DNA of 64,000 nt from Selaginella moellendorffii (GCF_000143415.4 NW_003314301.1:1103333-1167332), one strand, 5' to 3'; positions 1 to 64,000 are shown, numbered from the stretch's first letter. Notes: a model not told the origin generated them from the sequence alone. Translations and numbers: made by a program.

Positions 1-325
1 TTCTTGCCACGTGGGCTGGCGACCGGCTGCTCCCGGTGACCGCTCCAAGAAGTGGAGCAAAACAGAGGAGCGTCCTCGTCGAGGCGCCGGTCGTGTGGAG
101 TGGAAAAAAATTTGGCGAGGTGGGCATTAGATTTGATTTCTGTTGGATTAGGGTTCATGGGAAATCTCGTGCGCGATTTTTTCTGTGGCGTTTTTCTGCT
201 TGTTTCTGGTCAAGACGATGGTCCAGGAATGCAAACTCCTGACGCGTTTTTTTTTTTTTTTGCTTCTTCGCGGGGTAGGGATTTGTTCTTGGTTTGGCGT
301 CGCAGGAGCAGCAGCGAGCGCTGGA

Positions 326-2453
326 ATGAAAATGTGCGCTCTTAAATTCGAGGCAAGCGGTTTTTTTCTTCGTTTTTGTGCGTCTTTTGTGTGTGTGTGA
401 TTCTTACAGGCGAAAGAAATTTGTTTTTGTTCAGGTATTGGCAAGATATAAGCGAGCTCGCGCAGCAAAACTCACGCTTCCACATTACGAATGCCTCACT
501 CCGATGTTCATGCCAGTTGGAACTCAAGGTCGAGAACATCTTTGGTTTTCTCTTCTTATAAAACTTGGTTTGTTTTTTTTTTTTTCTTACTTTTTTTTTT
601 CTTGGGGGTGTCAGGCTCGATAAAGGGTCTCACTAGCGGTCAGCTGGAAGAGCTTGGCTGCCAAATTGTTTTGGGAAACACTTATCATCTCGCTTTGAGA
701 CCTGGAGCTGAATTGCTGGATGCTGTGGGAGGCCTTCACGAGTTTATGAACTGGCAACGGGGCTTGCTCACGGATTCCGGTGGCTTTCAAATGGTGAGTC
801 CAGCGTTTTTATTTTTCTGCTCGAAAAACGTTTTTGTGAATTTTTTTCCTTGCGAAATAGGTATCACTTCTACACTTGGCAGACATCACTGAAGAGGGAG
901 TGACGTTTCAGGTATTTCTTTACATGTTTTTTGGATGGATTCTAACGAAAGAAGGTGAAAATGGTTGCAGTCGCCTGTGGATGGCAAGCAAATGCTCCTC
1001 ACACCCGAAGAGTCTATAAGGATACAGGTTTGGATTCTCGTTTTTTCTTCTCTTTCATGGATGATTCATTCTCACGACTGGAAAATTTCTACGTAGAACA
1101 AGATTGGAGCCGATGTGATCATGGCTCTCGACGACGTTGTCAAGACAACTATAACGGGCCCTCGCGTCGAGGAAGCAATGTATCGCACTCTCCGGTGGAT
1201 CGATCGCTGCATATCTGGTACCTGCTCGACCAGTTTATCGAGATCGAGTAAAACTTGCATAATTTTTGTCGTGAGATTACAGCACATTCAAGGCCAAGGG
1301 ATCAAAATCTATTCGGAATAGTACAAGGAGGACTCGATCCACATCTCAGGCAAGGAAAAAAAGCAAAGTTTTTCCAAGTGTGGCTCTTTCTTTTTGGGTT
1401 TTTTCTTTCTACTTTCAGGGATATATGCGTCAAAGGCATGGTGGAGCGAAATTTGCCAGGGTACAGTCCTTGAATTCCATCAAAAACACTGGTTTGTTTT
1501 GTTCTCTCTTGACGCCGTGCACAGATATGCCATTGGTGGGCTCGCAGGTGGAGAAGAAAAGGACTCGTTTTGGAGAGTTGTAGCGCAGTGCACTGCGGGT
1601 CTTCCAGACGACAAGCCTCGCTACGTTATGGTATTCCCTACTGTTTTTTTTTCTTCGAAAAAAGAAAGCGAGGATGGATAGTTTTCTAAAGTTTCTTCCT
1701 TGGATTGGTTTTCAGGGTGTTGGATTTCCACTCGACATTGTTGTGTGTAGTGCTCTTGGAGCGGACATGTACGATTGCGTCTACCCAACGAGAACTGCTC
1801 GTTTCGGCACTGCTCTAGTCCCCGAGGTTGGAATTTTGTTCTCTTCGTTTCTTCGCCTTGTTCTAACTGGAGCTTCAACAACTCTTGGCAGGGTGTTTTA
1901 AAGCTCAAACACGCTTCAATGGCGACGGACACTCGACCGATCGACGCTTCTTGCTCCTGCATGGTACGCAAAGAAACAAAGAAAGATCCATGCATTCTTT
2001 TGTGAGTTTGCTTTGTCAAGGTTTGCAAGAACTACACTCGAGCGTACATTCACACACTGGTGACGAAAGAAGCCATGGGATCCCAGCTGGTTTCCTATCA
2101 CAATGTTTTTTACATGATGCGGGTAAGATCATGGTGAAACACTTTCTGGGGTTTTATACTTTGCTACTGGCAGCTTAGCAATGATCTCCATACCTCCATA
2201 CTCGAGGGTCGATTTCCAGAGTAAGTGGTTTCTTAAACTTCTTAGCGTCATCGGTTTTCTTTTCGTTTTTTTCGTGGACAATGCTCGCAGGTTTGTACAA
2301 GATTTCTTGCAAAAACAGGTAGAGCTTTCTAGTTTCAAGTTGATAAGTGATTAAAGTTTTGATGTTTAGTATCCACAAGGAGATGTTCCGGAATGGGTGT
2401 GTAATGCCATGGACGTGGCGGGAGTGGACATTTCTATGTGTGTCAAATCGTGA
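326..2453 (+). CDS. QTRT1: Queuine tRNA-ribosyltransferase catalytic subunit (eukaryotic TGT), 15 exons: 326-352, 435-528, 615-793, 861-911, 971-1027, 1097-1217, 1283-1349, 1419-1460, 1525-1630, 1716-1826, 1892-1963, 2021-2122, 2174-2220, 2291-2318, 2370-2453
   Basis: Spliced translation gives [73 protein letters not shown] and the Zn site CSCMVC...HN; every junction keeps the frame. Confidence 0.95.
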
Positions 2454-2651
2454 AAACTCCAAAAAAAAATTGAAATTAAAACCAAAGTTTTGTTTAAGAA
2501 GGGTTAAATATATTTAAGTTTGCTATTAATAAAGTAAACCGATATATAGTAAATATTTTAGAACAAAATAAATTTAGTTTCTACTTTAGGTAAATAAAAA
2601 TTACAAAATACTAATTTTAAACTTTTGGTTTTTTCGATCAAAATGTAAATC

Positions 2652-3554
2652 TTAACATACCAGAGCTAGCAATGCCGCAACATATACGAGCCAAGACAAT
2701 AGATTAGGCCTTGATGATCCACTAAACGCCAGTGGTGGAAGAGGGGGACGCGACGCCTCGGTAGGGCGAGGTGGAAACACTGGCAATGGTGATGGTGTGG
2801 TAGAGAGTGGCAATGGTGATGGTGGTGGTGGAAAGGCCTCGGTAGGGGATGGTGATGGTGGAAGGGATACCTCAATAGGAGCGGGCGATGGTGTTGATGA
2901 TGGTAATGGTGGAAAGGATGCCTCAGTAGGGGCTGGTGATGGCGATGGCAATGGTGATGACGATGGTGGTACCTGGGTAGGGGGCGGCAATGGTGCTACC
3001 AGCGGTGATGGTGATGGCGCGGCAGCGTGCTCCTGGCAACTGTCATGGGCGTGCTCCAAAGGAATCAGCACATTGTCAATCTCATACACCACCATTGAAG
3101 CCTCGCGATCGAAGACGACGCTGGAAATCTCGGCGTAGTTCTGCCCGCTGGCGATCAAGTCCCCATTGATCTCCATGATCTGGTAGGCGCTAGAGTCCTT
3201 GCCCGAGGCCACAGTGGACACCGGAAACTCCATCTCGCTGAGAGCGCTGTACGAGTGGTACCTTGGAAGGATGTGGTACCTGACGATCTTGGAGAGCTCA
3301 TCCCCCGTGAGATCTGGAGCGAAAGAGAAGGCATCGTCGTTTGGAACAAAGATGGTCACCTCGTCAAGCTCCCGGAGGTGAGCCAGTAGATCGATAGACG
3401 AGAGGAACTTCATGAATCTTTTCGCAGCGGCCAATTCTCCCACTGCTCTCACGAAATCTTCATCTGCAGCCGGAGACCTTGCTCTCGTTCCCGATGAGAA
3501 GATTGCGAGAACAAGAGCCAGAACGAGGAAAATCCTCGCGGCAGCCATCGCCAT
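2652..3554 (-). CDS. Fasciclin-like arabinogalactan protein (one FAS1 domain, Pro/Ser-rich tail, predicted GPI anchor)
   Basis: Signal peptide; FAS1 motifs TIFVPNDDAF, YHIL and VYEIDNVLIP; SP/PP repeats; hydrophobic C-terminus; intronless 300-aa ORF. Confidence 0.9.
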   Translation of the reverse strand: MAMAAARIFLVLALVLAIFSSGTRARSPAADEDFVRAVGELAAAKRFMKFLSSIDLLAHLRELDEVTIFVPNDDAFSFAPDLTGDELSKIVRYHILPRYHSYSALSEMEFPVSTVASGKDSSAYQIMEINGDLIASGQNYAEISSVVFDREASMVVYEIDNVLIPLEHAHDSCQEHAAAPSPSPLVAPLPPPTQVPPSSSPLPSPSPAPTEASFPPLPSSTPSPAPIEVSLPPSPSPTEAFPPPPSPLPLSTTPSPLPVFPPRPTEASRPPLPPLAFSGSSRPNLLSWLVYVAALLALVC

Positions 3555-3725
3555 CTTTCTTCCAAGCTTTAACGAACAGTATAAATTAAGGTGATGGAAG
3601 CTCTTTTATGGCATTCATGGCCCATTTTAGTTTCTTTTCTGCAGGAGGGGCTATACATGGTCGGCCAGATTATCAAAATAAATCAAGAGGTATAATTCAT
3701 ATAAACTATAGAAATGAAATTCGGT

Positions 3726-5144
3726 TTACACAACTTCTAGCATGAACTTGGAAACCATGGCCAAAACCACCGAGATCAGCCATAATTCACCCAATCCAGC
3801 AGGAGCAGTAGCAGCGGAGTTTTGGTTGGTATCCGTGGAAGCAGCACCAGGTCCCGACGCTGGCGGCAAGTTCCCGATATCAACAACAGGAGCCGGACTG
3901 GACGATCCGGATCCAGATCCAACAGTCGGAGGAGCAGAAGTGGTGCCAACTTGAGGAGAAGAGGCTTGCTGTGGAGCAAGAACAGGGACGATTGGAGAAG
4001 CCACCGGAGGAACAAACGGTGCTAGAGCCGGTGCAAGCGAAGGTGACGAAGACGGAGCGCGAGCGCTACCGTTGTTCTGATCGGCGGCAACGACGAAGAT
4101 CTCCTTGGGAAGCAGCACCCGATTGACCGAGTAAGCAGCAGTCGGGGGCTGATCGTAGATGGTGGAGACGACGTCAGCGGTGTCAACTCCAGTCGACAGG
4201 CTCACGCCGCCAGAGTTTCCTCCCGATGGAGCGACTTGGATCAGAAACTTCTGGTTGTCGCCGTTGGACGCCACCGTCTGGACGAGGCTGTTCTGTCGCT
4301 GGAGAGATCCGGAGCTCGTGTAGGCCGGGAGGGTGTGGTAAGCCATCAAGCTCGAGGCCTGGGACGGCGAGAGAGCGGCCATGGTTCCATTCGGCAGCCC
4401 CTGGAAGGCCTCGTCAGTGGGAACGAAGAGCGAGAAAGCTGGCAGAGTCGCTAGCGCAGCCGTGAAGCCGGTGCTCTGCATGAGATTGAGGAAGGTGGTG
4501 AACTTCCCGGATCGCTGCAGCGTGTTGGTGAGATTGAGGATGCTGGAGGCTGCCGCTTGGGGGCGACCGAGATCTTCCGGGACGAGAGCTTGGTCTATCT
4601 GCATGTAGCTGATGTTGTAAGGGAACTGGGTGATGTTGGTCCTCACGGTGGCGAGAGAGGTGGCGGCGAAAGGAAGCCCGGCGTGGATCTGGCCATCGCT
4701 GGAAACCGAGACGTTGACGAATCCATTCTGCCCGGCTGCTCGTCCGGTGGTCTGGTACAAGCTCGTCACCAGCATCCCCAGCTCGTTGGTCATGGACTTG
4801 ATCTGGGGGACGTCGAGGTACTGGAGGAGGCAGTGGTAGCGAAGAACATCCGCGACGACTGGGAGAGGGAGGGGAGTGCTGGAGGGGGACGATCGATTGA
4901 GGACGGCGTCGAGGGCCGAGTTGTGGGGGACGAGGAGAGTTAAGGAGGAGCGCTGGTTGATCTCGGAGATGACACCAGTGTCGGTGAGGAGTTTGCTAAA
5001 GGTGGAGAAATCGGGGCGGTTCTGGAGGACGGAGGTGGGGTTCGTGGTGGCGGTGAGCTGCGCGGTGGAGTGAGCTGCGAGAGTCGAGGCGAGGATGGCA
5101 AGGAGAAGGATCGCCGCTGGCTTGCTGCCGCTCCGCCGCTCCAT
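3726..5144 (-). CDS. Fasciclin-like arabinogalactan protein (two FAS1 domains, AGP region, predicted GPI anchor)
   Basis: First ATG at 5144; signal peptide; TLLVPHNSA/YHCL/IDQALVP and SLFVPTDEAF/YHTL/VNRVLLP; AP/SP-rich tail; hydrophobic C-terminus. Confidence 0.92.
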   Translation of the reverse strand: MERRSGSKPAAILLLAILASTLAAHSTAQLTATTNPTSVLQNRPDFSTFSKLLTDTGVISEINQRSSLTLLVPHNSALDAVLNRSSPSSTPLPLPVVADVLRYHCLLQYLDVPQIKSMTNELGMLVTSLYQTTGRAAGQNGFVNVSVSSDGQIHAGLPFAATSLATVRTNITQFPYNISYMQIDQALVPEDLGRPQAAASSILNLTNTLQRSGKFTTFLNLMQSTGFTAALATLPAFSLFVPTDEAFQGLPNGTMAALSPSQASSLMAYHTLPAYTSSGSLQRQNSLVQTVASNGDNQKFLIQVAPSGGNSGGVSLSTGVDTADVVSTIYDQPPTAAYSVNRVLLPKEIFVVAADQNNGSARAPSSSPSLAPALAPFVPPVASPIVPVLAPQQASSPQVGTTSAPPTVGSGSGSSSPAPVVDIGNLPPASGPGAASTDTNQNSAATAPAGLGELWLISVVLAMVSKFMLEVV

Positions 5145-5613
5145 CGCCACCAAGTAGATCCCCTGGAAGAACAGGGAGAACGAAGGTGAGAAGAGATGGT
5201 CGATGAGAAAAAGCTATGATCGATGTGGGCAAGAAGAGAAGAAAAGCTGGAGGAGATTGGTCGAGGTGGGCGAGGAGAAGGAAAGACTAGATGTGGGCGA
5301 AGCTGGACGAGAGAAAGCGTGAAGTGATCGATGTGGGCGACTTACTTTGATCGATCGAGTGTCGCCCAAATGCTTCTTTGCTCCAAAATGTTTCCTCTTT
5401 TCGATGGATCGATTTGATCGAGGGAGAGATGGGAACATATGTGGCGAACTTATACAACACTTGACCCCTTGATTCCAGCAGACAATCACGGAGATGAAAA
5501 AGCGCGGTAAAATTTCTCGCGAGTGTCGGTGTGGGGAAAAATTAATTTTTGAATTTACGGCGAGAGAAATTTGAATTTTGGGTCAGGAAAACAGGGGTTA
5601 GGGTTTATGGCGA

Positions 5614-7090
5614 ATGAGGCAATGCCGCGCCAAGGAGCGAGCGATCCACGCCTTCGCGAATTTAGGCTGGAATTCCTCCACGATTCCATCGCAGTGGCGG
5701 CATCGATCGTGTTCCGGCGCGAGGAGGAGGGATTTCTTCAGCGAGGTAGGCGGTCCAAACGTTTTCATCTTCCTCGCGGCATTCAAGGCGTGCAGCGCGG
5801 CGAGAGAGGTCGGGCTTGGCCGGAGAATCCAGGATGACGCTGCCGGGATTGGAGATCTTTCTAGCAATTTCGTGGCCACCGCTGCCGAGGACATGTACTC
5901 GAGCTGTGGAAGCATGGCGGAGGCTCGCAGGAGCTTTGAGAGCTTAGCAAATCCAGACGTGGCGCTGTGGAACTCTCTGGTGATGGGATACGCGAGAAAC
6001 AGGGATAGCAAGCTGGCTTTGGAGTTTTTCTTCGCGATGGATCGCAAAGCAAATGCTCGGAGCTATGTAACGGCTTGCTCGGGCATGGCTGGCGAAGAAC
6101 AGGGACAGGAGATCGATGGGAAAGAGATCAGAGTTCTGAGCCTGGAAAAAGGGATGGAAATTCACTCGCGATATCGACTTGGCTCTCGATCCCCTCTACT
6201 GGATCCATCGAAGCTGCGAGCTGCTGATAAACCCGAGAGTCTACGTGACCGCGCTCACGGCGTGCTCTCGCAAGGCTATGAAAGAAAGGTGGGAGGACTT
6301 GTGAACATCGAGAGCCTTGAGAAAAGCATGGAAATTCACTGCTTGGCGAAGAACGACTGTGATCAGCTAGATCTCTTCGTGGGAAACACACTCATCGAAA
6401 CGTATTCGAAGTGCTCGTCAATGCTGGACGCTCCGCGAGCTTTGGACAGAATCAAGGACCACGACGCTGTGTCTTGGACGAGCCTCATCCTGGGATACAC
6501 AGACAACAACGAAGCGGAGATCTTCTCGACTATGGCGGCTCAAGGCTTTTGCAAGCTCCACTCTGGGACTTTCGTGGCGGCCTTGACGGCTTGCTCGAGC
6601 TTGGAGAGGGTCCAGGAATTCCACTCTCGGTTTCTGGAGGCTGGTTGCTACGACAACGCTGGGGCTGTCGTCGAGAACAGCTTGATCGACGCTTACTCGA
6701 GATGTGGAAGAACAGTGGAGGCAAAGTCTGTGTTTGATTCGATCGAGAACCCGACTGTGGTCTCGTCTCATGCTGGGATACGAGGAGAATGGTGAATCCC
6801 AGCTCGCTCTCGACTTGTTCCAGACGATGATCCGGCAGAGGCTGTGCTCTCCTAACGCCAAAACTCTCGTCGCCGCGCTCACGGCCTGTGCAAGACTCGG
6901 GGCAGCCGAGGAGAGCTCCGGAGAGAAGGCTGCGTTGCTTCAAACAGGCGTGTCCATTCAGCGTGAAGCCGAGAGACTCTTCTACGACTCGGACGCGTCT
7001 GTGACGCGAGCTCTCGAGATCATGTATGCAAAGTGTGGTGAAGCTCGCGAGATTTTCCTGGGCGATGGTGGTGATGGAAGTCATTTGTAA
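5614..7090 (+). pseudogene. PLS-type pentatricopeptide repeat (PPR) pseudogene, copy A
   Basis: PPR motifs (DVALWNSLVMGYA, DAVSWTSLILGY, NSLIDAYSRCG); near-identical to 14711-16397 but with a large deletion near 6170 and frameshifts. Confidence 0.85.
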
Positions 7091-7554
7091 GTTTTGATCA
7101 AATGTGGTGAACCTTTCCTGGTCGTTATGGAAGTCAGAGATAATTCTGAATGTTTTGACCGATTTCTACGATCGCTTTGGTGAAAATCAAAACTCTTTTT
7201 GAGTTTGATGTTTAAGAACGCATGCTCTTTGGCTTGACAGTCTGCATGGCCCGGAGCGCCACAACATGGCGAATTAAACACTTGGGAGTTTTCCAAGTGG
7301 GGACCAACATGCCAAAGTTCCATCGCATAGATCTCTTCTTCTAGCAAACTCTAGAGCCTCCAACCTCCGCGTCCTGGCACTGCGGCACATGTACGGCGCC
7401 TATGCTAGCTTGAATTATTGGTACGGATACTTCATTTTCCTCACTTGTCTCTTATATCTTGCTGGGTGGCTGAAATGTTATTGATAAAACCATCCCAACC
7501 TTCAATAGTACACCAGTTGGAGGCCTAGGACCACTGGGATAGTTACACGCCCCT

Positions 7555-7563
7555 CTATAAAAG
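7555..7563 (+). promoter_or_regulatory. TATA box of the aegerolysin gene
   Basis: CTATAAAAG about 25 nt upstream of the ATG at 7587. Confidence 0.55.
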
Positions 7564-7586
7564 AGAGCTCTCATCTTGCCCAAGCC

Positions 7587-8230
7587 ATGGCAAAGCTTGG
7601 AGCTCTCGCAGTTTTCTCCTCCTCCCTCTTCTTCTTCTTCTTCTTCTTTGCTCTTTCCTTGGCTCGTGAACTCCCTCGAGTTCCTACGCATCTCTGCAAC
7701 AACGGCACTGGTTTGATCAATGCATCCTCTCTCTTTCGGTTCTGATCTTGTGTAAAATTGCTTTGGATGATTTACCAACAGGAGAACCTCATTCGAAGCT
7801 CAAGGGTGAGAGCAATTACTTTTCACTGAGAATCTACTACACCAAGGGGCCCTTGACGCTCGAAGTCAAAAACTCGTGGCTCAATTATGGGAAATGGATC
7901 CGTTCCACGAAGGATTTCACGGAGACTAAATCTCCCGATGGTCTCAAAATGAAGGCGTGGGGCGAGTACCACATCTATGCCTCTGGCAGGAGGTGGTCTC
8001 CCTCTGGTACGGATGGCTCCTTTGATATTTACGCGAGCGATGGCCCGAAGGTAGTGTATGTCTACTGGGACGTTTCTTATGGTGGAACGGCGCAATATAA
8101 GCAAGTGACTCATGATAGCCGGTTCAAGGTGACGTCCACAAGGATTGGAGAATCTGCTTTGGACGTGACTATGGTCATACGATACAATGCCACTGAGGCC
8201 ACTGAGGCCACTGGAGAAGCTATTGCTTGA
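7587..8230 (+). CDS. Secreted aegerolysin-family protein (exons 7587-7710, 7782-8230; about 190 aa)
   Basis: Exon 1 encodes signal peptide MAKLGALAVFSSSLFFFFFFALSLA; a phase-1 GT-AG intron (7711-7781) joins in frame to VKNSWLNYGKW...ASGRRWSPSGTDGSFDIY...VYWDVSYGG, matching the aegerolysin pattern (WGKW...CGRxxxxSGTxGxFDL...WDCPWG). Confidence 0.8.
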
Positions 8231-8399
8231 AAGTTTATGTTTATATAATGGCAAACTAAATAATTTAAACTAGCAACTCTCATCCCAATTGCTACCGCCA
8301 CAAAACTATGAGTCATGGAGACTTGCGCGGGATGTGGTGGAAGACCTCGAGTGCTTGATCCAGACGCCCATAGCCAGAGAAGATTTTGATCCGGGATGG

Positions 8400-10200
8400 A
8401 ATCAAAAACCTGACGCTGGAACTTTCAGAGAGAAGAGGAAGAGAACTTTCTCTAGCTCAATCCCTCCATACCTTGTCCGCTCGAAAGACGTGTGGTGCTT
8501 CAACCTTAGCGCAGCCCGGATGCTTATTCGGCAACTTCTGCAACCTCGACAACAGTCGCTGATCACAGGAAGAACTTTGCTCGAGCTTGGCGACGTATGC
8601 CGGGTATTCCTACAAAAAAACACACAGAGCTTTGAGTTTCCAGGGCTCTAGAAAGTGTAGCAAGGGGAGAAACTCTTACTCTATCCAAGGCAGCTTCTGC
8701 AGGAAGATCAAGCTTGGCCTGGCCGTAAACATCCAGCAGCTCATGAAGCCTGTTAGAAGGTGGTGGAAAAACTTGCAATGAAATAATTGATTAGAAACGC
8801 TTACCCTGGCAATCGACAGCATTCACCATTGTAGATTTCGCGTATAGTCGGACAGGGAACACGAAAGGGAGTTCCAAACCTGAGAAAAACAAGCAAACAA
8901 TATGAAAAAGAAACAAAAGAAGGAAAGAGACCGGAATGTTTTTACTCTGGGATCTTCTTGCTTCGCCTGGCACCGGGCATGATACACTGCTCCACGGGCT
9001 CGGTGTGGTCAGGAAGAACGGGCCAGACCCGATAGTTTGCCCTGTAAGGCGAAGCACAGACTTGGAGCTCGTAAGTGATGAGCAGGCGAGTTCTCGTCCC
9101 GTGGCAAAGCCTGGTAGAAGCGCTGGCTCCCCGTCACAAACACAACGCTGGTGCTAAACCACGGCCCGTCCGGAAAATGTGGCGAGGCAAGACGCGTGCA
9201 TGAACACCACCATCGCGTCCAGCAGCTCCTCCTCGCCCAGCTCCTCTTCTTCTCTGAATCCAAGAGCGCGAACAAAGTGTGGAGCCTTGCGAGTTATGGC
9301 ATCGCATCCACACATTGCTTCCCAGATTCCCCATCCCAGCATCTCGTCCTGCCTGCCCAATTTGTGATTGCTGAGGCAGTAGAGGGCAGCCGACGACTTC
9401 TTCTTGTCCGCCCAGGTGCACAACTCCGGCGTCTGCGGATGATTGAGGAGGTCTTGGGCCAGGCGATCGCACACATAGATATTCTGCAGCGCCCCTGCGC
9501 TTTCTTCCCCTCCATGATCATCTATGCGCCCGCAGGAGCCCTAATTTCTTGGATGTTAAATAGGATCTACTTTATTAACTTCGTCGCATGATACAATTTA
9601 AAGACGAGAAGATTCCCTCCAAAGGTTTAGGGCTTTACTTGTCGAGCACCACTTGTCTCCCAATCTTTCACGAAAAAGAATGGAAGGAGTGACGAATCGA
9701 GCCCTGGAGGAAGAGGTATTCCGAGATTTCCCCGATTTTGATCTTTGTGACGATTTTCCCTCGGATCGGGAAGAACTCGACCCGATCTAGCTATAAAGAA
9801 GAATGCGGCATCGGAAATCCCCGGCGCAGTCCCTGAAGTCGCCGCCTTTCAGAAAATGGTAAGAGATTGATTCTTCTTTACTACCATAGCCAATCTTCCC
9901 CACTGCAGCTGGTTCTTTCGGATCGCATGCACCTTGCTGCGCACCAATCTTTCGTCGCTAGAATGGGAGAAAGCACGACAGCACTGGAAGAAGAGGTATT
10001 TACAGATTTCCCTTTCTTCGATTCCTCCCGATCCAGAGATAAAGACGACTTTGGGAATCCCCAGAGCAACACTAACGTTGTTCCAGCTCTTTCCGATGCC
10101 CGGGGTAAGTTTTCCTGCAAGTTTTCGATTTTGAGCATGGATATATGGAACAGGATGCGACGAAGGCCACGAGGACCATGGCATAAAGCTATGGTCGACT
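8400..10200 (-). pseudogene. Fragmented gene of unknown function (lineage-specific family); paralogous remnant at about 18380-19110
   Basis: Shared peptides in both copies (MxGWGxWEAMCGCD..., LGxEELLDxMxVFM, LHELLDxYxQAKL); no continuous frame. Confidence 0.4.
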
Positions 10201-10379
10201 TTCTTTGATAGATGCGATCCTTTCCGGGAACTCTTAGCTCCAGGTGATGTCTATTTTGGTTCTGCAAGGCTATAACAACTGGACCACATCTTTTCAGATA
10301 CTTCCTTTGCTAGATGCGATTCTTCCTGGGAGGAAATGGAAGCCTTATATCTTGTAAGTCGTCTCATTTCTACTTTCCA

Positions 10380-11800
10380 GCAGCCGTTGCCTTGGCTTCA
10401 TGCTGCATACAGATAAGTGGCATTCTGAACCTTGCTCTTGGGACGATCGACATTTATCGATGTATCCAACAAAAGGAGCAGCTGTTTACGCCACCAGAGC
10501 CTCACTATGCATACAATATGGGAGATCTGTGCAGGTGACGAGGACCAAAACATGATTGAGTCTCGTTTGCAGCTCAAATGCGACTACGTTTTCGGCTATG
10601 CCAATTCCATCCGAATGGATACAACAAACTTTCCGAAGAGGTATGTGTGCATTGCAATCTTCGTTGGCATTCCGCACTCCGGTTAACAAGCTCTGTCACA
10701 GGTATGAAGATGCAACGATTGTGGAGGAGCGAGTCGCTGAGCTCAACTCTCAAACGAGAAATCCTCTTGTCTTGGCTCTATATATCAGACGTATTCTTCG
10801 ACAGCCGTATGGGAATGCTTTGCTAGCAGAAGTGGGAGGAGTAGGCCGCCAATCTCTCACTAAACTGGCCACTTCCATGGCAGCTTATATGCTGAAGGTT
10901 TGTCTCTTTTCTCTTTCTTTCTTGCTTTCCTTTTTGTACTGTGTTCAGTGAATGAACTTTGCAGGTGGTTTTGAAAGGTGATAACAATGCTTTCAGTGAT
11001 CCTCAATTAATATTTCTCCAAGATATAAATAGTATTTTGAACACTGGAGAGGTATGGACTAGCCGTAAGCAGTCTCCAAATGCCCTCAAGCTTTTCTGGT
11101 TTGCTTTCAGGTGCCAAACCTTTACCCCGCGAGGGTCCGTGCTAAAAAGGCAGGAGTAGCAGGCACACAGGTGGAATTTACATGGTGGAGCAATACAAGA
11201 GAAATCTGCACACAGTCATTCTATTTTGTTCAGCATTTCGCACAAGCAGCAACGGCATTTTCACGTCACTCCGACTTCAGTTCTGGAGCTTTTGGAGGTG
11301 TGTTTCTGCGCTCATGTACGTAATGCTAATCCATTCTATTACTGTCACGCAGATGGGACTAAAAAAGCTGCTGGGTGCTCAACACCAAGTGAAAGTAATG
11401 AAAAAAGGAACGTAAAGCTCTTCAGACCGTCTTAATCAAAACTCGTGAAGAAACGGATTCAGAGCTTACTGTGGTAAGTATCCATCGCTGGTGATACTTG
11501 CACTTGGAGTAATAATGTGCTGCTGTGTGTAGGATATGCCAATATTGGGCGTTGGATACTCTTGCATCTGAAATTCAAGCAGCTGTGACGCTAGCTTATT
11601 GGGAAAGACTGCTGGATGCCTGGCTAAAGATGTGCAAGGAAAAGAACATCCCTTCTGCTCCAACCTTCGAGCTTCCCACAGTTCTGGGCAATCCTGCGGG
11701 AAGTAGCAACTGGGTGATACTGAATGATGGGCTTTCTATAGACCATGGCATCATTATCAAATAGTAGCCTTTGTTGATTGATCATTGAGGCTTGCTTTAG
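10380..11800 (+). pseudogene. Axonemal dynein heavy chain fragment (AAA4, stalk start and AAA5 pieces)
   Basis: RRILRQPYGNALLAEVGGVGRQSLTKLA (AAA4 P-loop), FLQDINSILNTGEV|PNLY, GLKKLLGAQHQV, WLKMCKEKNIP...DGLSIDHGIII..PLLID; retains short introns; internal deletions and stops. Confidence 0.8.
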
Positions 11801-11869
11801 CGACAGCATCACCAAATACAACAAATCTTTCTAGTTTCTCAAAATCTTTTCATTTAATATAAGTATGTA

Positions 11870-13305
11870 TTTCATTTTTTCATGGCTTTTGAATATGTTG
11901 TGTTATGTTCTAAAGCAAAATATTGATATTGCTGTTTATTTCATGTAATATATTAATACCTTGTGAATTTCACATTGATATGTCAATATTAATTTCATTG
12001 AAATAAAATAAAAGTCAATTTGATTGAAATGAAATCAATGAGATTTCAAAAGTCACAATAAAATAAAATTGATCATTAAAATTTTATTGAATCAATTTCA
12101 TTGATTTTTATTTCAATTTTAATTCAATTTAGATGAAATTCAATAAAAATCAATAATCAATTTGAAATGTTCATTTTTCATGGCTCTTAAATATATCATA
12201 CTATATTCTAAAGTAGGATATTAATATTGCTCTGTATTTCATATAATATATCAATACCTCTCCAATATTAAATTGATATATCAATATCAATTTTATTGAA
12301 ATAAAATAAAAGTTAATATGATTAAAATTAAATAAATGAAATTTTAAAGTCACAATGAAATGAAATTGATCATTAAAATTTCAATGAATTAATGATATTT
12401 TATTGAATTTTATATAATGTTTATTAAAAAAGTGTAAATTTTAATTCCTTTAGTAATTATTTACATGAAGTCATTTATAAAAAATACACATTCTAATTCC
12501 ATTTCTAAATAAAATATTAAGGAACTATTGACATGGGTGTTAATCTCAAAAGTTTCATCAAATGCCCTTACGTTGATGGGATTTTTGAAAAATATCAATA
12601 GTTACTAAATGAGACTCTACTAAGAACATAACAACTTTTAGAAATGCAATTGGAATATATAATTTTTACTGACAAATTCATGTACATAATTATTAAAGGA
12701 ATTTAAACTTATATTTTGTAACAAAAAAATTTAAATTTCAATAAGCTTTGCAAAATGAATGTCAAGATCTATTTAATTCTTGACACTAAAGAATTTTAGT
12801 TTCCTTGGTATCCACTTGAATAAATGTGATGAAAAATAGTAATTATGAAACTTAAGTTAGATGATTTATTCAAATTATTCATAGTGAACTATCAAAACAC
12901 CAAGTGCTATGAAATCATAAATTAATGAAAATCAATTGAATTTCAAAAGTCACAATAAAATAAAATTGATCATTAAAATTTCATTGAATCAATTTCATTT
13001 CATTGATTTTCATTTCAATTTCAATTCAATTTAAATGAAATTCAATGAAAATCAGTGATTAATTTAAAATGTTCATTTTTTTATGGCTTTTGAATATGTC
13101 ATACTATATTTTAAAGCAGGATATTGATATTACTCTATATTTTATGCAATATATTAATACCCCACCAATGTCACTTTGATATATCAATATCAATTTCATT
13201 GAATCAATTGAATCAATTTCAATAAATATGATAAAAAGTAGTAATTATAAAACCTAAATTAAATGATTTGCTCAAATTGTTCATGATGGACCATCAAAAC
13301 ATTTC
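11870..13305. repeat. AT-rich block with about three copies of a ~300-bp unit and an internal foldback (MITE-like) element at about 12425-12725
   Basis: Unit TTCATTTTT(T)CATGGCT...TTGATCATTAAAATTT recurs at ~11870, ~12170 and ~12935-13200; ~12425-12515 is an imperfect reverse complement of ~12635-12725. Confidence 0.7.
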
Positions 13306-14710
13306 ATCCCTAACCCAAGTGTTCTCCACTACATCTTGAATGTGCTGCAGCAGTTCATTGTGCCTGGATCTCTGGGTACATCACCACAGAACCATCACGA
13401 GCCACTCCCATAGCATCGGAGCAAGAACTTGGTGAGTTTGGACAATCCTTGGCCACATAGTATCCCAATGTCTCTGTGGTGATATCTCCAACCTCCTGGA
13501 AGTTGCCATCACAGCACTGGGATCCAATCACTTGGAACGAAAATCGAGGTTCTTCACCTCTCGTGACGCCAGGAGGCTATACACAAGATACACAAACTTC
13601 ACACAGATTGTTATCCTTGCTGATATTTATACGGCTCATACTTGGCACCAATTGCCAGCGTCCTCTTTACGTGTGCAGATGCACAAACCACAGCTGCCAC
13701 CTTGTACTCTGGATCAAAAGGCTCAAAATGGAGATATGGCTGAAGCGTTTCAGGTTTTGTCTTAAATATCCACGCACTTCTCCTTCCGGCCTCAAGCAAA
13801 GCAGCCTGGAACTGGCACAATCAGTCCGGATCATCGGCTCTGTCCAGCACCACTCGGGGGGATCCAGCCCAGAAACCAAAGAGCTGCTCGACCGCAGCAA
13901 AATCTCCTGGGCTGGTGAGCAATCCAGTGGACTCATACAGCAGCACGAGCTCACCATGGGATCATCGTGTTGCCACTCTCTGAAGGCTTACAGGTTATTT
14001 AGTAATACCTTTTAAGTGTGAATGCAAGCATTTTAAAACACGTTATTAATCTAAAAGTAAACTAACATTACTCTTATGATTAGCATTATTTATGGCCTTG
14101 CACTAGCAATGTATTCCAGATAGACCAGCCGTTAAAAGCTGACACAAACAGTTACTTTTTTGTTGACTTTTATTTGACTAGGTTGACTTTACATGTGCAT
14201 ATGTATGACAGATGGAGAGCAAGGTTGGAAGTATTGCAGAAGACATAGGAATGCATTTTGGACAGTGCTAATTATCTATTCGACGTAAAAAGCACACTTC
14301 TACATCCCGTAAGTTTTTGCTGTATATTGCTGTTTATGGTCTGTCCAATCCTGTTTGGGATTTATAAAAACATGTTCGCATGAATGACAAAGGCATTTGT
14401 GGTGGGCGAGAAGAAGAGATTGATCGATGTGGGCGAAGCTGGAAGAGAAAGCGTGAAGTGATCGATGTGGGCGACTTACTTTGATCAATCGAGTGTCGCC
14501 CAAATGCGTCTTTGCTCCAAAATCTTTCCTCTCGTCGATGGATCGACTTGATCGAGGGAGAGATGGGAACATATGTGGCGAACTTATACAACACTTGACC
14601 GCCGATTCCAGCAGACGATCACGGAGATGAAAAAGCGCGGTAAAATTTGTCGCATTGGTCAATAATTCTGAAGTTTAGGTCAGGCAAACAGGGGTTAGGG
14701 TTTATGGCGA

Positions 14711-16397
14711 ATGAGGCAATGCCGCGCCAAGGAGCGAGCGATCCACGCCTTCGCGAATGTAGGCTGGGATTCCTCAACGATTCCATCGCAGTGGTGTCAT
14801 CGATCATGTTCTGGCGCGAGGAGGAGGGATTTCTTCAGCGAGGTAGGCGGTCCAAACGTTTTCACCTTCCTCGTGGCATTCAAGGCGTGCAGCATGGCGA
14901 GAGAGCTCGAGCTTGGCAGAAGAATTCACGACGACGCTGCTGGGATTGGAGATCTTTCTAGCAATTTCGTGGCCACCGCTGCCGTGGACATGTACTCGAG
15001 CTGTGGAAGCATGGCGGAGGCTCGCAGGATCTTTGAGAACTTGGCAAATCCAGACGTGGCGCTGTGGAACTCTCTGGTGATGGGATACGCGAGAAACAGG
15101 GATAGCAAGCTGGCTTTGGAGTTTTTCTTCGCGATGGACCGCGAAGCAAATGCTCGGAGCTATGTAGCGGGGCTCACGGCTTGCTCGGGCATGGCTGGCG
15201 AAGAACAGGGACAGGAGATCGATGGGAAAGAGATCAAAGTTATGAGCCTGGAAAAGGGGATGGAAATTCACTCGCGAGCAGTGAAAGGTGGTCACTTGGG
15301 AGAGATTTTCGTGCAGAACTCGCTGGTGGACATGTATGGAAAGTGTGGGAGCGTTCTGGACGCAAGAACAGTGTTTGACAGGATGATGCATCACGACGTG
15401 ATCTCGTGGAATTCTCTAATGGTCGGATCTGTGGAAAGTGGTGAGATCGACTTGGCTCTCGATCTCTTCGACTGGATCCATCGAAGCTGCGAGCTGCTGA
15501 TAAACCCGAGAGTCTACGTGACTGCTCTCACGGCGTGCTCTCGCAAGGCTATGAAAGAAGAGCGGAAGGTGGGAGGACTTGTGAAGATCGAGAGCCTTGA
15601 GAGAAGCATGGAAGTTCACTGCTTGGCGTCCGGGAAGAACAGCTGTGATCAGCTAGATCTCTTCGTGGGAAACATCACTCGTCGAAGCGTATTCCAAGTG
15701 CTCGTCCATGCTGGACGCTCGGCGAGCTTTCGACAGGATGAAAGACCACGATGCTGTGTCTTGGACGAGCCTCATTCTGGGATACACAGACAACAACGAA
15801 GCCGAGCTAGCTCTGGAGATCTTCTCGGCTATGGCGGCTCAAGGCGTTTGCAAGCTCCACTCTGGGACTTTCGTGGCGGCCTTGACGGCTTGCTCGAGCT
15901 TGGAGAGGGTCCAGGAATTCCACTCTCGGTTTCTGGAGGCTGGTTGCTACGACAACGCTGGGGCTGTCGTCGAGAACAGCTTGATCGACGCTTACTCGAG
16001 ATGTGGAAGAACAGTGGAGGCAAAGTCTGTGTTTGATTCGATCGAGAGCCCGACTGTGGTCTCGTGGAACGCTCTCATGCTGGGATACGAGGAGAATGGT
16101 GAATCCCAGCTCGCTCTCGACTTGTTCCAGATGATGATACGGCAGAGGCTGTGCTCTCCTAACGCCAAAACTCTCGTCGCCGCGCTCACGGCCTGTGCAA
16201 GACTCGGGGCAGCCGAGGAGAGCTCCAGAGAGAAGGCTGCGTTGCTTCAAACAGGCGTGTCCATTCAGCGTGAAGCCGAGAGACTCTTCTACGACTCGGA
16301 CGTGTCTGTGACGCGAGCTCTCGAGGTCATGTATGCAAAGTGTGGTGAAGCTCGCGAGATTTTCCTGGGCGATGATGGTGATGGAAGTCACAGATAA
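14711..16397 (+). pseudogene. PLS-type PPR gene, copy B, broken by one apparent 1-nt insertion near 15669
   Basis: Two overlapping ORFs (441 aa and 229 aa) with PPR motifs; GGAAACATCACTC here vs GGAAACACACTC in copy A. Confidence 0.8.
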
Positions 16398-16464
16398 TTT
16401 TGTAAGTTTTGATCATTTTCTTCGATCTCTTCTGAAAAAATTGGTTTCTCTTCTTGTGAGTAGT

Positions 16465-18351
16465 TTAAGAGCGCATGCTCTTTGGCTTGACGGCTTCCAT
16501 GGCCCGGAGCGCCACCTCCGCGTCCTCCTTGTTCCTGGCACTGCCGTACATGCTTGACAATAGCATGTACGGCGCCGAGTTCTCGGGATCCATCACAAAC
16601 GCCCTCTCTGCCGCCCTGGCCGCGCGCTTGAAATCCCCAAAGACTTTACACCCGCCGACGAGCGAGATCCACGCCACCACATCCGCGCTCGCCGGCATTG
16701 TCTCGATGAGCTCCTCGCAAATCTCCAGCCACCCCCCGCGCGCCAGCAAATCCACCACGCACCCAAACAGGCTGACCTCCGGCACGATCCCGAAGTCCCG
16801 CTGGAGCGACACGAAGTAACCGATGCCGTCTTCCAGCCGACCAGCGTGGCTGCATGCCGACAGCAGGCTCAAGAAGCTGATCCCGTCGGGGACATTTCCT
16901 TCCAGAAGCATGACGTGGAAGAGTTCTATGGCCGCCACGTTGCAGCCGGCCTGGGTATGTGCCGACAGGATCGCGTTCCACGCCACGACGTTGGGACGGG
17001 ACATTCCGGCGAACACGTCAGCAGCCCGCCGGAGGTTGCCGCATTTAGCGTACATGTTGAGCATGCCGGTACGGACAGCCGGGTCGGACGCTAGGTCCGT
17101 ACACTTGATGCTTTCGTGGACAAGGATCCCATCGTTGAGTGCTGAGGCGTTGAGACACGCGTCAAGGATCGCGATGATGGTGATGACGTTGGGGCGTACC
17201 CCGTCCAAGTCCATCTCACGGAAGAGGCCTAGGGCTTGCGTTAGCTGCCCGTTCTGGGCATATGCCGACAGCATGGCGTTCCACGTGGCTGCCACGCGGA
17301 CAGGCAGCGCGTCGAATATGCCCCGCGCATCCCGCAACCAGCCGTGATGCCCGTACGCCGTGATCGCCGCCGTCCATCCCACCATGTTGTTGGACGGCAT
17401 CCACGGCAGGAGGGCCTCCACCTCCTCCAAGCTCCCGCATTTGCCGTAGAAATTGACGAGCGAGGTCACGACAATGGCCTCGCGCTCCAATCCAACCGCT
17501 GCGAGGGATTCGTGGATCGATCGGCCCTCCCAGAGATCCCCCAGCGAGGAGCATGCGCTGATCACACCCGCGGCAGTGACACGATCCGGGAGGAAGCCCT
17601 CGAGATCCATCGCCCGGAAGAACCCTAGCGCGAGCTTGGCGTGGCCATTCTGGGCGCTGGCGGATACCATTGCGTTCCAGGAGATCGTGTTCTTCTCGGG
17701 CATCTGGTGGAAGAGATCGCAGCACTCGCCCAGATGCCCCAACCGGGCATAGCCTGTGACGATCGAATTCCAGCTGACGATGTCGCGCTCGCGCATCCGA
17801 TCGAAGAGATCCCTGGCCTCGCGGATTCGATCGCCCTGGACGAACGCTTGGAGCATCGCATTCCAGGAGACGATGTTCTTGCGCGGGATGTGGTGGAAGA
17901 TTTCCACTGCTAGATCGAGATGCCCGTTTTGGGCATAGCCAGAGAAGAGGATGTTCCACGAGTAGAGATTTTGATCCGGGATGGAATCAAAGACCTCGCG
18001 CGCCGATTGTAGATCGCCGCACTGCGCGTACATCTGGACGAGGAGATTGAGAAGAAATCGATTGCGCGAATGGGAGATCGAGGAGGAGATTTTGGAGTGG
18101 ATTCGTTTGCCCTCTTCCAGCGCCCGCGCGAAACCGCTGTCGCGAAGGAGCGCCGCGTAGATAGCCTGGCTCTCGGCGATCTGCCCCTGCTCGAGGAGAT
18201 TGAGCGTCGACTGGACCCCCTTGCGGCATTCTTCCCGGATCCCGGCGTCTTTGTTGAATGCCTTCTTCGCAGAGTGGCCCTTGACGAAGAATGCGGGAGG
18301 AATCGCATCGGTGTGGAGGAAAGACCGCTGGATCCAGCGCCTTCTCTTCAT
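16465..18351 (-). CDS. PLS-class PPR protein with E domain (candidate organellar RNA-editing specificity factor), 628 aa
   Basis: Intact ORF with repeated VSWNAM/YAQNG/MYAKCG motifs, SLLSACSHAG, and E-domain CVVDLLARGG...PENSAPYMLLSSMY; no DYW domain. Confidence 0.92.
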   Translation of the reverse strand: MKRRRWIQRSFLHTDAIPPAFFVKGHSAKKAFNKDAGIREECRKGVQSTLNLLEQGQIAESQAIYAALLRDSGFARALEEGKRIHSKISSSISHSRNRFLLNLLVQMYAQCGDLQSAREVFDSIPDQNLYSWNILFSGYAQNGHLDLAVEIFHHIPRKNIVSWNAMLQAFVQGDRIREARDLFDRMRERDIVSWNSIVTGYARLGHLGECCDLFHQMPEKNTISWNAMVSASAQNGHAKLALGFFRAMDLEGFLPDRVTAAGVISACSSLGDLWEGRSIHESLAAVGLEREAIVVTSLVNFYGKCGSLEEVEALLPWMPSNNMVGWTAAITAYGHHGWLRDARGIFDALPVRVAATWNAMLSAYAQNGQLTQALGLFREMDLDGVRPNVITIIAILDACLNASALNDGILVHESIKCTDLASDPAVRTGMLNMYAKCGNLRRAADVFAGMSRPNVVAWNAILSAHTQAGCNVAAIELFHVMLLEGNVPDGISFLSLLSACSHAGRLEDGIGYFVSLQRDFGIVPEVSLFGCVVDLLARGGWLEICEELIETMPASADVVAWISLVGGCKVFGDFKRAARAAERAFVMDPENSAPYMLLSSMYGSARNKEDAEVALRAMEAVKPKSMRS

Positions 18352-19235
18352 TCCATTCCATTTTCTTGCAAGAACCTAATCCTTGTTTTTAGGGCTCTTG
18401 GTAGCGCGCCAAATTTTTTTTATATAATGCTTAAATCGGAAGGGTGGTCGAGCATGCCAACGAGGTATGCCGCTTAGTTTCCAGAGCTCTAGAAAGTTTA
18501 GGAAAGTAGCCCCAAGCTTGGCCTGGTTGTAATCATCTAGCAGCTCGTGAAGCCTTGGAAACACTTGAACATAAATGCTTGCAATGGAAATCGACTGCAT
18601 TATATATTTCGCTGATGGTTGGATAGGGAACATGAAAGAAACTGAAATAGCAAAAAACTCATGAAAATTTTACTCTGGAATCTTCTTACTCGTTTGGCAC
18701 CAGGTATGATACAGATACCTGTATAGGCCAGACCCAATCGTTTGTGCTGTAAGGCGAAGCACAGACGTGGAGCTTGTAGTGATGAGCAGGCTCATCTCCC
18801 TCCAAGAGCTTTCGTCCCATGCCAGAGCCTGACGAACACAACGCTGGTGCTAAAGCATGGTCCGTGGGGAAGAGTGGTGAGGTAAGACTCGTTCATGAAC
18901 ACTTCCATCGTATCCAGCAGCTCCTCGTCGCCCAGCTCCTCTTCCCCAAATCCAAGAGTGCAAAGAAAGAGTGGAGCCTTGTGAGTTAGGGGATCACATC
19001 CACACATTGCTTCCCAAACTCCCCATCCCATCATCTTGTTGTGTCTGCCCAGTTTGTGATTTCTGAGGCAGTACAGGGTGGGCGATGATTTCTTCCTGTC
19101 TGCCCAGGGGCAGGCAATTGCAAGGTTTTTTCTTTATTGTTTTGTGCCTAGGCATTGGATTTGGACCCCAAACCAACTGGTAATGAAATAATAATAATAC
19201 TTTATATATTATTATATATAAAATTAAACTTTAGT

Positions 19236-19405
19236 TGTGAGTGCTTGGAATATGGAAAGGGAATATAGAAATATGCATATCAACCCAAAAACCCTAACTT
19301 ATATACAGAAGCGAATGGTCTGGATTGAAACCAATCCGACGGCTACCAAAATCCCACTACGTTAATATTAGTATACGGCATTATAGCCATACACGTGGCC
19401 TTTAC
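19236..19405 (-). mobile_element. Short (~170 bp) LTR of an old retrotransposon family; related copies at 54747-54922 and, inverted, 56648-56823
   Basis: TG...CA ends and mutual similarity; the adjacent 19406-19470 matches the reverse complement of 56570-56635, next to a PPT. Confidence 0.65.
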
Positions 19406-19477
19406 ATCATCAGAATAATGGAAAACCATTAGGGTTCTCTTGTAGACGGGCCAGGATCTGGAGGAACGTCAGGAGTG

Positions 19478-22400
19478 TCAAAGTTAACCTACCAAAATTG
19501 ACCCAAGAACTATCGAACAAGAGAAATGAAACTTTTGAGTTTATAGAAATATATATTACTTTATTGATTTGCAAGATTTAGTGAAAGATTTGCAAAAACT
19601 ATTCTTTATTTTGATTCTCATACTCTGTGACAAGCTTATGAGTATGTGTAAGATTACCAAGAGGCTCTCATGTTGATTCACAAGATGGATAATGTTAGGT
19701 GCCAGCTTTGACTACGTGATCAACGTCGGTCAAAAGGAGGCTCAAGGGTATATTAAGGCACGTTAGGGTAAGGGACTTAACCTACCCTAGGGCTCATAGT
19801 GGAGCGGCGGTGCAGTGGAGCTTTTGAGGTAGCTCGGGGGTGGTTGGGTGGTGAGGAACCTCAAGAGGTGGCGTAGCATAGTCTAGGGCAACTAGATCTT
19901 TGTCTTTTTGTGCTGGATCATAACATTGGTATCAGAGGATTGGTTGCGATGGCCGACCAAGCTGAATGCTGGAATCCTATTGTCGATGGTAGTGCCGACG
20001 ATGGTGCCGACGAAGCTGCAGAGATTTGGACCATTCAAGATGTGGTTCATGAGCTACGAGCCCTTAATCGAAATCAGCAAGAGATGCAAGACGAGATGCA
20101 TGGCATGATGGATACCATGTGTGGGTGTGTTGAGGCACTCGAGGCTGGACAGAGTAGCGCTCCAAGTAAGCCTTCTTTGGTAGATCGACTCAAGATTCCA
20201 ACCTTTTCCGGTGATGGTGGTGTGGACGAGTGTCTCGCTTGGCTAGCCAATGTGAAGAAGTTCTTGGCTGCTAGAGGAATTCCAGATGCAGAGGCTTTAG
20301 TGGCTATTCCGATGGTTTTGCGTGATGCGGGTCTTCGATGGTGGAATTGGCTTGAGGAGTCCCGTGTTGCGGATAAGAAACCACCAGTGTCTACCATGGA
20401 TGAGTTTGAGGCTGCTTTCCGTTTACGTTTTGCCCCTCATTACGACGTGGAGAATGCTCGTACAGAACTTCGCCATTTCCAGCAAGGGAAAATGACGCTC
20501 GGGGATTATATCGAGAAGCTTACTCGTTTGATTAGTCGTGTTCCAATGAAGGATCCAGATCAGAACAAGTCCTACTTCATTGATGGCCTACATAGTGAGA
20601 GCATGCAGCAACACTTGCGTCATTCTCAGCCTACAAAGAGTTTGGAGGAGCTCTTTGATGCGGCTCGTCGACTTGACAATGACAAGCACAAGTCTTGCAA
20701 GCGTTCGCGGAGTCCTTCTGTCGAGAATCATTGTGATGATCGCCGTGGACACAAGGATGGGAACAAGCATCACAAGTTGAAGTCGGTGGTGACTACTTCA
20801 AATGCAAAGGGGTCCAAGAAGCAGAAGTTCTTTGTGAAGAATTATAGACAGGGTTGTCATCATTGCGGCGAACTTGGACACTACAAGGCTGATTGTCTGC
20901 AGTTGAAGAACAAGCAGTAGGACAAGAAGAATGGCCAATCATCTTCTCACGGTAAGTCAGATACTAAAAAGTTGCAAGCTTTACAGTGTGAGGATGACGA
21001 GAACGACCATTCCGGTCGGAGGAAGAGACTTTTGATTGTTGCTCGTCAACTCAACTGTGTGTGGAACAAGATGGAGCTCGAGGATACGCGTGAATCAGCT
21101 TTAATGCTGGAGGGCGTGTTCCGTGGCGATCCAGTGCGGATTTTACTAGATAGTGGGAGCGATGACAACTTTGTTTCGGCAAAGTTTGTTGCGGAGCATC
21201 ACCTGAACACACGTGGAGTTCTTCCATACACAGTGGAAGGTGCAACTACCTCTGCTCAGCATTTTGATACTTGTGTCGAGAGGCTGGAAGTGTTGGTTGG
21301 CATTGTGGAGGCTTTTTATCTCGCGGATATCCATCGTGTGGATCTCATTCTTGGGATGCCATGGTTGGTGAAGGTGGATCCAGAGATAAAGTGGAGCATT
21401 AAGCATATCTCGCTGGAGTATGGTGGCGTTAAAGATGTGTGGTTTGGTGAGGGCGTTCAACCACCAGTTGTTATGCTCTCTGCTACATCTTTGAAGCGGG
21501 CTTGTCGTAATGGAAAAACACTTTCAAGTTACTTGCTGTTTGTTCGTGACTTGGGGGACCAAGGCACGTGTGGGGGAGAAGCAACAATACGGGATGTACT
21601 TGATGAGTTTTCTGATGTTTTTCCATCTGAACTTCCTCATGGATTGCCTCCATTACGAGGTGTGGAGCATGGGATTACATTGGAGCCGGGGATGCGGCCA
21701 ATTTACCGATGTCCATTTCAGTTAAGTTATGTGGAGGAGCAAGAAGTTCAACGACAAGTCAAGGAGTTACTTGAGTTTGGATTTATTCAGCCAAGTAAGT
21801 CTCCGTTTGGTGCTCCGGTCTTGTTTGTGAAAAAAAAGGACGGTTCAATGTGAATGTGTATTGACTACTGCGCTTTGAACAAGAAGACAGTGAAGGATAA
21901 GATGCCGATGCCATGTGTGGATGATATCCTAGACAAGCTTGGTGAAACACGAGTGTTTACCAAGATTGATCTGAGGAGTGGATATCATCAGATTGCAATG
22001 GATGATGCATCTATCTCCAAGACGGCATTCAACACAAACTTCGGACATTTTGAGTTTACAGTTATGCCGTTTGGTTTGACGAATGCACCAGCCACATTTA
22101 CTCGGTTGATGATGGAGGTATTTGGGCGTTATCTTCATGAGTTTGTGGAGATTTTCTTGGACAATATTCTTGTTTTTAGCAAGAATATGGAGGAGCATAG
22201 GGTGCATTTGCGCAAGGTTCTTTTGTTACTTTGAAACAACAAACTTTATGCGAAGAAGAGCAAATGTGAATTTGCAAAGTCGGAAGTGGAATATTTAGGC
22301 CATATTGTGACATTTAAGGGTGTCAAGACAGATCCAAGGAAGGTGGCTGTAGTGGAAAACTGGCCTACACTGACTACAGTGGCCGAGTTGCGCAGTTTTC

Positions 22401-25400
22401 TTGGTATGGCTAGTTACTACCGACGTTTCCAGCATAAGTTTGCAGAGGTGGCTATTCCTTTGACGCGGATGTTACACAAGAATGTGCCATTCGAGTGGAA
22501 GACGCCACAAGAGGAGAGTTTTGTGGCGCTGAAACGATTGTTGAGCGAGGCTCCAGTGCTTTGCATTGCTGATCCATCGAAACCTTACGAGGTGACATGC
22601 GATGCGAGTGGTTATGCACTGGGAGGAGTTCTCATGCAAGAGGGACAGCCTATTGTATATGAGAGTCGAACTTTGAATTCCGCCGAGCAATGCTATTCCA
22701 CATATGAGCAAGAGTTACTCTCTATTGTTCATGCTTTACGGACGTGGCGGCACTATCTTTATGGTGCAGTGTTTGTGGTGTTGACAGATCACAAACCACT
22801 TGTGTATCTCTTCACACAGAAGGAGTTGAACACTAGGCAAGCTCGTTGGATGGTCAAACTCATGGAGTTTGGGGAGTTTCCTATTGAGCATCGTCTGGGA
22901 AAATCAAATGTGGTGGCGGATGCTTTATCTTGTGTTCGTCATGTGACGACGTTACGAACACGATTTTGTTATCATTTGAGTAAGGTGGTCAGCGAGTTTG
23001 GGTAGTTGGTTGAGCATGCTCAGGCTCAGGATGCTGAGGTGGCCTCTTTGCGAGCCCAGATGGAAGCCCCTTTCTCATTGGTGGATGGGATTCTCTACTA
23101 CAATGGTCGTGTATATTTGCCACAGGTGGATGCGTTAATTACTCAAGTTTTATTCCACTATCATGATTGTCCAGAGGCTGGTCATTTTGGGGGGAAGAAG
23201 ACATATGAGTTGATTAAGCGCAACTTTTATTGGAGGAATATGAAGGCTGGTATCCTCAAGTATTGTAAATCATGCGAGTTTTGTCAGCGGGTTAAGGTGC
23301 CACAGGAGAAGCCGGGGGGACTTTTGCAACCTTTACCTATTCTTCAGAGCCGTTGGTGTAGTATCTCTATGGACTTTATCACTTGTTTGCCACAAACACA
23401 GAGGCAAAAGGAGCAAGTATGGGTCATAGTGGATCGGTTGACGAAGTATGTGCGGTTGTTAGCTCTTCGGAAGACTGTCACTGCCTCAGACTTGGCTGCG
23501 GTTTATTTGGAGAAGGTTTTTCCTGATTTTGGTTTGCCGGAGGACATCATTAGTGATCGAGATTCAAAGTTCACCAGTGGATTTTGGAAAAGCTTTGCAA
23601 AGGCTATGCAAGTGACTTTGAAACTTTCGAGTGGAGATCATCCTCAGACGGATGGGCAAACTGAGCGTGTGAATCAGGTGGTGGAGGATATGCTATGTTG
23701 TAGCATTGGTCAAAGGCAAGGGCAGTGGGATCTATATCTTCCGTTGGTGCAATTTTCTTACAACAATAGCCAACACAGTGGAACCAAGCTAAGTCCTTAC
23801 TTTGCCATGTTTGAAAGGCATCCTCGAACAACGGTGGAGTTGGGATTGCATTTGAGTAAGGACGTTCAAGATAAGCTTGATTCCGAGGCAACTGATCTGG
23901 CCACAAAACTTGATGAGATTCTGGTGGTGTGCAAACAGAATTTGCAAGCAGCTCAGGATAGAGCGGAGAAGTTTGCCAATGAGCATCGCCAATTCCGGGA
24001 ATATAAGGTGGGTGATCTCATCTTTGTGCGAGTGATCTTTCCATTAAGTGAGTGGCGGAACACCTTGGTGCCTTTACGGACAGGGAAGAGTGATAAACTT
24101 TCCCATTGATATGCTGGTCCATATGAAGTGCTAGAGCGCATTGGTAAAGCGGCTTATCAGGTGCGGCTGCCAGTTGGGGTGAAAATTCATCCGGTATTTT
24201 ATGTCAGCCAGTTGAAAGGTGTACTATCTCGGAGTGATGGGCCCAATGCCTTCTTGATGTATGGTTGTGGAAGATGGACCAGGAGCTTGAGCAGGATTCC
24301 CCAGAAAGGGTGATCACCAGTACAATTCATCCTTGGGACAAGGACTTTGTTGGGGGGGAAGAATTGTTAAGTGCCAGCTTTGACTACGTGGTCAACGTCG
24401 GTCAAAGGGAGGCTTAAGGGTATATTAAGGCACGTTAGGGTAAGGGATTTAACCTACCCTAGGGCTCACAGTGGAGCGGCGGCACAGTGGAGCTTTTGAG
24501 GTAGCTCGGGGGTGGTTGGGTGGTGAGGAACCTCAAGAGGTGGCGTAGCATAGTCTAGAGCAACTAGATCTTTGTCTTTTTGCACCGGATCATAATAGAT
24601 AACCTTTCCATTTGACTAAATATTGACCATTGTGTTTCTGGTGACATGATAAGATGTTTTCAACTTCGTATTTAGATTCACCACCCCACAACTTCTGGTG
24701 GCAGACAAATCTCCTCTTGACATGCAACATCTATAATGTAAGGAGCCAATAAATTGGTATGAAATACATTATAAATATTTGATATTTCCATAGGAAGATC
24801 CAACTAATAGGATATATCACCAATTCATTTTAAAACTATATTTTGGTATCAGCTTCCAAGACAAAGATCCCTTAATATATAAATTTCTAGAAAATAACCA
24901 CACCAGATAATCCTCAACTTGAGCATTCACACGTTCAATCTACCCATCGGTTTGAGGATGATAAGCTATACTAAACTTCAACTTGGTGTTGAGCAACTGA
25001 GATTGTGCCCCAAAACTTCCCCATCAATCTCAAATCTCTATTTGAGATCATCTCTTCGGGAAGACCACAAACCCACACTACTTCATGGAAAAAAACTTTG
25101 CTACTTACTTCACATTCACTATTTCTATAGTTGGAATGAAGTGTGCAATCTTCAACAACCAATCCACAACCACCATCAAAGTATCATAACCCTTAGAGTT
25201 CAGCAAGCAAGTGATAAAGTCAAGTATCACACTCTAAAATGGCCATGTCGGTGCTGGAATGCATTAAAACTTCCCAGCCTGCTTCTTAGTTTTGCGCTTA
25301 CATTGCTATGTAAGAATAAGCATAATCTATTACCTTCTATACTAGACAAAAAAAAACCCTTTTTCAATGAAGTAAGAGTTTTTCGTTTTCCACCATGTCC

Positions 25401-27700
25401 CGCTACTGAAACATCATGATGTTCCTGTAGAAATAGTTGTCACAAATCCTTGGAAAGAAGATACAATCTTTCTTGCTTATAGAAAATAAGCCCATCTTGA
25501 ACTAAGAAGTGAAGCTTTACATTGGCATGACTAGCAACTTTCATTGCTTCGCTACTAAGTTTTACTTCACCAAATTTGCATGGTGCAAGATTGCCTTCTC
25601 CAATGGATCACTTCCATATAAAGCTTGAATATCTTCCAACTAGTCTGAATTGATTGCCGACATTTCTTAGAACTAAGCCTGACAACTCAATGCATCTGGA
25701 ACAATATTGTTTTTACCAGGTTTATAGATGATTTCAATATCAAATCTAGCAAGCTTTTCTTGCCAACGTGTCTACTTCGGCATAAACTTTGGCTATGTAG
25801 CAAAGTAGCTCAATGTGTTATTATCCATATAAACCTTGGTATGTCCACCCAAATAGTGTCTCTAGTGTTCCAATGCCAACACTATAGCAAATGTCTCTTT
25901 CTTGTACATTGGCTATTTTCATTAGGTCTCATCCAATTTCTTGAAATAAAATGCAATAGGACAATTGTATTGTCTTAGTGTAACACCAACTGCATTATCA
26001 TAATATTGCTGCAACATGGCACCTATAGCATAACCAGATGCATCACAATGCACTTCGAAGTGTTTATCAAGATTTGGGATCTTGAGAATAAGAACTATAG
26101 TCAAGATCTCCTTTAACCATACAAAAACACACTGACAAGTTAGTGTTTAATAAAACAGTATACTACTCTTTGTTAACTCAGTCAATGAAAGAGCAATTCT
26201 TGCAAAATTGTGAAAAAACTTGCAATAGTATCCCGTCAAACCAAGAAAGGAACGAAAAACTAATATAGTGGTTGGGAATTCTTAGGACTTCATCATTTTC
26301 ACCTTCTTTTGATCCACTTCAATTACACCACCACCAACTATATGTCCAAGAAAGTTCATGTGAAATTGTACAAAAGCACATATACTTTCTTTAGCATATA
26401 GTTTGTGTTCATGCAACTTCTAAAACACCAGTTCCAATTGTTTCAAATGATCCTCCAAGGTTTCATTAAAGACTAGAACATTGTCAATATATAGGATAAC
26501 AAATGCGTCCAAATAATCTCTGAATATTCTATCCATTATTGCGTTGAATGTTGTTAGAGCATTATATAACCCAAACGGCATGACAAGGAATTCATAGGAT
26601 CTGTATTGAGTCTTAAAGGCTGTCTTTTCCACATCTTAATGTGCCACCTGTATCTGATGATACCCGAACTGCAAATCAAATTGCATAAAGAGTTTAAGCC
26701 AAAGTACTTTTTACATACAGTCCCTTTGATATACTTGTTGAAGAAATCTATACCAAACACCATTTGAAAATCTGGTATCTTCAACATTTCTAAGTCCAAA
26801 ACTGTATGGGTAATATCTGTTTTTAATCCTAACAACTCTACTAAGTCTTTAGATGTCACGCTATACATAGCTCCTATGTCAATCATTACTTGGATTCAGT
26901 GTCCGTGGACAAAGCCTACTAGATACATCAATGGATCAGTGTTTGCATTAACTGCAAGAAAAATTTAAGGAAAGTAACAAAAGTAATTCACCTCCTCTTC
27001 CTCATAGTCTGCATTGACCAACTCGTCAACCCCTTCAGCTTCACCACCACTATCTTCCCTCATAACATTAACACAAGATTTTGTCTTATGCTTGTTAGGA
27101 CATTCTGAGGACTTATGTCCTACCTCTCCACAATGGAAACAATGACCCACACTATCTATTCTGCTAGGACCAGGTTTCATAAATTGTTGTTATTTGTATC
27201 CACCAAGAAGAAAAACAAAGGATCTAGGACTAAAAGAAGCTGCTAGTGGTCGCTAACCACCACCTATATTAACTATTGTTTATGAGCCTCTAGGGTGGAA
27301 TTTTTCTTCCACCCTTTGTTTTCAATCACCTTGTTTATTCCCAAAGTTCTTATTCTTGTTTGAGGTACCAGCATACTGCTGCTAATATTGTTCTATGAAG
27401 GAGTGATTGAAAGAAACTAAGTCTTGGTATGTTCCCTTCTTACACTCTATGAAAATTTACTAAATATGAAATGGCACTAGATTGGCCCGTATCTATTTCC
27501 TTGTCTGTTTTAATGTGCTAACGTTTCTTTTACAACAGCCAGTTTGTACTTTATCTTGGATTGTAACCATCTAAGAGTTCCAGCCAACTTTTCACATGCA
27601 AATCTGTATGATGGATTTGAATGAGTTCCTGGTTGCTAAGGCTACCTCTTTTGTGGTCCTAGTAGCATTATAGTACATTATAGTGTACTTGGATTCAGGC
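19478..27700 (-). mobile_element. Degenerate chromovirus-type Ty3/Gypsy (same family as 33373-53136), interrupted by the 19693-24597 element
   Basis: Gag knuckle CFHCGEVGHKSSEC, protease, RT (KTAFKTQY...MPFGL...YIDNVLVF), RNase H (HCDASGYAIGA), integrase; the joined empty site reads YLVKWKGYPSCEST (chromodomain). Confidence 0.85.
19693..24597 (+). mobile_element. Structurally complete Ty3/Gypsy LTR retrotransposon (4.9 kb) with premature stops
   Basis: 233-bp LTRs at 19693-19925 and 24365-24597; TSD GATAA on both sides; PBS TGGTATCAGAG; PPT GGGGGGGAAGAA; order gag (CHHCGELGHYKADC), PR (LLDSGS), RT, RNase H, IN (HPQTDGQTER). Confidence 0.97.
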
Positions 27701-27759
27701 AAGTTCCCAACAGATTCCTTACAAGCGCAACAAAAGGCATTGAAGATTCGAGTGCAGGA

Positions 27760-28900
27760 GTTTTGCCTTCTTGACGGACATCTTTGCACCATAGCTACTT
27801 TTGGCCTCAAATTCACCAGCATATCTTAGACTATGCAAATGTGAGACACAAATCCGTAAGCCCCAAAGTGGAGCCAAAAGGGTGCCACATGGTGGTGGTC
27901 GAAGTGGAAGTCCAATAAGTGTAATATGTTTGAACCAAAGACTCCAACTTGGAAAGTTGAGAGTGGGAGTGGAATTCCAAACAAAGTGCTCGAGAATTGA
28001 ACACAAAACATTTAGTGAATGAATTTCTAAAAAGGGACACAAGAAGGATTGACACATGGCAAATGTCATGATGTATGGAAGTGTTAGGAATGAGTCCAAA
28101 AAAGAGTCCAAGAAGGAGTTTGAGATGGAGTTTGATATAAACTTGAGATGGACCCAAGATGGAGTCTGAGATGGAGTCCGATATAGACTCAAGATGGAGT
28201 CCAAGATGGACCCGAGATGGTGTCCAAGATGGAGCTAAAATGGAGTCCAAAATGGACTTGAAATGGAGTTTGAGATGGACCTAAGTTGAAGTCTAAGATC
28301 AAGTTCGAGACGGAGACCGAGATGGAGTCAAAGGTCAAGACCCAAGATAGAGTCTGAGGTCAAGACTCGAGATGGAGTCCAAGGTTGAGGTCGAGGCCGA
28401 AACTAAGACCGAGACCGAGTCTGAGACTGAGCCCAAGACAGAATTCGAGTTTGAGTTTGAGTCCAAGTTCGAGGGTGAAAGCCATAGCGATCATCTCTTA
28501 GACCCTAGGGGGTTTGGTGAGCTCCAAAAATATAGTAAGAGGAGGACTCCAATGGAGCTAGTTTAGCTAGAAAATGCTAGTGTGACCAAAGAAGGTTATA
28601 CCCATGTGTTGGGTGATGATATAACCATTAAAAAGTCCAAGGCTAGAGTGAATACAGACACATAAACAGGGTAGTTTGGTAAAGTGTTTAAAAGTTAACT
28701 TTAACTCCCTTAGGAGATTGAATGGTCGATGCTCCCAATCCAAATGTGGATGGCACTACCTACTTGGATATCACATGGCTCATCAAAACCTCATTCTAGC
28801 CACATGGTTAGGGCATCTAAGGGCAAGAGGTGGGGAGAGTACCCACAAGGTTCGTGTAGAGTTATGGTGTTTCAAAATGTCTTCCCAAAATCCCAGACTA
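27760..28900. repeat. Interspersed repeat with a degenerate 6/12-bp tandem tract (GAGTCC/AAGATG-type, about 28090-28470); related copy at about 62545-63300
   Basis: Shared CCCAAAGTGGAGC...GACACATGGCAAATGTCAT...GCTCCCAATCCAA segments in both copies. Confidence 0.7.
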
Positions 28901-29449
28901 TAGAAAGGAAAAGGAATAATCCTTTAGTGTAATGACGAAGAATGTGGTCACATGGTGAGGAAGTCCTAGAAGTTAGTGGGACTTAATGGTTGGGCCTTTA
29001 AGCCTTGACCCAATGGCAATATTAATGAGCATGGCCATGGATGGAGAGGGATTTGGTGGGAACAGAATAAGGGACATTAGGGAAGGGTGTTCCTCACATC
29101 TCCAGACATCCTAAGGGCTAAGGTGTGGTCAAAGGATGACCACTCATGTATGAATGGCCCAGTCTTTTGAGAGACGTGATTATGATGTAGGTGGTTTTGG
29201 ACTACTGATGTGATAAGGGTGAATGGGTATAGGCTTAGCATTACAGACTGATATATCAATGGTGTCAATCATGGGATTAAACATGTAGAACACTTGGACC
29301 AAGTGCAAAGGCTGAGTGGCATAGATGTTATTCATGGGGCTAGCATGTCCCCAAGTCAGGAATAAAACTTATGGAGTTTGGGAATAAAACTCCTCCAAGT
29401 GGTCAAAAGTGGGGTTAAGTGGCTAAAGTAGAATGGAAAAAATTAGTCA

Positions 29450-31700
29450 CTTACAGCAAAGGTATGTAAACAATGCCAACAGTTCAATTCAAAGCTATGT
29501 TCAATGCCTTCCTTTCCAGCTTGTCACTTCTCTAGGTCTCTGTTTTTAGTGGGGACTTGACTTTGTTAGCCCGATCAACCCATCAAGCTCAAAAGGATAG
29601 CAATATATCATGGTTGTAATGGACTACTTCACAAAGTGGTTGAGGCCATTCCTCTGCAACAAGTAGATTAACAGTCTACAACAAAGTTTATTTATGAGTA
29701 CATTGTTTACCGATTTGGAGTTCTTGCAGTTTTGATTTCCAGTCGTGGCAGCAACTTCCTTGGACAGGTGATGTAACATCTCTTCCAGCAGCTGCAAGTC
29801 AAGCACATGAAGAGCAGCAGCTACTATCTTGAGTGCAATGGCTAGGCAAAGTCCAGCAATAAGATATTGAAGACCATCATTTCAAAGTTTGTGGAAGATC
29901 ACCCAAGGCATTGGCATGAGCATTTGGTTATGCTATTGTGGGCCTTTCAAACATCCTTCAAGACATTCATCTCTATGAGCCCATTCTCTCTTGTCTATAG
30001 GACAGAGGTTGTGCTTTTAGTGGAGATTCAGATGCCATTGCTCTCACTTTCACTTTGATATGCAGCAGAGATGCAACTTAGCAATGAGGACAAGCTTCAT
30101 GTATGTGATTTGGAGGTTCTTGCCTTGGAAGAATAGCGAAAAGCCATGACTAAACATCTTCTTTGAGGTAAGCAAAAGATCAAGTTAGTTATTGATCACC
30201 AGCAGTCAGTTGAACTAGTCAAGGATAGCAATATTGTTCTACTCAAGGAGTTCATGCCACCTTCAAAGTTTTCTCCTCACTGGACCGGCCTTTACTTTGT
30301 CCAACGATACATTAGAAGTGGAGCATATATGCTAGTAGATACCAATAGACATGAGCTCCCACACACTTACAATCACTTTCACCTCAAACGCTTCATTCAA
30401 TGAGGTGTTCCTTTTTGCTTCTTTTTCATTTACTTCCTATCTTTCACTTTACTGTCACAGTTTCTTTTTTTATTTTTAGAGGGTGTTTCTCCATTGGACT
30501 ATAACTTTTGCCTTGGATTTCATGCTCAAGTTGCATTACCATTTGTATAGAAATTTTTCACTTGGCTCAGGCTATGTTCTAGGTTATTTGGCCCTTCCCT
30601 TACTATTACTCTACCCCACACATTCCCCCACCCATTCTATATCATCTACACTCACAGATCCACCACCAATCATTTTTAGTAGCATTTTCTACACTTACTT
30701 CCAAATGCCCGTCTTGCATCTTCCATTCTTTCACCATTGTCCACATAGATCATATTTACTCCATACCATGGACACAAATACACACACCGGTAGCAAAAAA
30801 CATCACCTCATTTAAACATGTTGTTTTCAAAATATCATTATGACCATTTGCTGATGACGTGCTAGCTTTTCTGGAGTGACTTTCTTTCAACCAGGTGAAC
30901 CCATTCACTCAAAGCACCTAGGTGGATTTTTAGGCAAGGCCATAGAAGTTGAAGCCACTTTCTCCTGCTCTAGCACTCAGTGGACATATACCACCTATCT
31001 TTACCAGCAATTCAGCGATTATGTCATCCTTTTTTGTTGTGGTTTTCTTTAGTCTGACATATCAGACCATAGGTTTGACACTTTTAGAGATGGCCACCTT
31101 CTCAAAGTGCCACCACCATCTTGGCACTCCACCATATCACTCCATCTTTCATCATTTTTACACTTCCCACCCTTGGGTAATGCATTCCCTCTTCTACCTC
31201 TCTTTCTTTCTCGATTCGGCCAATCCTTACTTGAAGTCATCATGAGGCAATATTTGCATATTACACTTTCTTAAGGCAAAATTCAGGTACAGGTCTTTGG
31301 GTTCTCACTTTTTTTACTTTTATTTTCTTTCTTTTTTCACACAGTTTGACTATAGAGATTTCTATTGGGTTTTCCTCTCTATCTTCAAACTTCACCCCTA
31401 CCCCTTTTCTGTCTTTTTCCATTTTATTTTCCAGAGTTTCTACTAGTTCACGCAGTGACCAAGACTTGGCATCAGCAGTAGAGGTACACTCTACACTTTT
31501 TGGGGGGTTCTTATGCATCTAGAGCTAGCAAGATCCACTGTGATCGCATACTAGAGCATGTGTGAGAGAGGGAGAATATTCCAATTCTTAGAATATTCTT
31601 TATCTTCCTAATATAAAACCCTTGCCCCAAAAGGGCAAAGGGGGGGCATTTGTGGAGAGTATTAGAGCATTTTTTCGTATTTGAGCAAGTGTTGGGGGAG
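29450..31700 (+). mobile_element. Degenerate Gypsy integrase remnant and 3' region (non-chromovirus type), with PPT near 31630-31650
   Basis: Broken frames WGLDFV..., VMDYFTKW, WHEHLVMLLWAFQTSFKT, SPFSLVY, WTGLYFV; AAGGGCAAAGGGGGGGC followed by TG. Confidence 0.65.
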
Positions 31701-32720
31701 TGCCCTTCCTCCCCCCAACAACTATTTGAAAGTAATTTTACCTTTAATAGACCAAATGAGAAAAAAAAAGATGGTATAAACAGTGGAATATGAAGTGGCG
31801 TTTGTCCACTTCAAAGGAAAATTGAGGAAGGCTCTTATGTTGGTACTACCAAACTTTGGTAAAAACTTTGAGGTAGAAATGAATGCTTTAGATTTTGTAT
31901 TGGGCACAATTTTGAAGCAAGACAACTATCCAATGGCATTCTTCTTAAAATAGTTAGATAAGGCTCAACAAAAGTGCTCAAAAGAAAATATCATTAGCTA
32001 GAATGGCTAAAGATGTTCAAAACTATGTAAAAACATACCTAATATATTAGACGTGTTCCTCCCATATCCCGTCCAAATGGATTAAGATATCATTGATGAA
32101 ATCAGCAGTCACCTCCGGTATATTGCAAAGAACCTCATCCATCATTTGCTAGAAAGTCGCTGGAGCATTATTCAACCAAACAGCATCACCAAGAACTCAT
32201 ATAAAGAAAATGGTGTACGAAAAGTAATATTCTTCGGCCATCAGTATTTGCTAGTACCCAGAAGTAAGATCTAGCTTGGTGAACCAACTACTTCTCCCCA
32301 GACGATCTAAGAGATTAGTAGTGTGAGGAAGAAGGTACATATTCAGGATTGTCACTTTGTTTAACGGAAGATAGTTGATGCAGAAATGAATATTTCCATC
32401 AAACTTCATTGTAAGATGAAGTTCACATGCCCAAGGATTTTGCAAATTTCAAATAACACCTTTTTTCAATATCTCCTTGATGTTTGCATGTAGAATCTTG
32501 ATCTCTTTGGGTGATTAATGATGAATAGGAACTTTGATTGGACGAGCATCCCCAGTTGGAATTGGATGATATATGGCAATCTTAGCCCCAGACAATAGGT
32601 CAAATTGAAAGAGATCAACATATTCTTTCATAAGTGAGTTAATTGTTACAACACAAAAACCATTAGAGGGATCAGAAAAGGAAAGAGCGGAACAAGACAA
32701 CAATATAGAAGGATGTAATC
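31700..32720. mobile_element. Gypsy RT/RNase H fragments on both strands
   Basis: Minus strand: FCINYLPLNKVT...LPHTTNLLDRLGRSSWFTKLDLTSGY; plus strand: RNase H-like FEVEMNALDFVLGTIL. Confidence 0.65.
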
Positions 32721-35700
32721 GGGAGACAAAAGTAATGGAAGTAGAGGTAAAAACATAGGGACGAAGAGGTACGGAAGTGAGAAGAATGGATGAAATATAA
32801 GGAAGTATGAGACAAGGGGATAAAGTCTCAAAATCACATTTAATATGATTATGTTACAATTAATCTATACCAAAAATGAGGTCAAAAGCTTGACTCAGCA
32901 TCACCCGCAATGACTACAATTCAAACTCGAGAATGCCCATATGCACAACTAAGTCTGCCTCATCCCATGCATATGCATATGTACGGTTGTTGCCATAAAG
33001 AATGAAAACTGGTTTTGCCACACAACGTAAATGTAGATGGCAATATGTGGCAATAGGTCAAGCAATAGAAGATAAACTCGAACTTGTATGTAAGCTTTTG
33101 AATTTAAACTTCCTGGGAGGTCACCCAACCTAATATTATTCAAACCCAAGGATGCCTAACCCCAAATATCCCAAGGCCTTTAACCAATTGGAAAAGGGGG
33201 TGCACTCTTATTCATGGGCCCTTTCCCTTTATATTTGAACCTCATAGATCGTCTCTCGAATAATTCCCTTTAGTTGCTTACAATTCACCATGCTTCCTTG
33301 TAAGTTCACGCCCTCGTGAACGAAAGCTGAGAGCCACAGCTCTCCCAAGAACCCTGTTCTCTTAACACCCTATGTAGCGCACATGAATTTGGAGCCATAC
33401 TTCAATCCCATTGCGTTACGAACAAGGATCTGGTACAATCCCACGAGCACCAGCTCCCCGTATCCAGCACCTGCACATAAAATGGTGTCAGACGGAGTCT
33501 GACACAATTTTGGCATACCGGTGGCCTAACGCGAGGAGGGTACTCCACCGACTAGAGTAGCGTGGAGCTTGGGCTTAGACCCAAGCCGGATGCAAAACAA
33601 GGAGCAACACAGCCCAGCAGGAGTCAAACTAATGTCTCAGGTGGTCGGACATGCATTCCAACCACTATCCCTACTATACATTTGGAACCCCCCACATCCC
33701 CCCCCCCCCTCTTTGAGGAACACACGCTTTGGGCTTTCACCCCAAGCCTCCCTTAGTACCAGGAGTTAGTCTCTGGGACAAACTCGAAACTTACTAAATA
33801 TGGAATGTCTTTAGATTGAGAATTTGAACACGGGACGAACACCATTGTGTTTAGGCTGATCTCTACATTCTATAGATATGCTAAATGAGCGAATCTAGAC
33901 ACTTTCCATAAATAGCATATGGGACCAAAATGAGACCAACACTAAGGGCATGATAGTAAGGGTGTTTAGCAGACACGGTAAGCTATCATTTAGTGATATT
34001 GAGGGACTAGTCTCAATACGTAGGGGTTCTTGATACTAGCAAGTGCAAGCTAATGACACGAGTTTCTCAAACCAGGCCGAGTATGCTCAACAAGAAACAC
34101 ATAAGGTTCCTACCTTATGTTTATCCGATTTAAGTACATGGTCATTGACTAGTTTCTCAACTAGCTCAAGTGGGAACAATAAAGGGAACCAACTGTACTG
34201 ACCTTCTACCGACATGGCAGTAAGGAAAGAGTGTCTATAAGGACTAGCCAACAAGTATCTTTCGACACCTGAAGTCACATTCGCGACACTCTCCCCCCCT
34301 TGGGGAAGATTGACGTCCTAGTCGATGTATACCTGAGTCTAGCAAACTGTCAAGGAAAAAATTTCGAAAGTTAACGGAAAGCACACTATGTGGGAAATAG
34401 ACTGACTTAAATGAGTTATGGAATGACCTCTCCTCTACGTCCAAAGACGTTAAGACTCAGACACCCTTTGGCCGTTGCCGATAAGGAAATGACTAATGGA
34501 GTTAGCCACCCTTGCTGCTTTGAGTACCACTCGGCTTACAAAGGAATGATACATCCCTGCCTACAGGGACATAGGGAGAAGGCCAAAGGCCCAACTGCCC
34601 TTGAGCAAGAAATCAACCCCGTCGAGAAGATTTAGACAACTATTATAAACTGGCAGATTAAGTTGTTTACACGACCACTCCCTTTTTCGAAAATGAGTCA
34701 TTGAGAGAGAGGCGGGGGCTTGTGATTAGTCTATAATAGTTATCCCCATGATTATAGATTGGACCCATGCACCGAAGTGCCAAAGTCAACTTGCCAAAAC
34801 TGACCCAAGTACGAATGAATGAAAGAAATGACACTTTGATTGATAGAAATATATTACTTTATTGATTTGCAAGATTTATTACAAGGTTTTTACAAAAATT
34901 AGTCTTTATTACTATTCTCATACTCCGTGACAAGCTCACGAGCATGTGTAAGATTCCTAAGAGGTTCCTAAGTTAATTCACAAGTTGGGTAACCTTTCCA
35001 CTTAACTAGATATTCCTTGGAATGACCACCATGAGCTTTGCGAGACAAGAGAATCACTTTGACCTCATACTCCATGTCACCATTCACAACATCCGGAGGG
35101 GGACGAATGTCCACAGAGCGATCCGCAGCAACATGATATGGTGCCAGTAAACTGAAATGAAACACATCATTTACATTGGACAACTCATCCGGAAGATCCA
35201 ACTTATAGGATACATCACCAACTTGCTTCACCACCCGATAGGATCCAACATATCTAGGCAATAACTTCCGAGATAAACATCCTTTAATGTTCAAGTTCTG
35301 GAAAGATAGCCACACTTGATCTCCCACTTGATAGGATATATCTTGACGATGCTGATCCTTATCATGTCAATACCTATCTTGAGTTTTGCCCATCGCCTCA
35401 GTAGCCCTAGACCAACCTTGGCGTAGCTGCTCCGCATAAGTCTCAACAGCCAGGACCAACATTTTGGATATAGGTTTCGGTACAACGATCTGTTGAGGAA
35501 CCCCACGAGCATTCCCTTGCAGCATCTCCCATGGAGAACAGTCTATAGCACTGTGAAATGTGTTGTTATAACATATTTCTACTGTATCTAAATGCTCAAC
35601 CCAATCGCGTTGGTCTGCCGTAACATAGTACCGCAAATAATCCTCAACTTGAGCATTCACGCATTCGGTCTGCCCATCAGTCTGAGGATGATAAGCTGTA

Positions 35701-38111
35701 CTAAATTTTAGCTTGGTACCAAACAGCTGGAACAATGTGCCCCAAAACTTCCCCGTAAACCTTGAATCCCTATCCGAGATCATCTCTTCGAGAAGACCAC
35801 GAACCCGCACGACTTCATGAAAAAAGAGCTTTGCTGCTTGTTTCACATTCACTATTCCCATAATTGGAATGAAGTGTGCAATCTTTGACAATCAATCCAC
35901 AACCACCATCAAAGTATCATAACCCTTAGACTTTGGCAAGCAAGTGACGAAATCAAGTGTCACACTTTGAAATGGCCATACTGGTGCTGGAATGCACTGC
36001 AACTTTCTAGCTTGCTTCTTAGTTTTATGCTTACATTGCTAGCATATAGAGCAGGAACGGACATAATCCGCTATATCACCTTCCATACCAGACTAGAAAA
36101 ATCCCTTTTTCAATGAAGCCAGAGTCTTTCGCTGTCCACCATGTCCCGCTGCTGGAACATCATGATGTTCCTGCAGAAACAACTGTTGTAGATCCTTAGA
36201 GGGAAGATACAATCTTTCTTGTTTATAGAATATAAGCCCATCCCGAACCAAGAAGTGAAGCTTTGCATTGGTGCGGTTAGCAACTTTTGCTGCCTCGCTA
36301 TCAGAGTTCTACTTCGACAACTCTGCACGGCATAAGATTGCTTTCGCCAATGAATCACTTCCATACGAAGCCCAAACGTCCTCCAACCAGTCCAAACTGA
36401 TTGCCGATATTGCCCAAAACTAAGCTTGACGATTGAACGCATCCGGAACAATATTGTCTTTACCAGGTTTATATATGATTTCAATATCATATCTAGAAAG
36501 CTTCTCTTGCCAACGAGTCTGCTTTGGTGTAAGCTTAGGCTGCGTAGCAAAGTAGCTTAGTGTGTTACTATCCGTATAAACCTTGGTATGTCCACCCAAG
36601 TAGTGTCTCTAGTGTTCCAGGGCCGACACTATAGCAAACATCTCTTTCTCATGTGTTGGCCATCTTTGTTGGGTCTCATCCAATTTCTTGGAATAAAACA
36701 CAACGGGACAACCATGTCACCTTAGTGTAACACCAACTGCTTTGTCACAATCTTGTTGTAACACGGCACCAATAGCATAACGAAATGCATCACAATGCAC
36801 TTCGAAGGGTTTATCAAGATCTGGGATCCTGAGAACAAGAACTGTAGTCAAGATCTCCTTCAACCATACAAAAGCACGCTAACAAGCTAGTGCCTAGTGA
36901 AACGGAATATTACTCTTCATCAACTCAGTCAACGGAAGAGTAATTCTTGCAAAATTGCAAACAAACTTGCAATAGTATCCCACCAAACCGAGAAAGGAAC
37001 GAATATCTGATACAGTAGTTGGAACTTCCCAGGACTTCACTACTTCCACCTTCTTTGGATCGACCTCAATTACGCCAGCACTAACTATATGTCCGAGAAA
37101 GTTTACGTGCAATTGTCCAAAAGCACATTTACTTTCCTTAGCATACAGTTTGTGTTCGCGCAACTTCTGAAACACCAGCTCCAAGTGTTTCAAATGATCC
37201 TCCAACGTTTTGCTAAATACTAGAACATCGTCGATGTATAGGACAACAAATGTGTCCAAATAATCTCTGAATATTCTATCCATCATAGTGTTGAACGTTG
37301 CCGGAGCATTGCATAACCCGAACAGCATGACAAGGAACTCATAAGATCCATACCAATCCTTAAAGGCTGTCTTCTCCACATCCTGATTTGCCACCTGTAT
37401 CTAATGATATCCGGACTGCAAATCAAGTCACGTAAAATACTTAGCCTTTAAAAGCTCTATTTCGTTAAAGTGGGATTTATTCAGTAAAATGGGACTAGGT
37501 ACAAATTTTCAAGTATTTGAAAATGACGTGAAATTATATGTTTTTTGTCCAGGGGCTAGACATATCTGGGGCATGGTGACTAGCGCGGTGACCTTATGTC
37601 CAGACTGAGTCCATCTAGTTGTATAATAAATCTCATTGTCAAGGTGAACAAGCCGAATCTGAAGCTAAAGAAGAGCGATGGCATGCGCGCACACACTATT
37701 TGTTTGTTCATTGAGCGTGTGGTGAGCTTTCCAAGATGAATATCATTCCTATTAGCCAGACATATAACTTAATGGTGAGAACATTTAGATATTATTCAAT
37801 GTTATCTTTTTCTAACGAATCTAATTGTGAAGGTGTAGCAAGAGGCATTGCTAGTCTGGAGAAGTCATTTAACTCATTTGACCCTTAGTGTATTTTCATG
37901 AAACTAAATAACATTCATATTATTAAGGAATTTCTCTAGTACCTTTTTTTTACGACATAGAGGCTTGCATTTCTTTCAAAGGTGATTTAGTAAAAGGCCT
38001 GAGGGCACATGCCATTCTATTTCTCATACCAGTATTAAGATATACTAGTGCAAAGGGAAAAAGGTATTTGGTGATCAAGTAAATGGCATGAGGGCACACG
38101 CCATTATAAGC

Positions 38112-38369
38112 CTAAGCGCTAGTGGACACCTCCTTTTTGGTACTCTCAGCGGTACTATCATCCTTCTCCGGGTCAGTTGTTTTGCTTTGGATTGTTGTCT
38201 CTGACGTTACTGGGGCGTTCTCGATAGTTGTTAATGTTGCCGTTTGTTCAGAAAAATGATCACCTGGAGTATAGTACGGGGAGTTTGGAAGACTTATATA
38301 TTCTACATCTTCACCTATCTCCTTCTCCGTCTCCTTTTCTGCCTCACTTACAGATTTTGTGCTTGCCAT
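38112..38369 (-). CDS. Possible small acidic, Thr/Ser-rich ORF inside the transposon
   Basis: MASTKSVSEAEKETEKEIGEDVEY...; coding-like composition in an otherwise AT-rich region; no recognisable domain. Confidence 0.3.
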   Translation of the reverse strand: MASTKSVSEAEKETEKEIGEDVEYISLPNSPYYTPGDHFSEQTATLTTIENAPVTSETTIQSKTTDPEKDDSTAESTKKEVSTSA

Positions 38370-39080
38370 GAGAACGCTCTTCACCCTAAAATATGGAGTT
38401 CGTTGTGTTATAAAAGGAAACCAACACACACGCTGCAAGGGAATGATGGTACATAAAGCACGTAAGCCCACAATATGGGTTTATGTGCCATTAATATGGG
38501 CCACACGCCATATTATTAGATTTATGCACGTGTGATTGGTAAATGCATATGTCACATCATCTTTGTTTTACCTCACACACTATATCAGGCCTAATGAACC
38601 ATATCACATGTGTGCACATGCTATATATATGGAGAAGTATTATGCAAGGATAGAAATTCAATGCATGATTGTGGAGAGCAATGGCATGAAGCCACATGCT
38701 AAATAACATTTTAGAGAAAGAATTAAAATAAAAACATGCAAACAGTACTAAGTGGACCAAGACTTAGAAGTGCACAATTGAATGAGGTATTTCTAATAAA
38801 TACTTCACTCACCTCATATAGGAATGGCTACCACTCTCAAATGGCGTATCGCCTCATGCCATCACCTCGCAATTTGTTATAACAATCCGATGAATTCATA
38901 TTCGGCTTGTTCACCTTGAACTTTAAGTAAGATTTGCTAGAACAACTAAGAATTTATACTTGTTATTTGTATCATCTCACCTAGGAATGGCGTAAGGCCA
39001 CATGCCATCACGCCTTCTCTGATTCAGATTCAGATTGTTCACCTTGAAATAAAATACATTAGAAACTTAGTAAAGGAATA

Positions 39081-42000
39081 TTAATGAATCTCACCTTGAA
39101 CCCGGGTTATGAATGCTCTTGCTGCATCTCTTGCATGGTCTGGCAAGGTGATGGTGGCACTCTGCTTCCACATCCAACCATGCACAACATTATCCACCGA
39201 TATGCTCATGCTGGGATCCCTTGGATTCAGCACCCATCTCTTTTCTAGGCAATCGTTCGTATATCCGGAACTTGGCTTGAACCACTCCACAGTTACATTG
39301 AAGGAGTTAGTTTCCGCGTCCTCCTCTGCATCAGTGATGCAGCGCCCCACCCATATCATTTGTTTTTTATTACTGGGTCTGACAAGCACGACCATTCCTT
39401 TGCAGACCTGTACTGGATTGAATGCTGAATCCGGCTTCTTGTTCCTCGGCCCACAATAGTGATCCTCAACATCGTTATTTGTCACTGCATTTCCAAAGGA
39501 CATTGTTCCGCTACTATCTGGTGCTCTGGGTTCTGGCCAAAAGGACTCTTCCAATTCTTCATATACAACCGGCCCATTTTGGATAGCAGATATAATCTTC
39601 TCCCAGTATTCGAGCAAAGGCTTGCACCTCTGAAAATAGGATTCTCCACCAAACACCAACCCCCTTTTCCAGAAGGCAATATGCTGTCTAATCCCGGCCA
39701 CTATACTTTCCTGGTCTTTGAGTCCATCCGGGTGCATCGGCCGTGGGGAACCCTGAGGAATCATAGGTTCCCCAGTTATGGGATCTCTCTTGAAGAGTTC
39801 AATGCCATCCACTGGCAGCCACACTGTGTCCCATTCTCTCATCTTGTACCTCATCACTGGAGCACCGTCACACATGCTGAAATGAAACTGAAGAGGCTTG
39901 GAGTGGCCAATCAGCGTTTCGAATCCGTCCCTGATGTAGCCTCTTACAAACCCCTTAAAGTCTGGAACCTCTGTCAGAAGTGCAGCTTCAACAATGCCTT
40001 TGATGCAATTTTGGAATTCATCGTAGAGTTGTGGGAGGGTGAGGACATTGGATCGCCGGAGGGACTCTGCCAGGTGACTGAACATGGCATCGACGTCTTC
40101 ATGAGTGTGCCCAACCATGAGAAAGCCAAGTGTAACCGTTTCAAATATGCCTTTGGCAACAAGCATCGCCAAGTACGCAAAGACGTACATGTTTTTGTTC
40201 TCACTGCCAGCATTGTCTGTTTGGAGCAGAAGATGGGGTGGAAGGCCACATCGGCCGCAAGAACTTCCTTGAGATTCTGCTTCGTTTGGATGAGGCTGTG
40301 CATTCACCGGGCGACCAGCCTCGTCGGAATGGCATGAGGCCTCACGTGATAACCCTACAATCTGACGGCCAACATATTCACTGGGATGGCATGGGGCCCC
40401 ACGCGATACTGCAAGCCTTTGCTCCTCCTCCAGCTGAACCCTGTATGGGGTTCGATCGACAAGGGCCTTATGCAAGGGTTGGCCGTTCAGCTCAGTCTGC
40501 GCACTTTGCAGAGACCTTAAGTGTTTTGCTAGGGACGCAATCATTATGTTTGCACCCCCGCCACCCCATAGAGGTACAAAGAAGTTCCCATAGTTCTGGG
40601 CACCATGCCCATGAGCGATTATGCCAAACAGAGACACAGGCAGCTGCATGGATGAAGAGATTGCCTTGGGGGCAGGATTGAGTCGAGGTAAGCACGTCTT
40701 TTTCTGGTCCATTTTGTCGTGGATGATGCAGAGGTAAGAGTCAGGTCTCTCCATGGAGAGAATCCTGTTATGATAATATGCAGTCCTGCAGCTTCTCTGC
40801 TCGATGTTGTGGTCGAGCCGCCTTCTAACCAACGTCTCTCGCTCTTGAGCGCTGCAAGAATTCTTCGACAAAGCCATTTTGATAGCAGTGCACTCGTCAC
40901 ACTTTGAAAAGCTGGAGTACTTTCCTATACTCACATCCCTGAACCTGTTGCTCCACAATCTACTAAATCTAGATTGGCTCAGCTTCCTGTAGCCATTACT
41001 CTGGAGTTCCCGATTCACATCTTCCAATATGGCCCCCTTGGTATATATGGAAGGGAGAACTCGTTGGGTGTCTCGTGTTCCATCTTCCAAGAGGCGGGTT
41101 TTATGTGGTTGCTGCTCGCTACATGTCTCGACAAACCTCTTGAAGATTGCCTCTCCATATACAACATGACCCCTGGTTTTGTGCGTACCGTCGTTCCCAT
41201 GGACTGCCTGTTGAACCCTTTGTTCCTCGAACTCAGTTTTGATTCTGTAGAATGTGGTTCGAGGGACTCCATAAATGATTCTCCATGCCTTCATGCAGAC
41301 CAAACCCCTCTGGAAGACCATGCCCCCCACCTGATGTTCTGAAGCATCAACAGATGACCGTAATGCCTCATACACAAAATTGCGAGCTGCCTTCCAGGAC
41401 AATGTCTTGTATCTTGCTCTCTCCTTTTCAATAGCATCCCAATCAGCATGTTGACAGCACCTCCTCTTGCAACAAGCAACTGTCGAGACCATTCGAACCT
41501 CCATCGCTATTTTTTGCCTTTTCGGTTCGTTGCTCAGATCCCTTTGGCTGCGCTTTAGGAAGGTGTACTTTCTTTTCCCATGAAGAGATGTTCTGTCATC
41601 AGTTGTAGTGGTGTTTGATTGTGAATCCTTCACATTCTCAAACACTAAGTGCCTCAATTTCCACCACACAATGCTTCCAATAGTCAGACTGTTTTCTTCT
41701 GTGTCAACAACCTCTAAAATCGCAACTCCAATATCATCCCAGCCCAATTCTTGATTAGCAACCGCATCTCTTGGATCGACAACTGTGGCTAAGCCCTCAG
41801 CTACCACCTCCCCCTCGGGGTTGTTTAGAAACACTTTTGCCTGAATCCATGTAGCACGGTTCTTAAAATCCACGGAGGGAACATGCGTCGCACTTGCGCT
41901 GTCCCCAACATCTGCTTTCTTCTAAAGATTTTTCAAGGCAACAACAACATTTACCCCGACGACCATCTCTCCTCGTTCAATAGCGACCACATTCCCATCG

Positions 42001-42149
42001 AAGACAGTCTCTACTGATACAGCAGCATTGCCTTCCCCAAGCCTTTGACAGTGTATAACAAAGTTCTGATCCATAGACACAAGGGTCCCTTTTGCAACTC
42101 TCTTCCCACCATTCAAAATGTAAACCTTTTCCCCAACCCTGAAGGCCAT
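39081..42149 (-). CDS. Sola-like DDD transposase (about 1,022 codons if the single in-frame TAG at 41922-41924 is read through or spliced out; 930-aa ORF downstream)
   Basis: Motifs FSKCDEC, IIHDKMDQKK, LLLQTDNAGSENKN, GFLMVGHTHEDVDAMFS; two related N-terminal beta-rich repeats (VAKGTLVS / VAEGLATV); upstream 75-aa ORF is in the same frame; splice acceptor just before the ATG. Confidence 0.85.
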
Positions 42150-42514
42150 TCTGAAAGTGCAGAAAAGAAGTTAAGACCATACAAAAAATGATTGGAGAAT
42201 GGCCTAAATCATAACATACCAAACAACCTCAATAGCATGAGGCCACATGCCATTATTCAAACATGCTATTGACACCCACGTGAAATTTCGCATTCACAAA
42301 ATTGGCATGAGGCCTCATGCCATTTTGATATACACACAGCTGCAGGCAAGTAAAAACATACATGACAATACGCTAGCCATGAAATTGCAAGGGCCCAAGA
42401 TGGCATGTGGCCTCATGCCATTTCTAAATGTGGTCCTAAGCCATTCCATGGTGAACATACCAGGAAGCACAAGTGCCGAATATCAAGAGGAAGCGGTAGC
42501 CACACCAAAGACAG

Positions 42515-42650
42515 TGCCGCTCGCAACACCGCAACTACTCGTAGCGCCGCTCGCAACACCGCAACTGCTCGTAGCGCCGCTCGCACAAACTGCCACTCGC
42601 ATAAACTGCCGCTCGCAATGGCGCTCGCAATGCCGCAACCGCTCGTAGAC
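42515..42650. repeat. GC-rich ~30-bp tandem repeat (CCGCTCGCAACACCGCAACTRCTCGTAGCG) upstream of the transposase
   Basis: Two near-exact units plus degenerate ones; a second CGCGCTCGCA-rich tract at about 43775-43925. Confidence 0.75.
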
Positions 42651-44132
42651 GCATAAACCACAGCCCACAACGCCGCTTACACAAGCAGCGCTCACTGCGC
42701 TCAGCGGAACCAAGAACACGGCGCACAAAAATGATAGACCTAGGAATGAGTTCGAAAATTCAAAAATAACACACGCTTGAACGTCACATCAAATCCTCTG
42801 ACAAACCAGATCTTATGATTCCTCTGACAAATTTCAAACTGAGTAGCTTCTAGACTTTGCTGTCGGAGGTTGAACTTTGTCACATCATGTCCTTGCCTCG
42901 ATTCAGCTGTGCCATGTCAGTGATTCGAACTTTGCCATGCCATGTCAGCGATCCGCGCCAAGATTATTCGCCGTGTAAAGGAATAATTATGCTGTGTGTG
43001 CGTCCATTTATGGCAATATAAGGCCACACGCCATTCAAAGAATAATGCTCGACATAAGGCCACACGCCACCACAGAATAATGCATTTTTTGGTGCATTTT
43101 TGGGTTCAAAATTGCATGAGCCCACACGCTATAAAGTTTATCTTTGCCAAATAGAGAAAAGTTTATCTGTGTCATGTGAGGTAGTTACAGTCCTTTGTGC
43201 TCGGCATCTGCCTCTTGCAGCATTTGCACTGAAAGGGAATTTTTCTCCATTCAGCATTTGGCCCTGAAAATGGCATGCGCCCACACGCCATTGAAGGAAT
43301 AATGCCACAGGACGCCTGGATTTTTGGGTTTAAAATGTTTAGGGTTTTTTGGGTTTTTTCAAAATATTTTGGGTCCAACGTTTTTTGGGTTTCTTTGGTT
43401 CAAAATTGCATGAGCCCACACGCTATAATATTGATTTGAGAGAAAAATAGAAACAGATAGAATTTCTTTATTTAGCTGAACATCTGCCATTTTTGGAAAT
43501 ACAAGATGCTTTGGAATATCCAATCATGCATGGTATAAATATAGCGAGGGTATTAAATGATATCCCAATCATGATCTTTCTTTTGGATTTCGCGTGCATG
43601 CAGTCCGAGGAATGATGACGTTGCGGATTTCTTTTGGATTTTGCGTGCTTGCATGCGCGCGGCAATCCAGAAATTAATGGTGGCGCCCAAGTCTGAGGAA
43701 TGATGACGTGGCGGGATTACCAACCGTTGTGACATTTCGCACGTGTGAGGTTAGGTTTTGCATTTTGCTTTGTACTCGCGCTCGCACACTCGCGCTCCCG
43801 CTCGCATCGCGCTCCCACTCGCGATCACGCTCACTTCTCTACAGGTTTCTCGTGTGCATTGGCGTCCACTCGCGCTTGCATCACACTCGCGCTCGCATCG
43901 CGCTCGTGTGCATCGGCGTCCACTTCAAGACACACCCAGTTTGTAACTTCGCCGCCAACTCCGCCGCCCACTCCGCCACCCACACGCAGCCCACTTGGCG
44001 TCCCGGGAGATTTCAGCGCCACTCTCCAACTGTAAGTGGCAGAGTAGCCTTGCTGCTACGATCCGCTGCACACACAGTGCACATTCGCCAGCGAGTCCGG
44101 CCTCGATTGTCACGGCCTCCATTCGGCTTCAA

Positions 44133-47100
44133 ATGGTAAGTCTTTTAGACGAAGTAGAAAATGGCATGAGGCCACATGCCATTCAGTAGCAACATTGGCA
44201 TGCACCGATTGGGCTCTCGAGTGCAGTCCGGTTACAGATGGCGTGTAGCCTCACGCCATCTTAGGATGCAGCCTCAAGACATCTGATGCAGTGGTGAATG
44301 GCGTGTGGCCTCACGTTATTTCCAGCTGCTAGCTTTTCATCTGTCAGCTCTAATTGTTGTGCATTTCTGAACAGGCGAGGAATTGCGTTCTTCTTCCAGC
44401 CACTGTCAATGTGGATGCAGAGAAGGGGGAGGAGCTCACCAGTTGGACTTTCGGGATGGAAGGCGAGGATCTGATGCTGTACAACACAGATGGTGGGAGA
44501 AAAGAATGCATGGGGATCCTCATCCAAGTGACAGACACTCCATGCAGTTTCATGCAAGAATATGGACTGGCACTTGTGGTAGAGACAGCGTCCGCCTTCA
44601 AGATCCACCTTGCACATCCTAGCGGCTTCCCGGAGGGGGGCAGCGGCTATAAGGAATTCCTAGAGGGAGCTAGGGAGAGGTTGTCCAGGAGGCCCACAAT
44701 TTCAAAGACGCTGCGGGTCTATGAAGATCACATGGAATCCACGGACCTCACCTACGGCGATGTTCAAAAACTATATTCCAACATTGAGCCGTTGAGAGTG
44801 CCTCCAGTTTGCGAAGCGAAGGGGAAGGGGGTCGATCTGGAAACTACCCCGAAGCAGAAAAGGGTGGTCAAGCTCAAGCCGACGTCCGACTCTGCTGCTC
44901 CAAAAAAGAAGCTACTCGGTGATGCCATTGCCTCGGGTTCGAACACTACACCCACCAAAAAGAAGAGCCGCAAAGAGCAGAAAGAGCAAGAAGAGGCAGC
45001 AAAAATCGTCGCAGATAATAGTACTTGTTACTATTCCAACAAAGTATATACAATCGACGTGAGCCGTATCGAGATCCAAAGCAAATACAACCACAGGCTA
45101 GTATCTGATGAGTGGGTGGAGAAACTGAAGCAGAAGATGCTGGCAAGTCCAGTAACACCCGACATCGCAGACGTGATCCCCTACTACCGAACAATGAAGG
45201 GCGAGACGAGGTTTCCAGACTTGATCAATAGGAAGGTGTTGGACGATCAGAACATCCGGTTCTATGCCGTCTCCGGGCAGCATTCTAGCTTGGCGATGCA
45301 ACAGATAGTTGTGGATATTATGGTGGGCGAGGAGGTGAAGAAAGTCTTCAAGACAAGAGTTGTCCGCCTGATAAAAGGCAACTCGCCCCTCCGATCTATC
45401 ATATACATCTCCCACGCGCAGAATGTCAAGCAAGAAACGTGCTACAAATCGGGTCTGCACGAGACATTGGCACGAACACGGAAGCTCTGGGTTCAACTGA
45501 AGAAGCCACAAAAACCAGGACAAGGACGTGCACTAGCAACTAGCTCCTGGCAGGTAAGCCTCGTTGCATGTGGCATAGCATGTGGCCTCACGCCATTTCC
45601 ATTGCAGGAATTCTCGAGTCTTCTCTCGAAAACACTGGGGGTCAATGACACACTCAGCATCCATAACATTCTACTCGCGACAAAAGTTGTTTTTGACAAA
45701 TGGGTAGATGTGCTAAGGAGGTACCATGACGGGGAGTTGCTAAACTCAATGGGTGTGGAGGACGGCCGGAAGCCCAATGATTTGAAGCTCAACGCCTTGC
45801 GTTTCTCGCGGTCTCTAGACGACAACGACCTTCTGACAGTGGCTAATGCTCTTCTACGTGGTGAGGTAGTCTTCAACAAGACCAAAATGACTCCCGGCCA
45901 TATTGTGACATACGAGGACTTGTGCACGACTCTGAGAGCTCGTGCGCTATTGAAGGATTGGATCTTCGAGCAAGTGGCCGTGGCGAGGGTGAGCATCGAC
46001 ACCACGCAAGAGATGATGGAAGAGCTGGAGTTGTCAAATGAAGACATCGACGAGTACGTGAAGGGGGCCCCCAAGTTCATCGATTTGCTGCGGGATGCCA
46101 CGAAAAGTAAAGCTGAGAAGTTGGATCAGTATCCAAATTTCATTAAGAGGGATGTCGACCGCCGGCTTCAGAAACAGCTCGACCCCGCAGCAGAGGCCTA
46201 TCGAGAACCTTACCGGGTATACGTGAATTCGGATGAGGATCAAAGGTGGAGGAGCATCGTTTCCCGCGGAGATGAGCAGGTCAAGAACATCTTTTGTGTG
46301 ATGGACTTCACAAACGAGGAGATCACTCATGCAGACGAAGTCAGCTCCATCATTGACTTAATAGTGGGACTTGCGGAGGTGGAATCTTCAGTCCACTATA
46401 TGATCTACGACTCCGAATCCTATCACAAGTTCTGGAAGGCCTTGAACGAGGTGAAGGCTCGGTTGAAAGGCAAGAAGATGCGGGAGATCCATGGGATAAT
46501 GGCTAAGAAGAAGATACCGACGAATGTCCGCATCTTCACAGTCGCCCTTGTTATTGGTCCTGCAGCAGAGTGGGACTGGAGTGACTTCCCAGCTTCGTTC
46601 AATAAAGCCGATCGAATTGATCTGAGGGAGGTCAATTTACCCGTGCCTGAGGAACTGAAGACGGCTATGGAGCTTTCGAATCCAAAGAAAGCTCCAGGTG
46701 CAGCATGGGAAATGCTCAGCTGGGTCTTCAACGCAATAGCGGGTGACTCCAAGGGCAAATGCGTTGTCGAGTACAACTGCGGCGGACTATTCTTTCGAGC
46801 CGCACTACTCAAGGGTGTCCCGTGTGTTGCAGTGACAAACTCCATTGAAGAGGTGACTTCAATGGAGCATATAATTACAGTTGCCAAAGAAAAACAGTAT
46901 CTTCTCTACGAACCTGGTGAGTACGCACTTTAAGTTTAAATGTTATCTCACAAGCTCTGTATGCAGGAGCGTGGCCACCCCCAGATGCTGAAACGGCGTT
47001 AACAGCTACTGATGTTAGGCCGAGGTCACAACCTGCACAAGGTAAGGTCACGTGAGGCCTCACGCCATTTTGATTATAGATCGTTGTGAATATTCAGACA

Positions 47101-49738
47101 CGAGGACTGAAAAGCGCACTGGTGGCGCGTCGAAGAAGGACAAACAGACAAGCAATAGGAAAAAAGGAGGTACAAATTATATTTGCAATGGCGTGTGGTC
47201 TCATGCCATTCCTTGCAGGAGACACTTCTTCAAAGGCAAAACAGGCAAGCACCAGCCAAGCTCAAACTGACAGTGGTCATAAAAAGCGAAAGCACGTTGG
47301 ACAGTCGTCGGGATTAGAGGCGTTTGATTCGAAAAGGAAGAAGGGCAACGAAAAGATGATAGGTAATGCCTCGCGGTTATGGCGTGTGTGCTCATGCCAT
47401 TCATTGCAGATCAAGGGCTGAGTGAAAGGAGCCAGTCACCACCTTCTGACTCAGATTCCTATGGCGGACTCCCCTTCCCCAATCTCAATGGAGAGGTACA
47501 ATGGATGAGGGATGCTTTTCAAGTCAGGGCCACGTTTTTCTCATCTCGTCGTCTTCGAAGGGTGCAAGAACGTGCAGAAACCATGTTAAGACAGTCGGGT
47601 GAGGATACGGTCCTAGGTCACGCATTAAAACAGGCTATGGATGTCTTGTATTTTGAGATGGAGACTCGGCCAGATGATTTTTCCAAGATGGTCCTGGAAA
47701 AACAAGCAATCCAGCCTGAGCAGCCTATGGAAGAAATGCAAGAGGGGGATGAGGAGCCAGAGAAAGATAATGAGCAGGAAGAGCAGAAGGACGAAGAGGA
47801 GGACAAAGAAGAGGAGGACGAAGAAGAGGAGGATGAAGAAGAGGAGGACGAAGAGGACTTGGATGGTCCTCACAATGGTGACGATCACAATAACGACGAT
47901 GACGATGATGACGACGATGGCTAGCCTGAGGTGGCCAAAAAGCAGCGGAGGAAGGTCATACAAGACAAACCATCAGGTAAATAATAGTACATCCATTCCT
48001 AACCTTTTACCATTTCTAACATTATCCATGTAGGTCGCAGAAGAAATGGTAAGTAGAGATTATTCAGTTGAATTAAGATACAAACTCTAGCCTTTAGTGT
48101 CGAGGAAGGATAGTGCCAAGCAAGGGTCGAAACGTATGTCCAATCCTTCAGAATCAGCAGTGCACCCAAGTGATATCGGTCCTAGTTCCTCAATAGCAGT
48201 TGATGGTAAATACAGTATAGTCGATTCAATGTGCTAATGAGTTTGTTTTTAGTAGCACGGGAGGATACCATCTCAATCGAAGGGAGATATTTGGACATGC
48301 ATATGGATCCGCCAGTGGACTCTACTTGCCTGCAAGAGTCATCAGAGCTGGTGGAGGCTACTATCCATATCAACGCCAAGCAAGCTGACCACGCTCCACT
48401 TGATGCTGCCCATACCACTGAGTCAATCTTGTCCACGTATCCAACTGACGGTGACCAGGCGCCATTGGACCCGCATGAGGCCACCCCAGCCGCCGAGCCG
48501 GTCGTATCCTCATTTCCAACGTGTGCCCAATCGTCTGACTACGCGCCGTTGGAACCTCCCTACACCGCCCCTGCTGCCTGTTCGGTCATGTCCACTTTGC
48601 CAACGGAGGCACCAGCTGAAATGGCGTGTGATCACACGCCATCGGAACCACCCCATGCCACTGTTGAGCCAGTTGTACCAGAGTCTACAGCTGAAATGGC
48701 ATGTGCCCACACGCCATCGGATGCGATTGACCCCACATTGCAGAGGAGAGTATTTCCGCCCTTCACGTTTCCTCGACCAAAACCCTCTGAACGACCATCG
48801 GGAGCACCATTCGCTAATATTGTAGATGGTAAAATTGACTTGTACCATTTTTTATGCTGACGCATTTCATTTCAGAGTCACGGCGAAAGTACTGTATCAT
48901 TTTTGATCTGAACGGTGTCCTTTTCTCCCATGAGCGTGGCTCGTCCTCGAATGTCACTGCACCCTCCAAAGCCTGCGGTCGCAAGTTGGTCAAAAGAGAC
49001 AGATTCACATTAATCACACGGGAGAAACTGCGGGATCTAATAATGACCATGCGACACTTAAAACAGAGGGCCGGGTTCAATTTGCAATTCGGAGTTTGGA
49101 CATCCATGATGCGCCACAATGCATTAACGTTGCTACAGATGATGCACGATCAGACGCGAGTAATATTACCATTTGACTTTCTCCTAACGCAGGAGGATTG
49201 CTTGACTATGGTCCATGTGAGGGGTAGCAAGCCCATCTTCGTCAAGGCAGAGGCTGTAGTGATGAACCGGACTGCTAGGTCAAGTGAAATCCTCATCATC
49301 GATGACTCGCCGATTAAAACTGCAGCGAACACGCACACATATGCAGTGCACCCCATCTCTTGCAGTATGGAAACTAGGGAGAAGAAACCGTATGTTCTGG
49401 GGGACCTTGCAAAACGGCTTGAAGCGATGGTGATAGAGAACCGGCCAGTCCAGGAGGTGGCTGCAGAAATCAACCAAATGGCAGATGGAACGGTATATCA
49501 GAAGCCATTTGATCGGACAGACACCAGTCATCATTTATGGCATGTATATTGTCTAGCCAAGCACTATCCGCATCTCCATAATCTGCTCAACCGGATGGGT
49601 TCTTCGACCACTGAACATGAGCGTGGACGTATTAGAGAAGAGATGGCATTACTATTGGGTTTAAATCCTGATAGTGTGGAGAGTGATGAAATTCCAAGAT
49701 TATTGTATAGGCGTTGGAGGCAAAAAATAACAGTCTGA
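44133..49738 (+). CDS. Transposon cargo gene, predicted 11 exons (44133-44135, 44375-45553, 45608-46916, 46967-47041, 47098-47169, 47219-47362, 47410-47976, 48034-48048, 48098-48205, 48253-48828, 48876-49738), about 1,636 aa: ParB-like, degenerate DNA amino-MTase-like, acidic linker and FCP1/NIF HAD-like regions; one internal TAG at 47922-47924
   Basis: All introns are GT-AG and keep the frame (47-57 nt, except the 239-nt first); YTIDVSRI...NHR...VEKL...FYAVSGQHSSLA; KCVVEYNCGGLFFRAALLKGVPCVAV; IIFDLNGVL...GVWTS...LIIDDSPIK. Confidence 0.72.
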
Positions 49739-52700
49739 GATGGCATGTATTTATTTAAAAATGTAACTTATTATGGCATGGGGTTCCATGCCATTGTATT
49801 AATATTAAAAGACAATTCTTTGAGAGGATTTGCATTATACTAGAAGTGTTATAGCATGTTATTGGAAGTCTACGAAGTTGTTTTATTAATAAGGGGAAAG
49901 TAAAGATTGAATGGGGACTTGGGCTCCACCTAGACTCGGAGCAACTGAGCCAATATTAAAAGGATGGAAAGAAATTGGACGACGATGACAAGGAGAAGAG
50001 AGAGGTGAAGCAGTGGCAGGGGGAGGAGAAGTGATTGAGTAGATATTTCCTTGTTTAAAATAAAATGGCATGTGCCTCAATGCAGTTGAATTTTGTTATA
50101 TTTATATACTATATAAAGGTTTGGAAACCTTATTTTACAAGTGGGATAATGACAATTCCCACTTTAACGAAATAGAGCTTTTAAGAGTTGGTCAAACAAG
50201 TCATCAATATGAGGCAAAGGATAACTGTTTTTAACCGTGATCTTGTTGAGTGCCCAATAGTCAATGCACATCCTAATAGTTCCATCCTTTTTCATAACAA
50301 AAAGGACCGGCGCTCTATAAAGTGACTTGCTTGGTCAGATATGACCTTTGTCAAGAAGCTCCGTGAGTTGCTTCTTGAGTTCAGCCATCTCTTTGATGTT
50401 CAACCGATAGAGCTTTTGTAGGTGGTTTAGAACCCAGAATAACCTCAATCCGATGATCAACCTCACGGCTAGGAGGTAGCCCTGGCGGCAAATCCTTTGG
50501 AAAGATATCCTGATTCCTCACCAACAACTCCAATATCCTCTTTGGTACAGGATCAACCCCGTCGCCGATTCGAACTGAGTCACCAACACCCTCAGCTTCC
50601 ATCACTTGAACCCAAAAGGTCTGACATCCCCTCTTAGCTGCTTTTTGAGCGGCCCTCGCAATCAGGAACTTTGCATCCCAATCCTTTAAGGAACGCTTTT
50701 GCAACTGAAAGGATACATCAAGACATCCTTCTGACTTCAATGTGATATGACTTTGTCTAGCACCATAAATCCTTTTTATATACTTGTTGAAGAAATCCAT
50801 ACCAAACACTATCTAAAAATCTGGTATCTTCAACACTAAGTCCACTCTTTCTTTCCACTTGGATATCTTTATTGGAACATCACTCATAAACTTTCTGGCT
50901 ACTTGCCCACCTTTCTCAAACTAGAAGTGCATAGGCGACATTTGCTCAGCATTCAATCTTAACAACTTAACTAAGTCTTCAGATATCATGTTGTGTGTAG
51001 CTCCCGTGTCAATCATGACTCGGATTCGGTGTCCACGGACAAAGCCTACTAGATACATTAACGGATCAGTATTTGCATTGACTACATGAAAAGCTTGAGG
51101 AAAGCAACGAAAGTTACTCACCTCTTCTTCCTCATAGTCTGCATTGACCAACTCGTCAACCCCTTCAGCTTTACCACCACCGTCTTCCCTCATGACATTA
51201 ACCCGAGACCTTGTCTTATGCTTGTTAAAACATTCCAAAGACCTATGTCCCGACTCTCCACAATGGAAGCAATGACCCACACTACCTATTCCGCTAGGAG
51301 CAGGTTTTGCAGGTTGCTGCTACTTGCACCCACCAGGAGGAAGAACAGAGGGCCTAGGACCAGAAGAAGCTATTGGTGGTCTCCAACCACCGCCACCTTT
51401 GTTAACCGTTGCTTGTGAGCCTCCAGAGCGGAACCTGCCTTCCACCCTCTATTTCCGATCACCTTGTTTATTCCTAGAATTTTTATTCTTATCCGAGTTA
51501 CCAACATATGATTGCTGATATTGTTCCATGAGCGAGTGACTAAAGGCAACTTGCTGCGCTACACTCCAGGTACGTCTTTGGCTTAAACTTCAAAATCTCA
51601 TTACAAGAAAGTGAACTTAAACCCTCTAGTTAATAACTCCGAGCATCTTTGTCACTCATATTTGCAATCATAATGCGCTTCTGAGCAAATGCATTAACGT
51701 AATGCATGAGATCCCCTCGTGCAACCGAGGGCAACTGCAGAACTTCATCATCCTTAGAACTCGAAGAGGAGTCCGGTTGCTTAGGCTTAGCTGGTTTAGC
51801 TGCCTCAGCTTCTTTCTTCCTCTTCTTGTTCTCCTTCTTCAATTTGCGGACCTCCCTTCGCAAATTCTCAATCTCGACTTCCTGAGCCGTACGTTGTAAC
51901 GCCGCAGCATCTGGCTCTTCCTCTTCCGACTCAGCCTCAGCCTCTTCCACAGCATCTCTAGTAGGAGTTTCCTCCTCTCGATTCACCCGTCTAGAGATTT
52001 CAGCATCATCAGCACGGTTCCTCTTCACCATCCTGCTAGCTGCATGCATGCCTCTATTAGTAACTGAACATGCATACAATGTTCTTACCGAATGGTGCTA
52101 TCCAACTAATCCTACATAGGTCACTTCAGATCTACTAGAAAAGTCTCTACGTATGCAACTTGAGTTAGAAAATCCGACAAAAGTTGGATAGGAATCGCTG
52201 AGACAATCCTTTGATACCAAATGTAGCACACTTGAATTTAGAGCCGAACTCCAAGCCCGTTGCGCTACGAATAAGGGTCCGGTACAATTTCACGAGCACC
52301 AGCTCCCCGTATCCAGCACCTACACGCAAAATGGTGTCAGATAGAGTCTGACACAATTTTGGCATACCGGTGGCCTAACGCGAGGAGGAGGGTACTCCAC
52401 CGACTAGAGCAGCGTGGAGCTTGGGTTTAGACCCAAGACGGATGCAAAATAAAAAGTGACACAACCTAGCAGAAGCCAAACTAATGTCTCAGGTGGTCAG
52501 ACATGCATTCTAACCACTATCCCTACTATACATTTGGAACCCCCCACAGGCCCCCCCCCCTTGAGGAACACATGCTTTGGGCTTTCACCCCAAGCCTCCT
52601 TTAGTACCAGGAGTTAGTCTCTAGGACAAGCTCGAAACTTACTAAATATGGAATGTCTTTAGATTGAGAATTTGGACACAGGACAAATACCATTGTGTTC

Positions 52701-53599
52701 AAGCCGATCTTTACATTCCGTAGATATGCTAAATGAACGAATCTAGACACTTTCCATAAATAGCATATGGGACCGAAATGAGACCAACACTAAGGGCATG
52801 ATAGCGAGGGTGTTTGGCAGATACGGTAAGCTATCATTTAGCGATATTGAGGGACTAGTCTCAATACGCAGGGGTTTTTGATACTAGCAAGTGCAAGCCA
52901 ATAACAGAAGTTTCTCAAACTAGGCCAAGTATGCTCAACAAGAAACACATAGAGTTCCTACCTTATGTTTATCCAATTTAAGTACACGATCATTGACCAG
53001 TTTCTCAACTAGCTCAAGTGGGAACAATAAAGGAAACCAACTGTACTGACCTTCTGCCGTCATGGCAATAAGGAAAGAGTGTCCATAAGGACTAGCCGAC
53101 AAGTATCTTTCAACACCTGAAGTCACATTCATGACACCCTACCCCTCAGGTCGAGCCCAGCGGGAGCAAACTGGACCAACCAGATGTCAATCAATATGTG
53201 GTGTGATTCCCCTAGCCAACCAACAGTGTCGAACCCAACACCTCTCTAATACCAAATGTAAGCTCATGAATTTGAACTTCCCAAAAGGTCATCCAACCCA
53301 GTACTATTCAAACTTAAGGACGCTTAACCCAAATATCCCAAAACCCTTAACCAATTAGAAAATAGGGTGCACTCTTGTTCATGGATCATTTCTTGAGTCG
53401 TTCCCTTTGGCTGCTTACATTGTATCAACTGATACATAGAGAATAATAGGCGACCTCTTGTTATAAACACGAGCTTGGAAAGTAAACATTGGATGAATTA
53501 ATGCCAAATGAACCCCTTGATGATACTCCCAAAAGAAAGATGGAGGGGTCATTGACTTATTCATGCAAAGTCCCTCCATTACTCACATGACTCTTTATT

Positions 53600-54922
53600 T
53601 CTCAGATGCATCTGAGTGTCTAGACCTTCCACTGCATTAGCACTAATAGGACGTTGTTAATGCCAAGGTCTCCACGCAAGAAATAGAAGCTACCAATCCG
53701 GAAAATGCCAACAATGCTGATAAGTGTGACTAACTTCATCACATGCCCAACAGCGAACATCACGGCCACAACCATGTCCTCGCCATTATCCTTGAACTCG
53801 AGCAGTAGCAACATCAACCTCCATTGGAACAGGACCATCTCCCACAGAAAGTGGAGCTAAAACACATGTAACAAGAAGTGGAAGAAATGACGTCTTATAA
53901 CATTGTGATAAATGAAAAGCATCATTAAGGGTGGTTGGAGCAAGTGCATGCATAAGTCCTATAATATCTTGACGAAGTGTTGACCACAACATTCTCAGCT
54001 TAATCCGCTCCAATATATTTGGCTTCACATGAAGCAAGAGGCTTTAGAAATGAATGCCAAATTACATCATTAACTTAGATGACTTTTGACGAAAACGATA
54101 CAATTGGTGGAAGGCATTATCACAATTGTTAACATGTTCGAATGCGCATTTAAAAACGTTTGGGAGAATACTCCAATCCTTATGTGTGGTTGCACTCAAA
54201 TTATTGTACCACTACATTGCCATCCTCTGGAGATATGTGAGAAACTCACGCAAATATTGAGCATCATCCCAAGAATTATATGTGGCAATCACTGTGAAAT
54301 GATTGAATTAATGGTACACATCATCTCTAGAATTCCCACGAAAGAACTCTAGCCAAACATAAGGATTGGCACCAAGAGTAGGAGGAATTGTACCACATGT
54401 CATTAATGCCACCATCAATTAAGTTTGGTTATTCAATTGCAATTGCATAGCATCAAGCAATTGTATTAGCTACTGCACTAGAGTCAAAGGAGGAAGAGAT
54501 TGTTGCTTTACCATGAAGATGAATGAAAAGGAAAGAGCAAAAGAAAGAAATGAAAAAAAATATATATATAGAAAGGGAGATCTAAATAATGCAAAAGCTA
54601 GATCTAAACCAAAATTCCGAAAGGAAAGAATAAAATAAGGAAATGGAAAATGTTAGATCTAGATGATGTAAAAGTTATATCTAAACCAAAATCCCAAATC
54701 TAAACACTTCTTAGGGACAATTAAAGGTGCTTCTCACTTCCACCAATGTGAATACATAGAATATGGAAAATGAATATAGAAAAAGTGTATATCAATTTGC
54801 CCAAAAACTTTAGATTATATACAGCAGTGAGTGGTTTGGATTGAAACCAATCTGACATTTACCAAAATCCCACTACACTAATATTAGTATATGACATCGT
54901 AGCCACACACTTGGACCTCACA
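53600..54922 (-). mobile_element. Degenerate gag remnant with 5' LTR (54747-54922) of the short-LTR family
   Basis: DGPVPMEVD motif followed by a broken Cys/His knuckle; LTR similar to 19236-19405. Confidence 0.6.
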
Positions 54923-54929
54923 TTATCAA

Positions 54930-55826
54930 TTTTTCCTGATAATAATATTTTATTATTTATATTTTTATGTAACTTATACTCAGAAATAACTTCATTATAA
55001 TAATTTTGGAAATAGTGAAGCAATTTTAAGGAAAATAAATATGGATACATTGATTATTACATTTTTTACATTTTATAACAAAATCATTACCTTTAGATGG
55101 AACTACACCAGAATGTTCTACATTTTATACATCCTATGTTGCAAGAATATTAACAATAGATATATTATTTACTATTATATTTAATAGTATAAATATGTTC
55201 AATAAACAATAATGGTATTCATCAAATTAACAATGATAATACTAGACAGCTCATGTTTGAGTTGCTAGAGAAATTTATTTCCTATTAGAAATGCAAGAGC
55301 ATCATATTTTATGAGTATTATTGTTCAACATGATATTGGTATTTTTGTAATATTATATCAAGTATAAGGATATACTCTTAGAATAACTCCTTATGGTAAT
55401 ATTATTTCTCTTTCAATTCTATATAAGTTTTGTAATTTCTTAAAATCTAAATTATTTTGTGGATATAAAGGTTTATAATTTGCCACACATAATTCTAGTG
55501 AATTTTTAGCACATTTTTATAAAGCATATTTATTTTAGTCCAAAACAATTATAATAGTGCTTTTTATTACAAAGATATAGTTTTATGGAATACTTATACA
55601 TATGGAGAAAGTTTTGATTGTAAATTCAAATTGCAAGAAGATGGATTTTTTTTTTGTATTCAGCATTTTATTTGAAACCATTATATGCAAATGGAACTTA
55701 TTGTAAGAAATTTTATTGTGTAAAACCATCAATGTTTATTTTACAGTTAGATTGTAATTTAGTTTTATATCAAGATGATAAACCTTCAATTCAAATGTGG
55801 TCAAGTAAAACAAAGTGTTATAATTA
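54930..55826 (+). pseudogene. Decayed duplicate of the 60032-60937 bulb-lectin gene
   Basis: Collinear along its whole length (e.g. TTACAGTTAGATTGTAATTTAGTTTTATATCAAGATGATAAACC) but start codon lost, with many stops and indels; 3' flank also duplicated. Confidence 0.88.
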
Positions 55827-55989
55827 ATATATTTAGAAACTAGAAATCTACTAATTAGTAATTTTATTTCCTTTGATATTTGTTTTTCTATTAAATTAAG
55901 TTTTGCTCACTCAAATCTCATTAAGACACCACTATGTGGTCTGTTCAAGAGCATTTCATAACCACCCGATTAGTCTCTGATTCCCCCCA

Positions 55990-56823
55990 TGCCATGGCTA
56001 ACAAGTAAGCTTAACCATTCAATCTTCCATTTAGTTATCCTTTTTTAAGGATTGAATTTGGTTTTTCTTGATGGATCATAAGCCATTGAGCTTCCTTCTG
56101 TTGGTGCTTCATCATATAAACTTCTGTATGGTAATGATCCAATATTACCAACAAAGCTAGGTTTACCTTCGCGATTGCCACAAGCTACTAATGCTAGGTC
56201 ATGGGATTAGTATTTGATAAGCATTCTTCCACTTGTTTGAGCAGAGTGTGCCAAATATCTAGACCACGTACAAGTGGGACAACAATGGTGATACAACTCT
56301 TGTTATCATCCACCTACGAAGTACAAAGTGGATGACTTGGTGTTAGTCCATTTTCCCCATCTTATGGTATATGGTTTATCTAAAGGGCTCTTTGCTCAGT
56401 GGAAAGGATTGCATCAAATGTTGCGGTAAGTTAAGCCATAAGTTTATGATGTTCGGCATGATGTCCAACAAACCGATCCTCCAAAAATTGTGCATATGCA
56501 ATGATTATAATGCTTCATACAAAGGGATTAGGAATAATTAATACCACCTATAGATCCACCAATGCCTCCTCCTGACGTTCCTCCAGATCCTAACCCATCT
56601 ACAAGAGAATCCTAATGGTCTTCCATTATTCTGAGAGGAGGGGATGGTGTGAGGACCAAGTGTGCAACTACAATGCAATATACTAGTATTAGCATAATAG
56701 GATTTTAGTAGCCGTTGGATTAGTTTCAATTTGAACCACTCGCTTTTATATATAAGCTAGGGTTTTTGGGCTAATTGATATACACATTTTCTATATTCCC
56801 TTTCCATATTTCATGCACTCACA
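55990..56823 (+). mobile_element. 3' end of a retrotransposon: integrase C-terminal remnant, PPT and LTR (56648-56823)
   Basis: GAGAGGAGGGGATGG followed by TGTGAG...CTCACA; part of the internal region recurs at about 59555-59720. Confidence 0.6.
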
Positions 56824-59800
56824 GCTATTAATTTTATTTTATTATCTAATATTCTGATAATTTACTTTTTAATTATCATATAATAAAAATAAAGATTTTC
56901 TTAAGATTTTAACCACAAGTTTATTTTCACCTCTCTTCTCTCTCCTCCTTCCTCTCCCTCTCTCTTCTCTTTCTCTCCCATGATTTGGGTGTGGAGCTTC
57001 CTTACCTAATCATGCTATAGCCATGCTGCCTAGCAAGCAACAGTAGTAACAATTGCTAGCAATGCTCTACATATGGTCATGGAGCTAAATGGTTATGGTT
57101 GTGGAGCTGGGCAGCCCCTATTGGCAACAAAGACATCAATCAAGCAAGTAAACTTTGAGATCTTCCCCTTTGAATAAAATAGAGCTAGCCATTTACTATA
57201 CTAGAGGATGTTCTTCTGATGGCTGGACAATTAAAAGGATGATGATTTATCTCATAGGTAAATCTTAGAAGAACATATGGTTCTTCTAGAGATCCAACTT
57301 CCATTATTGGCTCAAGAAATTCATTGTCGAGGTCCACAAAGTAGAGAACAATAAAACAAAACTATGTAAAACACACAAAATTGTTTTTTTATAAATTGAA
57401 GGTTAATATGGAATTATAGAGCAATACTAACACCTGTTGGATTTCCCTCACTGAACCTCATGAAGCCATTTGCATTGTCATTCGGGTTGGAATTGCTATT
57501 AACTTCATCAATACTACATCAACATGGTATTGCTCATTTGAGACAAGACAAGGATCAACATCAAGTTGCTACAATTCTGCCAAAAGTTCTATGGATATGG
57601 ATATGAGGATGTTCAAGACCACATTGATGCCATTCGCTCATAGTAAAAGATGTTTGACAAGGAGAATAATCAACTTAGGGACTACATTGCACTTATTATT
57701 GAATTTTGTTAGATAGTGAATTTTATGTTTTTCAATTATAATAATCTTGGTGGTTCCTTAATGCTGTATGGGGAAAAAATATAAGTTTGCACCTCTAACA
57801 ATCAAGGCATCATTGTGGAACTGCACAATCTCAAACATATGTCAAAGGAGAATCTTGAGACATATAACTAGTGCTTTTGAACTTATCATTGCAATCAATA
57901 TGGAGTGGAGAAGGAAGGCCACTAGATCATACATTTTTATATCGATAGCCTTCACTATGACTTAGCTTGCAAGGTTTGTATAGAGACAGCACCAAGGTTT
58001 GCAATGGGACAACACCAGCTTCTAGTAGTCCCTTCTCTATACACTCTATTGCAGCCTTGATATTCTTTGGTTGCTTTTGTCCAACCATCTTCTTCTAAAC
58101 CTTGGGCAGCTTGACAAAAAAATGTGCAAACTTAAAAAACAAAAATATATATATCCTTAAATTATTATAACATGTGACTCCCAAAATAGTATTTTAAACA
58201 TAGCTTGGTTTTTACACATAGGTATGGATTGGTACCACATATGCATGATAAAGTTCAAGTTAGAACTATATATATAATTTTTGCACTATGTAAATTGTAA
58301 TTAGCAAATTGGTTAACCTATGGCAATTACACCATGCTCTTTTGGCTCTACACAAAGCACATACCTAACAGCTGCAAAATTGATATATACACTAGTTGTA
58401 GATAGAGGTTCTCTACAAAATTCTAATGAATTCTAGTCCCAAAATTTACAAATGGCACATACTTTTGCTACGACATATGAAGTGATTGCGTTTAATATCA
58501 GTAGAGAATCTAAAGATTGGCCATGTGGATAGAATGCTTTCACACTAGGAATAATATCCAGAAAATAAATATCTTTTGCCATCTCTAAAATCCTATATCT
58601 TTGTAGTGGTGGACTATAAAAAAAATTATATAGTGATGGTGGCGTACTTTGGAACACTATTCCCATGGTAGCCTATGGGAAGCCCTAGTGGGATAGAATG
58701 CTCAACAAGTTAGTAAAGTACCACATTAAAGAAAAGTACCTAAATTTGCATAATTCATATTGGCATAAAACCATTAGCCATAGAAAGAATCTAGAATGAA
58801 AAATAAACACATTAGTGTGTGCATTGGAGAAGAAAAGGCATAAATTAATTACTTACTTATATGCATGGTTGCTTTGTAATGTTTCTCACTTACCACAACA
58901 AAATCACTCCAAAACCACAAAATCAATTATATGGTTGAGCCAGTTTCACTAGTTGTGAACATTTACTATAATGATTTCCTTGGGCTAGCAGTGCAATGAT
59001 TTTAGGCATTGTGTTACCAATTTTATTTTAAGGTACCTTGTTAGGTTTAAAAGGCTTTCAAATACCACTTTAAAGTATGCTTAAATGGATGGAAATCAAG
59101 GAAGAAGGCAACACAAGGTCTCATTAGCAAGATCTCTTCTTATGGAGCTTCATATGCTACACACAGTATGGATCTCAACCACTTGTGATGATCTACCAAG
59201 GGCCATTAGATTTGGATGGAATGCCATCACCTTCTGTCTCATCAAAATCCAACCCCTAGGATAGGATGGCACTCACTGCTCCAATCTTATATGTAATTTG
59301 GTGAAGGTGGGAGCTATGCAAGCTATTGCTAGTGGCATATGGCTGATGGCTGAGGTAAGGGAGACCTTTGAGCAGTTGAAACAAGGCATTTGGCTCAACA
59401 ATGCCACAATTGCATTTTAGCACCATCTTTACCACCATTCACTAGTTGAGATAGAAGAATAGAGTGTGGTGTTTTGGACTTTGATGATCACAACATATGC
59501 CCAGACTAGGCATTTGGACATTATGAAGTAGTGCTTTGGTCTTTGCTAGGCATCACTACTAATGGCATAGGCTTAGCAATTAGTATTTGATGAGTATTTT
59601 TCCACATGTTTGAGTGGAGTTTATTGAACAATTGGGCTGTGTACAAGTGGGATAATAATGGTGTTATAACTTCTATCATTGTTCACTTTCAAAGTACAAA
59701 ATGAATGACCTGATATTGGTTTATAAGAACTACATTAATTGTATAAAAAATTTATTGTTTTAATATACAGATAAATTTATTTATTTTATATTATTATGCT

Positions 59801-60031
59801 TTAATAAAAAAACAAGGTTCTCTCAAATATTGCCAAATTTGAATAAACGAATAATTTTAATTAAATTTATACTAATATTCCTAGTTTATTATTAAAAAAA
59901 TAAATCTAGTGATTATCTTAAATATTTAAATATTTAAAATTTAAATTTATTTATTTAAAAAATGGAAATTTAAATTTATTTATTAATATATAGAGTTTTT
60001 ATAGAACTAAAACATTCATCAGTTTTTCCTG

Positions 60032-60937
60032 ATGAAATTTATATATTTTATCTTAATTTTTTATTCATGTTTTTATATAGCTTATACTCAAAATGAATTT
60101 CATTATGAGAATTATGGAAATAGTGAAGCAATTCCAAAGCAAATAAATATGGATACATTAATTCTTAGTTTTTTTCATTTTATAACTGGATCATTACCTT
60201 TAGGTGGAACTACACCAGAAGGTTCTGCATTTTATACATCCTATGGTTCAGGAACATTAACAATAGATATTTTATTTGTTCTTATATCTGCTAGTTTAAA
60301 TTGTCCAGTGAACAATAATAGTATTCGTCAAATTAATAATCATAATGCTAGACAGCTAATATTAAGTGTTGCTAGAGAAATTTATTTTTCTATTAGAAAT
60401 GCAAGAGCATCATATTTTATAAGTATTATTGTTGAACATGATATTGGTATTTTTTTAATATTATATCAAGTACGAGGATATACTCTTAGAATAACTCCTC
60501 ATGATAATAATACTTCTCTTTCATTTCAATATAAATTTTGTAATTTCTTAAAAAATAGATTATTTAGTGGATATAAAGGTTTATATTTGGCCACACTTAA
60601 TGCTAGTGAATTTTTAGCACATTTTTATAAAGCATATTTATTTTTAGTCCAACACGATTGTAATAGTGTTTTTTATTACAAAGATATAGTTTTATGGAAT
60701 ACTAATACATATGGAGAAAGTTTTGATTGTAAATTCAGATTTCAAGAAGATGGAAATTTTGTTTTGTATTCAGCATTTGATTTGAAACCATTATATGCAA
60801 CTGGAACTTATTGTAAGAAATTTAATTGTGTAAAACCTTCAATGTTTATTTTACAGTTAGATTGTAATTTAGTTTTATATCAAGATGATAAACCTTCAAT
60901 TCAAATGTGGTCAAGTCAAACAAAGTCTTATAATTAA
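60032..60937 (+). CDS. Secreted protein with C-terminal bulb-type (GNA-related) mannose-binding lectin domain, 301 aa, intronless and very AT-rich
   Basis: Hydrophobic N-terminus; three QxDxNxVxY motifs: QHDCNSVFY, QEDGNFVLY, QLDCNLVLY; ends WSSQT. Confidence 0.82.
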   Translation: MKFIYFILIFYSCFYIAYTQNEFHYENYGNSEAIPKQINMDTLILSFFHFITGSLPLGGTTPEGSAFYTSYGSGTLTIDILFVLISASLNCPVNNNSIRQINNHNARQLILSVAREIYFSIRNARASYFISIIVEHDIGIFLILYQVRGYTLRITPHDNNTSLSFQYKFCNFLKNRLFSGYKGLYLATLNASEFLAHFYKAYLFLVQHDCNSVFYYKDIVLWNTNTYGESFDCKFRFQEDGNFVLYSAFDLKPLYATGTYCKKFNCVKPSMFILQLDCNLVLYQDDKPSIQMWSSQTKSYN

Positions 60938-61399
60938 TATATTTAAATATAAATAGAAACAAAAAATTCACTAATTACTAATTTTAATTTTTTTTAATAT
61001 ATTTTTTTATATTATGTTAATTTGTACTCACTCAAATCTTATTAAAACACCACAGTAGAGTCCACTCAAGAGGAATTTATGACCATCTAATTGTTCTCCA
61101 ATCCCCCCTACGAGGCAGAACTTAAACCCTTCATGTGCCATGTGTCACATGCCACATGCCACATATCACATGTCCAATGACAGTGGAGCAAAATCTGAAT
61201 TTCAAGGCCTTAGGCCATTGAATGAAGGGATGGAGCCAAACTCCTAAGGATAGAGCTAAAAAGTGAATGAAGTAGAGTATGAAATGACTCTCAAGCGTAC
61301 AACCCAATGAGTGAAGGGATAAAAGGACAAAGTGATATAGGAATAGTCCTAGAACATCCGATATCCTAATATTATGACTAGCATGCAAAACAGAGCCAA

Positions 61400-62098
61400 A
61401 CAGAGTTTGGCATTATTTCAACATACCAGTGGTATAACGCAAGGATATAGCTATTCCACCAGCTGGCATGGTATGGAATTTAAACTTAGACCCAAGTTAG
61501 ATATAGAATAAAGACAAGTATGTAAGCACAAGTTAAACTATGCCCCCCACGTTTTGGGCTTTCACCCTAATCTCAGGAATTAGTCTCTAGAACAATAATG
61601 AAAATTTACTAAATATGGAATGGTGTTAAATTGCAAATTTGGACACGGGAAAAACACCATTATGTCCAAGACAATCTCTACACTCTATAAATATGTCTAA
61701 CTAGCAAATCTAAACACATTCCACAAACAGCTATAAAATTGAACATGACTAACCTATGGGGCATAATAATGAAGATGTTTAGCAGACATGGTAAGATATT
61801 ATATGGTGATATTGAGGGACTAATCTCAATACGTGAGAGTTCTTATCAAGCCAATACAAAACAAAGCAAAAAAGAACTAAAAACTAGGCTGAGTATGCTC
61901 AACAAAAAACATATAGGAGTTCCTACCTTATATTCATTTGGTTAAGTATAAATGCTAAGCCCAGTTTATTAATACTTGAGCAAAAAGAGCTGAAAAGTGA
62001 ACTGGTAATACCAACCTCTTGTCATTATGGCAGTAAGGAAAGAATATTTGAAAAGACTTGCCGACAGATAACTTTCAATATTTATAATCACATTCACT
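61400..62098 (-). mobile_element. Degenerate LTR related to the 33373-34288 / 52222-53136 LTRs (possible solo LTR)
   Basis: Shares TTTGGGCTTTCACCC, TTACTAAATATGGAATG, GATATTGAGGGACTA, GAGTATGCTCAACAA and TCACATTC in the same order. Confidence 0.7.
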
Positions 62099-63316
62099 TG
62101 TCTTGTGGGGTAGTGCTTATTAATGGCAAAACTAGTTTTTTAAAGGGTGTAATAGAATATTCTATTTAAATCTCGCATTTAAGAGCTTGCCCAATAAGAA
62201 TCACTCCACCACCATCAAACTCTAATTGTAAAACTTGATTAAATTGCTAACAAGCAAATCCACCTTTTGCTAGTGCCTATGAGCTTATAGCCACAGCTAA
62301 GATTTTCTTAAAATATGCATCAATGAGAACATTGTTGTAGAAATGATTGAGCTCTTGATAGAGTTGCCATATCTCTTCCATTATCATCCCTATTGTCAAG
62401 ATTCATTGGAAAAAAACAATCTTATTCTATCCCAATTTGCTAGTGTCATAGATGTTGTGATTCTCTAGTTCTCTTGGCACCATTTGTAGAACTTGCTAGT
62501 ATCATCCTAAAATGATTTTTTTTTTAATGTCCTTGTAATTGTAAGACACAAATTCATAAGTCCCAAAGTGGAGCTGAAGATAAGCCATATGGAAGTGGTC
62601 AAAGCAAAAGTCCAACGAACATAACACATTTGGACAAAACATTCCAACTCAAAAAGTCAAAAGTGGAAGTGGAACTCCTAAAGAAGTGCTTGAAGAATGA
62701 GTATAAAGTGATAAATAAATGAATCTCTAGAAAGGGACAAAAGAATGTCAAACACATGGCAAATGTCATAGAAGTGTTAAGATCAAGTCTGAGACCAATA
62801 CCAAGTTCGAAACTGAGTCCAAGATCAAATCCAAGACCCAATGTAAGACCAAGATTGAAACTGATACTTAGTTCAAGACTAAGTCCAAGTCTAAGTCTAA
62901 GTTTAAGTTTGAGTGTGAATTTGAGATTGAGTCCGAGTTTGAGTCCAAGGGTGAAAGACCAAAACAATCATCTTTGAAACCCTATAAAGTTTAGTAAGTT
63001 TTTGTGTAATAGTAGGGGGAGGATTTCAAGGGTAGTGTGGCAAAAGAAGGCCAACATAATTGAGGAATGCTATACCCATATGATAAATAATAATATAAAC
63101 ATTAACGAGTCCAAGGTTAAAGTGAATATAAATGAATAAATGGTGTGACTTCGTGAAGTGTTCAATAATCAACTCTAACTCCTTTGGGAGATTAAATGGT
63201 TGATGCTCCCAATCCAAGTGTAGGTGGCACTATCTACTTAAATCTATTGTGTGGTTTATTGGAACCTTACTCTATCCATATAGCTAAAGCACCCTAGTGG
63301 CTAGTGATGGGAATAC

Positions 63317-64000
63317 TGTAAGCAACCAAAGGGAACGACTTGAGAGACGATCCATGGGGTTCAAATATAGAGGGAAAGGGCCCATGAACAAGAGTGCACC
63401 CCCTTTTCCAATCGGTTAAGGGTCTTGGGATATTTGGGGTTAAGCGTCCTTGGGTTTGAATAGTACTGGGTTGGGTGACCTCCCAGGAAGTCCAAACTCA
63501 GGAGCTTACATTTGGTATCAGAGAGGTCTCGGGTCCGACTCTGTTGGTTAGCTAAGGGAATCACACAACATGTTAATTGACATCTGGTTGGTCCAGTTTG
63601 CTCCCGCTGGGCTCGACCCGAGGGGTAGGGTGTCAAGAGAGCGGGGCTCTCGGGAGAGCTATGGCTCTCAGCTTTCGTTCACGAGGGTGTGAACTTGCAG
63701 GGAAGCATAATGGATTGTAAGCAACCAAAGGGAACGACTTGAGAGACGATCCATGGGGTTCAAATATAGAGGGAAAGGGCCCATGAACAAGAGTGCACCC
63801 CCTTTTCCAATCGGTTAAGGGTCTTGGGATATTTGGGGTTCAAAATATTATCCCAAAGTCCTTAGAGGGAAAGGGCCCATGAACAAGAGTGCACCCCCTT
63901 TTCCAATCGGTTAAGGGTCTTGGGATATTTAGGGTTAAGCGTCCTTGAGTTTGAATAGTACTGGGTTGGGTGACCTCCTAGGAAGTCCAAACTCAGGAGG
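63317..64000 (+). mobile_element. Cassandra TRIM: LTR 63317-63510, PBS 63513-63524, internal region to 63715, second LTR from 63716 (internally duplicated, runs off the window)
   Basis: TG...CA LTR; PBS TGGTATCAGAG; 5S-like GGTTAAGCGTCCTTGGGTTTGAATAGTACTGGGTTGGGTGACCTCCCAGGAAGTCC at about 63438-63493; non-coding ~200-bp interior. Confidence 0.92.

Follow-up and report, generated by a model that had tools for sequence, protein, structure and literature searches.

The window analyzed here, a stretch of 64,000 nucleotides (64 kb) from Selaginella moellendorffii, carries one mobile element nested in another. The outer element is a Ty3/gypsy retrotransposon on the minus strand (33372–53145; LTRs at 33372–34297 and 52221–53145, 91% identical), whose reverse transcriptase is interrupted by a young, multi-copy DNA transposon of 12,729 bp (37452–50180). 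A 24-bp perfect terminal inverted repeat (AAGCTCTATTTCGTTAAAGTGGGA; left copy at 37452–37475 on the plus strand, right copy at 50157–50180 on the minus strand), TTAA target-site duplications on both sides (37448–37451 and 50181–50184) and two contigs, X1 and X3, that join 37446 to 50180 and skip exactly the element together identify it as a DDE/D cut-and-paste transposon. Contig X3 also shows different flanks at both transposon ends. The inner motif of the right terminal repeat, AAGTGGGA, recurs at 50139 and, as AAATGGGA, at 37487; within the element it is confined to the transposon ends and would be the natural transposase site. We take the element to be Sola-like on the basis of the presumably diagnostic motifs QxDN and GHTHEDxD in conjunction with DUF7869. 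Sola transposons generate a 4-bp target duplication, TTAA-specific in Sola3; the targets seen here comprise TTAA in the window, a right flank starting with TATA in another copy and one left flank lacking TTAA, while the right ends of two related loci (L007 and L076) follow TTAA.

The transposon encodes two divergent genes. The DUF7869 transposase gene lies on the minus strand (39081–42149), with a 930-aa ORF at 39081–41873; the four runs compared all carry a sense codon in place of the gene's one premature stop at 41922–41924. Residues 357–627 adopt an RNase H/DDE fold (Z 8–9 to integrases, Mos1 and IstA), and the acidic residues D386/D389, D553 and D593/D595 (930-aa ORF numbering) are invariant in 34 sequences. 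The model further shows several helical N-terminal domains and a chromo/BAH-like barrel at the C-terminus, and homologues match PF26133 and, weakly, Tnp1/En/Spm (PF03017).

The second, accessory gene is encoded on the plus strand (44133–49738) and was reconstructed from frame continuity as 11 putative exons totalling ~1,636 codons, with an internal TAG at 47922–47924. Its inferred introns span 44136–44374, 45554–45607 and 46917–46966 (1–3, the first read from the sequence), 47042–47097, 47170–47218 and 47363–47409 (4–6), and 47977–48033, 48049–48097, 48206–48252 and 48829–48875 (7–10, four introns for which near-equivalent alternatives exist). Run X20, presumed to be RNA, contained no visible splice joints. 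The predicted product combines a ParB/sulfiredoxin-fold nucleotide-binding domain (45023–45442; pLDDT mostly 78–94), a helical domain that structurally aligns with the ParB/Noc/KorB DNA-binding domain (45443–45934), a degenerate SAM-binding Rossmann half-domain resembling N6/N4 DNA methyltransferases (46697–46916; Z 5–6 to methyltransferases, pLDDT 50–69) and a NIF/FCP1-type HAD phosphatase domain (48876–49399; PF03031, E 1.2e-5, above the Pfam cut-off), all on the plus strand.

The assignment to the ParB fold derives from predicted structure, since searches of Pfam, PHROGs, NCBIfam and PDB gave no sequence-level ParB match for the accessory protein. In the model (pTM 0.44), the N-terminal domain aligned with Caulobacter ParB (7bm8) at Z 10.8 and rmsd 2.3 over 98 residues, and across comparisons at Z 9.7–10.8 and rmsd 2.3–3.1 over 98–99 residues. 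An unbiased wide structure search was led by PadC, KorB and pNOB8 ParB (Z 9.7, 9.1 and 8.2), and the best 14 entries of a VIA re-alignment comprised ParB, Noc, PadC, KorB and pNOB8 ParB (Z 8.7–11.3), most of them covering both the nucleotide-binding and the DNA-binding domain. Alignments including the latter, folded within the longer model, extended to residue 324–332 with Z 9.0–11.3 and rmsd 5–13, the high rmsd arising because the domain orientation differs. Foldseek against PDB returned Noc bound to its site as the best hit (E 2.7e-3), all E-values exceeding 0.001. At the position of GERRxR, the phosphate-binding motif of ParB clamps (PMC11790492, in the part available), the accessory protein reads SGQHS, with the box-I Arg and a later Asn retained; 16 of the 18 family rows listed carry GQH(S/T)xxA, and the GERRxR arginines are missing in all. 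The protein is thus better described as working like ParB than as a canonical member, and the loss of the arginine patch makes CTP use doubtful.

Methyltransferase motif I (D/E-x-F-x-G-x-G) reads VEYNCGG in the window and LDFFSGG in Riccia homologues, which match N6_N4_Mtase (PF01555) below the cut-off (E 0.004–0.014). The catalytic motif of N6/N4 DNA methyltransferases, DPPY/SPPY, is absent from the window protein and its homologues; VMDFTN stands at its likely place, where model confidence is low. By sequence, this lobe is probably catalytically dead. In the phosphatase, DxDx(T/V) reads DLNGV, with the first Asp retained, and the homologue P0059 also fuses a NIF domain to an equivalent middle region. 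An initial search for homologues of the accessory protein came up empty; later searches recovered sets of 16 and 12 proteins, and from the larger set P0046 and P0048 were dropped as spurious repeats. No relatives were found in viral contigs.

Superimposed on both genes is a repeated 22-bp palindrome. Searching the whole 64 kb for ATGGCRTG-N6-CAYGCCAT with up to two mismatches returned 23 matches, every one within 37678–49794, against an expectation of 0.05 for the 64 kb and a maximum of one match in 100 shuffles. A symmetric matrix derived from these matches scored 27 sites above 8 bits and 25 above 15 bits in the 64-kb window, all within 37678–50086, and none in the remaining ~50 kb, which is host DNA; a degree of circularity attaches to the inside count but not to the zero outside. 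Markov nulls gave 0.15 sites per 14 kb. The roughly 25-fold repetition described in the sequence-only reading is therefore real; for its suggestion that the motif be sought in other DNA, the controls were the empty 50 kb and the flanks of related loci.

At the left end, palindrome 1 (37678–37699) lies 226 bp inward of the transposon terminus and is followed by palindromes 2 (37994–38015), 3 (38083–38104), 5 (38681–38702), 6 (38841–38862) and 7 (38987–39008), all recovered by pattern and matrix, with palindrome 4 (38603–38624; matrix, 19.6 bits) between them. Palindromes 8 (40329–40350) and 9 (40386–40407), both pattern matches, are coding and share a variable, low-pLDDT transposase loop. In the divergent region, palindromes 10 (42232–42253, upstream of the transposase start), 12 (42400–42421), 13 (43111–43132), 14 (43270–43291) and 15 (43405–43426) were found by both methods and palindrome 11 (42302–42323) by the pattern; behind 42324, loose ends show other copies running on into a further unit. 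Extra half-sites (…CCACACGCCAT) occur at 38501 (within 38490–38511) and at 43024, the latter in an interrupted site detected by the matrix (43013–43070) that includes a duplicated half-site (43049, 11.6 bits) and lacks 28 bp in X3 and X10. Palindromes 16–18 (44161–44182, 44238–44259 and 44298–44319; pattern) occupy the inferred first intron of the accessory gene, and four more sit inside short inferred introns: 19 (45575–45596; 54 nt), 20 (47047–47068; matrix; 56 nt), 21 (47188–47209; pattern; 49 nt) and 22 (47379–47400; pattern; 47 nt). Palindromes 23 (48621–48642) and 24 (48696–48717), both pattern matches, are coding and share a duplicated Pro/Ala-rich stretch; palindrome 25 (49773–49794; both methods) and a weak site (50065–50086; matrix, 12.4 bits), ending 94 bp inward of the right end, complete the series.

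The half-site consensus is ATGGCRTGWGG. The first description needs correcting on two points: the centre is not free to vary, G10 being present in 46 of 50 half-sites, and the consensus shows a slight polarity, with A at positions 9 and 14 alike, or T at both, in 15 of the 25 sites. The flanks are unrelated, as had been claimed for most copies: two bases beyond the 22-mer, information content is at most 0.15 bits, and the exceptions are local duplications (43097/43391, 63 nt, 81%; 48606/48681, 41 nt, 85%). Tandem-repeat and segmental-duplication readings were dropped, as were a CRISPR-like array because spacer length is not constant, and MITE insertions because flanking duplications were not seen and length is fixed at 22 bp. 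No helical phasing was seen in the spacing between adjacent palindromes. At the CpG position, the CA:TG ratio of 28:1 (p 1e-7) shows that simple CpG decay is not the explanation. Among the 40 variant rows listed for 42150–44400 in a comparison of copies, one coincides with a strong palindrome (the permitted C/T at 43127) and one with a weak site, a deficit that is not significant.

With exons as inferred, coding DNA makes up 63% of the element yet holds only 4 of 25 palindromes (p 2e-6), and within 44375–49738 the inferred introns, 8.5% of the span, contain four of six (p 7e-4). At the variable pair 6/17 the two arms do not covary (Fisher p 1.0). Coding avoidance, short-intron placement and independently varying half-sites are as expected of a protein operator, and the sequence points very strongly to binding by an element-encoded protein. 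That the palindromes instead work as RNA hairpins or bind a host factor, or are a neutral side effect of local duplication, appears very improbable. Three of five short palindrome-containing intron candidates do fold more favourably than shuffled sequences (z −1.7 to −3.0), palindromic units have been gained and lost between element copies, and relatives carry tandem repeat arrays with periods of 24, 46–50 and 114; against this, the other two introns fold no better than shuffles, the variable pair shows no compensatory change, 9 of 24 sites contain an A.C mismatch on the plus strand, and the flanks are unrelated. An Rfam search of the element gave no match. Nor would a fixed host factor yield what the relatives show, a different sequence of the same length in each lineage; the 50 kb of host DNA contains no site.

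Related loci, selected by their transposase, carry palindromes of 22–24 bp inside the element ends, each lineage with its own sequence (13 copies in L001, 9 in L021, 10 in L024 and 7 in L048, on separate branches). Bacterial OB/parS sites, at 13–16 bp, are shorter than those of the window and its relatives. A GGCC-class palindrome was present in 34 of 36 distinct loci of at least 8 kb, and no repeated palindrome was found in L002, L003, L015 and L042 (3–4 kb contigs), L023 or L005. Outer arm positions covary within relatives (z 8.3, 3.0 and 3.3 at positions 1, 2 and 5). Decayed ParB-like gene copies adjoin palindrome arrays in L050 and L043, and NIF remains occur in L007, L050, L037, L070 and L076; among the 36 long loci, a ParB-like remnant was found in two and any accessory remnant in six. 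In an all-versus-all tblastx of these loci, nucleotide-level similarity dominates the matches listed.

These relatives bear on the main alternative, in which the transposase itself binds the palindromes for end assembly or self-activation and the ParB-like gene is separate cargo. Two short loci, L049 (4.3 kb) and L068 (5.4 kb), keep both ends, the transposase and the sites with no accessory match; in 16 of 23 relatives a gap of 73–77 bp separates the end of the last palindrome from the terminal motif on the right, and left-end spacing is 90–97 bp in five of nine. The helical N-terminal domains and the PF26133 and weak PF03017 matches are also compatible with such a role, and transposases can be sequence-specific activators (10.64898/2026.08.24.746577, available in part). 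Yet the ends carry their own unrelated motif, AAGTGGGA; selection by transposase over-samples transposase-only elements; L076 (4.65 kb) retains a small piece of accessory sequence, as expected for a deletion derivative; and TnpA and AtMu1, as described in the available text of that report, bind termini, whereas most sites here lie kilobases inside. We consider this alternative unlikely, and even if the transposase were the binder, it would stand out in having 25 dyad sites inside the element.

On structural prediction, the ParB-like protein is the probable binder, and our preferred reading, held with a little better than even confidence, is that the palindromes are parS-like loading sites for it, likely serving self-regulation or anti-silencing. 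The earlier proposal of a dimeric-protein operator belonging to a transposon family gains support from confinement to the element, the independent half-sites, the relatives' own palindromes and the predicted ParB fold. Against the preferred reading stand the scarcity of accessory remnants among the long relatives and their absence from L049 and L068, the regular spacing to the right end, the missing GERRxR arginines, the negative sequence searches for ParB, the Foldseek E-values and pTM, the covariation of outer arm positions within relatives, the relatives with no repeated palindrome and the probable methylation of the window copy. The protein would load on each palindrome as a dimer and, as a clamp, likely spread along the element by nucleotide-gated sliding (CTP use being doubtful), marking the DNA as self; the two divergent genes would be kept active against host silencing, the NIF phosphatase and the methyltransferase-like lobe, as fused domains, would form the cargo brought to element chromatin, and short relatives with sites and no accessory gene would be served in trans. 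The element thus likely uses a borrowed site-and-clamp system to recognize and regulate its own DNA.

Alternatively, the same protein may compact the 12-kb element and join its ends for transposition rather than control transcription. The conserved spacing to the ends and the element's length are consistent with this, as is the bridging and condensation of DNA by canonical ParB (PMC11790492, in the part available). It nonetheless seems rather improbable as the main role, given that arrays are densest around the divergent promoters and in 5' introns, in the window and in relatives, and that the fused phosphatase and methyltransferase-like domains better suit chromatin or transcription roles. 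Given a ParB-like binder, we regard regulation or anti-silencing, rather than end pairing, as its more likely main function, these two roles not being exclusive.

Known systems offer partial parallels, each described here from the accessible part of its source. Bacterial ParB-parS, Noc-NBS and KorB-OB (PMC11790492) and Shigella VirB-virS (10.1101/2023.06.01.543266) share the two-domain fold, predicted here, and palindromic sites dispersed across a mobile element; after loading, KorB and VirB slide along DNA and control transcription from afar, VirB by counteracting silencing. The window system differs in its missing GERRxR arginines, the lack of a ParA partner, its eukaryotic introns and its fused effectors. 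VANC/VANDAL of Arabidopsis (PMC5735166) likewise pairs an element-encoded protein with motifs particular to the family, which lie in introns and other non-coding DNA and arose through local duplication as here, and by analogy the motif placement fits VANC-type anti-silencing; however, VANC recognizes a 9-bp non-palindromic word in one orientation in Mutator-like elements, and the accessible text reports no ParB fold. CACTA TnpA and the AtMu1 transposase (10.64898/2026.08.24.746577) also bind family-specific clustered motifs, causing hypomethylation, but differ in terminal binding and in being transposase-derived. Sola1-1_Ec32 of the brown alga Ectocarpus (PMC12477816) is a giant Sola with an accessory gene opposite the transposase strand, whose ParB-like and N4/N6 methyltransferase domains resemble the window gene and whose product was suggested to bind the element's own sequence and to modify it. 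The available text mentions no palindromes, of which the window element has ~25; compared by description, the window gene differs in its degenerate methyltransferase lobe, fused NIF phosphatase and land-plant host. PAG3 of red-algal Plavaka (EnSpm) transposons (10.1101/2025.02.11.637652) is a ParB-like accessory protein accompanied by inverted-repeat arrays, and self-binding was again proposed, untested; these transposons belong to an unrelated superfamily with a 2OG oxygenase effector and tandem arrays beside the gene, whereas the window sites are scattered singly through introns, promoter and ends.

In their accessible parts, these two 2025 algal genome papers (PMC12477816, 10.1101/2025.02.11.637652) thus offer, as an untested guess, binding of a transposon by its own ParB-like accessory protein; our literature search found no report of such a self-binding system for land plants. 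The present element opens this guess to direct test in plants: the operator consensus is exact, a putative complete gene is defined, the elements are young and multi-copy with an intact transposase frame in other copies, and six or more lineages offer different operators of equal length for specificity swaps. If correct, the preferred reading would reveal a strategy of anti-silencing or self-recognition unrelated to VANC and TnpA, and a bacterial clamp at work on eukaryotic chromatin. A broader extension, which the models allow us to raise tentatively and which we think somewhat unlikely to hold, is a widespread land-plant transposon clade with a bacterial-type ParB/parS system of family-specific 22–24-bp operators and matching sliding clamps, in which delivery of a CTD-type phosphatase and methyltransferase-like lobe keeps the whole element active and its ends licensed, derivatives without the gene being served in trans as well. 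Such a clade would provide the first example of a sliding clamp counteracting silencing in a eukaryotic nucleus, and its families would amount to a natural collection of orthogonal protein–operator pairs.

Differences between the window copy and other copies are mainly C>T/G>A, indicating that the window copy was probably methylated in spite of its sites. CpG observed/expected is 0.64–1.06 at 42–47 kb versus 0.40–0.71 in the flanking retroelement, a comparison confounded by the element's younger age.

A scan of the 64-kb window recovered 23 copies of the 22-bp palindrome at no more than two mismatches, against 0.05 by chance, all of them in 37678–49794. A matrix built from these copies retrieved 27 sites above 8 bits, with none elsewhere in the window outside 37678–50086. 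The half-site consensus is ATGGCRTGWGG, with information content at background from two bases beyond the 22-mer. These counts bear out the repeated 22-bp palindrome first noticed in the sequence-only reading, whereas the centre, said there to vary, proved to be conserved as well. The sites also show a slight polarity that reverses at the middle of the element (left, 7 versus 2; right, 1 versus 5; p = 0.04). By their sequence and placement, the palindromes look like protein operators, as had been proposed: coding DNA makes up 63% of the element, yet holds only 4 of 25 sites (p = 2e-6), and the palindrome arms lack covariation (p = 1.0). The four coding sites fall in a variable loop of the transposase and in a duplicated low-complexity stretch. 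At the CpG position, the 50 half-sites read CA in 28, CG in 20, and TG in one case, counts that are non-independent owing to the shared ancestry of the sites.

The element carrying the sites is delimited at 37452–50180 by a 24-bp perfect inverted repeat, with TTAA on either side of this copy. Its insertion interrupts the reverse transcriptase of a Ty3/gypsy element with 91% identity between the two LTRs, and the sequences flanking the insertion share one frame. Public DNA contigs from sequencing runs X1 and X3 skip exactly this stretch, those of X3 have different flanks at both element ends, and all 30 bins of the element are covered by contigs in X1, X3, and X10, with identity mostly at least 95% in X1 and X3; the element is therefore a young, multi-copy transposon. 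Most of the differences between the window copy and the other copies are C>T/G>A changes, among them the one that creates a premature stop in its transposase; of the 122 positions differing in X3, 87 are A>G or T>C. Units were gained or lost between copies at 42324 and 43045–43081, as is likewise described for VANC targets (PMC5735166). At 42324, loose ends in three runs (X1, X2, X3) show other copies running on with a 12-bp palindrome, AGTGGTACCACT, and then a further 22-mer unit, both missing from the window copy. The left non-coding arm contains a 25-bp inverted repeat (96%), pairing 37639–37663 with 38895–38919 and 39024–39047, beside palindromes 1, 6, and 7.

Gene 1 (42149–39081, minus strand) encodes a DUF7869 transposase, which we tentatively take to be Sola-like from its motifs. 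Invariant aspartates are present across 34 aligned sequences, the alignment having taken in 33 of 43 homologue matches; the named homologues come from Riccia and Physcomitrium. Together with the PPR and fasciclin genes near the element, they make a land plant the likely host. In the structural model (pLDDT 78.6), residues 357–627 match integrases, Mos1, and IstA at Z 8–9, and the C-terminus (39081–39500) matches chromo/BAH barrels. The N-terminal part (41640–42149) has beta-barrel repeats, with homologues matching PF26133 and, weakly, Tnp1/En/Spm PF03017. Both terminal regions could possibly serve as chromatin readers.

Between the two divergent genes, the promoter region holds two outward-facing, CpG-rich short-repeat tracts (CGCTCGCA-like) at 42513–42700 and 43765–43920, one ahead of each gene, and CpG o/e reaches its maximum of 1.06 at 43–44 kb. 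Just upstream of the putative start of gene 2, 38 bp (44031–44068) are shared with an unrelated sequence of very high depth, contigs diverging off both sides; this stretch presumably resembles the 3' end of large-subunit rRNA and gave no match in Rfam.

Gene 2, the accessory gene, reads as one frame at 44354–49738 (plus strand) after removal of nine GT-AG introns of 47–57 nt, with a single internal TAG. Retaining any of three frame-shifting introns that contain palindromes leads to an early stop; the fourth intron with a palindrome keeps the frame, yet is an insertion relative to homologues, several of which end there. An ATG at 44133 abuts a donor and joins 44375 in frame, giving a first intron with three further sites; this intron, like the rest of the splicing, is a prediction from sequence. 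Homologues are 22–30% identical, and those with names belong to Riccia sorocarpa. The accessory model, built from 22 sequences over 44960–46930 (mean pLDDT 62.9), is confident in its N-terminal part. Foldseek placed Noc, ParB, sulfiredoxin, and KorB at the top (best E 2.7e-3), a wide structure search returned PadC (Z 9.7), KorB (9.1), and pNOB8 ParB (8.2), and structural re-alignment to ParB gave Z 11.3 across residues 28–324 and Z 10.8, rmsd 2.3, across 98 residues. Viral ParB/Spo0J-like proteins match at E 5e-4 to 8e-4. Where ParB has the GERRxR motif, the accessory family has GQHS. Residues 580–657 resemble SAM-binding lobes (Z 5–6, low confidence), and Riccia homologues yield a weak N6_N4_Mtase match; neither the window protein nor its homologues have a DPPY-type motif. 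The final exon encodes a predicted NIF phosphatase domain, which homologue P0059 has joined to the same middle region.

Related elements were sought among metagenome loci with a transposase, using the best 80 of 501 (62 distinct). One large clade, to which protein P0031 of Physcomitrium is sister, bears the palindrome AAYRYYTRGTGGCCACYARRYRTT, whose matrix, iterated on these same loci, found 608 matches in 952 kb versus 14 in 599 kb of shuffled sequence. At least three such sites occur in 40 of the 62 distinct loci and in 34 of the 36 that reach at least 8 kb, among the best 80 of 501. At the right ends of the 23 loci with a placeable terminal motif, 89 sites lie in 57 kb inside and 8 in 151 kb beyond, and nine left ends have no sites in the 39 kb before them. 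Other branches have different palindromes of unchanged length: TTTKKCCATATGGMMAAA in L001 (13 sites), AAATCTARCAYRTGYTAGATTT in L021 (9), CCCACGGGTGWWCACCCGTGGG in L024 (10), and GGTTTGGGTCGNNCGACCCAAACC in L048 (7; this locus is absent from the tree), each with a null of at most 0.2. These lineage palindromes come from ten loci seeded by eye, one of which, L005, has a single site only; examination of L002, L003, L015, L042, and L023 found no repeated palindrome. Within related elements, core positions lack arm covariation and outer positions covary. Judged from these sequences, the palindrome trait is family-wide among the related elements. In the 11.3-kb relative L007 (1202–12482), the 41–43 sites include one head-to-tail array with period 24 (5891–6457) and one with period 50, upstream of a decayed, divergently oriented NIF gene. 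In L024 (59–342) and L048 (12–555), 22-bp palindromes that are GC-rich and nearly perfect form regular arrays, with periods of 47 and ~77, respectively, directly upstream of the transposase genes.

The ParB-like accessory protein is the probable binder of the sites: it is predicted to fold like proteins that bind palindromes as dimers, and a separate motif at the element ends would serve the transposase. In L050 and L043, decayed ParB-like genes lie beside palindrome arrays, and remnants of NIF persist in five loci (L007, L050, L037, L070, L076); both observations argue for the same protein, as do red-algal Plavaka elements, in which a ParB-like gene and inverted-repeat arrays accompany an unrelated transposase. 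The main rival is that the transposase itself binds the palindromes: no accessory remnant was found in 30 of the 36 long loci (at least 8 kb, among the best 80 of 501), two complete short elements carry sites with the transposase as sole gene, and the last site lies 73–77 bp from the right terminal motif in 16 of 23 relatives. Since these loci are decayed and were chosen by their transposase, gene loss and in-trans action could account for these observations. Given the observed anatomy and predicted folds, we infer that the ParB-like protein likely loads on the individual sites in dimeric form, and that it may close and slide in the manner of KorB (PMC11790492) and VirB (10.1101/2023.06.01.543266). 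Starting from sites in the promoter region, in the introns, and near the ends, it would coat the element and deliver phosphatase and methyltransferase-like domains that would sustain expression and maintain access to the ends.

The palindrome array is real, and represents a variant of a recently proposed kind. This kind has been published as a hypothesis for Sola1-1 of Ectocarpus, which has a ParB-methyltransferase gene (PMC12477816), and for PAG3 of Bostrychia (10.1101/2025.02.11.637652); PMC4738411 mentions Dam methylases fused to ParB-HTH in chlorophytes and chytrids. A search for a land-plant case, conducted mainly among openly accessible main texts, returned only these Ectocarpus, Bostrychia, and chlorophyte/chytrid reports. 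What is new here is the land-plant host, the predicted NIF fusion, and the exact, dispersed putative operator, together with lineage-specific operators of constant length and a constant spacing to the ends. Elsewhere, the window has ordinary plant content, with two fasciclin-domain ORFs, PPR genes, and a second Ty3/gypsy element (2652–6795, 14711–18351, 19910–24109); some PPR frames overlap on both strands.
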